A stretch of DNA of 32,000 bases from Cuniculiplasma divulgatum (GTDB taxonomy: Archaea > Thermoplasmatota > Thermoplasmata > Thermoplasmatales > Thermoplasmataceae), in assembly GCF_900083515.1 (NCBI RefSeq), contig NZ_LT671858.1, positions 570,001 to 602,000 of the forward strand. Reading direction: 5' to 3'. The notes beneath the pieces were generated by a model. That model was not told the DNA's origin, searched no databases, and saw nothing but the letters and a program-made list of their open reading frames with translations. The position numbers were made by a program, and so were the translations under genes. This document shows, piece after piece, positions 1 to 32,000 of the stretch. Positions within the stretch are counted from its first letter, which is position 1. Each line of letters begins with the position of its first letter.

Positions 1-156
1 ATAATAATGGAAGGTGCTTACATATTGAGGAATAATATGAGCATTGAAGATCTTGTATCAATGACACACATATTTCCAACAATTTCAGAGGGAATAAAGA
101 TTGCAGCCCAATCCTACTCAAGGGATATTTCAAAAATGAGTTGCTGCATGGAGTAA
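1..156 (+). CDS. merA: 3' end of an FAD-dependent pyridine nucleotide-disulfide oxidoreductase, mercuric reductase-like (5' part outside window)
   Basis: Frame 1 is open from nt 1 to TAA 154-156. Translation ...MTHIFPTISEGIKIAAQSYSRDISKMSCCME has the H-x-x-P-T-x-S-E dimerisation-domain motif and ends in the vicinal Cys-Cys pair typical of MerA C-termini. Confidence 0.55.
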   Translation: MIMEGAYILRNNMSIEDLVSMTHIFPTISEGIKIAAQSYSRDISKMSCCME

Positions 157-213
157 GAAAAAATTTTTCAATATTTTTATGCGAGCTATCAATCCGGTCT
201 CAAAGGATCTAAG

Positions 214-1005
214 ATGAAAAAGTTGAGGCTCATAAAATATCCCGGTTCAAAGTGGGTTTCCATTCCTGATATAAGGGAAGTTTGGAAAAAATCAAATATG
301 GAAGCATTCGCTGATGTTTTTGGAGGATCAGCAACGGTTTCACTAAACATGGGTGCAGAGAACGTAATATATAACGAATTAAACACTCAATTATACAATC
401 TTTTACTGAGCCTCAGAGATTCATACGATTCGTTTATGGAATATGTAAAACAGTGGTTGACCTCACCAAAAAGTTTTATGGAATTCAGGAAGCAGTTGAA
501 GGAAGAATCAGATGAAAAAAGGGAGGACAGAACATACAGTGCCTTCAAAACATTTTACAGGTATAACACAACCTTTGGTGGAATGGGAGAAACATATTCA
601 ACATCAAGGGAAAAGAGTACCTTCACGGCAATGGGTAAAACAATTGGCGTTCTCCCGGCAATACACAAGACCATATCTACCTGGAAACTGGAAAACATGG
701 ATTTCCTTGCATTCATAAGGAAATATGACAGTGAAAAAACTTTTCTGTATATGGATCCACCATATCCTGGCAAGAACTGGTATGAGCACAATTTTTCCAT
801 AAAGGATTACAGAGATCTTTCTTCTGTCAGGAAGGAAATGAGAGGAAAATATCTGATGAATTTTGACCGGGGGAGTGAGCAGATTACAAAGGTTTTTGGT
901 GAACCACAGTTCATAAGAAAATACGAGAACAAAAATGGAAATGGCGAAGATATGGAAGAGCCATTCAGATACATCTCATTTTACACAAATGTACTGAATA
1001 AATAG
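214..1005 (+). CDS. Dam-like (D12 class, alpha-type) N6-adenine DNA methyltransferase, no adjacent restriction gene
   Basis: N-terminal IKYPGSKW (Dam YxGxK motif), motif I DVFGGSATV (FxGxG) and motif IV YMDPPYPG (DPPY), in the order I then IV. Confidence 0.8.
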   Translation: MKKLRLIKYPGSKWVSIPDIREVWKKSNMEAFADVFGGSATVSLNMGAENVIYNELNTQLYNLLLSLRDSYDSFMEYVKQWLTSPKSFMEFRKQLKEESDEKREDRTYSAFKTFYRYNTTFGGMGETYSTSREKSTFTAMGKTIGVLPAIHKTISTWKLENMDFLAFIRKYDSEKTFLYMDPPYPGKNWYEHNFSIKDYRDLSSVRKEMRGKYLMNFDRGSEQITKVFGEPQFIRKYENKNGNGEDMEEPFRYISFYTNVLNK

Positions 1006-1106
1006 ACCAAATTTTGATCTTCGATTGAATTAGTGTTTTATTGACTCTTCAATTATAATATTGATGTGTGAAAAAAAATTAAAAACAATATATGTAATGA
1101 AACCAT

Positions 1107-3056
1107 GTGGGTAGGATAAGTTTGGATCAATACGACGCATCACAGATACAGATACTTGAGGGATTGAAGGCCGTAAGAAAAGTGCCAGGAATGTATATAG
1201 GTAATACTGGAGAGGGCGGTCTTCACCATCTTGTTTACGAGGTTGTAGATAACTGCGTTGATGAAGCGAACGCAGGATTTGCAGATAAGGTATTTATAAC
1301 GCTTGGAAGAGACGGTAGTGTAACAGTTGAGGATAATGGAAGAGGCATTCCAGTGGACATACACCCTCAATACAAGAGACCGGCACTTGAAATAGTGCTG
1401 ACGGAGTTACACAGCGGTGCAAAATTTGACAAAAAGGTTTACAAGGTTACTGGCGGTCTTCATGGGGTAGGAGTACACGTTGTTAATGCACTCTCAGAAA
1501 AACTTATTGCTGTAATTAAAAGAAATGGGAATATTTATTATGAAATTTTCAGGAGAGGCATACCAGATGGTCATCTGATAACAGTAAAGGAAGATGAAAA
1601 GGATAATGATCCAATTCTGAAGGATATAACACTCAATTTAAAGAGTGAATCCGGTACAACAATTAAATTCTGGCCTGATCCAGAAATTTTCCAGGAGACA
1701 GTATACAGTTACGAAATTCTAGAACGAAGAATGAGGGAACTGGCATATCTAAATCCCAATATATTCTTTGAGATGAGGGATGAAAGATCAGGAAAGAAAG
1801 ATACATTTCATTTTTCAGGAGGGTTATCCGAATTTGTATCATATCTTTCTGAAGGATATGATCTGCTTTTAAAGGAAACAATCAGGGGGCAGGAAGAAAA
1901 ATCAGATGTGGTTGTTGAATTTGCACTTCAGTATTCTTCAAATTCCATGGAGGTCATGAAGTCCTTTGTAAACAATATCAGAACGGACGAAGGCGGAACT
2001 CACGTTGCCGGTTTTAGGACGGGACTGTCTAAGGCAATTCTGGATTTTGCAAAGAAGAATAACCTCGTAAAGGGGGTGGACAATTTAATTGGAGATGACG
2101 TAAGGGATGGACTTGTTGCTGTTCTGCACATAAAAATGTATAATCCGCAGTTTGAGGGGCAGACAAAGGAAAAACTGGGAAATGGTGAAATCAAGGGTAT
2201 TGTGCAGTCCATACTGGAAAGTCAGATGAAGTTTTATCTGGAAAGCTATCCACATGTGGCCAATCTCATAGTAAGAAGAGCATTAATGGCTGCAGAGGCA
2301 AGAGAGGCATCCAGAAATGCCAAAGAACTCATAAAGAAGAGGTCAAGCCTGGGGACCGGGAGTATGCCGGGCAAGCTTGCAGACTGCTCATCATCAGATC
2401 CATCAAAAACAGAGATATATATTGTGGAGGGAGACTCTGCAGGTGGATCTGCTAAACAGGCAAGAAACAGGGAATATCAGGCAGTAATGCCACTCAGGGG
2501 CAAAATTCTGAATGTGGAAAAGGCAAATGACAGCAAAACATTCGCCAATCAGATAATCAAGGATCTTATCATAGTGCTCGGTACAGGCGTGGGAGATGAA
2601 TTAAATCTTGACACTTTAAGATACGGAAAAATAATAATCATGACCGATGCCGATGTGGACGGTGCACATATAAGAACCCTGCTACTTACATTCTTCTACA
2701 GGCATGCACTGAAACTGATCAAAAATGGAAACATATATTTTGCAGAGCCACCGCTCTACAGGGTACAGAAGGGTGACAAGGTCTACTATGTATATTCCGA
2801 GGAGGAAAGGGATAAGATAGTAACAGAACTTGGTAAAAATGTGGTAACACAGAGGTTCAAGGGTCTTGGGGAAATGAACCCTGAGCAGCTTTGGGATACG
2901 GCTATGAATCCTGATACCAGACGACTGGTAAGGGTAGATGTTGAAGATGCAGATGAGGCAGATCACACCTTTTCAATTCTCATGGGAGACAAGGTAGAAC
3001 CAAGAAGAAGATTCATAGAAGAGAATGCAAAGTACGTGGAGGAAATCGATTTTTAA
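1107..3056 (+). CDS. gyrB: DNA gyrase subunit B
   Basis: GTG start. GHKL ATPase motifs (LHHLVYEVVDNCVDEA, DNGRGIPV, GGLHGVG), Toprim EIYIVEGDSAGGSAKQ and IMTDADVDGAHI, and a C-terminal KGLGEM motif. Confidence 0.97.
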   Translation: MGRISLDQYDASQIQILEGLKAVRKVPGMYIGNTGEGGLHHLVYEVVDNCVDEANAGFADKVFITLGRDGSVTVEDNGRGIPVDIHPQYKRPALEIVLTELHSGAKFDKKVYKVTGGLHGVGVHVVNALSEKLIAVIKRNGNIYYEIFRRGIPDGHLITVKEDEKDNDPILKDITLNLKSESGTTIKFWPDPEIFQETVYSYEILERRMRELAYLNPNIFFEMRDERSGKKDTFHFSGGLSEFVSYLSEGYDLLLKETIRGQEEKSDVVVEFALQYSSNSMEVMKSFVNNIRTDEGGTHVAGFRTGLSKAILDFAKKNNLVKGVDNLIGDDVRDGLVAVLHIKMYNPQFEGQTKEKLGNGEIKGIVQSILESQMKFYLESYPHVANLIVRRALMAAEAREASRNAKELIKKRSSLGTGSMPGKLADCSSSDPSKTEIYIVEGDSAGGSAKQARNREYQAVMPLRGKILNVEKANDSKTFANQIIKDLIIVLGTGVGDELNLDTLRYGKIIIMTDADVDGAHIRTLLLTFFYRHALKLIKNGNIYFAEPPLYRVQKGDKVYYVYSEEERDKIVTELGKNVVTQRFKGLGEMNPEQLWDTAMNPDTRRLVRVDVEDADEADHTFSILMGDKVEPRRRFIEENAKYVEEIDF

Positions 3057-3066
3057 GGTGATCTGA

Positions 3067-5457
3067 ATGGAATTGAAACCAGTAGAAACAGAAATTAAAA
3101 AGTCCTATCTCGAATATGCAATGAGTGTAATCGTAAGCAGGGCAATCCCGGATGTTAGGGATGGATTGAAGCCAGTACAGAGAAGGATACTCTATTCAAT
3201 GTATGAAAACAATTTCACACATGACAAACCATACAGAAAGTCTGCAAGGATAGTTGGGGAGGCCATGGGTAAATATCATCCTCACGGGGACAGTGCAATT
3301 TATGATGCAATGGCAAGGATGGCGCAGGAATTCTCCCTGAGATATACACTTATTGATGGGCAGGGAAATTTTGGATCAATAGATGGAGATGCACCTGCTG
3401 CAATGAGGTATACAGAAGCAAGAACAAACCAGCTTGCAGAGGAGATGCTTAAGGATATAGACAAGAACACAGTACCGTTCAGGCTGAACTTTGACGGCTC
3501 CCTGCAGGAACCTGATTATCTTCCATCGGTAGTGCCAAATCTTCTAATAAATGGAAGTTCAGGAATAGCGGTGGGTATGGCTACCAACCTTCTTCCGCAC
3601 AATCTTACAGAGGTTGGAAATGGGATCATAGAACTTGTTAAGAATCCTGAGGCAACTGTAGAGGATCTGCTAAAGCATCTGAAGGGGCCAGATTTTCCAG
3701 GTGGTGGAATAATCTGGATGACAGAGGATTTGAAGAGGGCATACGAAACTGGAAGAGGCAAGGTCATATGTCGTGGAGAGGTCAATGCTGAGGATAAGAA
3801 AAGGATTGTAATTACAAGTCTACCATACGGTGTTAATAAGGTAACATTCCTCGAGAACGTTGTAAGACATGTTGATGATGGAAAGATAGAGGGAATTACT
3901 GACGTGAGGGATGAAAGCAACAGGGAAGGGATGAGAATAGTAATAAAAATCAGGGATGAGGACCGGAAAGGACTCATACTGAACCAGCTCTATTCAAAGA
4001 CTGAACTGGAGCAGAGCATTAGCATTAACAATCTGGTTCTTCTAAACAATGAGCCAAGGCAGATGAACCTCAAGGAGTTAATGAAAAGCTACATAGATCA
4101 CAGATTAAAGGTTATCCTGAAAAGAAGCCAGTTTGATTATGATAAGCTAAAGGAGAGGGAACATGTACTGCTTGGGCTGGAGAAGGCCATAGAACAGCTT
4201 GATCTGGTAATATCCCTGATCAGAGGGAGCAGGGAAACAACTGAGGCAAGAACAAAATTAATGCAATCACTGGAATTAACGGAAATTCAGGCAAACGCCA
4301 TTCTTGACATGAGATTGCAAAGACTGACCTCACTGGAGCATGAAAAAATAAAGAAGGAGTTAGAGGAAACATTCAACGAACTGAAAAGGCTCAGCAATAT
4401 AATAAATAATGAAAGTGAGAGGGATAAAATTCTCATAGATGAAATACAGTACCTGATTAAGAAATACGGTGACGAAAGAAGAACCAAAGTTCAGATAGGT
4501 GGTCATGTCAATCTTTCAGAGGATCAGACAATCCCCGTTGAGGAGAGTGTCATAATACTAACAGAGAAAGGCTTCATCAAGAGGGTAACACTTGACGAAT
4601 ACCGCGCTCAGAAGAGAGGCGGTAAGGGTGTGCAGACAAGCGTGAGAGACGAAGATCAGGTGAGATCGCTTATTCACTGCAGTTCCCATGATAACGTTCT
4701 CTTTTTCACAAACACAGGAAGGGTATTCAAGATAAAGGCTTACAGGATAGAGAGCAAGAGCAGAACAGGGGTAGGAGTGATCGGTTCAGCATTCCTCAGG
4801 CTTGCAGAGAGTGAAAGATTAACAGAAGTTCTCAAATTTGAGGAAAGTGAGGGAGCATTCCTTATCATGGCAACCAGAGGTGGCTATATTAAAAAGACAT
4901 CTGTGGAGGATTTTGCAAATATCAACTCAGCGGGAATCAGGGCAATAAACCTTGAGGATGGAGATGAACTTGTATCTGCGTTCATATTAGAATCCGATCA
5001 TGATATTGTTGTAATATCTAGCAATGGAAAGGCAGCACGTTTCAGATCAGATGAGATCAGGGCCACAGGAAGGACGTCCAGGGGTGTCATATCAATGAGA
5101 GTTCAGGGAAATGAGTTTGTGATCAAGGCCTTCGCCATTGAATCAGGTCAGAACATACTGACTGTATCCTCAAGGGGAATTGGAAAGAGAACAGAGGAAA
5201 ATGAGTTCACCAGTCATCACAGAGGAAGCATGGGAGTGAAGGTTATGAAGATCACTGAGAAGACTGGAAAGATAGTGGATGCCATTCCTGTAAATGAAAA
5301 TGACGAGATCATAATAATGACAAGAAATGAACAGACCATTAGAATCAGGGCTTCAACAATAAGAGAGGTGAGCAGAAACTCCCAGGGTGTGAAACTTATG
5401 GATGTAGGTGAGGATGATGAGGTCATTTCAGTTGGAAAAGTGGAGCTGGAACAATGA
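3067..5457 (+). CDS. gyrA: DNA gyrase subunit A
   Basis: RAIPDVRDGLKPVQRRILY, the HPHGDSAIYDAMARMAQ motif, active-site AAMRYTEAR, and a C-terminal beta-pinwheel repeat region. Starts 10 nt after gyrB. Confidence 0.97.
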   Translation: MELKPVETEIKKSYLEYAMSVIVSRAIPDVRDGLKPVQRRILYSMYENNFTHDKPYRKSARIVGEAMGKYHPHGDSAIYDAMARMAQEFSLRYTLIDGQGNFGSIDGDAPAAMRYTEARTNQLAEEMLKDIDKNTVPFRLNFDGSLQEPDYLPSVVPNLLINGSSGIAVGMATNLLPHNLTEVGNGIIELVKNPEATVEDLLKHLKGPDFPGGGIIWMTEDLKRAYETGRGKVICRGEVNAEDKKRIVITSLPYGVNKVTFLENVVRHVDDGKIEGITDVRDESNREGMRIVIKIRDEDRKGLILNQLYSKTELEQSISINNLVLLNNEPRQMNLKELMKSYIDHRLKVILKRSQFDYDKLKEREHVLLGLEKAIEQLDLVISLIRGSRETTEARTKLMQSLELTEIQANAILDMRLQRLTSLEHEKIKKELEETFNELKRLSNIINNESERDKILIDEIQYLIKKYGDERRTKVQIGGHVNLSEDQTIPVEESVIILTEKGFIKRVTLDEYRAQKRGGKGVQTSVRDEDQVRSLIHCSSHDNVLFFTNTGRVFKIKAYRIESKSRTGVGVIGSAFLRLAESERLTEVLKFEESEGAFLIMATRGGYIKKTSVEDFANINSAGIRAINLEDGDELVSAFILESDHDIVVISSNGKAARFRSDEIRATGRTSRGVISMRVQGNEFVIKAFAIESGQNILTVSSRGIGKRTEENEFTSHHRGSMGVKVMKITEKTGKIVDAIPVNENDEIIIMTRNEQTIRIRASTIREVSRNSQGVKLMDVGEDDEVISVGKVELEQ

Positions 5458-6377
5458 GGAAACTGTATCTAGCAGGGACAGGAAACGTTTCCAAAAACCT
5501 CCTATCACTTATTTCTAACCTAAATTCTGATATAAAGATCATGGGGATCGAGAATTCAAGAGGTCAGCTATTCTCAGAAGAAAGTCTCTCCATGGCTGAT
5601 ATCAATAATTTCATGAAATCACCACAGGACTACAGGAAATCAGTGAATATCAGTAAGATGGATTTTGATATTTATGTGGACATGAGGACAGCATCAAAAA
5701 ATGGTGAAAGAGAAAGGGATGATTATATCACTCTGATGAAAAATGGTAAGCACATTGTAACAGCCAACAAATCTGGACTTGCAAACTTCTTTCCTGAAAT
5801 AGGAAAAGCATCCTCAGAATTTGACAAAAAGCTCTATTTCGAGGCAACAGTTGCAGGCGGTCTGCCAGTATTCTCACTCACTAGAAGCAGTTTTCCATCA
5901 TTCACTGTAAACAGTTTCACAGGTGTTGTGAATCTTACATCGAATTTTATAATGAAGAAGGTAAACGATGGAATGAATCTTGAAGAGGCCAAAAGGAAAG
6001 CTATGGAAGAGGGTGTTGCAGAAACAGATATGACTGATGATCTGGATGGCACAGATTCCGCAAGAAAGGCAGTGATTATAGCAAATTCCCTTTTCCATAA
6101 ACCAATGAGGCTGAAGGACCTGAAATACTCCGGAATCGATGAAAATAATATTAAAAAGAACGAAATGCTGCTCGCAAAAATCTCAATGAATAAGGAGTTT
6201 AGTGTTGAATCACGGGTATTCACACTGAACAGTGAAGATCCATTCCTGAAACTTGCACCAATGGGTATGGCATGCAGTATCGGGTTTAAAGAAAGGAATC
6301 CTGTATATATATCAGAGGATATGGATGGACCTCTTGAAACCGCGGGGGGAGTTTTAAGCGATATTTTATCTGTTTAG
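5454..6377 (+). CDS. hom: Homoserine dehydrogenase
   Basis: N-terminal LAGTGNVSKNL dinucleotide-binding loop, TANKSGLA, FEATVAGGLPV and DLDGTDSARKAVIIAN motifs. ATGA overlap with the gyrA stop. Confidence 0.8.
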   Translation: MRKLYLAGTGNVSKNLLSLISNLNSDIKIMGIENSRGQLFSEESLSMADINNFMKSPQDYRKSVNISKMDFDIYVDMRTASKNGERERDDYITLMKNGKHIVTANKSGLANFFPEIGKASSEFDKKLYFEATVAGGLPVFSLTRSSFPSFTVNSFTGVVNLTSNFIMKKVNDGMNLEEAKRKAMEEGVAETDMTDDLDGTDSARKAVIIANSLFHKPMRLKDLKYSGIDENNIKKNEMLLAKISMNKEFSVESRVFTLNSEDPFLKLAPMGMACSIGFKERNPVYISEDMDGPLETAGGVLSDILSV

Positions 6378-6501
6378 AACTTCCCTTGTGCAAAATATAT
6401 ACTGGTTCATCGGTTTAAGATCCATTACTACCATTAGCAAATAAAAGCAGAAACTTTGAAACTACTTTTTTGAAAATATTACATTATTATATGTTTAAAC
6501 T

Positions 6502-7437
6502 TTATAATGCAAGCAATGGCACATACTGGGTCAGGATCAGAACACACAGGAAGGATATCCCAATGAATGAATTTGAATTCAGGAAAGAAACTCTCACCGT
6601 TGAAGGATCATCAGGATCAAGAACATAATGCTGGTATATTATGAGAAAATATATCAGAATAAGTTCAGCAACATACAGATAACTGCTGATGTAAAATATA
6701 AGCAATGTGAAAAAAAGTAGTGTAAATGCATGGGTAATATCTGAAATGATCATTCCCTTTTTGACACCATAGGCAGTCATCACGGTTTTTAAATTATTCT
6801 CCCTGTCATAGTCTACATCCGGTATTGTATACACCATGTCAAAACCGCCTATCCAGGTTGCAGTTGTAACCACAAGAATATATATCTCTGGAGATGAAGG
6901 AAAGTGAGGTATAACCGCGAGATAACCGGCCATCACTCCCACGCCTATGGTCAATCCCATGAAGAAGTGCCTCCATCTTGTAACTCTCTTTAGCATTGGA
7001 TCAATTATGAAGAGTGCCAAAACTATAGGAGAAAGAATAAGCACAAAGCGATTTAGAAGAAACGTACACAGCTCAAAGAGTGCTGCTGTTATAACTGTAA
7101 AGGTAATGGCACTGGTCATGGAAAGTGATCCTGTTACCAGTCCCCATTTCCTTTTACGTGGATTGATCACATCATATTTTCTTCCAAGCAGTCTGTTGAT
7201 GGACATACCGGTGGCCCTTGCCAGTGTACCTGCCAGAATTACAAGAATGATGATCCTGGTGCCCGGATATTTTCCTGCCGCAATGAAGCTGCCTGCCACT
7301 ATAAAGGGTATATCAAAAACAGTATGTTCCAGTTTTATGTAATCTACGAATCCTTTTAATTTTGATTCGTGAACTTCTTTCTCAGTTGATCTACTCTCTC
7401 CTGAATATCCTGTTTCATTGAAAGCGTTTCTGGCCAT
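6502..7437 (-). CDS. UbiA-family aromatic prenyltransferase (divergent first Asp-rich motif)
   Basis: Polytopic membrane protein. It aligns to the UbiA motif region as INRLLGRKYDVINPRKRKWGLVTG, and the second motif DVDYDRENNLKT is present. Only one in-frame ATG, at 7437, which overlaps the ubiD-like 3' end by 82 nt. No in-frame ATG/GTG/TTG seen in the first codons downstream of the ubiD stop that I translated. Confidence 0.75.
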   Translation of the reverse strand: MARNAFNETGYSGESRSTEKEVHESKLKGFVDYIKLEHTVFDIPFIVAGSFIAAGKYPGTRIIILVILAGTLARATGMSINRLLGRKYDVINPRKRKWGLVTGSLSMTSAITFTVITAALFELCTFLLNRFVLILSPIVLALFIIDPMLKRVTRWRHFFMGLTIGVGVMAGYLAVIPHFPSSPEIYILVVTTATWIGGFDMVYTIPDVDYDRENNLKTVMTAYGVKKGMIISDITHAFTLLFFTLLIFYISSYLYVAELILIYFLIIYQHYVLDPDDPSTVRVSFLNSNSFIGISFLCVLILTQYVPLLAL

Positions 7438-8801
7438 GGCCTGTTAAATCCCTCCGATTTCCATTTCCTTGTGGCATCTATGCCCATCTTCGATCCATAG
7501 TTCAAAAGCGAAGAGGCATGATCAAGCGTATCCGTATGAGTTCCCGGGATAATAATAACATCTCTTGCAGGATCAATCCTCGTGCTCATGGCCCATATTA
7601 CCTGTTTTCTGTCATGAACATTGATGTCATCATCAACAATGAGCACTATCTTGGAGAACATCAACTGACCGGTACCCCACACAGCGAACATAACCTTCTT
7701 GGCATGTCCCGGGAAGCGCTTCTTTATGGAAACCACGATCATATCATGGAACACTGCTTCCTCCATTGTATTCATGTCAACTATCTCTGGTATCTGTAAC
7801 TTCACCAGAGGAAGGAATAGCCTTTCTATGGATTTTCCCATAATCACATCCTCGTGCCACAGCTTTCCAACAATGGTTGTTGGGTATACAGGATTCTTTT
7901 TCTCAACTATCTTCCTGATGTGAAAAATTGGAAACACTTCCTGCAGGGAATAATATCCTGTGTGATCTCCGAAGGGTCCTTCTATTCTTGATTCTGATGA
8001 GTCAATATATCCTTCAAGAACGATCTCGGAATTCATTGGGTAATGATGATCAACGCTCTGTCCTTTCACAAGATTTGGTCTTTCCTTGCTAATAAGACCC
8101 CAGAATGAGAATTCATCCAGAGGGTCCGGTAAGGGTGCAACTGCTGAGAATATTGTAAGTGGATCTGTTCCCAGTGTAACGGAAACATCCATGATCTTTC
8201 CCTTCTCCTTATACTCATCAAAATGTTTTGCACCATCCTTGTGTATCTGCCAGTGCATTCCCATGGTTTCTGAATCATATTTCTGCATCCTGTACATGCC
8301 TGCATTTTTTCTGCCTGTTTCAGGATCACTTGTAATTACAACTGGTAATGTAATAAAGGGTCCTGCATCATCCGGCCAGGTTGTGCATATGGGATATCTG
8401 TCCAGATCTACAGAATCGATTACGCTGTATGAGGACGGTAATCTGTCATGCAACTTTGGTCTGAGACCTCCAAGTTCCTTAAGCATCTCCATGCCCCTGC
8501 CGATGAGGGATTCACTTTCCTTTGGTGGCCTTATGAGATTTCGCATTGCATTTCCAATGTTTTCTGGCTTATCCCCAAGAATGGAATTCATTTTCTCCTG
8601 GGTTGAAAATATGTTTCCAACAACAGGTATGTCATAACCCTTTACATTATCAAAAAGAATTGTACGTCCCTTTCCAGCCCTTTCCTCCTCACTCAGTATC
8701 CATGTGAGTTCCAGTTCGGTGCTCACTTCATCATCAATCTGGATAAAATCATTCTTTTTCTTTCGATCTGAAATGAAGTCCTGAAGATCATCATAAGTCA
8801 T
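7356..8801 (-). CDS. ubiD: UbiD-family (prenyl-FMN dependent) aromatic decarboxylase
   Basis: 481 aa. Overall UbiD-like sequence (ILFDNVKGYDIPVVGNIF, GMYRMQ, HWQIHKDGA, EGPFGDHTGYY), immediately upstream of the UbiA-like gene. Confidence 0.88.
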   Translation of the reverse strand: MTYDDLQDFISDRKKKNDFIQIDDEVSTELELTWILSEEERAGKGRTILFDNVKGYDIPVVGNIFSTQEKMNSILGDKPENIGNAMRNLIRPPKESESLIGRGMEMLKELGGLRPKLHDRLPSSYSVIDSVDLDRYPICTTWPDDAGPFITLPVVITSDPETGRKNAGMYRMQKYDSETMGMHWQIHKDGAKHFDEYKEKGKIMDVSVTLGTDPLTIFSAVAPLPDPLDEFSFWGLISKERPNLVKGQSVDHHYPMNSEIVLEGYIDSSESRIEGPFGDHTGYYSLQEVFPIFHIRKIVEKKNPVYPTTIVGKLWHEDVIMGKSIERLFLPLVKLQIPEIVDMNTMEEAVFHDMIVVSIKKRFPGHAKKVMFAVWGTGQLMFSKIVLIVDDDINVHDRKQVIWAMSTRIDPARDVIIIPGTHTDTLDHASSLLNYGSKMGIDATRKWKSEGFNRPWPETLSMKQDIQERVDQLRKKFTNQN

Positions 8802-8873
8802 GCACTCATATCCTTATTTTTGATTTATTGTTTTCTTTAATTTTTTTTGATAAAACATAAAATCCATTAGAAT

Positions 8874-9443
8874 TTACTTTATTTGCTCTGCAATCACCTT
8901 TACAAAACCTTCTGATAACTCCTTGCTGACAGATCTGAAATTGAATGCCATAAGGAAACCGTCTATGCCTGCAACTGTGCACTTTGAGGCTTCAAGGCTG
9001 TAACCGGCGCCAGAGAGTGTTACAGTAACTGAATCACCATTAAATTCTATATCAAGCATGCTCGCCGGAATTACCTCTTTGTATTCTTTCAGAACATTCT
9101 CAAGGTCTTTCAGGTTGTCTGCATACTTCTTCATTATGTCACCGGCCACGAAGCCACGATCATACCATTTCTTCAGTGTAGATTCTTCGGAAAATGACAT
9201 GGCATTCTTTATCATTCCATCAAGCAATATACTGGGTATTGGAACAGAATCTGTTTCCCTGAGGAATCCAAGCAGATACCCAGCCTTTTCAAGATCTTCA
9301 AGCCTAAGACCCATCTTATCTATTTTCATGTAGAATGAAATCGCCTCAGCCACAGTAGAACTAACGGTTTTCCGGCTCTTTTCGCACATATCGTTCAAAT
9401 CCTTCACAAGTTCGGGTCTGAGGCTCACGTTAATTCTAGACAT
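8874..9443 (-). CDS. Hypothetical protein with N-terminal ribbon-helix-helix (CopG-like) DNA-binding domain
   Basis: MSRINVSLRPELVKDLNDMCEKSRKTVSSTVAEAISFY fits an RHH beta-alpha-alpha pattern. I prefer ATG 9443 over the track's GTG 9464 because a TATA-like tataaata lies about 29 nt upstream of that ATG (leaderless geometry). Confidence 0.55.
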   Translation of the reverse strand: MSRINVSLRPELVKDLNDMCEKSRKTVSSTVAEAISFYMKIDKMGLRLEDLEKAGYLLGFLRETDSVPIPSILLDGMIKNAMSFSEESTLKKWYDRGFVAGDIMKKYADNLKDLENVLKEYKEVIPASMLDIEFNGDSVTVTLSGAGYSLEASKCTVAGIDGFLMAFNFRSVSKELSEGFVKVIAEQIK

Positions 9444-9612
9444 TGGTACAGTATCCAAGAACACAAAATAAATATTTATAACATATTTGCAATTTCAATT
9501 CTAATTTGCTGGATTACACAAATATCCACACTGATGCATAACTTCGTATCCAAATGCTAATTGTTGTGTATTATTATCCATTAACATAGATATATAATCC
9601 TCTCATATCTGA

Positions 9613-10290
9613 ATGATCATCATGTTAAACGTATTATTTGGTACTACTGTATTCGTATCTGTTGCCAGTTTTATACTGGCACTTTTCATGACAAGGAATT
9701 TCACATCCACCCATGGAAAAAGTCAGCTCTTCTGGTCAATCGGATTATGGTTGTTCTTTATAGATGCACTTCTGGAGATTCTATTCGCCATTGGGGCCGC
9801 TGATCAGGTTCTTTTTGATATCTATCTGTTCACAGTGGCAATTCTCGTCCAGTCTTTATCTATAGGTTCTATTCTTCTGCTTAAAAAGCCTAACTATAAC
9901 AGGACATACTCAATATTTTCCGTCATAGCCGATGTTCTCCTTGCCATAACACTGGTGATGTTTCCAACGGGAAATATTCTGGTTGGTGGTATAGTGGCTG
10001 GTGTACTTCCTCTGGCAGTCATAATAATGTCATCAATAATATCATTCCCTGCAGCACTAATACTTATTGCAACAGCCATAATATCATTCAGGAAAACCTC
10101 AAATAAGAAGATGATTAGCATAATCATAGGAACAATAATTGTAAGTGTTGCAGGATCACTTTATATTGTATCCTTCCCCGAAACACTTTATTATGCTGAA
10201 CTTCTCGGAATCATTTTCCTCTGGTCCGGGTTTTTCAATTTCAATTCAATAATAAGGAAAAAGGAGGTAAAAAATTATGCTGTCAGCTAA
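9613..10290 (+). CDS. Polytopic membrane protein of unknown function, upstream of cydA
   Basis: 225 aa with about 6-7 hydrophobic segments. Overlaps the cydA start by 14 nt, suggesting co-transcription. Confidence 0.6.
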   Translation: MIIMLNVLFGTTVFVSVASFILALFMTRNFTSTHGKSQLFWSIGLWLFFIDALLEILFAIGAADQVLFDIYLFTVAILVQSLSIGSILLLKKPNYNRTYSIFSVIADVLLAITLVMFPTGNILVGGIVAGVLPLAVIIMSSIISFPAALILIATAIISFRKTSNKKMISIIIGTIIVSVAGSLYIVSFPETLYYAELLGIIFLWSGFFNFNSIIRKKEVKNYAVS

Positions 10291-11644
10291 TTTTGATAGA
10301 TTTTTATTTGCCTACACCATAGGTTCACACATTATCATAGTGAGTGCAAGCATTGCATTAAGCCTAATTCTTGCCATTCTGGAATTCATGATCACAAGGA
10401 AAAATGTACCTGAGTACAAAACCATGCTTTTCAAGCTCAAAAGAATGTTTATAGTTTCATTTGGGGTGGGAACCGCCAGTGGAATAGTACTTGCAGTGGA
10501 ACTGGTGAATCTGTTTCCAGGTTTTATGACCTTTGTGTCGAGCACTGGAGCCATATCACTCTTCTATGCTGAGGTTTCTGCCTTCTTCCTGGAAACCATT
10601 GCCCTTGTGATTTACGTTTATTATCAGGACGTTTTCAAATGGAAGTATGCAAATTTTGGGTTATCCATACTGGTGGCACTGGGTGTAATAATGTCTGCCG
10701 TATTTATAACAATGGTAAACGCATGGATGAACACACCCAACGGCTTCAACAAATCTGTATATCTTAGCACTGGAAAAATCACCGATGTGAATCCTTTCGC
10801 CCCCTTTGATACTGTTTCCACATTTAACGAACTTGCACATGTTCTTACAACAACAATCTTTGTTGGATTTGTTATATTAGGAGCATTCTTTGCATACCAG
10901 TATATCAGATCGAAGGACAGTGAAACAAGATTCATAACAAAACTCGGAATAAGAATTTCAGGCTGGATGTCAGCTGTTTTCATACTTCTTGCCGGTATAA
11001 CAGGAGGAAATGAGGTAATCAGTCTCCTCAAATATCAGCCAGTGAAGTACGCTGCCATTGAGCTTGATCCAAACCCCGGAAGTGGATTTGGTGAACATCT
11101 TCTTGGATCAATAGTTAATGGTAGAATCGTGGGCTCAATAACCATCCCTGGATTGCAGGCGTTCCTTGCAAACTTTGAGGCTGGAATAACAAAATTGCCT
11201 GGTCTCTCCTCCTATCCTCAATCTGACTGGCCTCCACTGTTTGTTCACACATCTTTTGATGTAATGGTTGGCGGAGGTCTTGTGCTTGGTTTATTCTTTT
11301 TCATATTCTTCATTTACGAAATATTCAGGAAGGACATGTTCAGAAACAGGATCATTATGTATTTGGAAATTGCAGTGGGCTTCTTTGCCCTCATCGTATA
11401 TGACATGGGCTGGGTTACGGACGAGGTTGGAAGACAGCCATGGATCATCTATGATGTGATGACTGTGAATCAGGCTGCCAATTACTCTAATGCACTCATA
11501 GTTCCAGGTTATCTCATAATAGCTTTCTATCTCTTCCTTATACCATTCACATTCTATTTCTTCGCAAGGGTTTTCAAGGGTAAATCTGCAACTCATAAAT
11601 CTACTGAAAGTAAGAGGATTCCAAACAAACAGGGAGGTGAGTGA
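10277..11644 (+). CDS. cydA: Cytochrome bd-type quinol oxidase subunit I
   Basis: Strong RBS aaggaggt upstream. N-terminal His in TIGSHIIIV, the GRQPWIIYDVM signature, and a multi-TM protein of 455 aa. Confidence 0.88.
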   Translation: MLSANFDRFLFAYTIGSHIIIVSASIALSLILAILEFMITRKNVPEYKTMLFKLKRMFIVSFGVGTASGIVLAVELVNLFPGFMTFVSSTGAISLFYAEVSAFFLETIALVIYVYYQDVFKWKYANFGLSILVALGVIMSAVFITMVNAWMNTPNGFNKSVYLSTGKITDVNPFAPFDTVSTFNELAHVLTTTIFVGFVILGAFFAYQYIRSKDSETRFITKLGIRISGWMSAVFILLAGITGGNEVISLLKYQPVKYAAIELDPNPGSGFGEHLLGSIVNGRIVGSITIPGLQAFLANFEAGITKLPGLSSYPQSDWPPLFVHTSFDVMVGGGLVLGLFFFIFFIYEIFRKDMFRNRIIMYLEIAVGFFALIVYDMGWVTDEVGRQPWIIYDVMTVNQAANYSNALIVPGYLIIAFYLFLIPFTFYFFARVFKGKSATHKSTESKRIPNKQGGE

Positions 11645-12596
11645 GTTGAATTACACATTCTATCTGGTATTCGCAATCTTTTCTGCATTCATGGCACTAT
11701 TTTTATCAGAAGCAATGGGTGCATTCCAGATGCTGTTTAACTGGGAGAAGAGCAACAGCAAGGTTATTTCATATATAACTCCAGTTTGGGAAATAACCGG
11801 AACGTTCGCAGCATTCTTTGTTGTAGCAGCTGACTTCGCATTCCCAAAAATAATAATTCCACTGGCATCAATCTATGCGGGAGAGATAATGGTCTTTCTG
11901 ATCTTCTTTGTGGCAAGGAACGCTACATTTGTCGTGGGAGAATTTGTTAGTTCTAGAGGCTACATGACAAGAAAGAACATGTTCAAGGCATACTCAATAG
12001 TTACTCTTTTCATAGGATTTGTTGCACTTCTGGTAGTTGGAGGAATAATAGGAAGTGATGGTGTGAGCATCGCTTCCATGAGTTTCAGTCCTGTAGCATG
12101 GTTCCTTAATCCATCCTCATACATACTGATACTATCTGCAGTGTTCCTGATAGCCGGTCTATCCTATGTATTTTATGACACGGGGAATAGAAGCAAGAGT
12201 GCAATATTTTCCCTGCTGGGTATAGTTTTTGGAGGAATCGCATTTTATCTGCTGAATAGTGCTGTGTTCTCTGTATTAATCATAATTCCAGTGGTGATAA
12301 TTGTTATACCGGTTATTCTTTCATACATCAGAAAAATCACTCCCATACTGAAAAACAAGGCATTTCTCGTATCATGGGTTGCACTTGACGTATTCACACT
12401 GAATTTTCTGGTATATCCAACAGCATTTAAGGGTGCAATAAATGTACAGAGTGTTACCACCTCAGGGCCTATGGATACAGCTTTCTTCATAATTACTGCA
12501 TTTGGTCTTGTTCTATTGCTGGCACTTTTCGCAGTGTACGGAAAGGCAGTGAAGAATTCCAGAAATATGAAGAAAATGGAGAATATAACAGAATAA
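11637..12596 (+). CDS. cydB: Cytochrome bd-type oxidase subunit II-like membrane protein
   Basis: Polytopic membrane protein that overlaps the cydA stop. The true start may be TTG 11646, which is better spaced from the GGGAGGTGA at 11632-11640. Confidence 0.65.
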   Translation: MSELNYTFYLVFAIFSAFMALFLSEAMGAFQMLFNWEKSNSKVISYITPVWEITGTFAAFFVVAADFAFPKIIIPLASIYAGEIMVFLIFFVARNATFVVGEFVSSRGYMTRKNMFKAYSIVTLFIGFVALLVVGGIIGSDGVSIASMSFSPVAWFLNPSSYILILSAVFLIAGLSYVFYDTGNRSKSAIFSLLGIVFGGIAFYLLNSAVFSVLIIIPVVIIVIPVILSYIRKITPILKNKAFLVSWVALDVFTLNFLVYPTAFKGAINVQSVTTSGPMDTAFFIITAFGLVLLLALFAVYGKAVKNSRNMKKMENITE

Positions 12597-12648
12597 ACTC
12601 TGTAAGTTTTCTCCATAATAATTTTTAAAATATTTTAAAATGAAACAG

Positions 12649-13521
12649 TTACTTTTTAATTCCTTTTGCCGAAAAGATAATGCCTATACTTACAAGTAAC
12701 AGACCTGCTATCTCATAAACCGATGGAATTTCATTCAGTAAGAAAATGCTAAAAATTACAGAGAGTGCAGGAACAAGGAAGAGGAAGGATGAGATAGTAG
12801 AAACCCTGTATTCTCTATTAAGATGCAGGAAGGCATAATAGGCTATGGCCGTGCCTGGGAATCCTATAATAATAACAATGATCAGGAAAGTAAGATTTGG
12901 TTCAAACAGTGTAATGTTAGGCTGGAACACTCCCGCCACCATCAGAGCAGGAACTATGGCGAAGGCAAACTGATAGAAATTTGTTGTCTCCCGCTCCGTC
13001 CCACCGAGATATTTTTTGTAATATATGGTTCCTGAAGCCCAGCTGACAGAACCCAGAAAGGCAATTAACACACCAATTCCCAGACCTGAGATCAATCCAT
13101 GGAAAAATATTACAATAACACCGGAAAATCCAAGGATAATTCCAAGAATAACGTACCTGTTATACGATTCCTTCAGAAATATAATAGAAAGAAGAGTTGA
13201 AATTACCGGATAGGTGTAAATCAGAATTGCAGAGAGTGAAGAGGAGATGGTAGTTTCAGCTATGAACCACAGCTCCATGAAGATGAAAACATTCAGCATT
13301 GAAAGGATGAATAGGGGAATAATCTCATTCCTCCTTATGTTGAATCTCAACTTTCTGTTAAATATGATTAAAACTCCAACCAGAGAAATGAGAATTCTGT
13401 AAAACAGAAGTGTAAAGGAATCAACATAGTTAAGTGCAAATTTCACCAGAGGATAATTCAAAGCCCAGAATGAAACCATAATCACAAATAGAACAATATC
13501 ATTTTTCCTGCTCATTCTCAT
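12649..13521 (-). CDS. EamA/DMT-superfamily transporter
   Basis: 290 aa, about 10 TM segments in two similar halves, with the typical ALNYPLVKFAL / WASGTIYYK patterns. Confidence 0.8.
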   Translation of the reverse strand: MRMSRKNDIVLFVIMVSFWALNYPLVKFALNYVDSFTLLFYRILISLVGVLIIFNRKLRFNIRRNEIIPLFILSMLNVFIFMELWFIAETTISSSLSAILIYTYPVISTLLSIIFLKESYNRYVILGIILGFSGVIVIFFHGLISGLGIGVLIAFLGSVSWASGTIYYKKYLGGTERETTNFYQFAFAIVPALMVAGVFQPNITLFEPNLTFLIIVIIIGFPGTAIAYYAFLHLNREYRVSTISSFLFLVPALSVIFSIFLLNEIPSVYEIAGLLLVSIGIIFSAKGIKK

Positions 13522-13626
13522 TCACAATTTCTTCAAGGTATTACAAACTACATCTTTAAATCATTCAAAAGTATGTATGGGATCGAAGACGGAAATCCCT
13601 TTATAAGACAGTGAAATAGTGTTAAT

Positions 13627-15072
13627 ATGGTGTCAGGAATCTTCACAGACAGGAACAAAATACTTGAATTCTTTAATTCCAGAGGTCTCATTGTGGATCC
13701 TGCCGCCTTGCAGATTATAATGGAAAAATCTCTGGGTACAATGATTACACACCTTATTGACAATGAAACAATGAAATCAGGCATAGTTGGAAGGCAAAAT
13801 GTTCTAAATCTTATAGGTGGAAATCAGGTCAAAAACCCTGCCGTTATGAGAGAAATAGATGTAAATGATATCAAGGCAAACAGTTCCGTGGAAGATTTCA
13901 GAAAGATGTTTGTTAACAGGTATGAAACATTAAAAAGTATTATTGTCAATGCCGGAAAGTTCAGGGAGGTAGACTCCATTTCTTCCGTAAGGGAAAAGGA
14001 TTCAAGAGAAGTTAAGATTGTAGGAATGATCAGTAATGTTACAGAAACAAGAAATGGTCATAAGAAATTCAGGATAGAAGATACAGAATCATACATAGAT
14101 GTGATAATTCTGAAGAAAAACCCCATGGCAAAGGAGTTGCTTCTCAATGATGAGGTCGTAGGTGTAATAGGAAGCAGACCCAGGGCTAGCAATGACAGGG
14201 AGAATTCTGAGCCTGTGATATTTGCTAATGAGTTAATAAGACCGGATATTCCAGAAAGAATGATTGATGACACGGGCTTACCACCAGAATATGTATGTTC
14301 CATATCTGATATTCATGTGGGAAGCAAGACTTTTATCAAGAACGGTTTCTCAAGTTTTCTTAAATGGATCAACTCTTCAAGTGATGAATCTGCTAATCTG
14401 AAGCATCTCATACTGAGTGGGGATGTTGTTGATGGTATAGGTGTTTATCCAAACCAGGAAAATGATCTTGAAATTGTAAATCCAAAGGAGCAGTACGAAT
14501 ATCTGGCCGAATTTGTGAATCAGGTGCCATCAGACATTAACGTTTACATTATGCCTGGAAATCATGATACCGTAAGACTGGCGGAACCACAGCCTGAGCT
14601 AAGTCCTGCCATCAGGCAAATGTTCACTGAAAAGGTCACTTTCCTTCCAAATCCATATAACCTTAGAATAAAGAAGAAGCTCATAACACTTTATCACGGG
14701 ATGTCCCTGAATGATCTAATAGAATTGATTCCAGGAGGTAACATGAACAGTGTTGGAAAGGCCATAGAACTGATGCTTAAGAGGAGGTATATGGGACCTG
14801 TATACGGTGGAAGGACACCCATAATTCCAAATCAGTTTGATCCACATATATTCAGGGATGTTCCAGATATATTCATAACAGGGCACATACATGGGCATTA
14901 TCTTGGAAATTACAATGGCGTTAGATATGTGAATTCCTCAACATGGCAGTCTCAGACTGAATACCAGAAAATGATGAACTATTCTCCTGATCCATGCATA
15001 GCAACATTGTTTGATCTTAATTCAAAAACAGTGATTAAGAAAAATTTTCTCCCTAAAGCGTTCTCAGAATAA
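13627..15072 (+). CDS. DNA polymerase II (PolD) small subunit DP1, Mre11-like phosphoesterase
   Basis: OB-fold region followed by the calcineurin-like motifs SDIHVGS, SGDVVDGIGVYP, MPGNHD and ITGHIHGH. Confidence 0.88.
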   Translation: MVSGIFTDRNKILEFFNSRGLIVDPAALQIIMEKSLGTMITHLIDNETMKSGIVGRQNVLNLIGGNQVKNPAVMREIDVNDIKANSSVEDFRKMFVNRYETLKSIIVNAGKFREVDSISSVREKDSREVKIVGMISNVTETRNGHKKFRIEDTESYIDVIILKKNPMAKELLLNDEVVGVIGSRPRASNDRENSEPVIFANELIRPDIPERMIDDTGLPPEYVCSISDIHVGSKTFIKNGFSSFLKWINSSSDESANLKHLILSGDVVDGIGVYPNQENDLEIVNPKEQYEYLAEFVNQVPSDINVYIMPGNHDTVRLAEPQPELSPAIRQMFTEKVTFLPNPYNLRIKKKLITLYHGMSLNDLIELIPGGNMNSVGKAIELMLKRRYMGPVYGGRTPIIPNQFDPHIFRDVPDIFITGHIHGHYLGNYNGVRYVNSSTWQSQTEYQKMMNYSPDPCIATLFDLNSKTVIKKNFLPKAFSE

Positions 15073-15394
15073 TCTCTTCGATCTCTTTTCTAAAGGTATC
15101 CACTATATCCTTGGTTGCTGTGTCCCTCACTGATTGCGGAGCACTCATGAACCCTATTTTTGCCGTTATTTTTGCCATTTTAGCCATGGAATCATATTCC
15201 TTGATCTTTGCTTCTAGGTATCCTTCTATTATCCTTGCTAGCTCCTTCTTTAGCTCAGGATCCTCATTAAGTTTCTTCCTTACATATTCCTTAATCAGAT
15301 CTTTCACTATGTCACGGACAGCTTCCAGATACATTTCTTCAGATGGAAGGGTGCTCATCATATCCTTGATATATTTTTGAATGTCTTCAGGCAT
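15053..15394 (-). CDS. Hypothetical small helical, charged protein
   Basis: 113-aa ORF with a Lys/Glu-rich helical pattern, convergent with polD-small and overlapping it by 20 nt. No recognisable motif. Confidence 0.45.
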   Translation of the reverse strand: MPEDIQKYIKDMMSTLPSEEMYLEAVRDIVKDLIKEYVRKKLNEDPELKKELARIIEGYLEAKIKEYDSMAKMAKITAKIGFMSAPQSVRDTATKDIVDTFRKEIEEIILRTL

Positions 15395-15551
15395 ATATTC
15401 AGAATGTAATGGAATAAATAAAGGTTCACAAAATAAATATTTATAAGAAGTCTTAATATCCTTATACTTTATGTGGGAAAAATAAGTATTGTCTCACGAT
15501 TGGGGTGAAATATTGAAACGAAGTTCAAGAGATTGGAAAAAGAGAGGAAAC

Positions 15552-15620
15552 ATGCGCTGGAAATGGAAAAAGAAGAGAATTAGAAGACTGAAGAGGCAGA
15601 GAAGAGCCAACAAATCCTGA
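15552..15620 (+). CDS. rpl41e: Ribosomal protein L41e (22 aa, absent from the ORF track)
   Basis: ATG 15552 to TGA 15618-15620 translates to [22 protein letters not shown], matching the extremely basic L41e pattern (xRxKWKKKRxRRLKRKRR). An in-frame TTG at 15513 would add [13 protein letters not shown]. Confidence 0.75.
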
Positions 15621-15655
15621 TTTCACCTTTTTGATCGAATTTTTATATTAATATT

Positions 15656-15676
15656 ACCCGTTTCATGTAAACGGGT
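15656..15676. terminator. Hairpin between convergent genes (possible bidirectional terminator)
   Basis: ACCCGTTT (15656-15663), CATGT loop, AAACGGGT (15669-15676): a perfect 8-bp stem flanked by T-runs, between the L41e stop and the stop of the minus-strand gene at 15713. Confidence 0.35.
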
Positions 15677-15712
15677 GTATAATAGACATTTTTACCTTTT
15701 ACATTAACCGTT

Positions 15713-16123
15713 TTAGATTTTATTCAAAATTTCCTCTTCCATAATTTCTTCCTTTTTGGAATTTACAATCTTTTCATTTTTATACACAAGGAATCCACCT
15801 ACTATTGAAACCAGTGGACCAATATAAAATCCTCCTCTTATGACCAGAATTATCAAACTGGCCAGTATGGCTAGGATTCCTATACCGTAAAAACCCTTTC
15901 CCTTTCCGTAATAGCAAAAGATGATCACAATAAAGCTGAGAGCAATCACCGCAAGAGATGCATATGGATTTATTTCTATGGATTTCAGGAATGCGAGTGA
16001 ACCTGTTGATCCAGGATCAAGACCGAGAATAAATACGATCAGAGCCAGAAAAACTCCGGAGATCATGCTTATCAGTGAACCGGAAAAAGTGAGCAAATAT
16101 GAAAACCCCAGGGATATTTTCAT
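15713..16123 (-). CDS. Small membrane protein (about 4 TM), unknown function
   Basis: 136-aa ORF with four hydrophobic segments and an acidic C-terminal tail. Confidence 0.55.
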   Translation of the reverse strand: MKISLGFSYLLTFSGSLISMISGVFLALIVFILGLDPGSTGSLAFLKSIEINPYASLAVIALSFIVIIFCYYGKGKGFYGIGILAILASLIILVIRGGFYIGPLVSIVGGFLVYKNEKIVNSKKEEIMEEEILNKI

Positions 16124-16322
16124 AGAATTACATTGTTTTAAGTTTTTTAAGGTTTCTCAAACATATGCAACTGTTTGGAATGTTTAGAATTTATAAACAG
16201 GTTTCTTTATCACGCCTAAAAAATCCCACTTCAACTGACAGAACAGAGTCACTGTTAAATAGTTTTATCTAATTCAGAACCTACGGGGACATGGGGTAAT
16301 CAGGCATCCTATTGGGCTCCAG

Positions 16323-16390
16323 TCAGGTTTTGATTAGAAACGGGTCAACTGATATGGTGATGATTGACTGGAACTATGAACCGGGAAGAG
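16323..16390 (+). ncRNA. tRNA-Trp intron with box C/D guide RNA architecture
   Basis: Box C-like tTGATTA 16330-16336, 12-nt spacer, box D' CTGA 16349-16352, 5-nt loop, box C' GTGATGA 16357-16363, 12-nt spacer, box D-like ATGA 16376-16379. The spacers are complementary to the anticodon-loop and position-39 regions of the exons. Confidence 0.65.
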
Positions 16391-16404
16391 ACCCGCAGAT
16401 CTGG

Positions 16405-16425
16405 GTTCAAATCCCAGTGTCCCCA
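16405..16425 (+). repeat. attL: 21-bp direct repeat (3' end of tRNA-Trp)
   Basis: GTTCAAATCCCAGTGTCCCCA is identical to 24576-24596. Confidence 0.9.
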
Positions 16426-16508
16426 CTCTATATTGGGTTTGAGTATTATTTTCAAGACTTACTTATTAATTTTTCTTTATATACTAAGGGATGCCATTCT
16501 GGAATATA

Positions 16509-17204
16509 TTAATGAACGAATAATATTCTACTGTCTTTCAACTCGTCTTTTTTAAGTTTGTCCTTCCAACCCCCTGGCTTATATGATATTGCCACAGAAG
16601 GCCCATAAAAACCATTCTGAAGTTTTTCCATAGAGGAACCTTGCGTTATGGGATTTTCGAATAGGCGTGCCATCTGGGCAACTGCAAAGGCAAACTCGTG
16701 ATAGTGACCTATTGCCCTTTGAGAAAGAATATCTTGATTAATTAGTTCGTCAGGGTCTTTAAGGATGTCACTTTCGGTTATATTTGTGTTAAAAAGAGTG
16801 TTGTACAGCTCCCTAATTGCTTTATCGGTTTTGCTCTCTTTTCTTTGTATGTCCCCCTCATTGAATCTGAATACAAGAGGACCATGCGGGTTAAATTGGT
16901 ACCTTTCCTCATATTTCCCGGGAATTTTTATTATTTCATTACTCTCCATCAGGTCCTTCAGGGCTTCATTTATAGATTTAAAACGATCTTTCTTTGAAGT
17001 GATAAGGTCTTTACATACTTCCCAAAGGTCGTAAGCGTTGTAGGACTTCATCGGGGAGACCGCCATATTTGATAGATGCCAGGATTCCTCAAGGAGGATC
17101 CAGACCCTTGCTCGAACTGTTCTCCCAAACTCTTTAGCCATGTATTCAGGCGTAATATCAGGGGGATCCTTTGGCCATAATAATCTGTGTTCTGGGTTGT
17201 TCAT
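16509..17204 (-). CDS. Hypothetical protein (element cargo next to attL)
   Basis: 231-aa ORF with no motif recognised. Confidence 0.55.
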   Translation of the reverse strand: MNNPEHRLLWPKDPPDITPEYMAKEFGRTVRARVWILLEESWHLSNMAVSPMKSYNAYDLWEVCKDLITSKKDRFKSINEALKDLMESNEIIKIPGKYEERYQFNPHGPLVFRFNEGDIQRKESKTDKAIRELYNTLFNTNITESDILKDPDELINQDILSQRAIGHYHEFAFAVAQMARLFENPITQGSSMEKLQNGFYGPSVAISYKPGGWKDKLKKDELKDSRILFVH

Positions 17205-17320
17205 TATGAATGTATTATGAGAGCATTAATAATAAAGGTTTGTCTTAATAAAAGTCGAGGTAAGATTAAAGATTTTTAAATAGTGCGTCACTAATAGTTG
17301 CTAAGTCTACTCATGATTAT

Positions 17321-17482
17321 ATGAAAAGGATCAGTAGAAAAGTAACGGACTTTAATGGTTCGAGATATGCTCTGATACCGTTCTTTGTCGCGGAGCTATA
17401 CGGCATTGAACCTGGCAGTGCGGTAGAAATCGACACATCAGATCAGGACGTCCTCGTTCTGAAAATAAAGAAAGAGGCCTAG
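17321..17482 (+). CDS. AbrB/SpoVT-like swapped-hairpin DNA-binding protein (53 aa, not in ORF track)
   Basis: Hand translation MKRISRKVTDFNGSRYALIPFFVAELYGIEPGSAVEIDTSDQDVLVLKIKKEA follows the AbrB/MazE pattern (x-IP-x-x-hydrophobic-x-x-LGI-x-x-G-x-x-VEI ... LVLK). Confidence 0.7.
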   Translation: MKRISRKVTDFNGSRYALIPFFVAELYGIEPGSAVEIDTSDQDVLVLKIKKEA

Positions 17483-17493
17483 AAATGATCGGA

Positions 17494-17649
17494 TCAGAGC
17501 TTTTCAACAAGAAGCGACCCGTCATCTCGCAGGGTGATTTTAAGTTGCTCGCCGTGAACAAAAGGCAGGTCCCCTGTAACGCCTTTGGGAACGTAAATCC
17601 TCCCGGCGCCGTCTCTGTCAACGTAAAACTTGCATGTGCCTTTCTTCAT
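17494..17649 (-). CDS. AbrB/SpoVT-like DNA-binding protein (51 aa, not in ORF track)
   Basis: Hand translation MKKGTCKFYVDRDGAGRIYVPKGVTGDLPFVHGEQLKITLRDDGSLLVEKL carries the GRIYVPK core typical of the AbrB fold. Convergent with the previous gene, stops 11 nt apart. Confidence 0.7.
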   Translation of the reverse strand: MKKGTCKFYVDRDGAGRIYVPKGVTGDLPFVHGEQLKITLRDDGSLLVEKL

Positions 17650-17685
17650 ATTTACATAATCATTCAAACCTATATAAAAGTGTTC

Positions 17686-17736
17686 ATATCCTTACATTTC
17701 CGTAAGTTTTATATCCTTATAATTCCTTACGGAAAT
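17686..17736. promoter_or_regulatory. Operator-like repeats in the divergent promoter region of the element
   Basis: Perfect 11-bp inverted repeat ATTTCCGTAAG (17696-17706) / CTTACGGAAAT (17726-17736) with a 19-nt spacer. It is interleaved with three direct copies of ATATCCTTAY-like 10-mers (17686-17695, 17711-17720, 17721-17730). Confidence 0.5.
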
Positions 17737-17762
17737 ATACAGAAATATAAGGTGATATTAAA

Positions 17763-17927
17763 ATGACAACGATTAACCTGGCCCCTCTCAAGCAGAAAGC
17801 GTTAAACTTCCCTGAACCCGTAAAGTCCTTAATCTTGAGTGAACCTGACATGATCGATGCACAAGACTTCATCTCTAAACTGGGCACTTGGCTGAAACTC
17901 GTCAACATGGAGGAAAGGCAAAAATGA
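17763..17927 (+). CDS. Small hypothetical protein (54 aa) translationally coupled to PrimPol
   Basis: ATG 17763 to TGA 17925-17927, MTTINLAPLKQKALNFPEP.... The stop overlaps the ATG at 17924 of the next gene (ATGA). Confidence 0.4.
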   Translation: MTTINLAPLKQKALNFPEPVKSLILSEPDMIDAQDFISKLGTWLKLVNMEERQK

Positions 17928-18931
17928 AAAAAGAAGAGATTGGTGATTCGCATGAGTACAATTGTCACAGCCTATTAAACTTTACGAAGTCGGTTAAAAA
18001 GCCCACTCAACAGGCCTTAGCCGTTGAATATGCAAAGATGGGATTCCCGGTTTTTCCATGTTATTCGAACAAGGCCCCAATAGTGGATCATTTTTTAGGT
18101 TTTATGCGTGGCCTAAAAGATGCCACGACTGACCCTAAGGTAATAGCAAAAACATGGCACAAATACCCGAATGCCGGGATCGGCTTTGCTCTCCCGAAAA
18201 CCCTCATAGTTTTAGATTGCGACGTCGAAAAAAATTCGCAAAAAAATCCAGTACTGTATAATGGAGAACCTAACATTATCGGGCTGAAATCATTCCAGAA
18301 GCTTGTTTTGGATTGTAACATTTCTGGATATTATCTTAATACACTTTCGTTGAAGACCCAGTCAGGAGGGCGGCATTTCTATTATAGGATGCCAGATTGT
18401 ATTAGTTCGTTCAGTCACACAAGAGCCATGGAAGGGCTCGACATCAAGGGTTATGGAGGCTATGTTATCCTTCCAAATTCCCAGGGTCAATACGGTAGGT
18501 ATGAATTTCTAAACCTGACTGAGATAAAGCCCATACCTGAGGGTTTGCTGAAATGGGTGCTCCGAGTTGGAGGAAAAAAAGAGGCAATTAACAGGGTTTT
18601 TCATGAGACTCAGGAAATTGAGGATCCCAGAGTCGAAGAATTTGTTAATGAAATTCTGCCCGCATGGAATAGCGCCATAAGAGCGCACCTTGGAAACGAC
18701 TTTCGAATGGCAATAGCGGGGACTCTATACCATTACGGATGGCCTAAAACCATGGCTAAACGTGCTATGCGAATGCTAATCGACCACTCTGAGATACCAG
18801 GACTTTCAGACAAAAACGCAGTCGAATACACTTATAAAAACGGTGCAGCGGGTAAGCCAATCCGAGGATTTAGCACACTGGAGAAATTAATAAACAAATT
18901 GGAAGGTGAAGAACATGACAGCAAAAACTGA
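17924..18931 (+). CDS. Bifunctional DNA primase-polymerase (archaeo-eukaryotic primase superfamily PrimPol domain)
   Basis: GFPVFPCYSNKAP, LDCDVE (DxD metal site) and QSGGRHFYY (sGGxH) motifs. I prefer ATG 17924 (ATGA coupling) over the track start 17888. Confidence 0.85.
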   Translation: MKKEEIGDSHEYNCHSLLNFTKSVKKPTQQALAVEYAKMGFPVFPCYSNKAPIVDHFLGFMRGLKDATTDPKVIAKTWHKYPNAGIGFALPKTLIVLDCDVEKNSQKNPVLYNGEPNIIGLKSFQKLVLDCNISGYYLNTLSLKTQSGGRHFYYRMPDCISSFSHTRAMEGLDIKGYGGYVILPNSQGQYGRYEFLNLTEIKPIPEGLLKWVLRVGGKKEAINRVFHETQEIEDPRVEEFVNEILPAWNSAIRAHLGNDFRMAIAGTLYHYGWPKTMAKRAMRMLIDHSEIPGLSDKNAVEYTYKNGAAGKPIRGFSTLEKLINKLEGEEHDSKN

Positions 18932-20900
18932 TACAAAGAAACTGAAAACGATAGCACAGGGCACCAATGATAATGGAAGCAAAGAAGAACGATTTGACCT
19001 TATCGCTGAACTTGGGGGAGGGTACTTTTCCACACCCCAAGGTTTAGCCTTTTACTTCGGAAACAATGCTCCGCCAATTGAGATAGAAAGCCCACAATTT
19101 GAAGGGTTGATGAGTGAGATAAAGTATAATCGCTTGGGACGTCCAGCAAACGGTGAGGAAATATTAGCAGTCAGGAGGCTAACCCGTTATTACGCAAGCA
19201 AGAACGTGAGAGAAGTTGGAGTAAGAGTAGCAAGGATGGATGATGCAATCATCTACGATCCGGTGTGCGAAGATGGGAAGATCTTCAAAATTAATAGCGA
19301 TGGTATTGTCCTAACTGCGTTGGAAAAACCTGCAACTGTCAGATTTGTGGGAATGCTTCACGCTGAGGTTATGGATGGGATTAGAGAAGATTACCTCAGC
19401 CTCATTGACACATGGCGTATGGATGATAATACAAAATTGCTTTCTATTGGTCTTGATTTTTCCAGGTTTATCCCAGGCATTCCTCATGCTATTGAAGTGG
19501 TCACTGGGGACCATGGCGCCGGAAAAACAAGCTATACAGTGGCGAAAAGGGAATTAATTGATCCTAATGGAGCCCCCACACAGGCACTAAAGTTTGATGA
19601 ACGGGACATAAGCATATCTGCACTTCATCAAGGCATACTGGCATTTGATAATGTGAATACCACCATGCCTGACTACATTTCAGATGTCATTTGTAGAATT
19701 TCAACTGGCCAGGGGTTCAGGACGCGTGAACTTTACTCTAACACGTCAGAGGTCATTTTAAAGCTCAAAAAGCCGATTTTGATGAATGGAATCAATATAC
19801 CAGGATACAAGCCGGACTTTCTAGATCGTAGCGTCCCAATACTGCTAAGACCCATATTTGGGGAAGGCCGACTGAGCGAAAGTGAGATAAAACAGAGAGT
19901 CGAAAACCTATTGCCCAGTGCCAGAGGGTATCTGCTTTCTGTTGTTCCTAAGGCCATTCAACTGTACCCAGAAGTTGAAAAGGAATTGATGGGCAAACTC
20001 CCCAGAATGGCTGATTTCGTTATTTGGGCTGAATGCGGATTGAGGGCAATGGGATTTCCCTCAGGTGCATTTTTTAACGCATATCAACAGGTAAAAAAAC
20101 GCGAGACTGAGGACCTGGCAAAGGAAAACACCCTGATCATCGCCATACAGGAATTAATGTCAGATCGTGAAGAATGGAGAGGAACCAGCTCAGAGCTCCT
20201 AGATAATCTGAACCCATATATAACGGAGAATAAGCGTAGATTTGATTCTAAGCTTCTCCCGAAGGATCCGAAGAGACTTGGAAGATTGATAAAAGAGCAC
20301 GAACTAGTACTTCGGGAGCTAGGATATGAAGTAGCGACCCTCACGGATGGAAATCGAACAAAAGTGATCAGGCGGATCGGGTCGGTAGATAAAGTTAATG
20401 TCAGTGACGTAAGAACTGAACCAGACATCACAAAATACGGGCTCCCCGGAGCTGACATTAACAAAAACACGACTTTAGAAAAAATATCTAATGTCAGTGA
20501 AGTGGGGCTCGTAAAAATCGGGTTCCAAAGTAAATCTGACAACACTGACATTAGAAATATGTACGAAGCCTATGAAGAAGACGGAAAAAAGAGTGGTGAA
20601 CACGCGCCAGATATTGTAAATTCCGCATTCACGAGTGAAGACTCCGATCAAATGTCGTTCACAAAGGAACAGGGAGACGAGTCTGTAAGAATTGTACTAC
20701 AACAGGGGGTTCACTTAAACGCAGCTGATACCGGTGTTTCTATTTATGGGGACAAGTTCAACATAGCAGTAATAGGTGCATACTACCGTCAGAACACTGA
20801 AACCGTGAATCGAATAATGGAAGATCTCGGTTTCAAAAAAGGAAATACTGGAAGTCTTCTAAATGTGTTTTTTAGCAGGACATTAAAAGGAGGTGATTAA
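18906..20900 (+). CDS. P-loop NTPase, probable replicative (SF3/D5-like) helicase partner of PrimPol
   Basis: Walker A GDHGAGKTS, Walker B-like GILAFDNVN. 664 aa, overlapping the PrimPol 3' end. ATG 18915 behind the ggaaggtga RBS is an alternative start. Confidence 0.7.
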   Translation: MKNMTAKTDTKKLKTIAQGTNDNGSKEERFDLIAELGGGYFSTPQGLAFYFGNNAPPIEIESPQFEGLMSEIKYNRLGRPANGEEILAVRRLTRYYASKNVREVGVRVARMDDAIIYDPVCEDGKIFKINSDGIVLTALEKPATVRFVGMLHAEVMDGIREDYLSLIDTWRMDDNTKLLSIGLDFSRFIPGIPHAIEVVTGDHGAGKTSYTVAKRELIDPNGAPTQALKFDERDISISALHQGILAFDNVNTTMPDYISDVICRISTGQGFRTRELYSNTSEVILKLKKPILMNGINIPGYKPDFLDRSVPILLRPIFGEGRLSESEIKQRVENLLPSARGYLLSVVPKAIQLYPEVEKELMGKLPRMADFVIWAECGLRAMGFPSGAFFNAYQQVKKRETEDLAKENTLIIAIQELMSDREEWRGTSSELLDNLNPYITENKRRFDSKLLPKDPKRLGRLIKEHELVLRELGYEVATLTDGNRTKVIRRIGSVDKVNVSDVRTEPDITKYGLPGADINKNTTLEKISNVSEVGLVKIGFQSKSDNTDIRNMYEAYEEDGKKSGEHAPDIVNSAFTSEDSDQMSFTKEQGDESVRIVLQQGVHLNAADTGVSIYGDKFNIAVIGAYYRQNTETVNRIMEDLGFKKGNTGSLLNVFFSRTLKGGD

Positions 20901-20902
20901 AA

Positions 20903-21184
20903 ATGATCCTCCATGGAAATCTTAAAGGTCTTCAAGGATCAACAGCAAGTGTAAATTACATAGGGCCTAAAAACGCCCCTTACAAACTTACTGGAGAGTT
21001 TCAGAGAATAGCATTCAACAGGATTATACTTGATGGTTTGAAATCAGGAAGAACCCATAGAATACCACTGGAGAGGGTGATCTCCATCGCTGAGCTTGAC
21101 TCAGATTTTAAGATCCTAAATTTTTTACAGGATGGCTCAGGGGCAGCCTTAAGCCTCAAGGAGGAAGTGAACAGAAATGAATGA
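20903..21184 (+). CDS. Hypothetical protein
   Basis: 93-aa ORF starting 2 nt after the helicase stop behind the aaaggaggtga RBS. No motif recognised. Confidence 0.55.
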   Translation: MILHGNLKGLQGSTASVNYIGPKNAPYKLTGEFQRIAFNRIILDGLKSGRTHRIPLERVISIAELDSDFKILNFLQDGSGAALSLKEEVNRNE

Positions 21185-21476
21185 ACAGAATTGGGAAATG
21201 AAAAAAGGAAAAGGAAAGAGAATAGTGATTTGCTCAGTGCATGATAAGCGCTCAGGAGAGATCGGATCACTGGTCATAGATCGTGACGTGAAGCTCCTTC
21301 ACTGTGAACTCTGTAATGACTTTATGTGCGGGCACATAAAATATGCAATGTCCATAGAGAAAGTAAGGAAGGATCTTTTAGATGCCATAAACAGGATCTG
21401 TGACCGGTGCAGCAGTTACAACCTTCCAGGAACGAATTACTGCGATCAGTGTGGTGCAAAGCTGGAGGTGGGTTGA
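21177..21476 (+). CDS. Hypothetical protein with Cys-rich zinc-ribbon motifs
   Basis: CSVH...CELCNDFMCGH and C-terminal CDRCSSYNLPGTNYCDQCGAKL (CxxC-x10-CxxC). Overlaps the upstream stop. Confidence 0.6.
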   Translation: MNEQNWEMKKGKGKRIVICSVHDKRSGEIGSLVIDRDVKLLHCELCNDFMCGHIKYAMSIEKVRKDLLDAINRICDRCSSYNLPGTNYCDQCGAKLEVG

Positions 21477-21477
21477 A

Positions 21478-21612
21478 TTGAAAATAAGTGAAAATGGTGC
21501 AGAAACCATAAGAAGAATTTTGAACAACCCACTCACTTATTGTTTTGTATGGATCCTTGTTTGGGCTGGAAAAAAGATATTCAAGGATGAGGTGAATTAC
21601 AATGAAATCTGA
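21478..21612 (+). CDS. Possible small membrane protein (44 aa, TTG start)
   Basis: TTG 21478 directly after the upstream stop. KISENGAETIRRILNNPLTYCFVWILVWAGKKIF has one hydrophobic segment. Weak support. Confidence 0.25.
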   Translation: MKISENGAETIRRILNNPLTYCFVWILVWAGKKIFKDEVNYNEI

Positions 21613-21654
21613 TATCGTACCTAATCGGGATATCATCAGAAATGGAGGGAGATC

Positions 21655-21894
21655 ATGATCAAAGCAGAAACAAACCCTCAGGGAAAGCAGGGCAACGAAG
21701 CGAGGAATTACAGCAATCCTGAACCGTTTAACACTTCCCAGATCGGGAGGTCAATTACAGTAACGCTAACCAATGGAAGAATAGAGGCTGGCATTCTCAA
21801 ATCTCTTGGTGCTTACATGATAAGCATTAAGATGCCTAATGGAAGGGAACTGATCATCAACAAGGGTCATATTATAACGGTGAGTATCCTATGA
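21655..21894 (+). CDS. Small protein with an Sm/SH3-like beta-barrel pattern
   Basis: RBS ggaggga. ITVTLTNGRIEAGILKSLGAYMISIKMPNGRELIINKGHIITVSI resembles Sm1 (V-x-L-x-x-G-x-x-x-x-G-x-L) and Sm2 (I-x-x-G-x-x-I-x-x-I). Confidence 0.5.
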   Translation: MIKAETNPQGKQGNEARNYSNPEPFNTSQIGRSITVTLTNGRIEAGILKSLGAYMISIKMPNGRELIINKGHIITVSIL

Positions 21895-22361
21895 TAAGAC
21901 ACAAAGACATTAATCAACCATCACTGTTCGACTTTTCAGGAAAGAATGAAAGGGGAGGATATGATAACATTACCCATGATACTTCAATTCTGACAGCACG
22001 GATAAAACAACCAAAGTTAAGCAATGGAACCGAGAAGATGGAGATACTATCCCTTCAAGCAATGAAATACTGTTCAAGGTTCGAATCATGCTCAGCTCCT
22101 AAGTGTCCTTTAGACATTCTCATCAAGGCACGATCTGAAGTGGACGGAGATCCAAAATGCGAGATGGCCAGGGCAACCCGCCATAAGCACTGGGAAGCCA
22201 TGCCAGAGAATCTCAGGAATGAGCTACCATTTCAGGGATATTTCGAAGTGGAATTGAAGAGGATGAACGCAGCAAGGGAAAGATGGGAATCACTTCCCGA
22301 TGACCAGAAGGTAATTATTAAGGAGAGACTGAGGAATCTCAGGGAGGGAAGATCGCAATGA
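21891..22361 (+). CDS. Hypothetical protein (Cys cluster CSRFESCSAPKCP)
   Basis: 156-aa ORF with ATGA overlap at both ends, indicating operon context. Confidence 0.55.
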   Translation: MIRHKDINQPSLFDFSGKNERGGYDNITHDTSILTARIKQPKLSNGTEKMEILSLQAMKYCSRFESCSAPKCPLDILIKARSEVDGDPKCEMARATRHKHWEAMPENLRNELPFQGYFEVELKRMNAARERWESLPDDQKVIIKERLRNLREGRSQ

Positions 22362-22576
22362 CGCAGTCAAGCTATAAAATAGGAGCTCACAAAATTAAGA
22401 TATTCCGGCAGTGCAGAAGTGGATCTCATGATACGTGCCCAGTGTCATTAATGGTGGAACCCTCACTATCAGGACCGGAAGGAGAAAGGATACCTTCAGG
22501 TCGCCATGTTAGGATATATTGCGAATGCCCATGCCATGCTAAGGTCCCTGAATCTCCCAAGAACCGGTCGAAATGA
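22358..22576 (+). CDS. Small Cys/His-rich putative zinc-binding protein
   Basis: 72 aa with C-x6-H-x2-C ... CECPCH. Confidence 0.45.
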   Translation: MTQSSYKIGAHKIKIFRQCRSGSHDTCPVSLMVEPSLSGPEGERIPSGRHVRIYCECPCHAKVPESPKNRSK

Positions 22577-22646
22577 AAACTTTATTTTCCCGATTTCTTG
22601 TCGATTTATCGATTCTCATTTCCATACTTAATTAGATGTGGTATAA

Positions 22647-22910
22647 TTGAATGTAACTGAACTAAAGATAAAGGTCAATGCCAGCTTTGACAGCACTGAT
22701 CTGCTGATACTGGATATATTTCGCCGGATCCCTTCCAGGTCCTTGAGGGTACATACTATTGTTGACATCTTGGAATATGAAGAAGTAATGCTGAACTCAT
22801 GGGAGCTCCGAGATCGATTAAGAAGGCTTGTAATACTTGGCCTTGTGGTCCGGCACCAGGGAAAGAGAAGCGATCGTTATTCGATTTCACATGAGTATAT
22901 GGATCCATGA
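22647..22910 (+). CDS. Winged-helix DNA-binding protein
   Basis: 87 aa, TTG start. ILDIFRRIPSRSLRVHTIVDIL...LRRLVILGLVVRHQGKRSDRYSI fits helix-turn-helix plus wing. The gene is flanked by repeat-rich DNA. Confidence 0.55.
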   Translation: MNVTELKIKVNASFDSTDLLILDIFRRIPSRSLRVHTIVDILEYEEVMLNSWELRDRLRRLVILGLVVRHQGKRSDRYSISHEYMDP

Positions 22911-23043
22911 AAGACCCCCTTCCCCCCTTACTTAAGTTAATGTCCTCATTGTCATTTTCGTGTTTAAATTTCTGGACCGTCCCAAAGTTTTTAGGAAAAA
23001 TCTCCGCATCTTCATGGCTATGCATTCCCATTTGTTTATGCCT

Positions 23044-23074
23044 TTATGATGAAATGTAAAAAATGATTCAAATT
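23044..23074 (+). repeat. 31-bp direct repeat, copy 1
   Basis: TTATGATGAAATGTAAAAAATGATTCAAATT is identical to 23135-23165. Confidence 0.85.
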
Positions 23075-23134
23075 TTCATTTTCGATTTCTTCACCATCTT
23101 TTTCATGTCCATTCTCTCTTAATTATATACGCTC

Positions 23135-23165
23135 TTATGATGAAATGTAAAAAATGATTCAAATT
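23135..23165 (+). repeat. 31-bp direct repeat, copy 2
   Basis: Identical to 23044-23074, 91 bp periodicity, just downstream of the integrase stop. Confidence 0.85.
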
Positions 23166-23195
23166 GATTTTTTCGGTTAGTTAGTTGACCGGTTG

Positions 23196-24524
23196 TCAGG
23201 AAGGCAACTTGACGACTGCCTTATCTCCCTTGGGATATATCTGCACGAGTTCCCATCCCTTGTTGAGATAGATTTCGAGTTCTCTTTCAGGTATGGTCTT
23301 ATGCCGGTTCCCATTGTTGAGGATCTCCGCCTTCTTATCCCTGAATATCTCTTTCAATCTCTCCTGGAGGTCATCTAAATCGAGTGCCATAAGGTCTTCT
23401 TTCTCCTTGTCAGAAAGGTTCGTTCCGTAAGCAGTTTCCAGAATCATTATTGCAGTCTCCTTCATTGTATTGGTAGTTATCTTAGCTACATCCTCTTCTT
23501 TGATTCCGTGGTCCTCAGTCTCAAGGAACTTAAGGCATTTGACGTAACTTGACCTCATATCCTCTATTGTGTCGGAAGTAAGCATTTTGTCAAGAGTATA
23601 TCTATGTTCCATGGATCCGGAATGCCCCATCATAAAAACTCTGTAGTCGTGCATGATAAATCCTTTTGATTCCGCGAGCATCAGTTGGGTGTCAAAATAG
23701 CTTCTAAGTATATATGGCCTATTTTCGAATCCGGCCGATCTTATACTCTGTCTTATCAGATCACCTATATTTATAGTGGTTATGTGCTTTTTTCTAAGAG
23801 CTAATTTTGAGGGTACAATTATAGGCGATTCTGCCATGAGAACCTCGCCTTCAATCATTCTTTTCTGTAAATAGGCAGACAAATAGCCAGTTCCTTCGGG
23901 GCCGATGAATGTAATGTACGGCTTGCGGGTTTTGCTAAGTTCAGGTCTTACCTTGACCATTGTTACTTCATTTTCGAAGGAAACTGTCTTAGAATCAACG
24001 TCAACGTGCATCTCGGGAAGATCTCTAATTTCCAGTCCTCCCTTTCCCATGTAGTCGCCTAATGCCTCCAGCCTTAGGCCAGAGAATGCAATTAGCGCGC
24101 ATGCAGTTTTTGATCTTGCATCGCCAACTGAAAATATTTTCTTTAATGATTGCTGAGAAGGGATACTCTCATTTCCATACCTGGTATTAACTCCCGCGTT
24201 TTTGATTTTTAGTTTTCTTATTAGTTTTCTGCCATTGAATGAAAGCCACGATTTAACGGCCTTAACGCTTGAATTTATATAATTGGGAGAAAGTCCCCTA
24301 TCCTCCTCGGTGCCAATGAAGTCCGTCAGCAGATTGGTTAAGGATTCATCTGATAGTTCCAGAAGATCCATGGGAGTTTTACTGACCTCGTTGCAGAAGG
24401 AACCGAGTCTTCTCAAAATTACATCAGCAGTTAGCTGCGACCCTCTTGCGCAGTCTCTAAACCATCTTTCGACTTGTTTTTCCTTCAAGAGATCAATATA
24501 TTTTTTCCCCCTTCCAGTCACCAT
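23196..24524 (-). CDS. int: Tyrosine recombinase / integrase (intact, non-split type)
   Basis: Box I AFSGLRLEAL, box II-like YILRSYFDTQL ... MMGHSGSMEHRYT. The 5' end lies 52 nt from attR. Confidence 0.88.
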   Translation of the reverse strand: MVTGRGKKYIDLLKEKQVERWFRDCARGSQLTADVILRRLGSFCNEVSKTPMDLLELSDESLTNLLTDFIGTEEDRGLSPNYINSSVKAVKSWLSFNGRKLIRKLKIKNAGVNTRYGNESIPSQQSLKKIFSVGDARSKTACALIAFSGLRLEALGDYMGKGGLEIRDLPEMHVDVDSKTVSFENEVTMVKVRPELSKTRKPYITFIGPEGTGYLSAYLQKRMIEGEVLMAESPIIVPSKLALRKKHITTINIGDLIRQSIRSAGFENRPYILRSYFDTQLMLAESKGFIMHDYRVFMMGHSGSMEHRYTLDKMLTSDTIEDMRSSYVKCLKFLETEDHGIKEEDVAKITTNTMKETAIMILETAYGTNLSDKEKEDLMALDLDDLQERLKEIFRDKKAEILNNGNRHKTIPERELEIYLNKGWELVQIYPKGDKAVVKLPS

Positions 24525-24575
24525 GACAAAGAGAATGTAAGATACTATTTAAGTTCTATCCTTAAACCTAATACA

Positions 24576-24596
24576 GTTCAAATCCCAGTGTCCCCA
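24576..24596 (+). repeat. attR: 21-bp direct repeat (copy of the tRNA-Trp 3' end)
   Basis: GTTCAAATCCCAGTGTCCCCA is identical to 16405-16425. Flanking bases diverge on both sides. Confidence 0.9.
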
Positions 24597-24853
24597 TCTC
24601 AGACGAATACTCTGACTTTGTTATTTTTTTTAACTTCTAAACCGCACATATTACTGCCTCCTAAAATTCGGGAAAAAACCGGGGTTCCCGCGCCCATGCG
24701 TAAAGCTTTAATGTCACTACCCAGAATATTATCATAGTAAATGAATGTGTTTTTAGACTCCATTACCTCTCAATTTATTTTTACCTCAGATTACGAATTG
24801 ATAATCATAAATGATAGTATGTATTAATATGCTCCATACTTATTAATTACTAA

Positions 24854-25372
24854 TTGTCAATCAAGAAGTCAGGCTACGAGGATGAAATTTTAAAATTCAT
24901 CTATACAAATTACCAAGACGTAGAGATTCCAATGACTAAACTTCAAGATATTATAACTTCATATTATACTGTAACTAGCTCAGCGGGTTCATTATATGAA
25001 AGCGGGTTGGTCAATAAACGAGAGGTTGTCTCTGGAAGAAAAACGATAATGATCTCTTTGACTAAAAAAGGAAGAGAAGTTGCAGAGCAACTCAAAAGAG
25101 CTGAGGCAATTTCACAAGGCAGGAAGCTCTCATCCACAGAAAGGTACGCTGTAATTCTATATCTATACCGAAACGGATCAAAGAATCTGAAGGAAATCAA
25201 TGAAGATCTTCCAGGATCAACTGAAATTTTAAGGGAGCTTGAAAAACTGAATGTTGTAAAGCAGGAAATCAAAAGTTCAAAATATCCTCAGGAAACAACG
25301 TTGAGTTTGACTGAGAAGGGAATGGAGATTGGATTAAGATTTGAGGAATTGGAGAGGATGATGGAAGAATGA
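24854..25372 (+). CDS. Transcription regulator with two winged-helix modules
   Basis: TTG start. EILKFIYTNYQ...MISLTKKGREVAEQLKRAE, then ILYLYRNGSKNLKEI...TLSLTEKGMEIGLRFEELERMMEE. An AGTATG/CATACT inverted pair and duplicated TATTAAT (24816-24849) sit just upstream. Confidence 0.6.
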   Translation: MSIKKSGYEDEILKFIYTNYQDVEIPMTKLQDIITSYYTVTSSAGSLYESGLVNKREVVSGRKTIMISLTKKGREVAEQLKRAEAISQGRKLSSTERYAVILYLYRNGSKNLKEINEDLPGSTEILRELEKLNVVKQEIKSSKYPQETTLSLTEKGMEIGLRFEELERMMEE

Positions 25373-25433
25373 ACGAAAGTGTGGATAATTCAAAGAGCAA
25401 TGATTTCCAGAATAGGTTAGGGGTGTATATGTA

Positions 25434-26399
25434 ATGTTGGTAGTTAACTCATACGTCCTTGTAGGAGAAGATTCTTTCAATCCAACATTGAAAATAGTAA
25501 TAGAAGTAGAAATTAAAGTTGGGTCGGAAGTTTTAATCAATGCGTTCGGAGACTTGAATTATCATGGAAAAAAAATTGGAAGATTGGAACCTTCAACTCA
25601 AAACGTTTTTGGTTTCCCCCTCTTCGCAATAAAATCCGAACTAAAGGATCAATCAGTTAAATATAATGTGGGTTTTGAATGCAAATTAGATAAGAATGTC
25701 TTAAAATACATAAGCGATGGAAGAAAAGCGGAAAAGAATGGAGACGTAGTATTTATAGCCGAAATAAGGCTAATTTATCTTGAAAATCGAGCCTACATAA
25801 TAGAATCCAGAGTTCAAACAAATTTAGCAACGAACAACACCGCAAACATGTTATCAACTCTAAATGGTACTTCATACTTGGAAATGAGAACATACAACCC
25901 ACAAATTCCAATGACAATTAAATCATCGGATTGGATAAATGATTTTGCACCAAAACTAGGATTGGGGGAATATGAAATAATAGAAATCCCTAGATTAAAT
26001 GCTGTAAATATAAAGGAAAAATTCAGCAATTCACTTTCCGCCCTTGAGGTATCCAGGAAATACCTGTACTCTTTAAACAACGGCTCTGCAATGTCATCAC
26101 TCCGGAATTCTTTAAGGGAATTCAACGAGGCATTGAAAAATCTTGGATATAGAGACGAGAATGGAAAAAATGTGGATTACGGTAAAATATTCGATAGAAA
26201 CAAAAACAATGAAATTTTAGTTGAAACATTGCAGAAAAATCTATATAGTTCAAGCTCCAGAGGAGAAGAACCCGCAGCAGCACATATGGGTAATTCGGTT
26301 GAAGGATATGAAATCGAATCAATGATATTCATGACCTATTCATTGTACAAGATGGTTTTCGAAAAGCTTCGAGAGAAAGAGGAATCAGAGGGTGATTGA
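25434..26399 (+). CDS. Uncharacterised 321-aa protein (beta-rich N-terminal part, helical C-terminal part)
   Basis: Long ORF 61 nt after the regulator. No family recognised. The C-terminal SRGEEPAAAHMGN followed by an amphipathic helix is vaguely Abi_C/HEPN-like, but with R-x7-H spacing. Confidence 0.6.
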   Translation: MLVVNSYVLVGEDSFNPTLKIVIEVEIKVGSEVLINAFGDLNYHGKKIGRLEPSTQNVFGFPLFAIKSELKDQSVKYNVGFECKLDKNVLKYISDGRKAEKNGDVVFIAEIRLIYLENRAYIIESRVQTNLATNNTANMLSTLNGTSYLEMRTYNPQIPMTIKSSDWINDFAPKLGLGEYEIIEIPRLNAVNIKEKFSNSLSALEVSRKYLYSLNNGSAMSSLRNSLREFNEALKNLGYRDENGKNVDYGKIFDRNKNNEILVETLQKNLYSSSSRGEEPAAAHMGNSVEGYEIESMIFMTYSLYKMVFEKLREKEESEGD

Positions 26400-26403
26400 T
26401 AAT

Positions 26404-26490
26404 TATGAGACGACAAGCATAAGTTTGTCTGAAAAGGGAATGGAGATAGGAGAGATTCTAAGTAAGGTAGAGGGAATGATGGAGGAATGA
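26404..26490 (+). pseudogene. Remnant of the C-terminal wing/helix of a second wHTH regulator copy
   Basis: Translates to YETTSISLSEKGMEIGEILSKVEGMMEE*, parallel to ETTLSLTEKGMEIGLRFEELERMMEE* at the end of 24854-25372. The only possible in-frame start is GTG 26392. Confidence 0.5.
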
Positions 26491-26496
26491 TAAAAA

Positions 26497-27447
26497 ATGA
26501 AAATTTATGAATCGAGTTTCACAGAGAAAAAGCTAGAAGAAATGTATAACTTGATAAAAGAGACTGATGGATCAAAAGTACAGCTTTATGCGATTTCAGT
26601 AGAGAAAAATAAAGAAAAAGAGAAGATTTGGACCGTTAATACACTTTCAATAACAAAATCTCTCGGGGATGAAATGATTGAATCTGCAAAGGGGTATCTT
26701 ATCCAAAAAAGCCAACTCAGGATAAAGGATTTCGATTTGAAGAGCGATTTGTCGCCTGAATATTTGATTGGAAAGTTAGCTGACGATCAAGTTCCTGTCT
26801 TAAATAAAATAATTAGTGAAATGAAGAGAAGTGATAATTCTCCAATTTCATATGGAGAGTTGTCAAAATCAACTCATCTTATCGGTTTTGCGATAGAAAT
26901 AGGTGAAAAAATAACTATTTTCAATAAAGTAACAAAAGCCAGATTGTTAAATCCTAAAAAATACTTATATCTTGTAGAATCCCGTACAGGGGAGCTCACA
27001 CATCTCAAAGAAAACAATTTATTATCTATACCGAATAGCATTGACGCAATTCTATATGAGGATCCTCTGTACATTTTGAACGTCAATCATTTTCTTTCTC
27101 TGTTTGATTATGGGGAGGCTTTTACAAAATTTATAGATAATGCAAAAACCAGTTTGGCCAACATAGTGGATGATGTTCAGTATGTGATTGATGAGACCTC
27201 CCCACATATAATGGAGTTCAAGCGCCTGGCTTCTGCTTGTGCTGGTTATGTAGATAGAATAGTAAGAGAAAATACTAACCTTGAGCCTATTGCAAAATCA
27301 TATAACCTTGAAATATCATTTTCCAATGGAAAGATCTCAGTAAAGAATTCAAAGCTTAAGGATATCCTCTCATTATTAAACGGACAGGCTGTGAGAGACG
27401 AACTATTCAAAGAAAAATACCTTGCTCGTGAAAAGGAGAAGGTTTGA
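26497..27447 (+). CDS. 316-aa protein, tentatively KwaB/DUF4868-like (Kiwa defence component)
   Basis: Length and sequence pattern (LIGFAIEIGEKITIFNKVTKARLL...LSIPNSIDAILYEDPLYILNVNHFLSLFDY...ISFSNGKISVKNSKLKDILSLLNGQAVRDEL) resemble my recollection of DUF4868 proteins. Not verified by any search. Confidence 0.45.
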   Translation: MKIYESSFTEKKLEEMYNLIKETDGSKVQLYAISVEKNKEKEKIWTVNTLSITKSLGDEMIESAKGYLIQKSQLRIKDFDLKSDLSPEYLIGKLADDQVPVLNKIISEMKRSDNSPISYGELSKSTHLIGFAIEIGEKITIFNKVTKARLLNPKKYLYLVESRTGELTHLKENNLLSIPNSIDAILYEDPLYILNVNHFLSLFDYGEAFTKFIDNAKTSLANIVDDVQYVIDETSPHIMEFKRLASACAGYVDRIVRENTNLEPIAKSYNLEISFSNGKISVKNSKLKDILSLLNGQAVRDELFKEKYLAREKEKV

Positions 27448-27467
27448 ACTCACTTCAATCACTTTAT

Positions 27468-28037
27468 TTAATTAGAATAGGTACGATATCCAAAAAGGAA
27501 GAAATCATCGATTATTAAGTATGCTTTAAATTGTATATTTGATTGTACTTTTTCTCTTGAAATAATTAAAATCTGTCCACCACCGCTTGTTTTTACTTTA
27601 AAGAGGAAAGGGAATTTAATTCGAACAGTTATAATTTGATAGATTAAGCTCTCTCTCAGAAAAATAGTAAAGAATAGGATACTGATGATAGGTATTAGAA
27701 GTAACACAATTAGTTCAGTAAGATAAGAAGAAGAAAATGCTGTAACATCTAAAGTCATTACTGGTAAAACCGTAATCACAATTGTCAGGATCAATGGCCA
27801 CATCTCTGAAGCTCCTTCTCTTTCTGTCAATTCAACTTTGAATAATTTTGGATTGAATTCTTTCTTATCGTTTATGAATTTTATAAAATACACATTAATC
27901 ACTATAGATAGTGCGGTTAAAATGGTAAAAACTGCTATTAGCGAATTTTCTTTTGTTAAAAATGATACGATCATTGAGGCAATAAAAATCGGTAAAGATA
28001 CTCCAACTGAGAGGATTAAATTTAATTTAAATCCCAC
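27468..28037 (-). CDS. 4-TM membrane protein with a ~60-aa soluble beta-rich C-terminal domain
   Basis: 189 aa. Hydrophobic segments at about residues 5-27, 32-54, 79-96 and 107-128. Convergent with the KwaB-like gene, stops 20 nt apart. Confidence 0.65.
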   Translation of the reverse strand: MGFKLNLILSVGVSLPIFIASMIVSFLTKENSLIAVFTILTALSIVINVYFIKFINDKKEFNPKLFKVELTEREGASEMWPLILTIVITVLPVMTLDVTAFSSSYLTELIVLLLIPIISILFFTIFLRESLIYQIITVRIKFPFLFKVKTSGGGQILIISREKVQSNIQFKAYLIIDDFFLFGYRTYSN

Positions 28038-28121
28038 TTTATCACACCATGTATATAGATGTAAACTTAGACTTTATCTTTTTCATTTTAATACTTATTT
28101 ATATATCTTCTCATTTTCAAC

Positions 28122-28328
28122 CTATAATAACTGCATTTCTTCCAGCAGCTCTTTTGCATTCTCATTAGCTATCCTGGATATCACATAATTGAATTTCTCC
28201 TCTAACATTGCTATAAGTTCCTCCTTTGTTTGTGCCTCTACTGAGAACTTCTTGAATATGTCATAATTCACATCAAGCTGATCCTTCCTTCTTGAGTTGT
28301 ATTCCTTGTTGAACGGATTTATCTTCAT
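28122..28328 (-). CDS. Small helical protein (68 aa), upstream of the 4-TM gene
   Basis: ORF on the same strand, 84 nt upstream of 28037. No motif recognised. Confidence 0.45.
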   Translation of the reverse strand: MKINPFNKEYNSRRKDQLDVNYDIFKKFSVEAQTKEELIAMLEEKFNYVISRIANENAKELLEEMQLL

Positions 28329-28605
28329 ACATACTGAGTAATTTAATGAGTTCTAAAATTTTATTGTTCAGGGCAACGAACACATCATTTATAATATATA
28401 TTAACACTCAACGTTTTTAATATCTATCTACATATTAATCTTATAAATCTCATGGGCTCAGATAATGGAACGTTCAGTTTCAATAACGATAGATGCTCTT
28501 GTTAATTGACTTATTGAGGCCTTCAAACATCCATATTCTTGGATGTCTTGGTTCCTAATATTTAAGCTACGGAAGATTAATATAAAAGCCACATCATATG
28601 TCAAG

Positions 28606-29199
28606 ATGGTAGAAGAAAAAGCAGTATCGTGTATCTTTCCGCATTCAGATATGGAATTTGGCGTAACAACAGATAGAAAATGGACTGAGAAAGAGAAAAA
28701 GAGTTTCAATAGGGGGGCGCTCAGGGGATTTTTATCGGATATACTTCCTGAAAGGGAATATGCTTATCATTATGCAATACACTATAAGATGACAGACAAA
28801 AACGAAGACAAGATTAAGGCAACATGGGAAGATCATAATAAAATGCTTTTTCCGATACCAAATCATTTAATGGCAAAGGGAACCAGAGTGTATTTCTTTT
28901 ATAAGAATGAGATTGTTGGAGATGCTATCATAGAAAAAGTGATCTATAATGATCATGAATCTGAACTTTCAGATGAATGGGATCCAGAGATTTACCCAAT
29001 TATAGTAAAATTCAAAAAAGGTAGTGTAAGGGTATTTCCGAATAATTCCATATCTGAAAAGGTTATGAAAAGGGTACTGACAGATAAAACTAACAAAACT
29101 CTCCCTATAGGTTATCCTGTTCTGACTGACATGGAAGATCAAAAACTACAAAAAGAGATAGCAAATGTTGTGAAATCTTACTCAATGGCATTCCTGTAA
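28606..29199 (+). CDS. Hypothetical protein with a PUA-like (ASCH/EVE-like) beta-barrel pattern
   Basis: GTRVYFFYKNEIVGDAIIEKV...YPIIVKFKKGSVRVFPN resembles ASCH/EVE cores. I chose ATG 28606 (MVEEK) over the track start 28543, whose first 21 codons look non-protein-like. Confidence 0.45.
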   Translation: MVEEKAVSCIFPHSDMEFGVTTDRKWTEKEKKSFNRGALRGFLSDILPEREYAYHYAIHYKMTDKNEDKIKATWEDHNKMLFPIPNHLMAKGTRVYFFYKNEIVGDAIIEKVIYNDHESELSDEWDPEIYPIIVKFKKGSVRVFPNNSISEKVMKRVLTDKTNKTLPIGYPVLTDMEDQKLQKEIANVVKSYSMAFL

Positions 29200-29486
29200 T
29201 TTCATCAACAGGATGATAGTCAGCATTTATTATACCATCTAAAGCACATTTTCTCAATTTATTTTATAAGAGCCTATATGTTCTTATTTCTAATGGATTT
29301 AAGTTCTCCATCATCTCTTTTGTTAGATTAAGTCTCATTAATCAGACTTTAGAAGAAGCCTTAGCTATTTCTAAAAATTTGTATTACAAATAGGTGTGCA
29401 ATACGCTAAATTCTTGTAATGACTTATGGAAAAGAATGATAGAAACTGTTATTATATCACTGACTATGGCTTTCTGTGGAAAAATT

Positions 29487-29636
29487 ATGACAGAAGAAAG
29501 AGCAGCGGTGTTAATTGACAACTCCTACCTAAGGAAAGAAGTTTTAGACGTTTATAAAGGAAAGCAGGGACGATTCAGATTGGATTATGTAAAATTTTCC
29601 AATTCACTATGTAGAGACATAGATGCATCACTGATC
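29487..29636 (+). pseudogene. 5' fragment (50 codons) of an NYN/LabA-like nuclease-domain gene, cut off by the IS
   Basis: MTEERAAVLIDNSYLRKEVLDVYKGKQGRFRLDYVKFSNSLCRDIDASLI fits the NYN N-terminus (hydrophobic strand, ID-x-x-N/Y, then LDY-x-K). The reading frame runs into the IS inverted repeat exactly at 29637. Confidence 0.5.
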
Positions 29637-29665
29637 TGCTCCACCAGAAATTGGAACACTTCTCT

Positions 29666-30541
29666 TCAATTTTCATCTAGTTTCACCTCAACTTCTTTCT
29701 TCTCGAATCTTTCCCTGAATGCTGAATCATTCAGGAACTTCCTCCTGAACTCCCTTAGGGGGAGATAATCAATGGATGAATGCAGCCTGCATTCATTGTA
29801 ATCTGTGAATGCCTTTTCTATCTCTATGGAAGCATCATTAAAGTTCCTAAACTCGTTTGGCCATATGTAATCTGTCTTGATTGAATTGTGGAACGACTCA
29901 ATGTCTCCATTGTCCTCAGGAGTGTGTTTCTGTATATATTCCAGCTTTATCCCCAGTAATTTCATGGCACTCCTGAACTCCTTCGAGATATACTGGGGAC
30001 CACTGTCTGTTCTGAGCACCAGGCCTTCTGGTACTGATCCATTGAATGCCAGTAGAACAGCATTCTCCACAGAACGTATGGCATCCCTTGCCATACATGA
30101 CCTGGAATAACGGTATCCCTGCCATTCCTTGGTGAAACAGTCCTTGATGCACATCAGATAGGTCATTCCCGATTCAGTGGGAATGTAAGTGATGTCAGTT
30201 TGCCAGAGCTGATCCGGACCATGAGGACGGAAGAGATTCCTGGCCTTTGTTCTACCCCTGTGCTTAAATGCAGGGAGGTTCAGGTTGTTATCCTTAAGAA
30301 CCTTCCTGACGGTCTTCTGGTTCACTTCTGTACCAGAATTACGAAGAACTGCCCACACTCTCCTGTATCCGTATGTTGTCCTTTCTGATGCAATATACCT
30401 GACCTTCTCTTTGATGGCTGGATCAAGCCTCTGAATGTATCTCTTCACAGGCTTGTAATAATATCCGGACAGTGAGATTCCGGATATTCTTGATATCTCC
30501 CTGAGAGATATCTGATCCTTCAGATCATCAATAACCATCAT
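29666..30541 (-). CDS. IS3-family transposase OrfB (DDE/rve integrase core)
   Basis: WQTDITYI (first D), LRTDSGPQYIS (second D), PEDNGDIESFHNSIK (E). 291 aa. Confidence 0.9.
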   Translation of the reverse strand: MMVIDDLKDQISLREISRISGISLSGYYYKPVKRYIQRLDPAIKEKVRYIASERTTYGYRRVWAVLRNSGTEVNQKTVRKVLKDNNLNLPAFKHRGRTKARNLFRPHGPDQLWQTDITYIPTESGMTYLMCIKDCFTKEWQGYRYSRSCMARDAIRSVENAVLLAFNGSVPEGLVLRTDSGPQYISKEFRSAMKLLGIKLEYIQKHTPEDNGDIESFHNSIKTDYIWPNEFRNFNDASIEIEKAFTDYNECRLHSSIDYLPLREFRRKFLNDSAFRERFEKKEVEVKLDEN

Positions 30542-30542
30542 T

Positions 30543-30812
30543 TTATTCTCTTGATCGTTTTTTAAAAGTGTCTATGACCAGTGACTGATCTCCTATGATC
30601 TTCTTCAGATTCTCTATCTCATCGTCCCTTGAATCAGAATTCCTTCTCTGAGCCAGTGCTGTCTTACCTCCAAGTATGAACTGTTCCCTCCACTTGCTTA
30701 ACTGAACAGGATATATGCCATGCCTCCGGCATATTTCAGCCTGTGTCACATTGTCCGTAAAGGATTCCATAACTATCTGGAACTTCTCTTCAGCCGAATA
30801 TTTTGATTTCAT
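30543..30812 (-). CDS. IS3-family transposase OrfA (HTH, Transposase_8-like)
   Basis: YSAEEKFQIVMES...VTQAEICRRHGIYPVQLSKWREQF followed by a leucine-zipper-like tail. Its stop is 1 nt before the orfB ATG. Confidence 0.85.
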   Translation of the reverse strand: MKSKYSAEEKFQIVMESFTDNVTQAEICRRHGIYPVQLSKWREQFILGGKTALAQRRNSDSRDDEIENLKKIIGDQSLVIDTFKKRSRE

Positions 30813-30916
30813 GAAAAAACCTCTATGATTTGATAAACCGCTTTTTGCATGCTCTCCCTGTATCTGTTCTTCTCTATAATATTATTATCATGGTGTTCCA
30901 GTTCTATGATGGTGCA

Positions 30917-31931
30917 GGTCAATGCAATAACATTCACAGAATCAGGATTACCACCAGATTCATCATGGATATTAACATTCAATAATGTAGAATACACATT
31001 AACAAACACATCATACACATTCCATGTAATCAATGGATCGTACTCATATCATGCAACATCAACAGATTACATGAACATATCTGGATCTGTATTAGTATAA
31101 GGTTCAAACAAACAGGTTAATCTATTATTCAGCTTGCAAATGTACGCATTAACATTTAATGAATCAGGATTACCCCAAGGATCAACATGGTATGTAAATC
31201 TATCAAATGGTATGAAGTCTGGAGCAGTATCAGGATCATACTACTCCTTTACGATAACCAATGGATCATACTCATATTCCATATCAACAACAGACAAGAT
31301 CTACGAACCAAATCCATCTTCAGGTTTATTAAAAGTGAATGGTGCATCTGTATCAGAACCAATAACATTTTCAAAGGTATTATACACAGTAACATTCAAA
31401 GAATCAGGATTACCATCCGGAATATCATGGTATGTAAAAGGTGCTGGATCAGGCAATGCTCCAGCAGGTTCTCCCATAACATTCTTATTGACCAATGGAA
31501 CATACAGATTCATAATCGCAAACACAACTGCATATTATACAACAACAGAACAGTTCTCAATAACCATGAATGGAAGGAACATCACAGAGACAGTCACATA
31601 TCTCCACTATTCATACATAACAGGAAAGATATCACCATCAGACGGAAAAGTTACAGTAAATGGTCATAAGGTAACGCTGTCTCCCACAGGATCATTGAAC
31701 CTGTCAGTGGCAGCAGGTTCCTACAACGTGATCATCTCTGCAAAGGGATACAGAACATATTATGACAATATCACGGTTACCAATGGAAAAAGCGTAAACA
31801 TAACATATGATCTTAAGAAGATCTCAAAACCAGGACTATCACCCATAGAATCAATAGCAATAGCGTCTGGAATCATAGGATCTGCTGCAGTGATTGGCGT
31901 AGTTGTATATGTATTCAAATTCAGGAAGTAA
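30917..31931 (+). pseudogene. Decayed repeat-rich surface protein gene (5' truncated by the IS, one in-frame TAA), C-terminal TM anchor
   Basis: One frame is continuous from the IS junction to 31931 apart from TAA 31098-31100. Three (I/L/V)TFxESGLPxxxxW repeats with many N-x-S/T sequons, a PEGA/CarboxypepD_reg-like module, then IAIASGIIGSAAVIGVVVYVF-KFRK. Confidence 0.6.
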
Positions 31932-32000
31932 AAAAGGTCCATCATTCATTCCTGAATAACAAATACCAGTCACTGAAAGGCAACACACACTGCATACTTA

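What the first reader, a model, noticed from the sequence alone, without database searches (positions are those of the whole stretch)
24854..26490. Double-wHTH regulator plus uncharacterised 321-aa protein, followed by a remnant of a second regulator copy
The 172-aa regulator has two winged-helix modules, each ending in an SLTxKGxE wing. It is followed after 61 nt by a 321-aa protein with no family I can name. Directly after that gene, 26404-26490 encodes ...TTSISLSEKGMEIGEILSKVEGMMEE*, a clear paralog of the last ~26 residues of the regulator (ETTLSLTEKGMEIGLRFEELERMMEE*). This remnant ends 6 nt before the start of the KwaB-like gene. That points to two formerly independent regulator-plus-effector cassettes stacked head to tail, the second having lost most of its regulator. 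The 321-aa protein may therefore be a separate effector under wHTH control or a new partner of the KwaB-like gene. Its C-terminal SRGEEPAAAHMGN plus amphipathic helix is loosely Abi_C/HEPN-like, but the R-x7-H spacing lies outside the canonical Rx4-6H.
Basis: seen in the sequence. Interest (0 to 1): 0.7.

Follow-up and report, generated by a model that had tools for sequence, protein, structure and literature searches.

The report
Archaeal defence-gene hotspot with recombination scar
In the acid-loving archaeon Cuniculiplasma divulgatum, a patchwork DNA-binding regulator marks a site where mobile elements swap virus-defence genes; the leftover regulator fragment is the scar of one such swap, and the unnamed 321-aa protein belongs to a large, unannotated, domain-shuffling family found in such sites.

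Summary
A tandem-wHTH regulator (24854-25372) is followed by a 321-aa ORF (25434-26399), an ~84-nt copy of a regulator 3' end (26407-26490) and a KwaB gene (26497-27447).

The fragment is not a copy of the neighbouring regulator. It carries a different "tail" allele, found intact on regulators elsewhere.

The regulator is a mosaic. Its 3' half is 92-97% identical in DNA between loci whose 5' halves and downstream genes are unrelated. Together with a conserved 68-aa gene (28122-28328, minus strand) it brackets variable cargo: Kiwa, UvrD+nuclease+TGT, a GHKL ATPase or a PKD-like protein. Some of these loci also carry an integrase.

The window therefore holds two stacked cargo modules: the 321-aa gene, and KwaB with a convergent four-TM KwaA-like gene. 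The fragment is the recombination scar between them.

The 321-aa protein belongs to an unannotated family of at least 744 clusters. It has a variable beta-sandwich, an invariant motif and interchangeable four-helix bundles. It usually lies 5' of varied defence operons and assorts independently of them. The proposed R-x7-H motif is not conserved, so HEPN remains an unproven lead. The protein's function is unknown; I rate it a candidate defence or sensor module.

The parts
24854..25372 (+). Tandem winged-helix (HxlR/MarR-like) regulator, 172 aa; left border gene of the hotspot. It is a mosaic of a variable N-terminal wHTH, a conserved second wHTH and a variable 16-aa tail (type T1: MEIGLRFEELERMMEE).
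   Evidence: Pfam HxlR 30.3 bits; PHROG regulator hit; 85 homologous clusters; mosaic seen in alignments A3 and by codon analysis.
25106..25330 (.). Conserved DNA block inside the regulator gene (second wHTH); inferred homology anchor for recombination.
   Evidence: 92-97% nt identity to L012, L013, L031 and L034, whose 5' halves are 27-50% identical and whose cargo differs. Only 3-15 synonymous codon differences in 71 codons, 3-8 if pairs with L013 are left out.
25434..26399 (+). 321-aa member of a large unannotated family (called FAM here): N-terminal LEA_2/WHy-like beta-sandwich (1-~160), invariant motif SDWINDFAPKLGLGEYEIIEIP (165-186), C-terminal four-helix bundle (~190-319). First cargo module.
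26407..26490 (+). Relic of the 3' end of a second regulator allele (tail type T3: MEIGEILSKVEGMMEE*); recombination scar. It lies inside a 32-aa ORF (26392-26490) whose GTG start overlaps the stop codon of the 321-aa gene. Its last codons supply a GGAGG motif 10 nt before the KwaB ATG.
   Evidence: The same scar is frameshifted in L001. The matching intact tail is seen in P0050/P0058/P0061/P0066.
26497..27447 (+). KwaB-like protein (DUF4868), 316 aa; second cargo module.
   Evidence: Pfam PF16162 1.7e-13; PADLOC KwaB models up to full length; PHROG 11123 8.2e-13.
27468..28037 (-). 189-aa membrane protein, convergent with KwaB; KwaA-like by position, size and topology only.
   Evidence: Four predicted TM helices (7-25, 34-52, 82-100, 109-127) plus a loop and a C-terminal tail, matching the KwaA architecture in PMC11785009. 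L012-14 have the same layout with a Pfam KwaA (PF28043) 192-aa protein. No sequence-level KwaA hit.
28113..28362 (-). Right border of the hotspot: conserved 68-aa gene (28122-28328, cluster C3) and its flanks.
   Evidence: 83-87% nt identity to L012, L013, L031 and L034; cluster C3 in all-against-all BLASTP.
16285..16425 (+). Intron-containing tRNA gene, an integration target. In strains without the 8.1-kb insert it lies about 430 nt upstream of the regulator.
   Evidence: Rfam tRNA 41.4 bits; 21-bp direct repeat at 16405-16425 and 24576-24596; empty site in L024-29.

Best explanation
Window 24854-28362 is a cargo hotspot of a family of mobile elements found in Thermoplasmatales and neighbouring acid-mine archaea; an integrase accompanies part of the shared small-ORF backbone in L031 (the L005 integrase sits beside a different small-ORF set). 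The hotspot now sits beside a tRNA integration site in the C. divulgatum chromosome. Its left border is a tandem-wHTH regulator gene and its right border is a 68-aa gene on the opposite strand. Different elements carry different, mostly defence-type, genes between these borders. The 3' half of the regulator gene is kept nearly identical in DNA between otherwise unrelated elements. I infer that it serves as the crossover point that reshuffles the upstream backbone and N-terminal wHTH against the regulator tail and downstream cargo. In this genome two cargo modules were stacked. Module 1 is the T1 tail, a 61-nt spacer and the 321-aa gene. Module 2 is KwaB plus a convergent four-TM KwaA-like gene, a Kiwa-type system. 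The ~84-nt T3-type regulator tail between them is what remains of the regulator that once headed module 2 or its predecessor. No oligo-T terminator lies in either intergenic spacer (the only T5 run between the regulator start and the KwaB stop is inside the 321-aa ORF), so I infer that regulator, 321-aa gene, scar and KwaB are one transcript under autoregulation by the wHTH protein. The scar supplies the KwaB ribosome-binding site. The 321-aa protein is an autonomous, modular cargo protein, most likely a defence or sensor module. Its N-terminal beta-sandwich would be the exchangeable recognition domain and its four-helix bundle the exchangeable output or oligomerisation domain. It is not a dedicated Kiwa subunit. 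Shown here: the anatomy, the mosaicism, the borders, the variable cargo, the scar's origin and the domain shuffling. Inferred: the recombination mechanism, co-transcription, regulation and any defence role of the 321-aa protein.
For: Borders and variable cargo: the regulator (cluster C1) and the 68-aa gene (C3) flank different genes in the window, L012/13, L031 and L034. Backbone small ORFs are shared among L012/13, L031 and L034, and an integrase (C6) accompanies them in L031. Mosaic regulator: the block at about nt 250-470 is 92-97% identical, while 5' halves are 27-50% identical. Synonymous sites are conserved too: 3-15 synonymous differences in 71 codons (3-8 without the L013 pairs), against 16-34 synonymous and 14-57 non-synonymous in the N-half of the same mosaic pairs. 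L012 and L031 are about 96% identical through codon ~157, then differ in tail and cargo. Scar origin: the window remnant is 88% identical over 67 nt to the 3' end of the intact L031 regulator. L001 has the same scar, frameshifted, before different cargo. P0015 is a truncated family member fused to a T2-type tail. T1-tail linkage: all four T1-tailed regulators with readable downstream genes (window, L001, L012, L013; three N-terminal variants) are followed by a family gene. Independence of the 321-aa family from its neighbours: the L001 and L016 cargo genes are 54-63% identical but their family genes only 33%; L015 and L016 family genes are 88% identical with different cargo. C-domain variants A, B and C show no match to cargo type. 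Foreign origin: GC is 0.29-0.36 against 0.39-0.45 in the flanks; a tRNA att site is adjacent. Kiwa. No T5+ run in the intergenic spacers between 24854 and 27447.
Against: No intact regulator + KwaB (or T3 regulator + UvrD) cassette was recovered, so the ancestor of module 2 is inferred. One T1-tailed regulator (L030, a 1-kb contig) is not followed by a family gene. The T3 tail precedes three different cargos (KwaB, UvrD, PKD-like), so breakpoints also fall exactly at the regulator stop codon. Simple homologous recombination inside the conserved block does not explain that. In C. divulgatum no element backbone or integrase belonging to this block is left, so 'hotspot of a mobile element' rests on the metagenomic relatives. 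The sample is small (about 17 distinct contexts) and biased to a few acid-mine data sets. No transcription, DNA-binding or phenotype data exist. The family gene lies upstream of, and co-directional with, its neighbours in 13 of 14 readable contexts. That fits a functional link better than random stacking does.
Confidence: 0.62

Rival explanations
1. The regulator and the 321-aa protein together form a portable control head. The wHTH represses the operon. The 321-aa protein senses infection through its variable beta-sandwich and relieves repression, or licenses whichever defence system lies downstream. The logic would resemble CapH/CapP or BrxR/CapW modules upstream of many bacterial defence systems.
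For: The family gene lies at the 5' side of, and co-directional with, diverse defence operons in 13 of 14 readable contexts: Kiwa x2, UvrD+PDDEXK+TGT x2, GHKL ATPase, type I R-M, methylases, Trypsin_2. A small HxlR-type wHTH precedes it in the window, L001, L005-7, L012-14, L039 and L040. The downstream systems are complete on their own. The family gene and the cargo assort independently, as a generic head would.
Against: Many members have no wHTH neighbour (L017, L020-22). In L040 the family gene is the last gene of the operon, after HEPN and a BsaWI-like enzyme. It has no protease, WYL or nucleotide-binding signature. The scar shows that at least here the adjacency to KwaB arose by recombination, not as an evolved unit.
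Confidence: 0.2
2. The 321-aa protein is a third, archaea-specific component of Kiwa that works with KwaB and KwaA.
For: The order family gene - KwaB - convergent four-TM/KwaA occurs in two lineages whose KwaB proteins are barely alignable (20% over 65 aa) and whose family genes have different C-domains. No terminator lies between the genes.
Against: Most family members sit next to non-Kiwa systems. The nearly identical C-terminal half and scar (90% nt) in L001 precede UvrD instead. Characterised Kiwa is a two-protein supercomplex (PMC11785009). A regulator relic separates the genes here.
Confidence: 0.08
3. The fragment is not a dead scar but a retained functional element. It could be a short coupling ORF or leader that links translation of the 321-aa gene to KwaB, or a recombination site for cassette capture.
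For: The 32-aa ORF is intact in all seven C. divulgatum genomes. Its GTG start overlaps the upstream TGA (GTGA), it ends 6 nt before the KwaB ATG, and it provides a GGAGG motif. Tail-like sequences occur at three independent junctions: window, L001 and P0015. Breakpoints fall on both sides of the tail.
Against: In L001 the ORF is frameshifted and stops 30 nt early. The C. divulgatum genomes are nearly identical (0-3 SNPs per gene), so their agreement says nothing about selection. No remnant lies between the family gene and KwaB in L012-14. No recombinase is linked to the site.
Confidence: 0.12
4. Regulator + 321-aa protein is a toxin-antitoxin or abortive-infection pair: a wHTH antitoxin or repressor with a HEPN-like RNase toxin.
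For: The two-gene wHTH + effector layout recurs. The C-domain is a four-helix bundle whose best PDB matches include HEPN proteins 4nqf, 8xeh, 1ufb and 2hsb. There is a weak RnlA-toxin_DBD hit, E = 0.005-0.02. HEPN genes (AbiV, HEPN) are neighbours in L015, L016 and L040.
Against: The Rx4-6H motif is absent and the R-x7-H of this member is not conserved. Fold matches are not significant and are mixed with generic bundles. The conserved residues (R97, W167, E184, R224, D/E293) do not form a known HEPN catalytic pattern. Many members lack a wHTH partner.
Confidence: 0.15

Closest known systems
Defence hotspots of bacterial mobile elements (P2/P4 prophage hotspots, ICE/genomic-island and pipolin cargo sites; e.g. 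PMC10250203, PMC11551731, PMC12629846, seen only as search hits, otherwise from my own knowledge)
   Same: Two conserved flanking genes bracket rapidly exchanged, mostly defence-type cargo. The locus is linked to integrases and a tRNA attachment site. Several systems are stacked.
   Different: The host is archaeal (Thermoplasmatales and acid-mine community). The left border is a mosaic tandem-wHTH regulator whose own 3' half is the crossover zone. Scars are regulator tails. Neither the element family nor the border genes are annotated anywhere I could search.
Kiwa (KwaA + KwaB), PMC11785009
   Same: A KwaB/DUF4868 protein passes the Pfam and PADLOC models. The adjacent 189-aa protein has four TM helices plus a loop and C-terminal tail, like KwaA.
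   Different: The genes are convergent rather than a kwaA-kwaB operon. The membrane protein has no detectable sequence similarity to KwaA models. An extra gene and a regulator lie upstream.
Gene 3'-end replacement by integrating elements (e14 and phage 21 in icd; tRNA 3'-end duplication). From my own knowledge; the tRNA case is also seen in this window.
   Same: An incoming segment brings its own version of the target gene's 3' end, and the displaced original 3' end survives as a short pseudo-fragment at the far side of the insert. The layout here is: regulator with T1 tail, 321-aa gene, then displaced T3 tail.
   Different: The ~1.1-kb segment carries no integrase and no defined att core was shown. 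Homologous or illegitimate recombination explains it equally well.
Mosaic immunity regions of lambdoid phages (repressor/operator modules exchanged by recombination). From my own knowledge.
   Same: A regulator gene beside divergently transcribed backbone genes is assembled from interchangeable segments that travel with their flanks.
   Different: The regulator is a tandem wHTH in one chain rather than an HTH repressor. No lysogeny function has been shown.
CapH/CapP and BrxR/CapW regulator modules upstream of diverse defence systems. From my own knowledge.
   Same: An HTH protein, with or without a partner, recurs at the head of unrelated defence operons.
   Different: The 321-aa protein has no metallopeptidase or WYL domain. 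No evidence for a regulatory role was obtained.
HEPN superfamily / LEA_2 (WHy)-like beta-sandwiches
   Same: The C-domain is an up-down four-helix bundle with HEPN structures among the top hits. The N-domain matches Af_0446 (3but, E = 1.3e-4), the TMEM106B luminal domain (8b7d, 5.6e-4) and LEA14 (1xo8).
   Different: There is no Rx4-6H motif and no significant HEPN score. This combination of sandwich, invariant SDW...GEY...E motif and bundle has no Pfam, NCBIfam, PADLOC or PHROG model.

Membership tests
Kiwa defence system | KwaB protein with a DUF4868 domain | tested here: met
   PF16162 51.5 bits (cutoff 26.3), residues 130-302. PADLOC KwaB models match at 1.9e-9, one of them over residues 13-316.
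Kiwa defence system | Adjacent KwaA: integral membrane protein with four TM helices and a cytoplasmic beta-barrel formed by ICL1 and the C-terminus | tested here: inconclusive
   The 189-aa ORF has four predicted TM helices, a 29-aa loop and a ~60-aa tail (criteria from PMC11785009). It has no PADLOC or Pfam KwaA hit, only 3 homologs, and BLASTP against the L012 KwaA gives E = 0.4.
Kiwa defence system | kwaA and kwaB in one co-directional operon | tested here: not met
   The genes are convergent, 20 nt apart. L012-14 show the same convergent layout with a Pfam-annotated KwaA.
HEPN superfamily (C-domain of the 321-aa protein) | Conserved Rx4-6H catalytic motif before the last helix | tested here: not met
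   This member has R-x7-H. Across 66 diverse members, R occurs in 10/66 and H in 9/66 at those columns. P0010/P0011 lack the R, and variants B and C lack the motif.
HEPN superfamily (C-domain of the 321-aa protein) | Four-helix up-down bundle with significant similarity to HEPN structures or profiles | tested here: inconclusive
   The AF2 C-domain model has pTM 0.73. The best PDB hit is 4nqf HEPN at E = 0.19, TM 0.46-0.49, mixed with FAT, FliS and designed bundles. Pfam RnlA-toxin_DBD scores 15.5-17.6 bits against a cutoff of 27.
MarR/HxlR-type winged-helix regulators | Winged helix-turn-helix DNA-binding domain | tested here: met
   HxlR PF01638 30.3 bits (cutoff 20.8) for residues 99-169. 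The first half gives sub-threshold wHTH hits and PHROG 11046 at 4e-7. The wing repeat is visible in DNA.
MarR/HxlR-type winged-helix regulators | One wHTH per chain, acting as a homodimer | tested here: not met
   There are two wHTH modules in one 172-aa chain. Single-wHTH relatives of 88-94 aa precede family genes in L005-7, L039 and L040.
Mobile-element cargo (defence) hotspot | Conserved flanking genes with variable intervening genes across related elements | tested here: met
   C1 and C3 flank four different cargo sets in the window, L012/13, L031 and L034; L001 has a fifth cargo after C1 but C3 was not seen in the DNA fetched.
Mobile-element cargo (defence) hotspot | Cargo enriched in defence systems | tested here: met
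   Cargo includes Kiwa (window, L012-14), UvrD+PDDEXK+DUF6884+TGT (L001) and HATPase_c_3 + PAPS_reductase (L034). The PKD-like gene in L031 is of unknown role.
Mobile-element cargo (defence) hotspot | Residence in an integrative element (integrase, att site) | tested here: inconclusive
   An integrase (C6) accompanies the shared small-ORF backbone in L031; L005 also has a C6 integrase but a different small-ORF set. In the window only an adjacent tRNA att site and low GC remain, and the integrase nearby belongs to a separate 8.1-kb insert.
Integron-like cassette array | Site-specific recombinase next to an attI-type site, with cassettes each ending in an attC-type site | tested here: not met
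   No recombinase is adjacent to the regulator in the window. There is no further tail-like repeat after KwaB or the KwaA-like gene.
CapH/CapP- or BrxR/CapW-type defence regulators | Partner or fused metallopeptidase (CapP) or WYL domain | tested here: not met
   No Pfam or NCBIfam hit of that kind was found for the 321-aa protein or for 66 relatives.

The most novel reading that the evidence does not exclude
The 321-aa family, at least 744 clusters with no annotation, may be a new and widespread archaeal immune module. Its exchangeable beta-sandwich would recognise viral cues. Together with a small wHTH it would act as a portable sensor/controller at the head of otherwise unrelated defence operons (Kiwa, Dpd-like UvrD/TGT systems, R-M, GHKL ATPases). 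The last ~20 codons of the regulator might also double as a cassette-capture site.
Probability: 0.2. Interest if true: 0.85.

Novelty: new variant of a known kind. Interest (0 to 1): 0.62.

Why it matters
Defence hotspots in mobile elements have been the most productive source of new bacterial immune systems, and comparable sites are poorly described in archaea. This locus gives a usable handle. Two short conserved sequences, the regulator's second wHTH and the 68-aa gene, could be used to fish variable cargo out of Thermoplasmatales and acid-mine metagenomes. The locus also flags a large, entirely unannotated protein family whose modular architecture and neighbourhood make it a strong candidate for a new archaeal defence or sensor protein. 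It shows a convergent KwaB/KwaA arrangement in archaea. Finally, it documents, through datable scars, how defence modules are stacked by recombination inside a regulator gene.

Tried and rejected
1. Naming the 321-aa protein. Pfam, NCBIfam, PADLOC and PHROGs gave nothing for this member. Pfam gave nothing for 66 diverse relatives or for isolated C-domains. A PDB sequence-profile search gave nothing. Foldseek against viral structures gave nothing.

2. HEPN membership. The motif is not conserved and the fold match is not significant. I kept it only as a lead.

3. KwaA identity of the 189-aa protein by sequence. PADLOC, Pfam precomputed hits, BLASTP and a homolog search (3 hits, none annotated) all failed. 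Only topology supports it.

4. L015 as a third Kiwa case. Its 320-aa neighbour has no KwaB signal, so I did not count it.

5. Wider locus sampling. The metagenome scan with the regulator returned one 1-kb contig, after a first attempt failed because the alignment was too divergent. Viral-contig scans with the regulator and with the family returned nothing. The genome scan with the family returned only 9 loci. tblastn against annotated plasmids and phages returned nothing.

6. Strict tail-with-cargo coupling. Rejected, because the T3 tail precedes three different cargos and L030 has a T1 tail without a family gene.

7. A shared operator motif (ATCATAAAT) upstream of regulators. It is suggestive but absent from L034, at variable positions, and in AT-rich DNA, so it is not claimed.

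8. Selection on the 32-aa ORF. The seven C. divulgatum genomes are too similar to inform on this.

9. ARAGORN missed the tRNA; Rfam found it.
Full report
**1. Observation**

The window comes from Cuniculiplasma divulgatum. The 321-aa product is 100% identical to a protein of that species. The contig length of 1,938,699 bases suggests strain S5.

The reported ORFs are all present:
- a 172-aa regulator at 24854-25372;
- a 61-nt spacer;
- a 321-aa ORF at 25434-26399;
- a 32-aa ORF at 26392-26490;
- a 316-aa ORF at 26497-27447.

The regulator's second half passes Pfam HxlR (30.3 bits, cutoff 20.8). Its first half gives several sub-threshold wHTH hits and a PHROG regulator hit. The two SLTxKG wings are detectable even as a DNA repeat (family D1).

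The remnant is well above chance:
- The nucleotide local score is 64, against 24.5 +/- 2.5 (maximum 40) in shuffles.
- BLASTP gives 15/25 identities, E = 2e-7.
- A regulator HMM hits 26407-26487.
- Two collinear direct repeats share the same 1118-nt spacing.

The 316-aa protein is a KwaB by Pfam and PADLOC.

**2. The remnant is a different regulator allele and is older than this gene arrangement**

An alignment of 34 regulators shows a mosaic with three parts:
- at least five unrelated-looking N-terminal wHTH variants;
- a nearly invariant second wHTH;
- discrete variants of the last ~16 residues.

The intact window regulator ends in MEIGLRFEELERMMEE (tail type T1). The remnant reads MEIGEILSKVEGMMEE, the T3 type seen intact in P0050, P0058, P0061 and P0066. 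At DNA level the remnant is 88% identical over 67 nt to the 3' end of the intact L031 regulator.

A related species (L001-3) has the same regulator, a 59%-identical 322-aa gene and the same scar. There the scar is frameshifted and abuts a UvrD helicase, followed by PD-(D/E)XK, DUF6884 and TGT genes. The scar is therefore a decaying pseudogene fragment, and it is not tied to KwaB.

A third junction of the same kind is P0015. This is a truncated 321-family protein that runs into a T2-type tail...KGEKIGAKIEELEKVMEE.

**3. The regulator borders a cargo hotspot**

In metagenomic relatives, the regulator lies next to a divergently oriented block of small ORFs. This block is shared among L012, L013, L031 and L034, and in L031 it is accompanied by an integrase of cluster C6. 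L005 also carries a C6 integrase, but beside a different set of small ORFs.

The genes after the regulator differ between loci:
- window: 321-family gene + KwaB + convergent four-TM gene;
- L012-14: 340-aa family gene + KwaB + convergent Pfam KwaA;
- L031-33: a PKD/Ig-like protein;
- L034: a 266-aa protein + HATPase_c_3 + PAPS reductase;
- L001: the Dpd-like UvrD/TGT set.

In the window, L012, L013, L031 and L034 the variable region ends at the same 68-aa gene on the minus strand. In the window this is 28122-28328, within a block (28113-28362) that is 83-87% identical in DNA to those loci.

Inside the regulator gene, nt ~250-470 are 92-97% identical between loci whose first halves are only 27-50% identical. 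Synonymous sites are conserved as well. The 71-codon block shows 3-15 synonymous differences (3-8 if the pairs with L013 are left out), against 16-34 synonymous and 14-57 non-synonymous differences in the N-terminal half of the same mosaic pairs. This points to recent exchange and not only to purifying selection.

L012 and L031 are ~96% identical up to the tail and then diverge together with their cargo.

In C. divulgatum the block has low GC, 0.29-0.36 against 0.39-0.45 in the flanks. In strains without the 8.1-kb insert it begins about 430 nt after an intron-containing tRNA gene that serves as an integration site.

**4. The 321-aa protein**

The word-index search found only 21 clusters. A profile search of 1.84 billion representatives found 744 clusters at E <= 1e-3 and 427 at E <= 1e-10. 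Members occur in Thermoplasmata, Woesearchaeota, Methanomicrobia, Bathyarchaeia and Asgard archaea. A few bacterial MAGs (Thermotogaceae, WOR-3) also carry it.

None of 66 diverse members matches any Pfam model.

The AF2 model (pLDDT 77.7) has three parts:
- An N-terminal beta-sandwich. Its best PDB matches are Af_0446 (3but, E = 1.3e-4), the TMEM106B luminal domain (8b7d) and LEA14 (1xo8), that is, LEA_2/WHy-like folds.
- A short helix carrying the invariant motif.
- A C-terminal four-helix bundle (separate model, pTM 0.73).

HEPN structures head the fold hits for the bundle, but at E = 0.19-1.2 and mixed with generic bundles.

The conserved residues are W167 (66/66), R224 (65/66), R97 (63/66), E184 (61/66) and D/E293 (64/66).

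The two domains assort independently, with the invariant motif as the junction:
- P0001 and P0002 are 37% identical in the N-domain and 99% in the C-domain.
- P0006 and P0012 are 91% and 19%.
- P0002 and P0015 are 94% and 17%.

**5. Neighbourhoods of the family**

I could read about 17 distinct contexts. In 12-13 of them, recognisable defence genes lie directly adjacent:
- KwaB/KwaA, twice;
- UvrD + PD-(D/E)XK + DUF6884 + TGT, twice;
- GHKL ATPase;
- a type I R-M operon;
- N4/N6 methylases;
- a BsaWI-like endonuclease;
- AbiV-type and classical HEPN genes;
- a Trypsin_2 protease.

Integrases are frequent. A small HxlR-type wHTH (88-172 aa) heads the operon in six or seven contexts. The family gene is upstream of, and co-directional with, its neighbour in 13 of 14 readable cases.

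Even so, the family gene and its cargo assort independently:
- The L001 and L016 cargo proteins are 54-63% identical, but the family proteins are only 33%.
- The L015 and L016 family proteins are 88% identical with different cargo.
- The two KwaB proteins next to family genes share only 20% identity over 65 residues.

C-domain variants A, B and C do not track the cargo type.

**6. Kiwa**

Published Kiwa is a KwaA (four TM) + KwaB (DUF4868) supercomplex (PMC11785009). Here KwaB is secure.

The convergent 189-aa protein has four predicted TM helices, a loop and a C-terminal tail. It has no sequence-level link to KwaA. L012-14 show the same convergent layout with a Pfam-annotated KwaA. A KwaA-like role is therefore likely but not demonstrated.

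**7. Interpretation**

The best-supported reading is as follows.
- The locus is a hotspot bounded by the mosaic regulator and the 68-aa gene.
- Recombination inside and at the end of the regulator gene exchanges and stacks cargo there.
- The window holds two stacked modules: the 321-aa gene linked to a T1 tail, and a Kiwa-like pair.
- The T3 tail relic is the scar between them.

The only T5 run between the regulator start and the KwaB stop lies inside the 321-aa ORF. I therefore infer co-transcription from the regulator promoter. The scar supplies a GGAGG motif 10 nt before the KwaB ATG.

Three points weaken this reading:
- No intact regulator + KwaB cassette was found.
- Breakpoints also fall exactly at the regulator stop codon, since the T3 tail precedes three different cargos.
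- The family gene's consistent 5' position hints at a functional link with whatever follows it.

The function of the 321-aa protein is unresolved. I favour an autonomous defence or sensor module. The regulator-partner reading comes second (0.2), and a dedicated Kiwa subunit is the least likely (0.08).

**8. Novelty**

Cargo hotspots in mobile elements and Kiwa are both known. The following appear to be new:
- the archaeal element family;
- the use of a mosaic tandem-wHTH gene as the crossover zone;
- regulator-tail scars at module junctions;
- the convergent Kiwa layout;
- the large unannotated two-domain family.

Nothing similar was found in annotated plasmid, phage or viral collections. The original genome paper mentions only generic defence islands (PMC5155288).

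Noticed in passing
window 16426-24575 (repeats at 16405-16425 and 24576-24596): An ~8.1-kb integrated element is flanked by a perfect 21-bp direct repeat (GTTCAAATCCCAGTGTCCCCA) that is the 3' end of a tRNA gene. It carries a Prim-Pol protein (17888-18931), a 664-aa ORF (18906-20900), small ORFs and a 442-aa ORF in the integrase position (23196-24524, no Pfam hit). It is absent from six other C. divulgatum genomes, which show the empty site.
   Followed up: partly
window 16285-16425: A tRNA gene has a 72-nt insertion in the anticodon loop. Rfam detects it (41.4 bits) but ARAGORN does not. The loop reads CU-CCA-GU and the intron contains GTGATGA...CTGA. It is probably tRNA-Trp with a box C/D guide RNA in its intron, as known in other Euryarchaeota; this was not verified.
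   Followed up: partly
L001 6062-10969; L016 2328-7362: A four-gene set (UvrD helicase, PD-(D/E)XK nuclease, DUF6884/YaaD-like, TGT-like) is conserved at 54-63% identity in two Thermoplasmata lineages. It is always preceded by a 321-family gene. It resembles a Dpd-type 7-deazaguanine DNA-modification or restriction system.
   Followed up: no
window 24804-24812; L012 2266; L031 4163; L013 2932 (reverse complement): The motif ATCATAAAT, part of the palindrome ATCATAAATGAT in the window, lies upstream of regulators that have different N-terminal wHTH variants. It could be the operator of the conserved second wHTH. It is absent from L034 and the DNA is AT-rich, so this is only a weak lead.
   Followed up: partly
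P0081-P0095; L015 39-440; L016 416-1306: Regulator relatives of about 210 aa keep one wHTH (about 75% identical) joined to a zinc ribbon. AbiV-type HEPN proteins with or without a zinc ribbon sit directly upstream of the family gene in Woesearchaeota and Thermoplasmata MAGs.
   Followed up: no
window 29666-30812: An IS3-type insertion sequence (rve transposase of 291 aa plus an HTH_Tnp_1 ORF of 89 aa, minus strand) lies just beyond the hotspot. An unannotated 218-aa ORF (28543-29199) lies between it and the 68-aa border gene.
   Followed up: no
window 24800-29400: GC content is 0.29-0.36 across the regulator-cargo block, against 0.39-0.45 in the neighbouring chromosome and in the 8.1-kb element. 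This is consistent with foreign origin.
   Followed up: yes
L040/L041 3881-8573 (Asgardarchaeia MAG): The operon is: wHTH (94 aa), HEPN (316 aa), BsaWI-like endonuclease, then a 321-family gene overlapping the endonuclease gene by 4 nt. A convergent N4/N6 methylase and a 68-aa ORF follow. This is the only context found where the family gene is last in the operon rather than first.
   Followed up: no

Follow-up and report, generated by a model that had tools for sequence, protein, structure and literature searches.

Divergent KwaA-like and KwaB proteins encoded by a convergent gene pair in Cuniculiplasma divulgatum: a putative Kiwa system of acidophilic archaea

Described Kiwa systems and the layout of the locus

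The closest described system is the two-component Kiwa system of Escherichia coli (structures 9mrg, 9mrr, 9mrx, 9mtn and 9nyu; Zhang et al., PMC11785009). The solved KwaA has four transmembrane (TM) helices and an intracellular β-barrel formed from ICL1 and the C-terminus; KwaA and KwaB form a complex, and defence is lost when either gene is deleted (PMC11785009). Canonical Kiwa also lowers conjugation, and about half of the canonical loci are located on mobile elements (PMC11785009). Changes in gene architecture are tolerated with the folds kept, as exemplified by the split-KwaB variants in which KwaB is encoded by two genes in an operon of unchanged order (PMC11785009).

Archaeal Kiwa is not new, as canonical kwaA-kwaB loci are present on plasmids of two haloarchaea, Halobacterium sp. 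BOL4-2 (pBOL4-2_105.9) and Halomarina sp. BCD28, in both cases with kwaA immediately before kwaB and in the same orientation. All of the 10 canonical loci examined were co-directional, with kwaA upstream of kwaB.

The window analysed here is a stretch of 32,000 nt from the archaeon Cuniculiplasma divulgatum. Thermoplasmatales lack a cell wall. The first-pass annotation of this DNA had described a KwaB-like gene facing a convergent gene for a 189-aa protein with four TM segments, with stops 20 nt apart and a 68-aa ORF behind the second gene, and all of these features were found where it had placed them (Table 1). The stop codon of kwaB ends at 27447 and that of the kwaA-like gene, on the minus strand, occupies 27468-27470, leaving exactly 20 nt, which is too short for separate terminators to fit. 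The absence of a TM gene upstream of kwaB was also borne out, the 321-aa product of the upstream neighbour being soluble.

Table 1. Features of the Kiwa-like locus and its surroundings (positions within the window)
Feature	Position	Strand	Description
wHTH gene	24854..25372	+	172-aa double winged-helix (HxlR/MarR-like) regulator; recurrent accessory upstream of kwaB
Orphan ORF	25434..26399	+	321 aa; between wHTH gene and wHTH remnant
wHTH remnant	26413..26487	+	C-terminal remnant of wHTH gene, directly upstream of kwaB
kwaB	26497..27447	+	316 aa; N-terminal domain and DUF4868; putative DNA-binding effector
Spacer	27448..27467	.	20 nt between convergent stops, read from sequence
kwaA-like	27468..28037	-	189 aa, four TM, GTG start; cytoplasmic ICL1 and C-terminal β-rich domain; putative membrane sensor and anchor
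68-aa ORF	28122..28328	-	Charged, helical; upstream of kwaA-like on the same strand; accessory
IS3-family transposase	29666-30541		Near the Kiwa-like module

The GC content was 30-35% at 24.5-29.5 kb, compared with 37-44% elsewhere in the window, and the module has as neighbours the IS3-family copy and an element integrated at a tRNA gene, in agreement with the earlier description of an AT-rich island beside an integrated element with an insertion sequence nearby. A location inside the integrated element was rejected, since the module falls just outside attR and thus outside the att repeats.

The window pair resembles E. coli Kiwa in having two components, a KwaA-like protein of about 190 aa with four TM segments, a cytoplasmic ICL1 and a C-terminal domain, and a KwaB of about 316 aa with an N-terminal domain and DUF4868. 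Both systems have the Asn of the docking loop, the I-x-I-S strand and the [RK][KR]LA motif. The proteins are only 14-20% identical to those of E. coli, however, and the genes are swapped and convergent instead of forming a kwaA->kwaB operon. The window locus also differs from that of E. coli in its wall-less archaeal host, in the accessory wHTH gene and small ORFs, and in lacking the H156-containing insert.

Identity of the two encoded proteins

The 316-aa protein matched Pfam PF16162 (KwaB/DUF4868) over residues 130-302 with 51.5 bits (cut-off 26.3), and also six PADLOC KwaB models (best E 1.9e-9). The top six PDB matches of its AlphaFold model (pLDDT 81) in Foldseek were solved E. coli KwaB chains (9mrx_D, 9nyu_A, 9mtn), with E-values of 2e-8 to 1e-6, a probability of 1.00, 303-317 aligned columns and TM-scores of 0.47-0.51. 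Comparison with ten canonical KwaBs by hhalign gave 97.9% probability (E 3e-13, 297 columns; reversed control 0.4%). PDB KwaB was missed by sequence and profile searches with this protein, and was reached by fold and profile-profile comparison alone. Pfam, PADLOC and Foldseek thus agree with the initial assignment to KwaB/DUF4868, the similarity being significant at both the profile and the structure level, and the NCBI annotation of the protein was already KwaB-like. The protein is a full-length, two-domain KwaB (N-terminal domain and DUF4868). In the plasmid collection, its sole tblastn match was the Halobacterium KwaB (23% identity, E 5e-3).

Six residues of E. coli KwaB that contact DNA were compared (N134, R142, R167, D169, K187 and R233), of which one or two are conserved in the window KwaB. 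R233 aligns with K242, inside the conserved [RK][KR]LA motif, and N134 aligns with K144, Lys being the majority state at this position among canonical KwaBs. Conservation was not seen at the other four, which are variable among the ten canonical KwaBs too; at the position of D169, Pro is found in both haloarchaeal KwaBs as well as in the window clade. In the docking loop, E. coli N101 aligns with N114 of the window protein.

A Kyte-Doolittle profile of the 189-aa protein showed four hydrophobic segments, and ICL1 and the tail are rich in K/R. Helices were placed at residues 3-27, 31-57, 79-101 and 105-127 of its AlphaFold model and strands at 68-74, 145-150 and 155-158, and a complete six-stranded barrel was not resolved in this model of mediocre quality (pLDDT 68; <50 in the C-terminal 30 residues). 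When the model was compared with 350,542 PDB chains by Foldseek, the top four matches were E. coli KwaA (9mrg_B/A/D and 9mrr_D), with E-values of 5e-3 to 0.27, probabilities of 0.97-0.54 and 157-168 columns; the TM-scores were modest (0.39-0.46), from a mediocre model. The first match other than KwaA had an E-value of 1.7, at least about six times that of the last KwaA chain.

Ten reference KwaAs, validated by PADLOC (7e-26), PDB KwaA (2e-16) or annotation, were compared by hhalign with an alignment of nine members of the family of the 189-aa protein. The match spanned the ICL1 strand, TM3, TM4 and the tail, with 96.4% probability (E 1.1e-9; reversed control 0.3%). The C-terminal soluble domain alone gave 93.2% (E 3e-7; reversed control 0.2%) and the TM-helix half alone a weak colinear signal (3.4%, E 0.013). 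Most of the KwaA signal therefore sits in the soluble C-terminal domain, the part of E. coli KwaA to which KwaB docks, and TM composition is not the cause of the match. Reversed alignments and split-domain tests were used as controls in place of block-permuted alignments, which did not provide a clean null because intact homologous blocks still matched (maximum score 56.7). The same domain had initially been taken for an extra one, a view that was not upheld, as canonical KwaA has an equivalent β-barrel (PMC11785009) and this is the part most clearly homologous to KwaA.

No sequence-versus-profile search recognised the 189-aa protein as KwaA. It had no match in Pfam, PHROG or the PDB (phmmer and hmmsearch, including the family profile), none in PADLOC, with its 15 KwaA models, up to E 1 and none in NCBIfam, which includes kwaA, up to E 0.1, whereas the Halobacterium KwaA, also of 189 aa and used as a positive control, matched the 15 PADLOC models (E 7e-26). 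A single family member, P0022, matched a PADLOC KwaA model (PDLC00214, E 0.014), and this was the sole PADLOC match of any of the nine. A profile search of 1.84 billion representative proteins returned six clusters and no bridge to canonical KwaA. The name 'C4-dicarboxylate transporter' given to the 189-aa protein by JGI was rejected, as there was no match to a transporter family.

An NP motif after TM4, a signature derived in this analysis from 11 canonical KwaAs and not a published criterion, was invariant in all 11 and is kept in both haloarchaeal KwaAs, but is absent from the KwaA-like protein, which has I135-I136 there. The I-x-I-S strand is common to both (NLIAIS in E. coli KwaA, ILIIS in the KwaA-like protein), and a K-[FY]-N motif is found at the TM2/ICL1 boundary, where K75 and N77 of E. 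coli KwaA contact KwaB. Three independent angles, namely the fold, the hhalign match and the PADLOC match of P0022, identify the 189-aa protein as a remote homologue of KwaA.

Conservation of the gene pair and alternative explanations

The kwaB and kwaA-like genes were adjacent and convergent, with kwaB first, in all 11 loci identified (the window and ten further loci), in which the neighbouring genes were otherwise different. The pairing is therefore not due to chance, and the co-localisation that had been anticipated from the window was found throughout. In the ten further loci, the two genes were separated by 16, 15, 13, 6, 6, 6, 3, 20 and 6 nt, or overlapped by 4 nt. The pair was the only part conserved in all 11 loci, the wHTH gene and small ORFs being variable, and the pairwise divergences of the two proteins were correlated (r = 0.82; pairs non-independent). 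The clade is small, with six clusters (50% identity) among 1.84 billion proteins, and a metagenome scan added one further locus only. A genome-contig scan with the KwaB alignment gave no match, possibly through masking of the region in that collection, as the protein is present in NCBI genomes. The clade is made up of acidophilic archaea of the Cuniculiplasma/G-plasma type, in which the two genes are inherited together. The pair is often located among other defence genes in this clade, including Type I, Type III and MmeI-like restriction-modification genes, DruA, HerA-NurA and an AAA_21 ATPase.

On the evidence of sequence comparison and structural models, the locus probably encodes a complete but very divergent two-component Kiwa system, in which the 189-aa protein would be the orthologue of KwaA and the 316-aa protein the full-length KwaB. 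It is improbable that KwaB instead recruited a non-homologous four-TM partner that resembles KwaA by convergence and might sense or act differently. Such a partner would account for the failure of curated KwaA models to detect the 189-aa protein, for the missing NP motif, for the low hhalign probability of the TM half and TM-scores of about 0.4, and for a gene position and orientation unlike those of all ten canonical loci. Against this, the archaeal KwaB has itself diverged from canonical KwaB to nearly the same degree (97.9%), and comparable divergence would be anticipated in its KwaA; the soluble C-terminal domain, which is free of composition bias, matched KwaA at 93%; the match to the ten KwaAs covers the ICL1 strand, TM3, TM4 and the tail; and four KwaA chains ranked first among all PDB chains compared.

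A mobile-element role, in which genuine KwaA and KwaB homologues would serve competitor exclusion or maintenance of such an element rather than antiviral defence of the host, is very improbable. The att repeats of the neighbouring element do not enclose the module, and other loci are found among restriction-modification, DruA and HerA-NurA genes, as in typical host defence islands; the exclusion of foreign DNA would in any case be the same mechanism. The island nevertheless borders on an IS3 copy and on an element integrated at a tRNA gene, KwaB matches a PHROG family of virus-encoded proteins (E 8e-13), and canonical Kiwa itself shows effects on conjugation and an association with mobile elements. 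The least probable of the three alternatives is that the genes are independent neighbours, with KwaB acting alone or with the wHTH protein and the TM gene forming a separate module with the small ORF, for example a membrane toxin with its regulator. E. coli Kiwa needs both genes and its proteins form a complex (PMC11785009), and in the archaeal loci the pair alone is universally conserved, the wHTH gene and small ORFs come and go, the 3' ends are within 20 nt of each other in every case and the protein divergences track each other. In favour of independence are the opposite strands and separate promoters, the presence of a wHTH gene or remnant before kwaB in five and of a small ORF upstream of kwaA-like in eight of the 11 loci, and the most divergent TM homologue, P0028, which has no adjacent kwaB on its 1.6-kb contig.

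The novelty of a divergent Kiwa system here lies in the small clade, the swapped convergent order, the loss of the NP motif and the recurring accessories (wHTH regulator and small helical ORFs). The first-pass annotation had held such a form to be undescribed; this stands for the swapped convergent order and the divergent KwaA partner, neither of which was reported in the literature searched, and fails for the archaeal host in view of the haloarchaeal plasmids. Current finders would report an orphan KwaB-like gene at this locus, as the KwaA models miss its partner, and a profile built from the nine-sequence KwaA-like family would close this detection gap for acidophilic archaea. The persistence of the pair through swapped order and convergent transcription suggests that operon order is not required, which bears on rule-based detection and on ideas of stoichiometric co-expression. 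Unlike the split-KwaB variants, which keep the order, the window locus has intact proteins with order and orientation changed.

Proposed mechanism and accessory genes

By homology with E. coli Kiwa (PMC11785009), membrane tetramers of the KwaA-like protein may hold KwaB dimers on a cytoplasmic domain that would be formed by the TM2-TM3 loop and the C-terminal tail. Attachment of a virus or entry of its DNA would perturb the membrane, whereupon the DUF4868 domain of KwaB would bind the incoming DNA and block replication and late transcription. Each of the two genes would have its own promoter and be read toward the other, the distance between their 3' ends being -4 to 20 nt; a winged-helix regulator gene usually precedes kwaB, and a small helical ORF usually precedes kwaA-like. 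The cytoplasmic domain that would dock KwaB is conserved, while hardly any resemblance is left in the TM half, which suggests that the docking interface is what is under constraint. The source sites of Cuniculiplasma have a pH of 1-1.5 (PMC5155288). A putative KwaA in a wall-less archaeon would provide a natural comparator, as membrane sensing there could not need a bacterial envelope. The limits are that the clade is small, the host is hard to manipulate and the function is an inferred one.

A more elaborate and rather improbable reading is that the locus represents a distinct, separately regulated Kiwa subtype in which sensor and effector are uncoupled. Transcriptional interference or antisense pairing at the abutting or overlapping convergent 3' ends could set or gate the KwaA:KwaB ratio, kwaB could be under the control of the wHTH protein, and the small helical ORF could be a third component with the role of a regulator or of a subunit. 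Strong divergence of the TM half with the docking domain kept could likewise be a sign that the sensor has adapted to the membrane of an acidophile without a cell wall.

The 172-aa wHTH protein matched Pfam HxlR (E 3.8e-7) and other wHTH families. Homologues are encoded upstream of kwaB in L006 (abutting), L001 and L016 (fused to a Zn ribbon). The remnant in the window was detected by tblastn as 25 aa with 60% identity to residues 148-172 of the 172-aa protein, and the DNA repeat concerned (25295-25333 and 26413-26451) is 82% identical; similar remnants were found in L003 and L001.

In L003, L006 and L029, the equivalent place is taken by homologues of the 68-aa ORF with 65-82% identity. Its identity exceeds that of KwaB in L003 (57%) and L006 (50%), and is comparable in L029 (82%, against 85% for KwaB). 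The ORF is missing from L001 and L016, gives way to small helical ORFs of unrelated sequence in L019, L025, L027 and L030, and had no family match in Pfam, NCBIfam or PHROG. A single family of small upstream ORFs was rejected, as they fell into three types without significant mutual similarity.

It is uncertain whether the 321-aa orphan ORF belongs to the Kiwa-like module. It had no match in Pfam, NCBIfam, PHROG or PADLOC and no homologue in the other Kiwa-like loci, and is probably an inserted cassette; an AAA_21 ATPase cassette was found at the same position in L001.

Identity of the convergent pair

The three ORFs proposed in the first-pass annotation (316, 189 and 68 aa) were all recovered at their proposed positions, and the stop codons of kwaB and of the convergent kwaA-like gene are separated by exactly 20 nt. 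The assignment of the 316-aa protein to KwaB (DUF4868), made there from the sequence alone, was borne out by profile HMM and structure searches, in which the similarity to DUF4868/KwaB was significant. Pfam PF16162 (KwaB) matched with 51.5 bits (cut-off 26.3), six PADLOC KwaB models matched as well (best E 1.9e-9), some over nearly the full length, and the identical C. divulgatum protein, two of whose four NCBI accessions come from genome records of this species, carries the NCBI name ‘Kiwa anti-phage protein KwaB-like domain-containing protein’. When a structure model built from a 17-sequence alignment (mean pLDDT 81) was compared with the PDB using Foldseek, the top six matches were all KwaB (9mrx_D, 9nyu_A and four 9mtn chains; E 2e-8 to 1e-6, probability 1.00, 303–317 columns), and the next match had an E value of 0.02. 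Alignment of the archaeal KwaB family with ten canonical KwaBs by hhalign gave a probability of 97.9% (E 3e-13, 297 columns; reversed control 0.4%). The window KwaB clade shares 14–17% identity with E. coli KwaB, and its remoteness is reflected in the fact that plain sequence or profile searches of PDB sequences with the window KwaB found nothing. A scan of species-representative genomes with the KwaB alignment gave no relative, a result given no weight here: the NCBI genomes of C. divulgatum do encode identical proteins, and the representative assembly may lack the region or have it masked.

The 189-aa protein had no match in Pfam, PADLOC (15 KwaA models), NCBIfam or PDB sequence searches, and a single member of its family (P0022) matched a PADLOC KwaA model, marginally (E 0.014). 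Fold search, profile–profile comparison and a split-domain test nonetheless agree in identifying it as a remote KwaA homologue. With a model based on six aligned sequences (pLDDT 68, pTM 0.66), the top four Foldseek matches among 350,542 PDB chains were KwaA cryo-EM chains (9mrg_B, 9mrg_A, 9mrg_D and 9mrr_D; E 5e-3 to 0.27, probability 0.97–0.54, TM-score 0.39–0.46, 157–168 columns), the fifth having an E value of 1.7. Genuine KwaAs were collected from ten plasmid Kiwa loci (Halobacterium, Halomarina, Microvirga, Kocuria, Cytobacillus, Emticicia, Salmonella, Klebsiella, Dickeya and E. coli Nissle). The set was validated by the match of the Halobacterium protein to PADLOC KwaA (7e-26), by the match of a profile of the first five to PDB KwaA (2e-16) and by the existing kwaA annotation of four members (Emticicia, Salmonella, Dickeya and E. 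coli Nissle). Against five of these KwaAs, the nine-member TM family gave 94.3% in hhalign (E 1e-7, 162 colinear columns; reversed control 2%), and against all ten 96.4% (E 1.1e-9, 110 columns; reversed control 0.3%), the latter match spanning the ICL1 strand, TM3, TM4 and the tail.

Composition bias of the TM segments as the source of this signal was ruled out by comparing the domains separately. With the soluble C-terminal domain on its own, hhalign gave 93.2% (E 3e-7; reversed 0.2%), the signal of the N-terminal part, rich in TM segments, was weak but colinear (3.4%, E 0.013; reversed 0.1%), and cross-comparisons did not exceed 0.3%; the similarity is thus concentrated in the predicted KwaB-docking domain. 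Close homologues of the TM protein (P0019/P0020) bear the JGI name ‘C4-dicarboxylate transporter’, which has no transporter support in Pfam or NCBIfam and looks like a misannotation.

The described architecture of KwaA comprises four TM helices, two loops outside the cell and a single intracellular one (ICL1), which joins with the intracellular C-terminus in a six-stranded β-barrel, the main KwaB docking surface (PMC11785009). The kwaA-like model follows the same plan of four TM helices, cytoplasmic loop and C-terminal domain, with helices at 3–27, 31–57, 79–101 and 105–127, a charged loop of 26 residues with a strand in it (68–74) and a β-rich tail of ~60 residues (9 K/R versus 4 D/E). The soluble C-terminal domain, described in the first-pass annotation as extra, is therefore a standard KwaA feature.

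Residue correspondences were taken from the hhalign mapping, with E. coli KwaA residues 7–190 and KwaB residues 31–316 recovered from PDB alignments in a numbering that agrees with the residues of PMC11785009. E. coli KwaA NLIAISNDVLK (164–174) aligns with QILIISREKVQ (155–165) of the kwaA-like protein, in which S160 and I156 are invariant across the archaeal family. Where TM2 meets ICL1, E. coli KwaA touches KwaB through residues K75-Y76-N77, whose mutation abolishes defence (PMC11785009); they fall on K59-E60-F61-N62, inside the motif (K58, F61, N62 and P63) that is the most conserved among the six closer TM-family sequences. Y180-Y181-S182-F183 fall on K171-A172-Y173-L174, with aromatics within one position. 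H156 of E. coli KwaA sits in a five-residue insert that the kwaA-like protein lacks. For KwaB, I98-PPNSQDYY of the docking loop corresponds to window R111-SDNSPISY (N101 on N114), R233 to K242, which is part of a conserved F-x-[RK]-[KR]-L-A motif, and N134 to K144, Lys being the majority state in canonical KwaBs. The remaining E. coli DNA-contact residues are not kept in the window KwaB, which says little because they vary among the ten canonical KwaBs too.

Conservation of the pair and its proposed placement within Kiwa

Neighbourhoods were drawn from homologues of KwaB (39–85% identity to the window protein) and of the TM protein (28–86%), giving eleven loci: that of the window and L001, L003, L006, L015, L016, L019, L025, L027, L029 and L030. 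Co-localisation, which the first-pass annotation had set as a check, was seen in 11/11 loci: kwaB and the kwaA-like gene are adjacent and convergent in each, and the distance between their 3' ends ranges from –4 to 20 nt. Flanking genes differed among loci (among them ISL3 transposase and AAA_21 ATPase; DruA, HerA (DUF87) and NurA; D12 methyltransferases; MmeI-like enzyme; Type III and Type I restriction-modification genes; glycosyltransferase), as is typical of defence islands. Pairwise identities of the two proteins were correlated (Pearson 0.82 over 45 non-independent pairs), and the kwaA-like protein evolves faster than KwaB (mean identity 37% versus 51%). The TM family is very small, a search of 1.84 billion representatives having yielded six 50%-identity clusters, and its named members come from C. 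divulgatum and ‘Thermoplasmatales archaeon Gpl’ (= G-plasma). Its most divergent member, P0028 (216 aa; contig k141_557912, 388–1038), had no kwaB beside it on a 1.6-kb contig, where its neighbours are a Zn-ribbon transposase-like fragment and an HTH gene of 100 aa; this is either a kwaA-like gene standing alone or a different arrangement.

Both proteins are thus homologous to their Kiwa counterparts, with conserved pairing and matching architecture. In contrast to the convergent pair, each of the ten canonical loci examined has both genes on one strand, with kwaA immediately before kwaB, and the NP motif after TM4, invariant in canonical KwaA (11/11), is replaced by hydrophobic residues in the kwaA-like family. 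Structure and homology of both components and their co-localisation speak for Kiwa; the pair departs from the canonical form on three points, in that curated KwaA HMMs do not recognise the membrane partner, the NP motif is missing and the genes are not in operon order. We consider a genuine KwaA/KwaB functional pair likely, and it is best classed as a divergent subtype of Kiwa. By analogy with E. coli Kiwa (PMC11785009), kwaA-like tetramers would anchor KwaB dimers via the cytoplasmic domain, the complex would be activated when an entering virus perturbs the membrane, and KwaB would bind incoming DNA and block replication and late transcription. We infer an independent promoter for each gene, and the transcripts probably overlap at their 3' ends, given stops no more than 20 nt apart and overlapping in one case.

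Of the traits for which the first-pass annotation took the module to be undescribed, the archaeal host is not new in itself, since two of the ten canonical loci are archaeal, and the supposed extra domain is canonical; the KwaB annotation pre-exists as well. The literature searched contained no identification of the kwaA-like partner, the clade-wide swapped convergent arrangement or the accessory-gene pattern, and these three appear to be new.

Accessory genes and genomic surroundings

Features of the window and of related loci
Feature	Locus	Coordinates	Strand	Remarks
tRNA, 141 nt	window	16285–16425		Rfam, 41.4 bits
Prim-Pol gene	window	17888–18931		integrated element
664-aa ORF	window			within integrated element
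442-aa ORF, putative integrase	window	23196–24524	–	attR end of integrated element
Double winged-helix protein, HxlR-like	window	24854–25372		Pfam
Orphan ORF, 321 aa	window	25434–26399	+	between intact wHTH gene and remnant
wHTH C-terminus remnant, 25 aa	window	26413–26487		directly before kwaB start; includes DNA repeat D3
kwaB, 316 aa	window	26497–27447	+	ORF call
kwaA-like, 189 aa	window	27468–28037	–	GTG start; N-terminus MGFKLNL kept in homologues
Small helical ORF, 68 aa	window	28122–28328	–	ORF call
Orphan ORF, 218 aa	window	28543–29199	+	AT-rich island
IS3-family transposase	window	29666–30541		rve and HTH_21; end of AT-rich island
wHTH remnant, 48 aa	L003	5848–5991		directly upstream of kwaB
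wHTH fragment, 80 aa	L001	5390–5632		directly upstream of kwaB
Small helical ORFs	L027	1839–2012, 2009–2203
Small helical ORF	L030	1666–1830
Small helical ORF	L019	113–307
Small helical ORF	L025	4103–4333

The universal core is the kwaB/kwaA-like pair alone. A wHTH gene or relative lies upstream of kwaB in the window, L006 (abutting), L001 and L016 (fused to a Zn ribbon). The cassettes between the intact regulator and its remnant are mutually unrelated (the 321-aa orphan in the window, an AAA_21 ATPase in L001, a 178-aa ORF in L003), and their position in the window and L001 suggests that the order wHTH–kwaB is ancestral and that cassettes were inserted later; the regulator gene may contain a hotspot of recombination or cassette exchange. 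Small charged helical ORFs (54–76 aa) precede the kwaA-like gene on the same strand in 8/11 loci and comprise three sequence types without significant mutual similarity. The window's 68-aa type is 65–82% identical in the three other loci carrying it, exceeding the KwaB identity in L003 and L006 and comparable to it in L029.

GC content is 30–35% at 24.5–29.5 kb versus 37–44% in the remaining window, the first 15 kb of which (1–15 kb) hold housekeeping genes (gyrB, gyrA, homoserine dehydrogenase, UbiD, cytochrome bd and PolD small subunit). The tRNA was missed by ARAGORN, probably because of an intron. Its 3' end (16405–16425) is repeated perfectly as a 21-nt direct repeat, GTTCAAATCCCAGTGTCCCCA, at 24576–24596, and the two copies bracket an 8.2-kb integrated element. 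The 442-aa ORF, which had no family match in Pfam, NCBIfam or PHROGs, is presumably the integrase, judged by its position at the att boundary, and may represent an unclassified archaeal integrase family. Just downstream of its 3' end, a 77-nt AT-rich sequence occurs in two tandem copies (23011–23087 and 23102–23178, 77% identical). The AT-rich island with the Kiwa-like module starts just outside attR and ends at the IS3-family transposase, so its first-pass description as an island beside an integrated element with an IS nearby was accurate; the module adjoins the element and is not within it. The two orphan ORFs of the island, which had no library match and no homologue in the related loci, may be additional genes of defence or of mobile elements. 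A 56-nt repeat is present in three copies at spacings of 222–240 nt (30921–31438), in and just upstream of a PEGA-domain ORF (31134–31931); the copies probably correspond to PEGA-like domains that recur in a surface protein.
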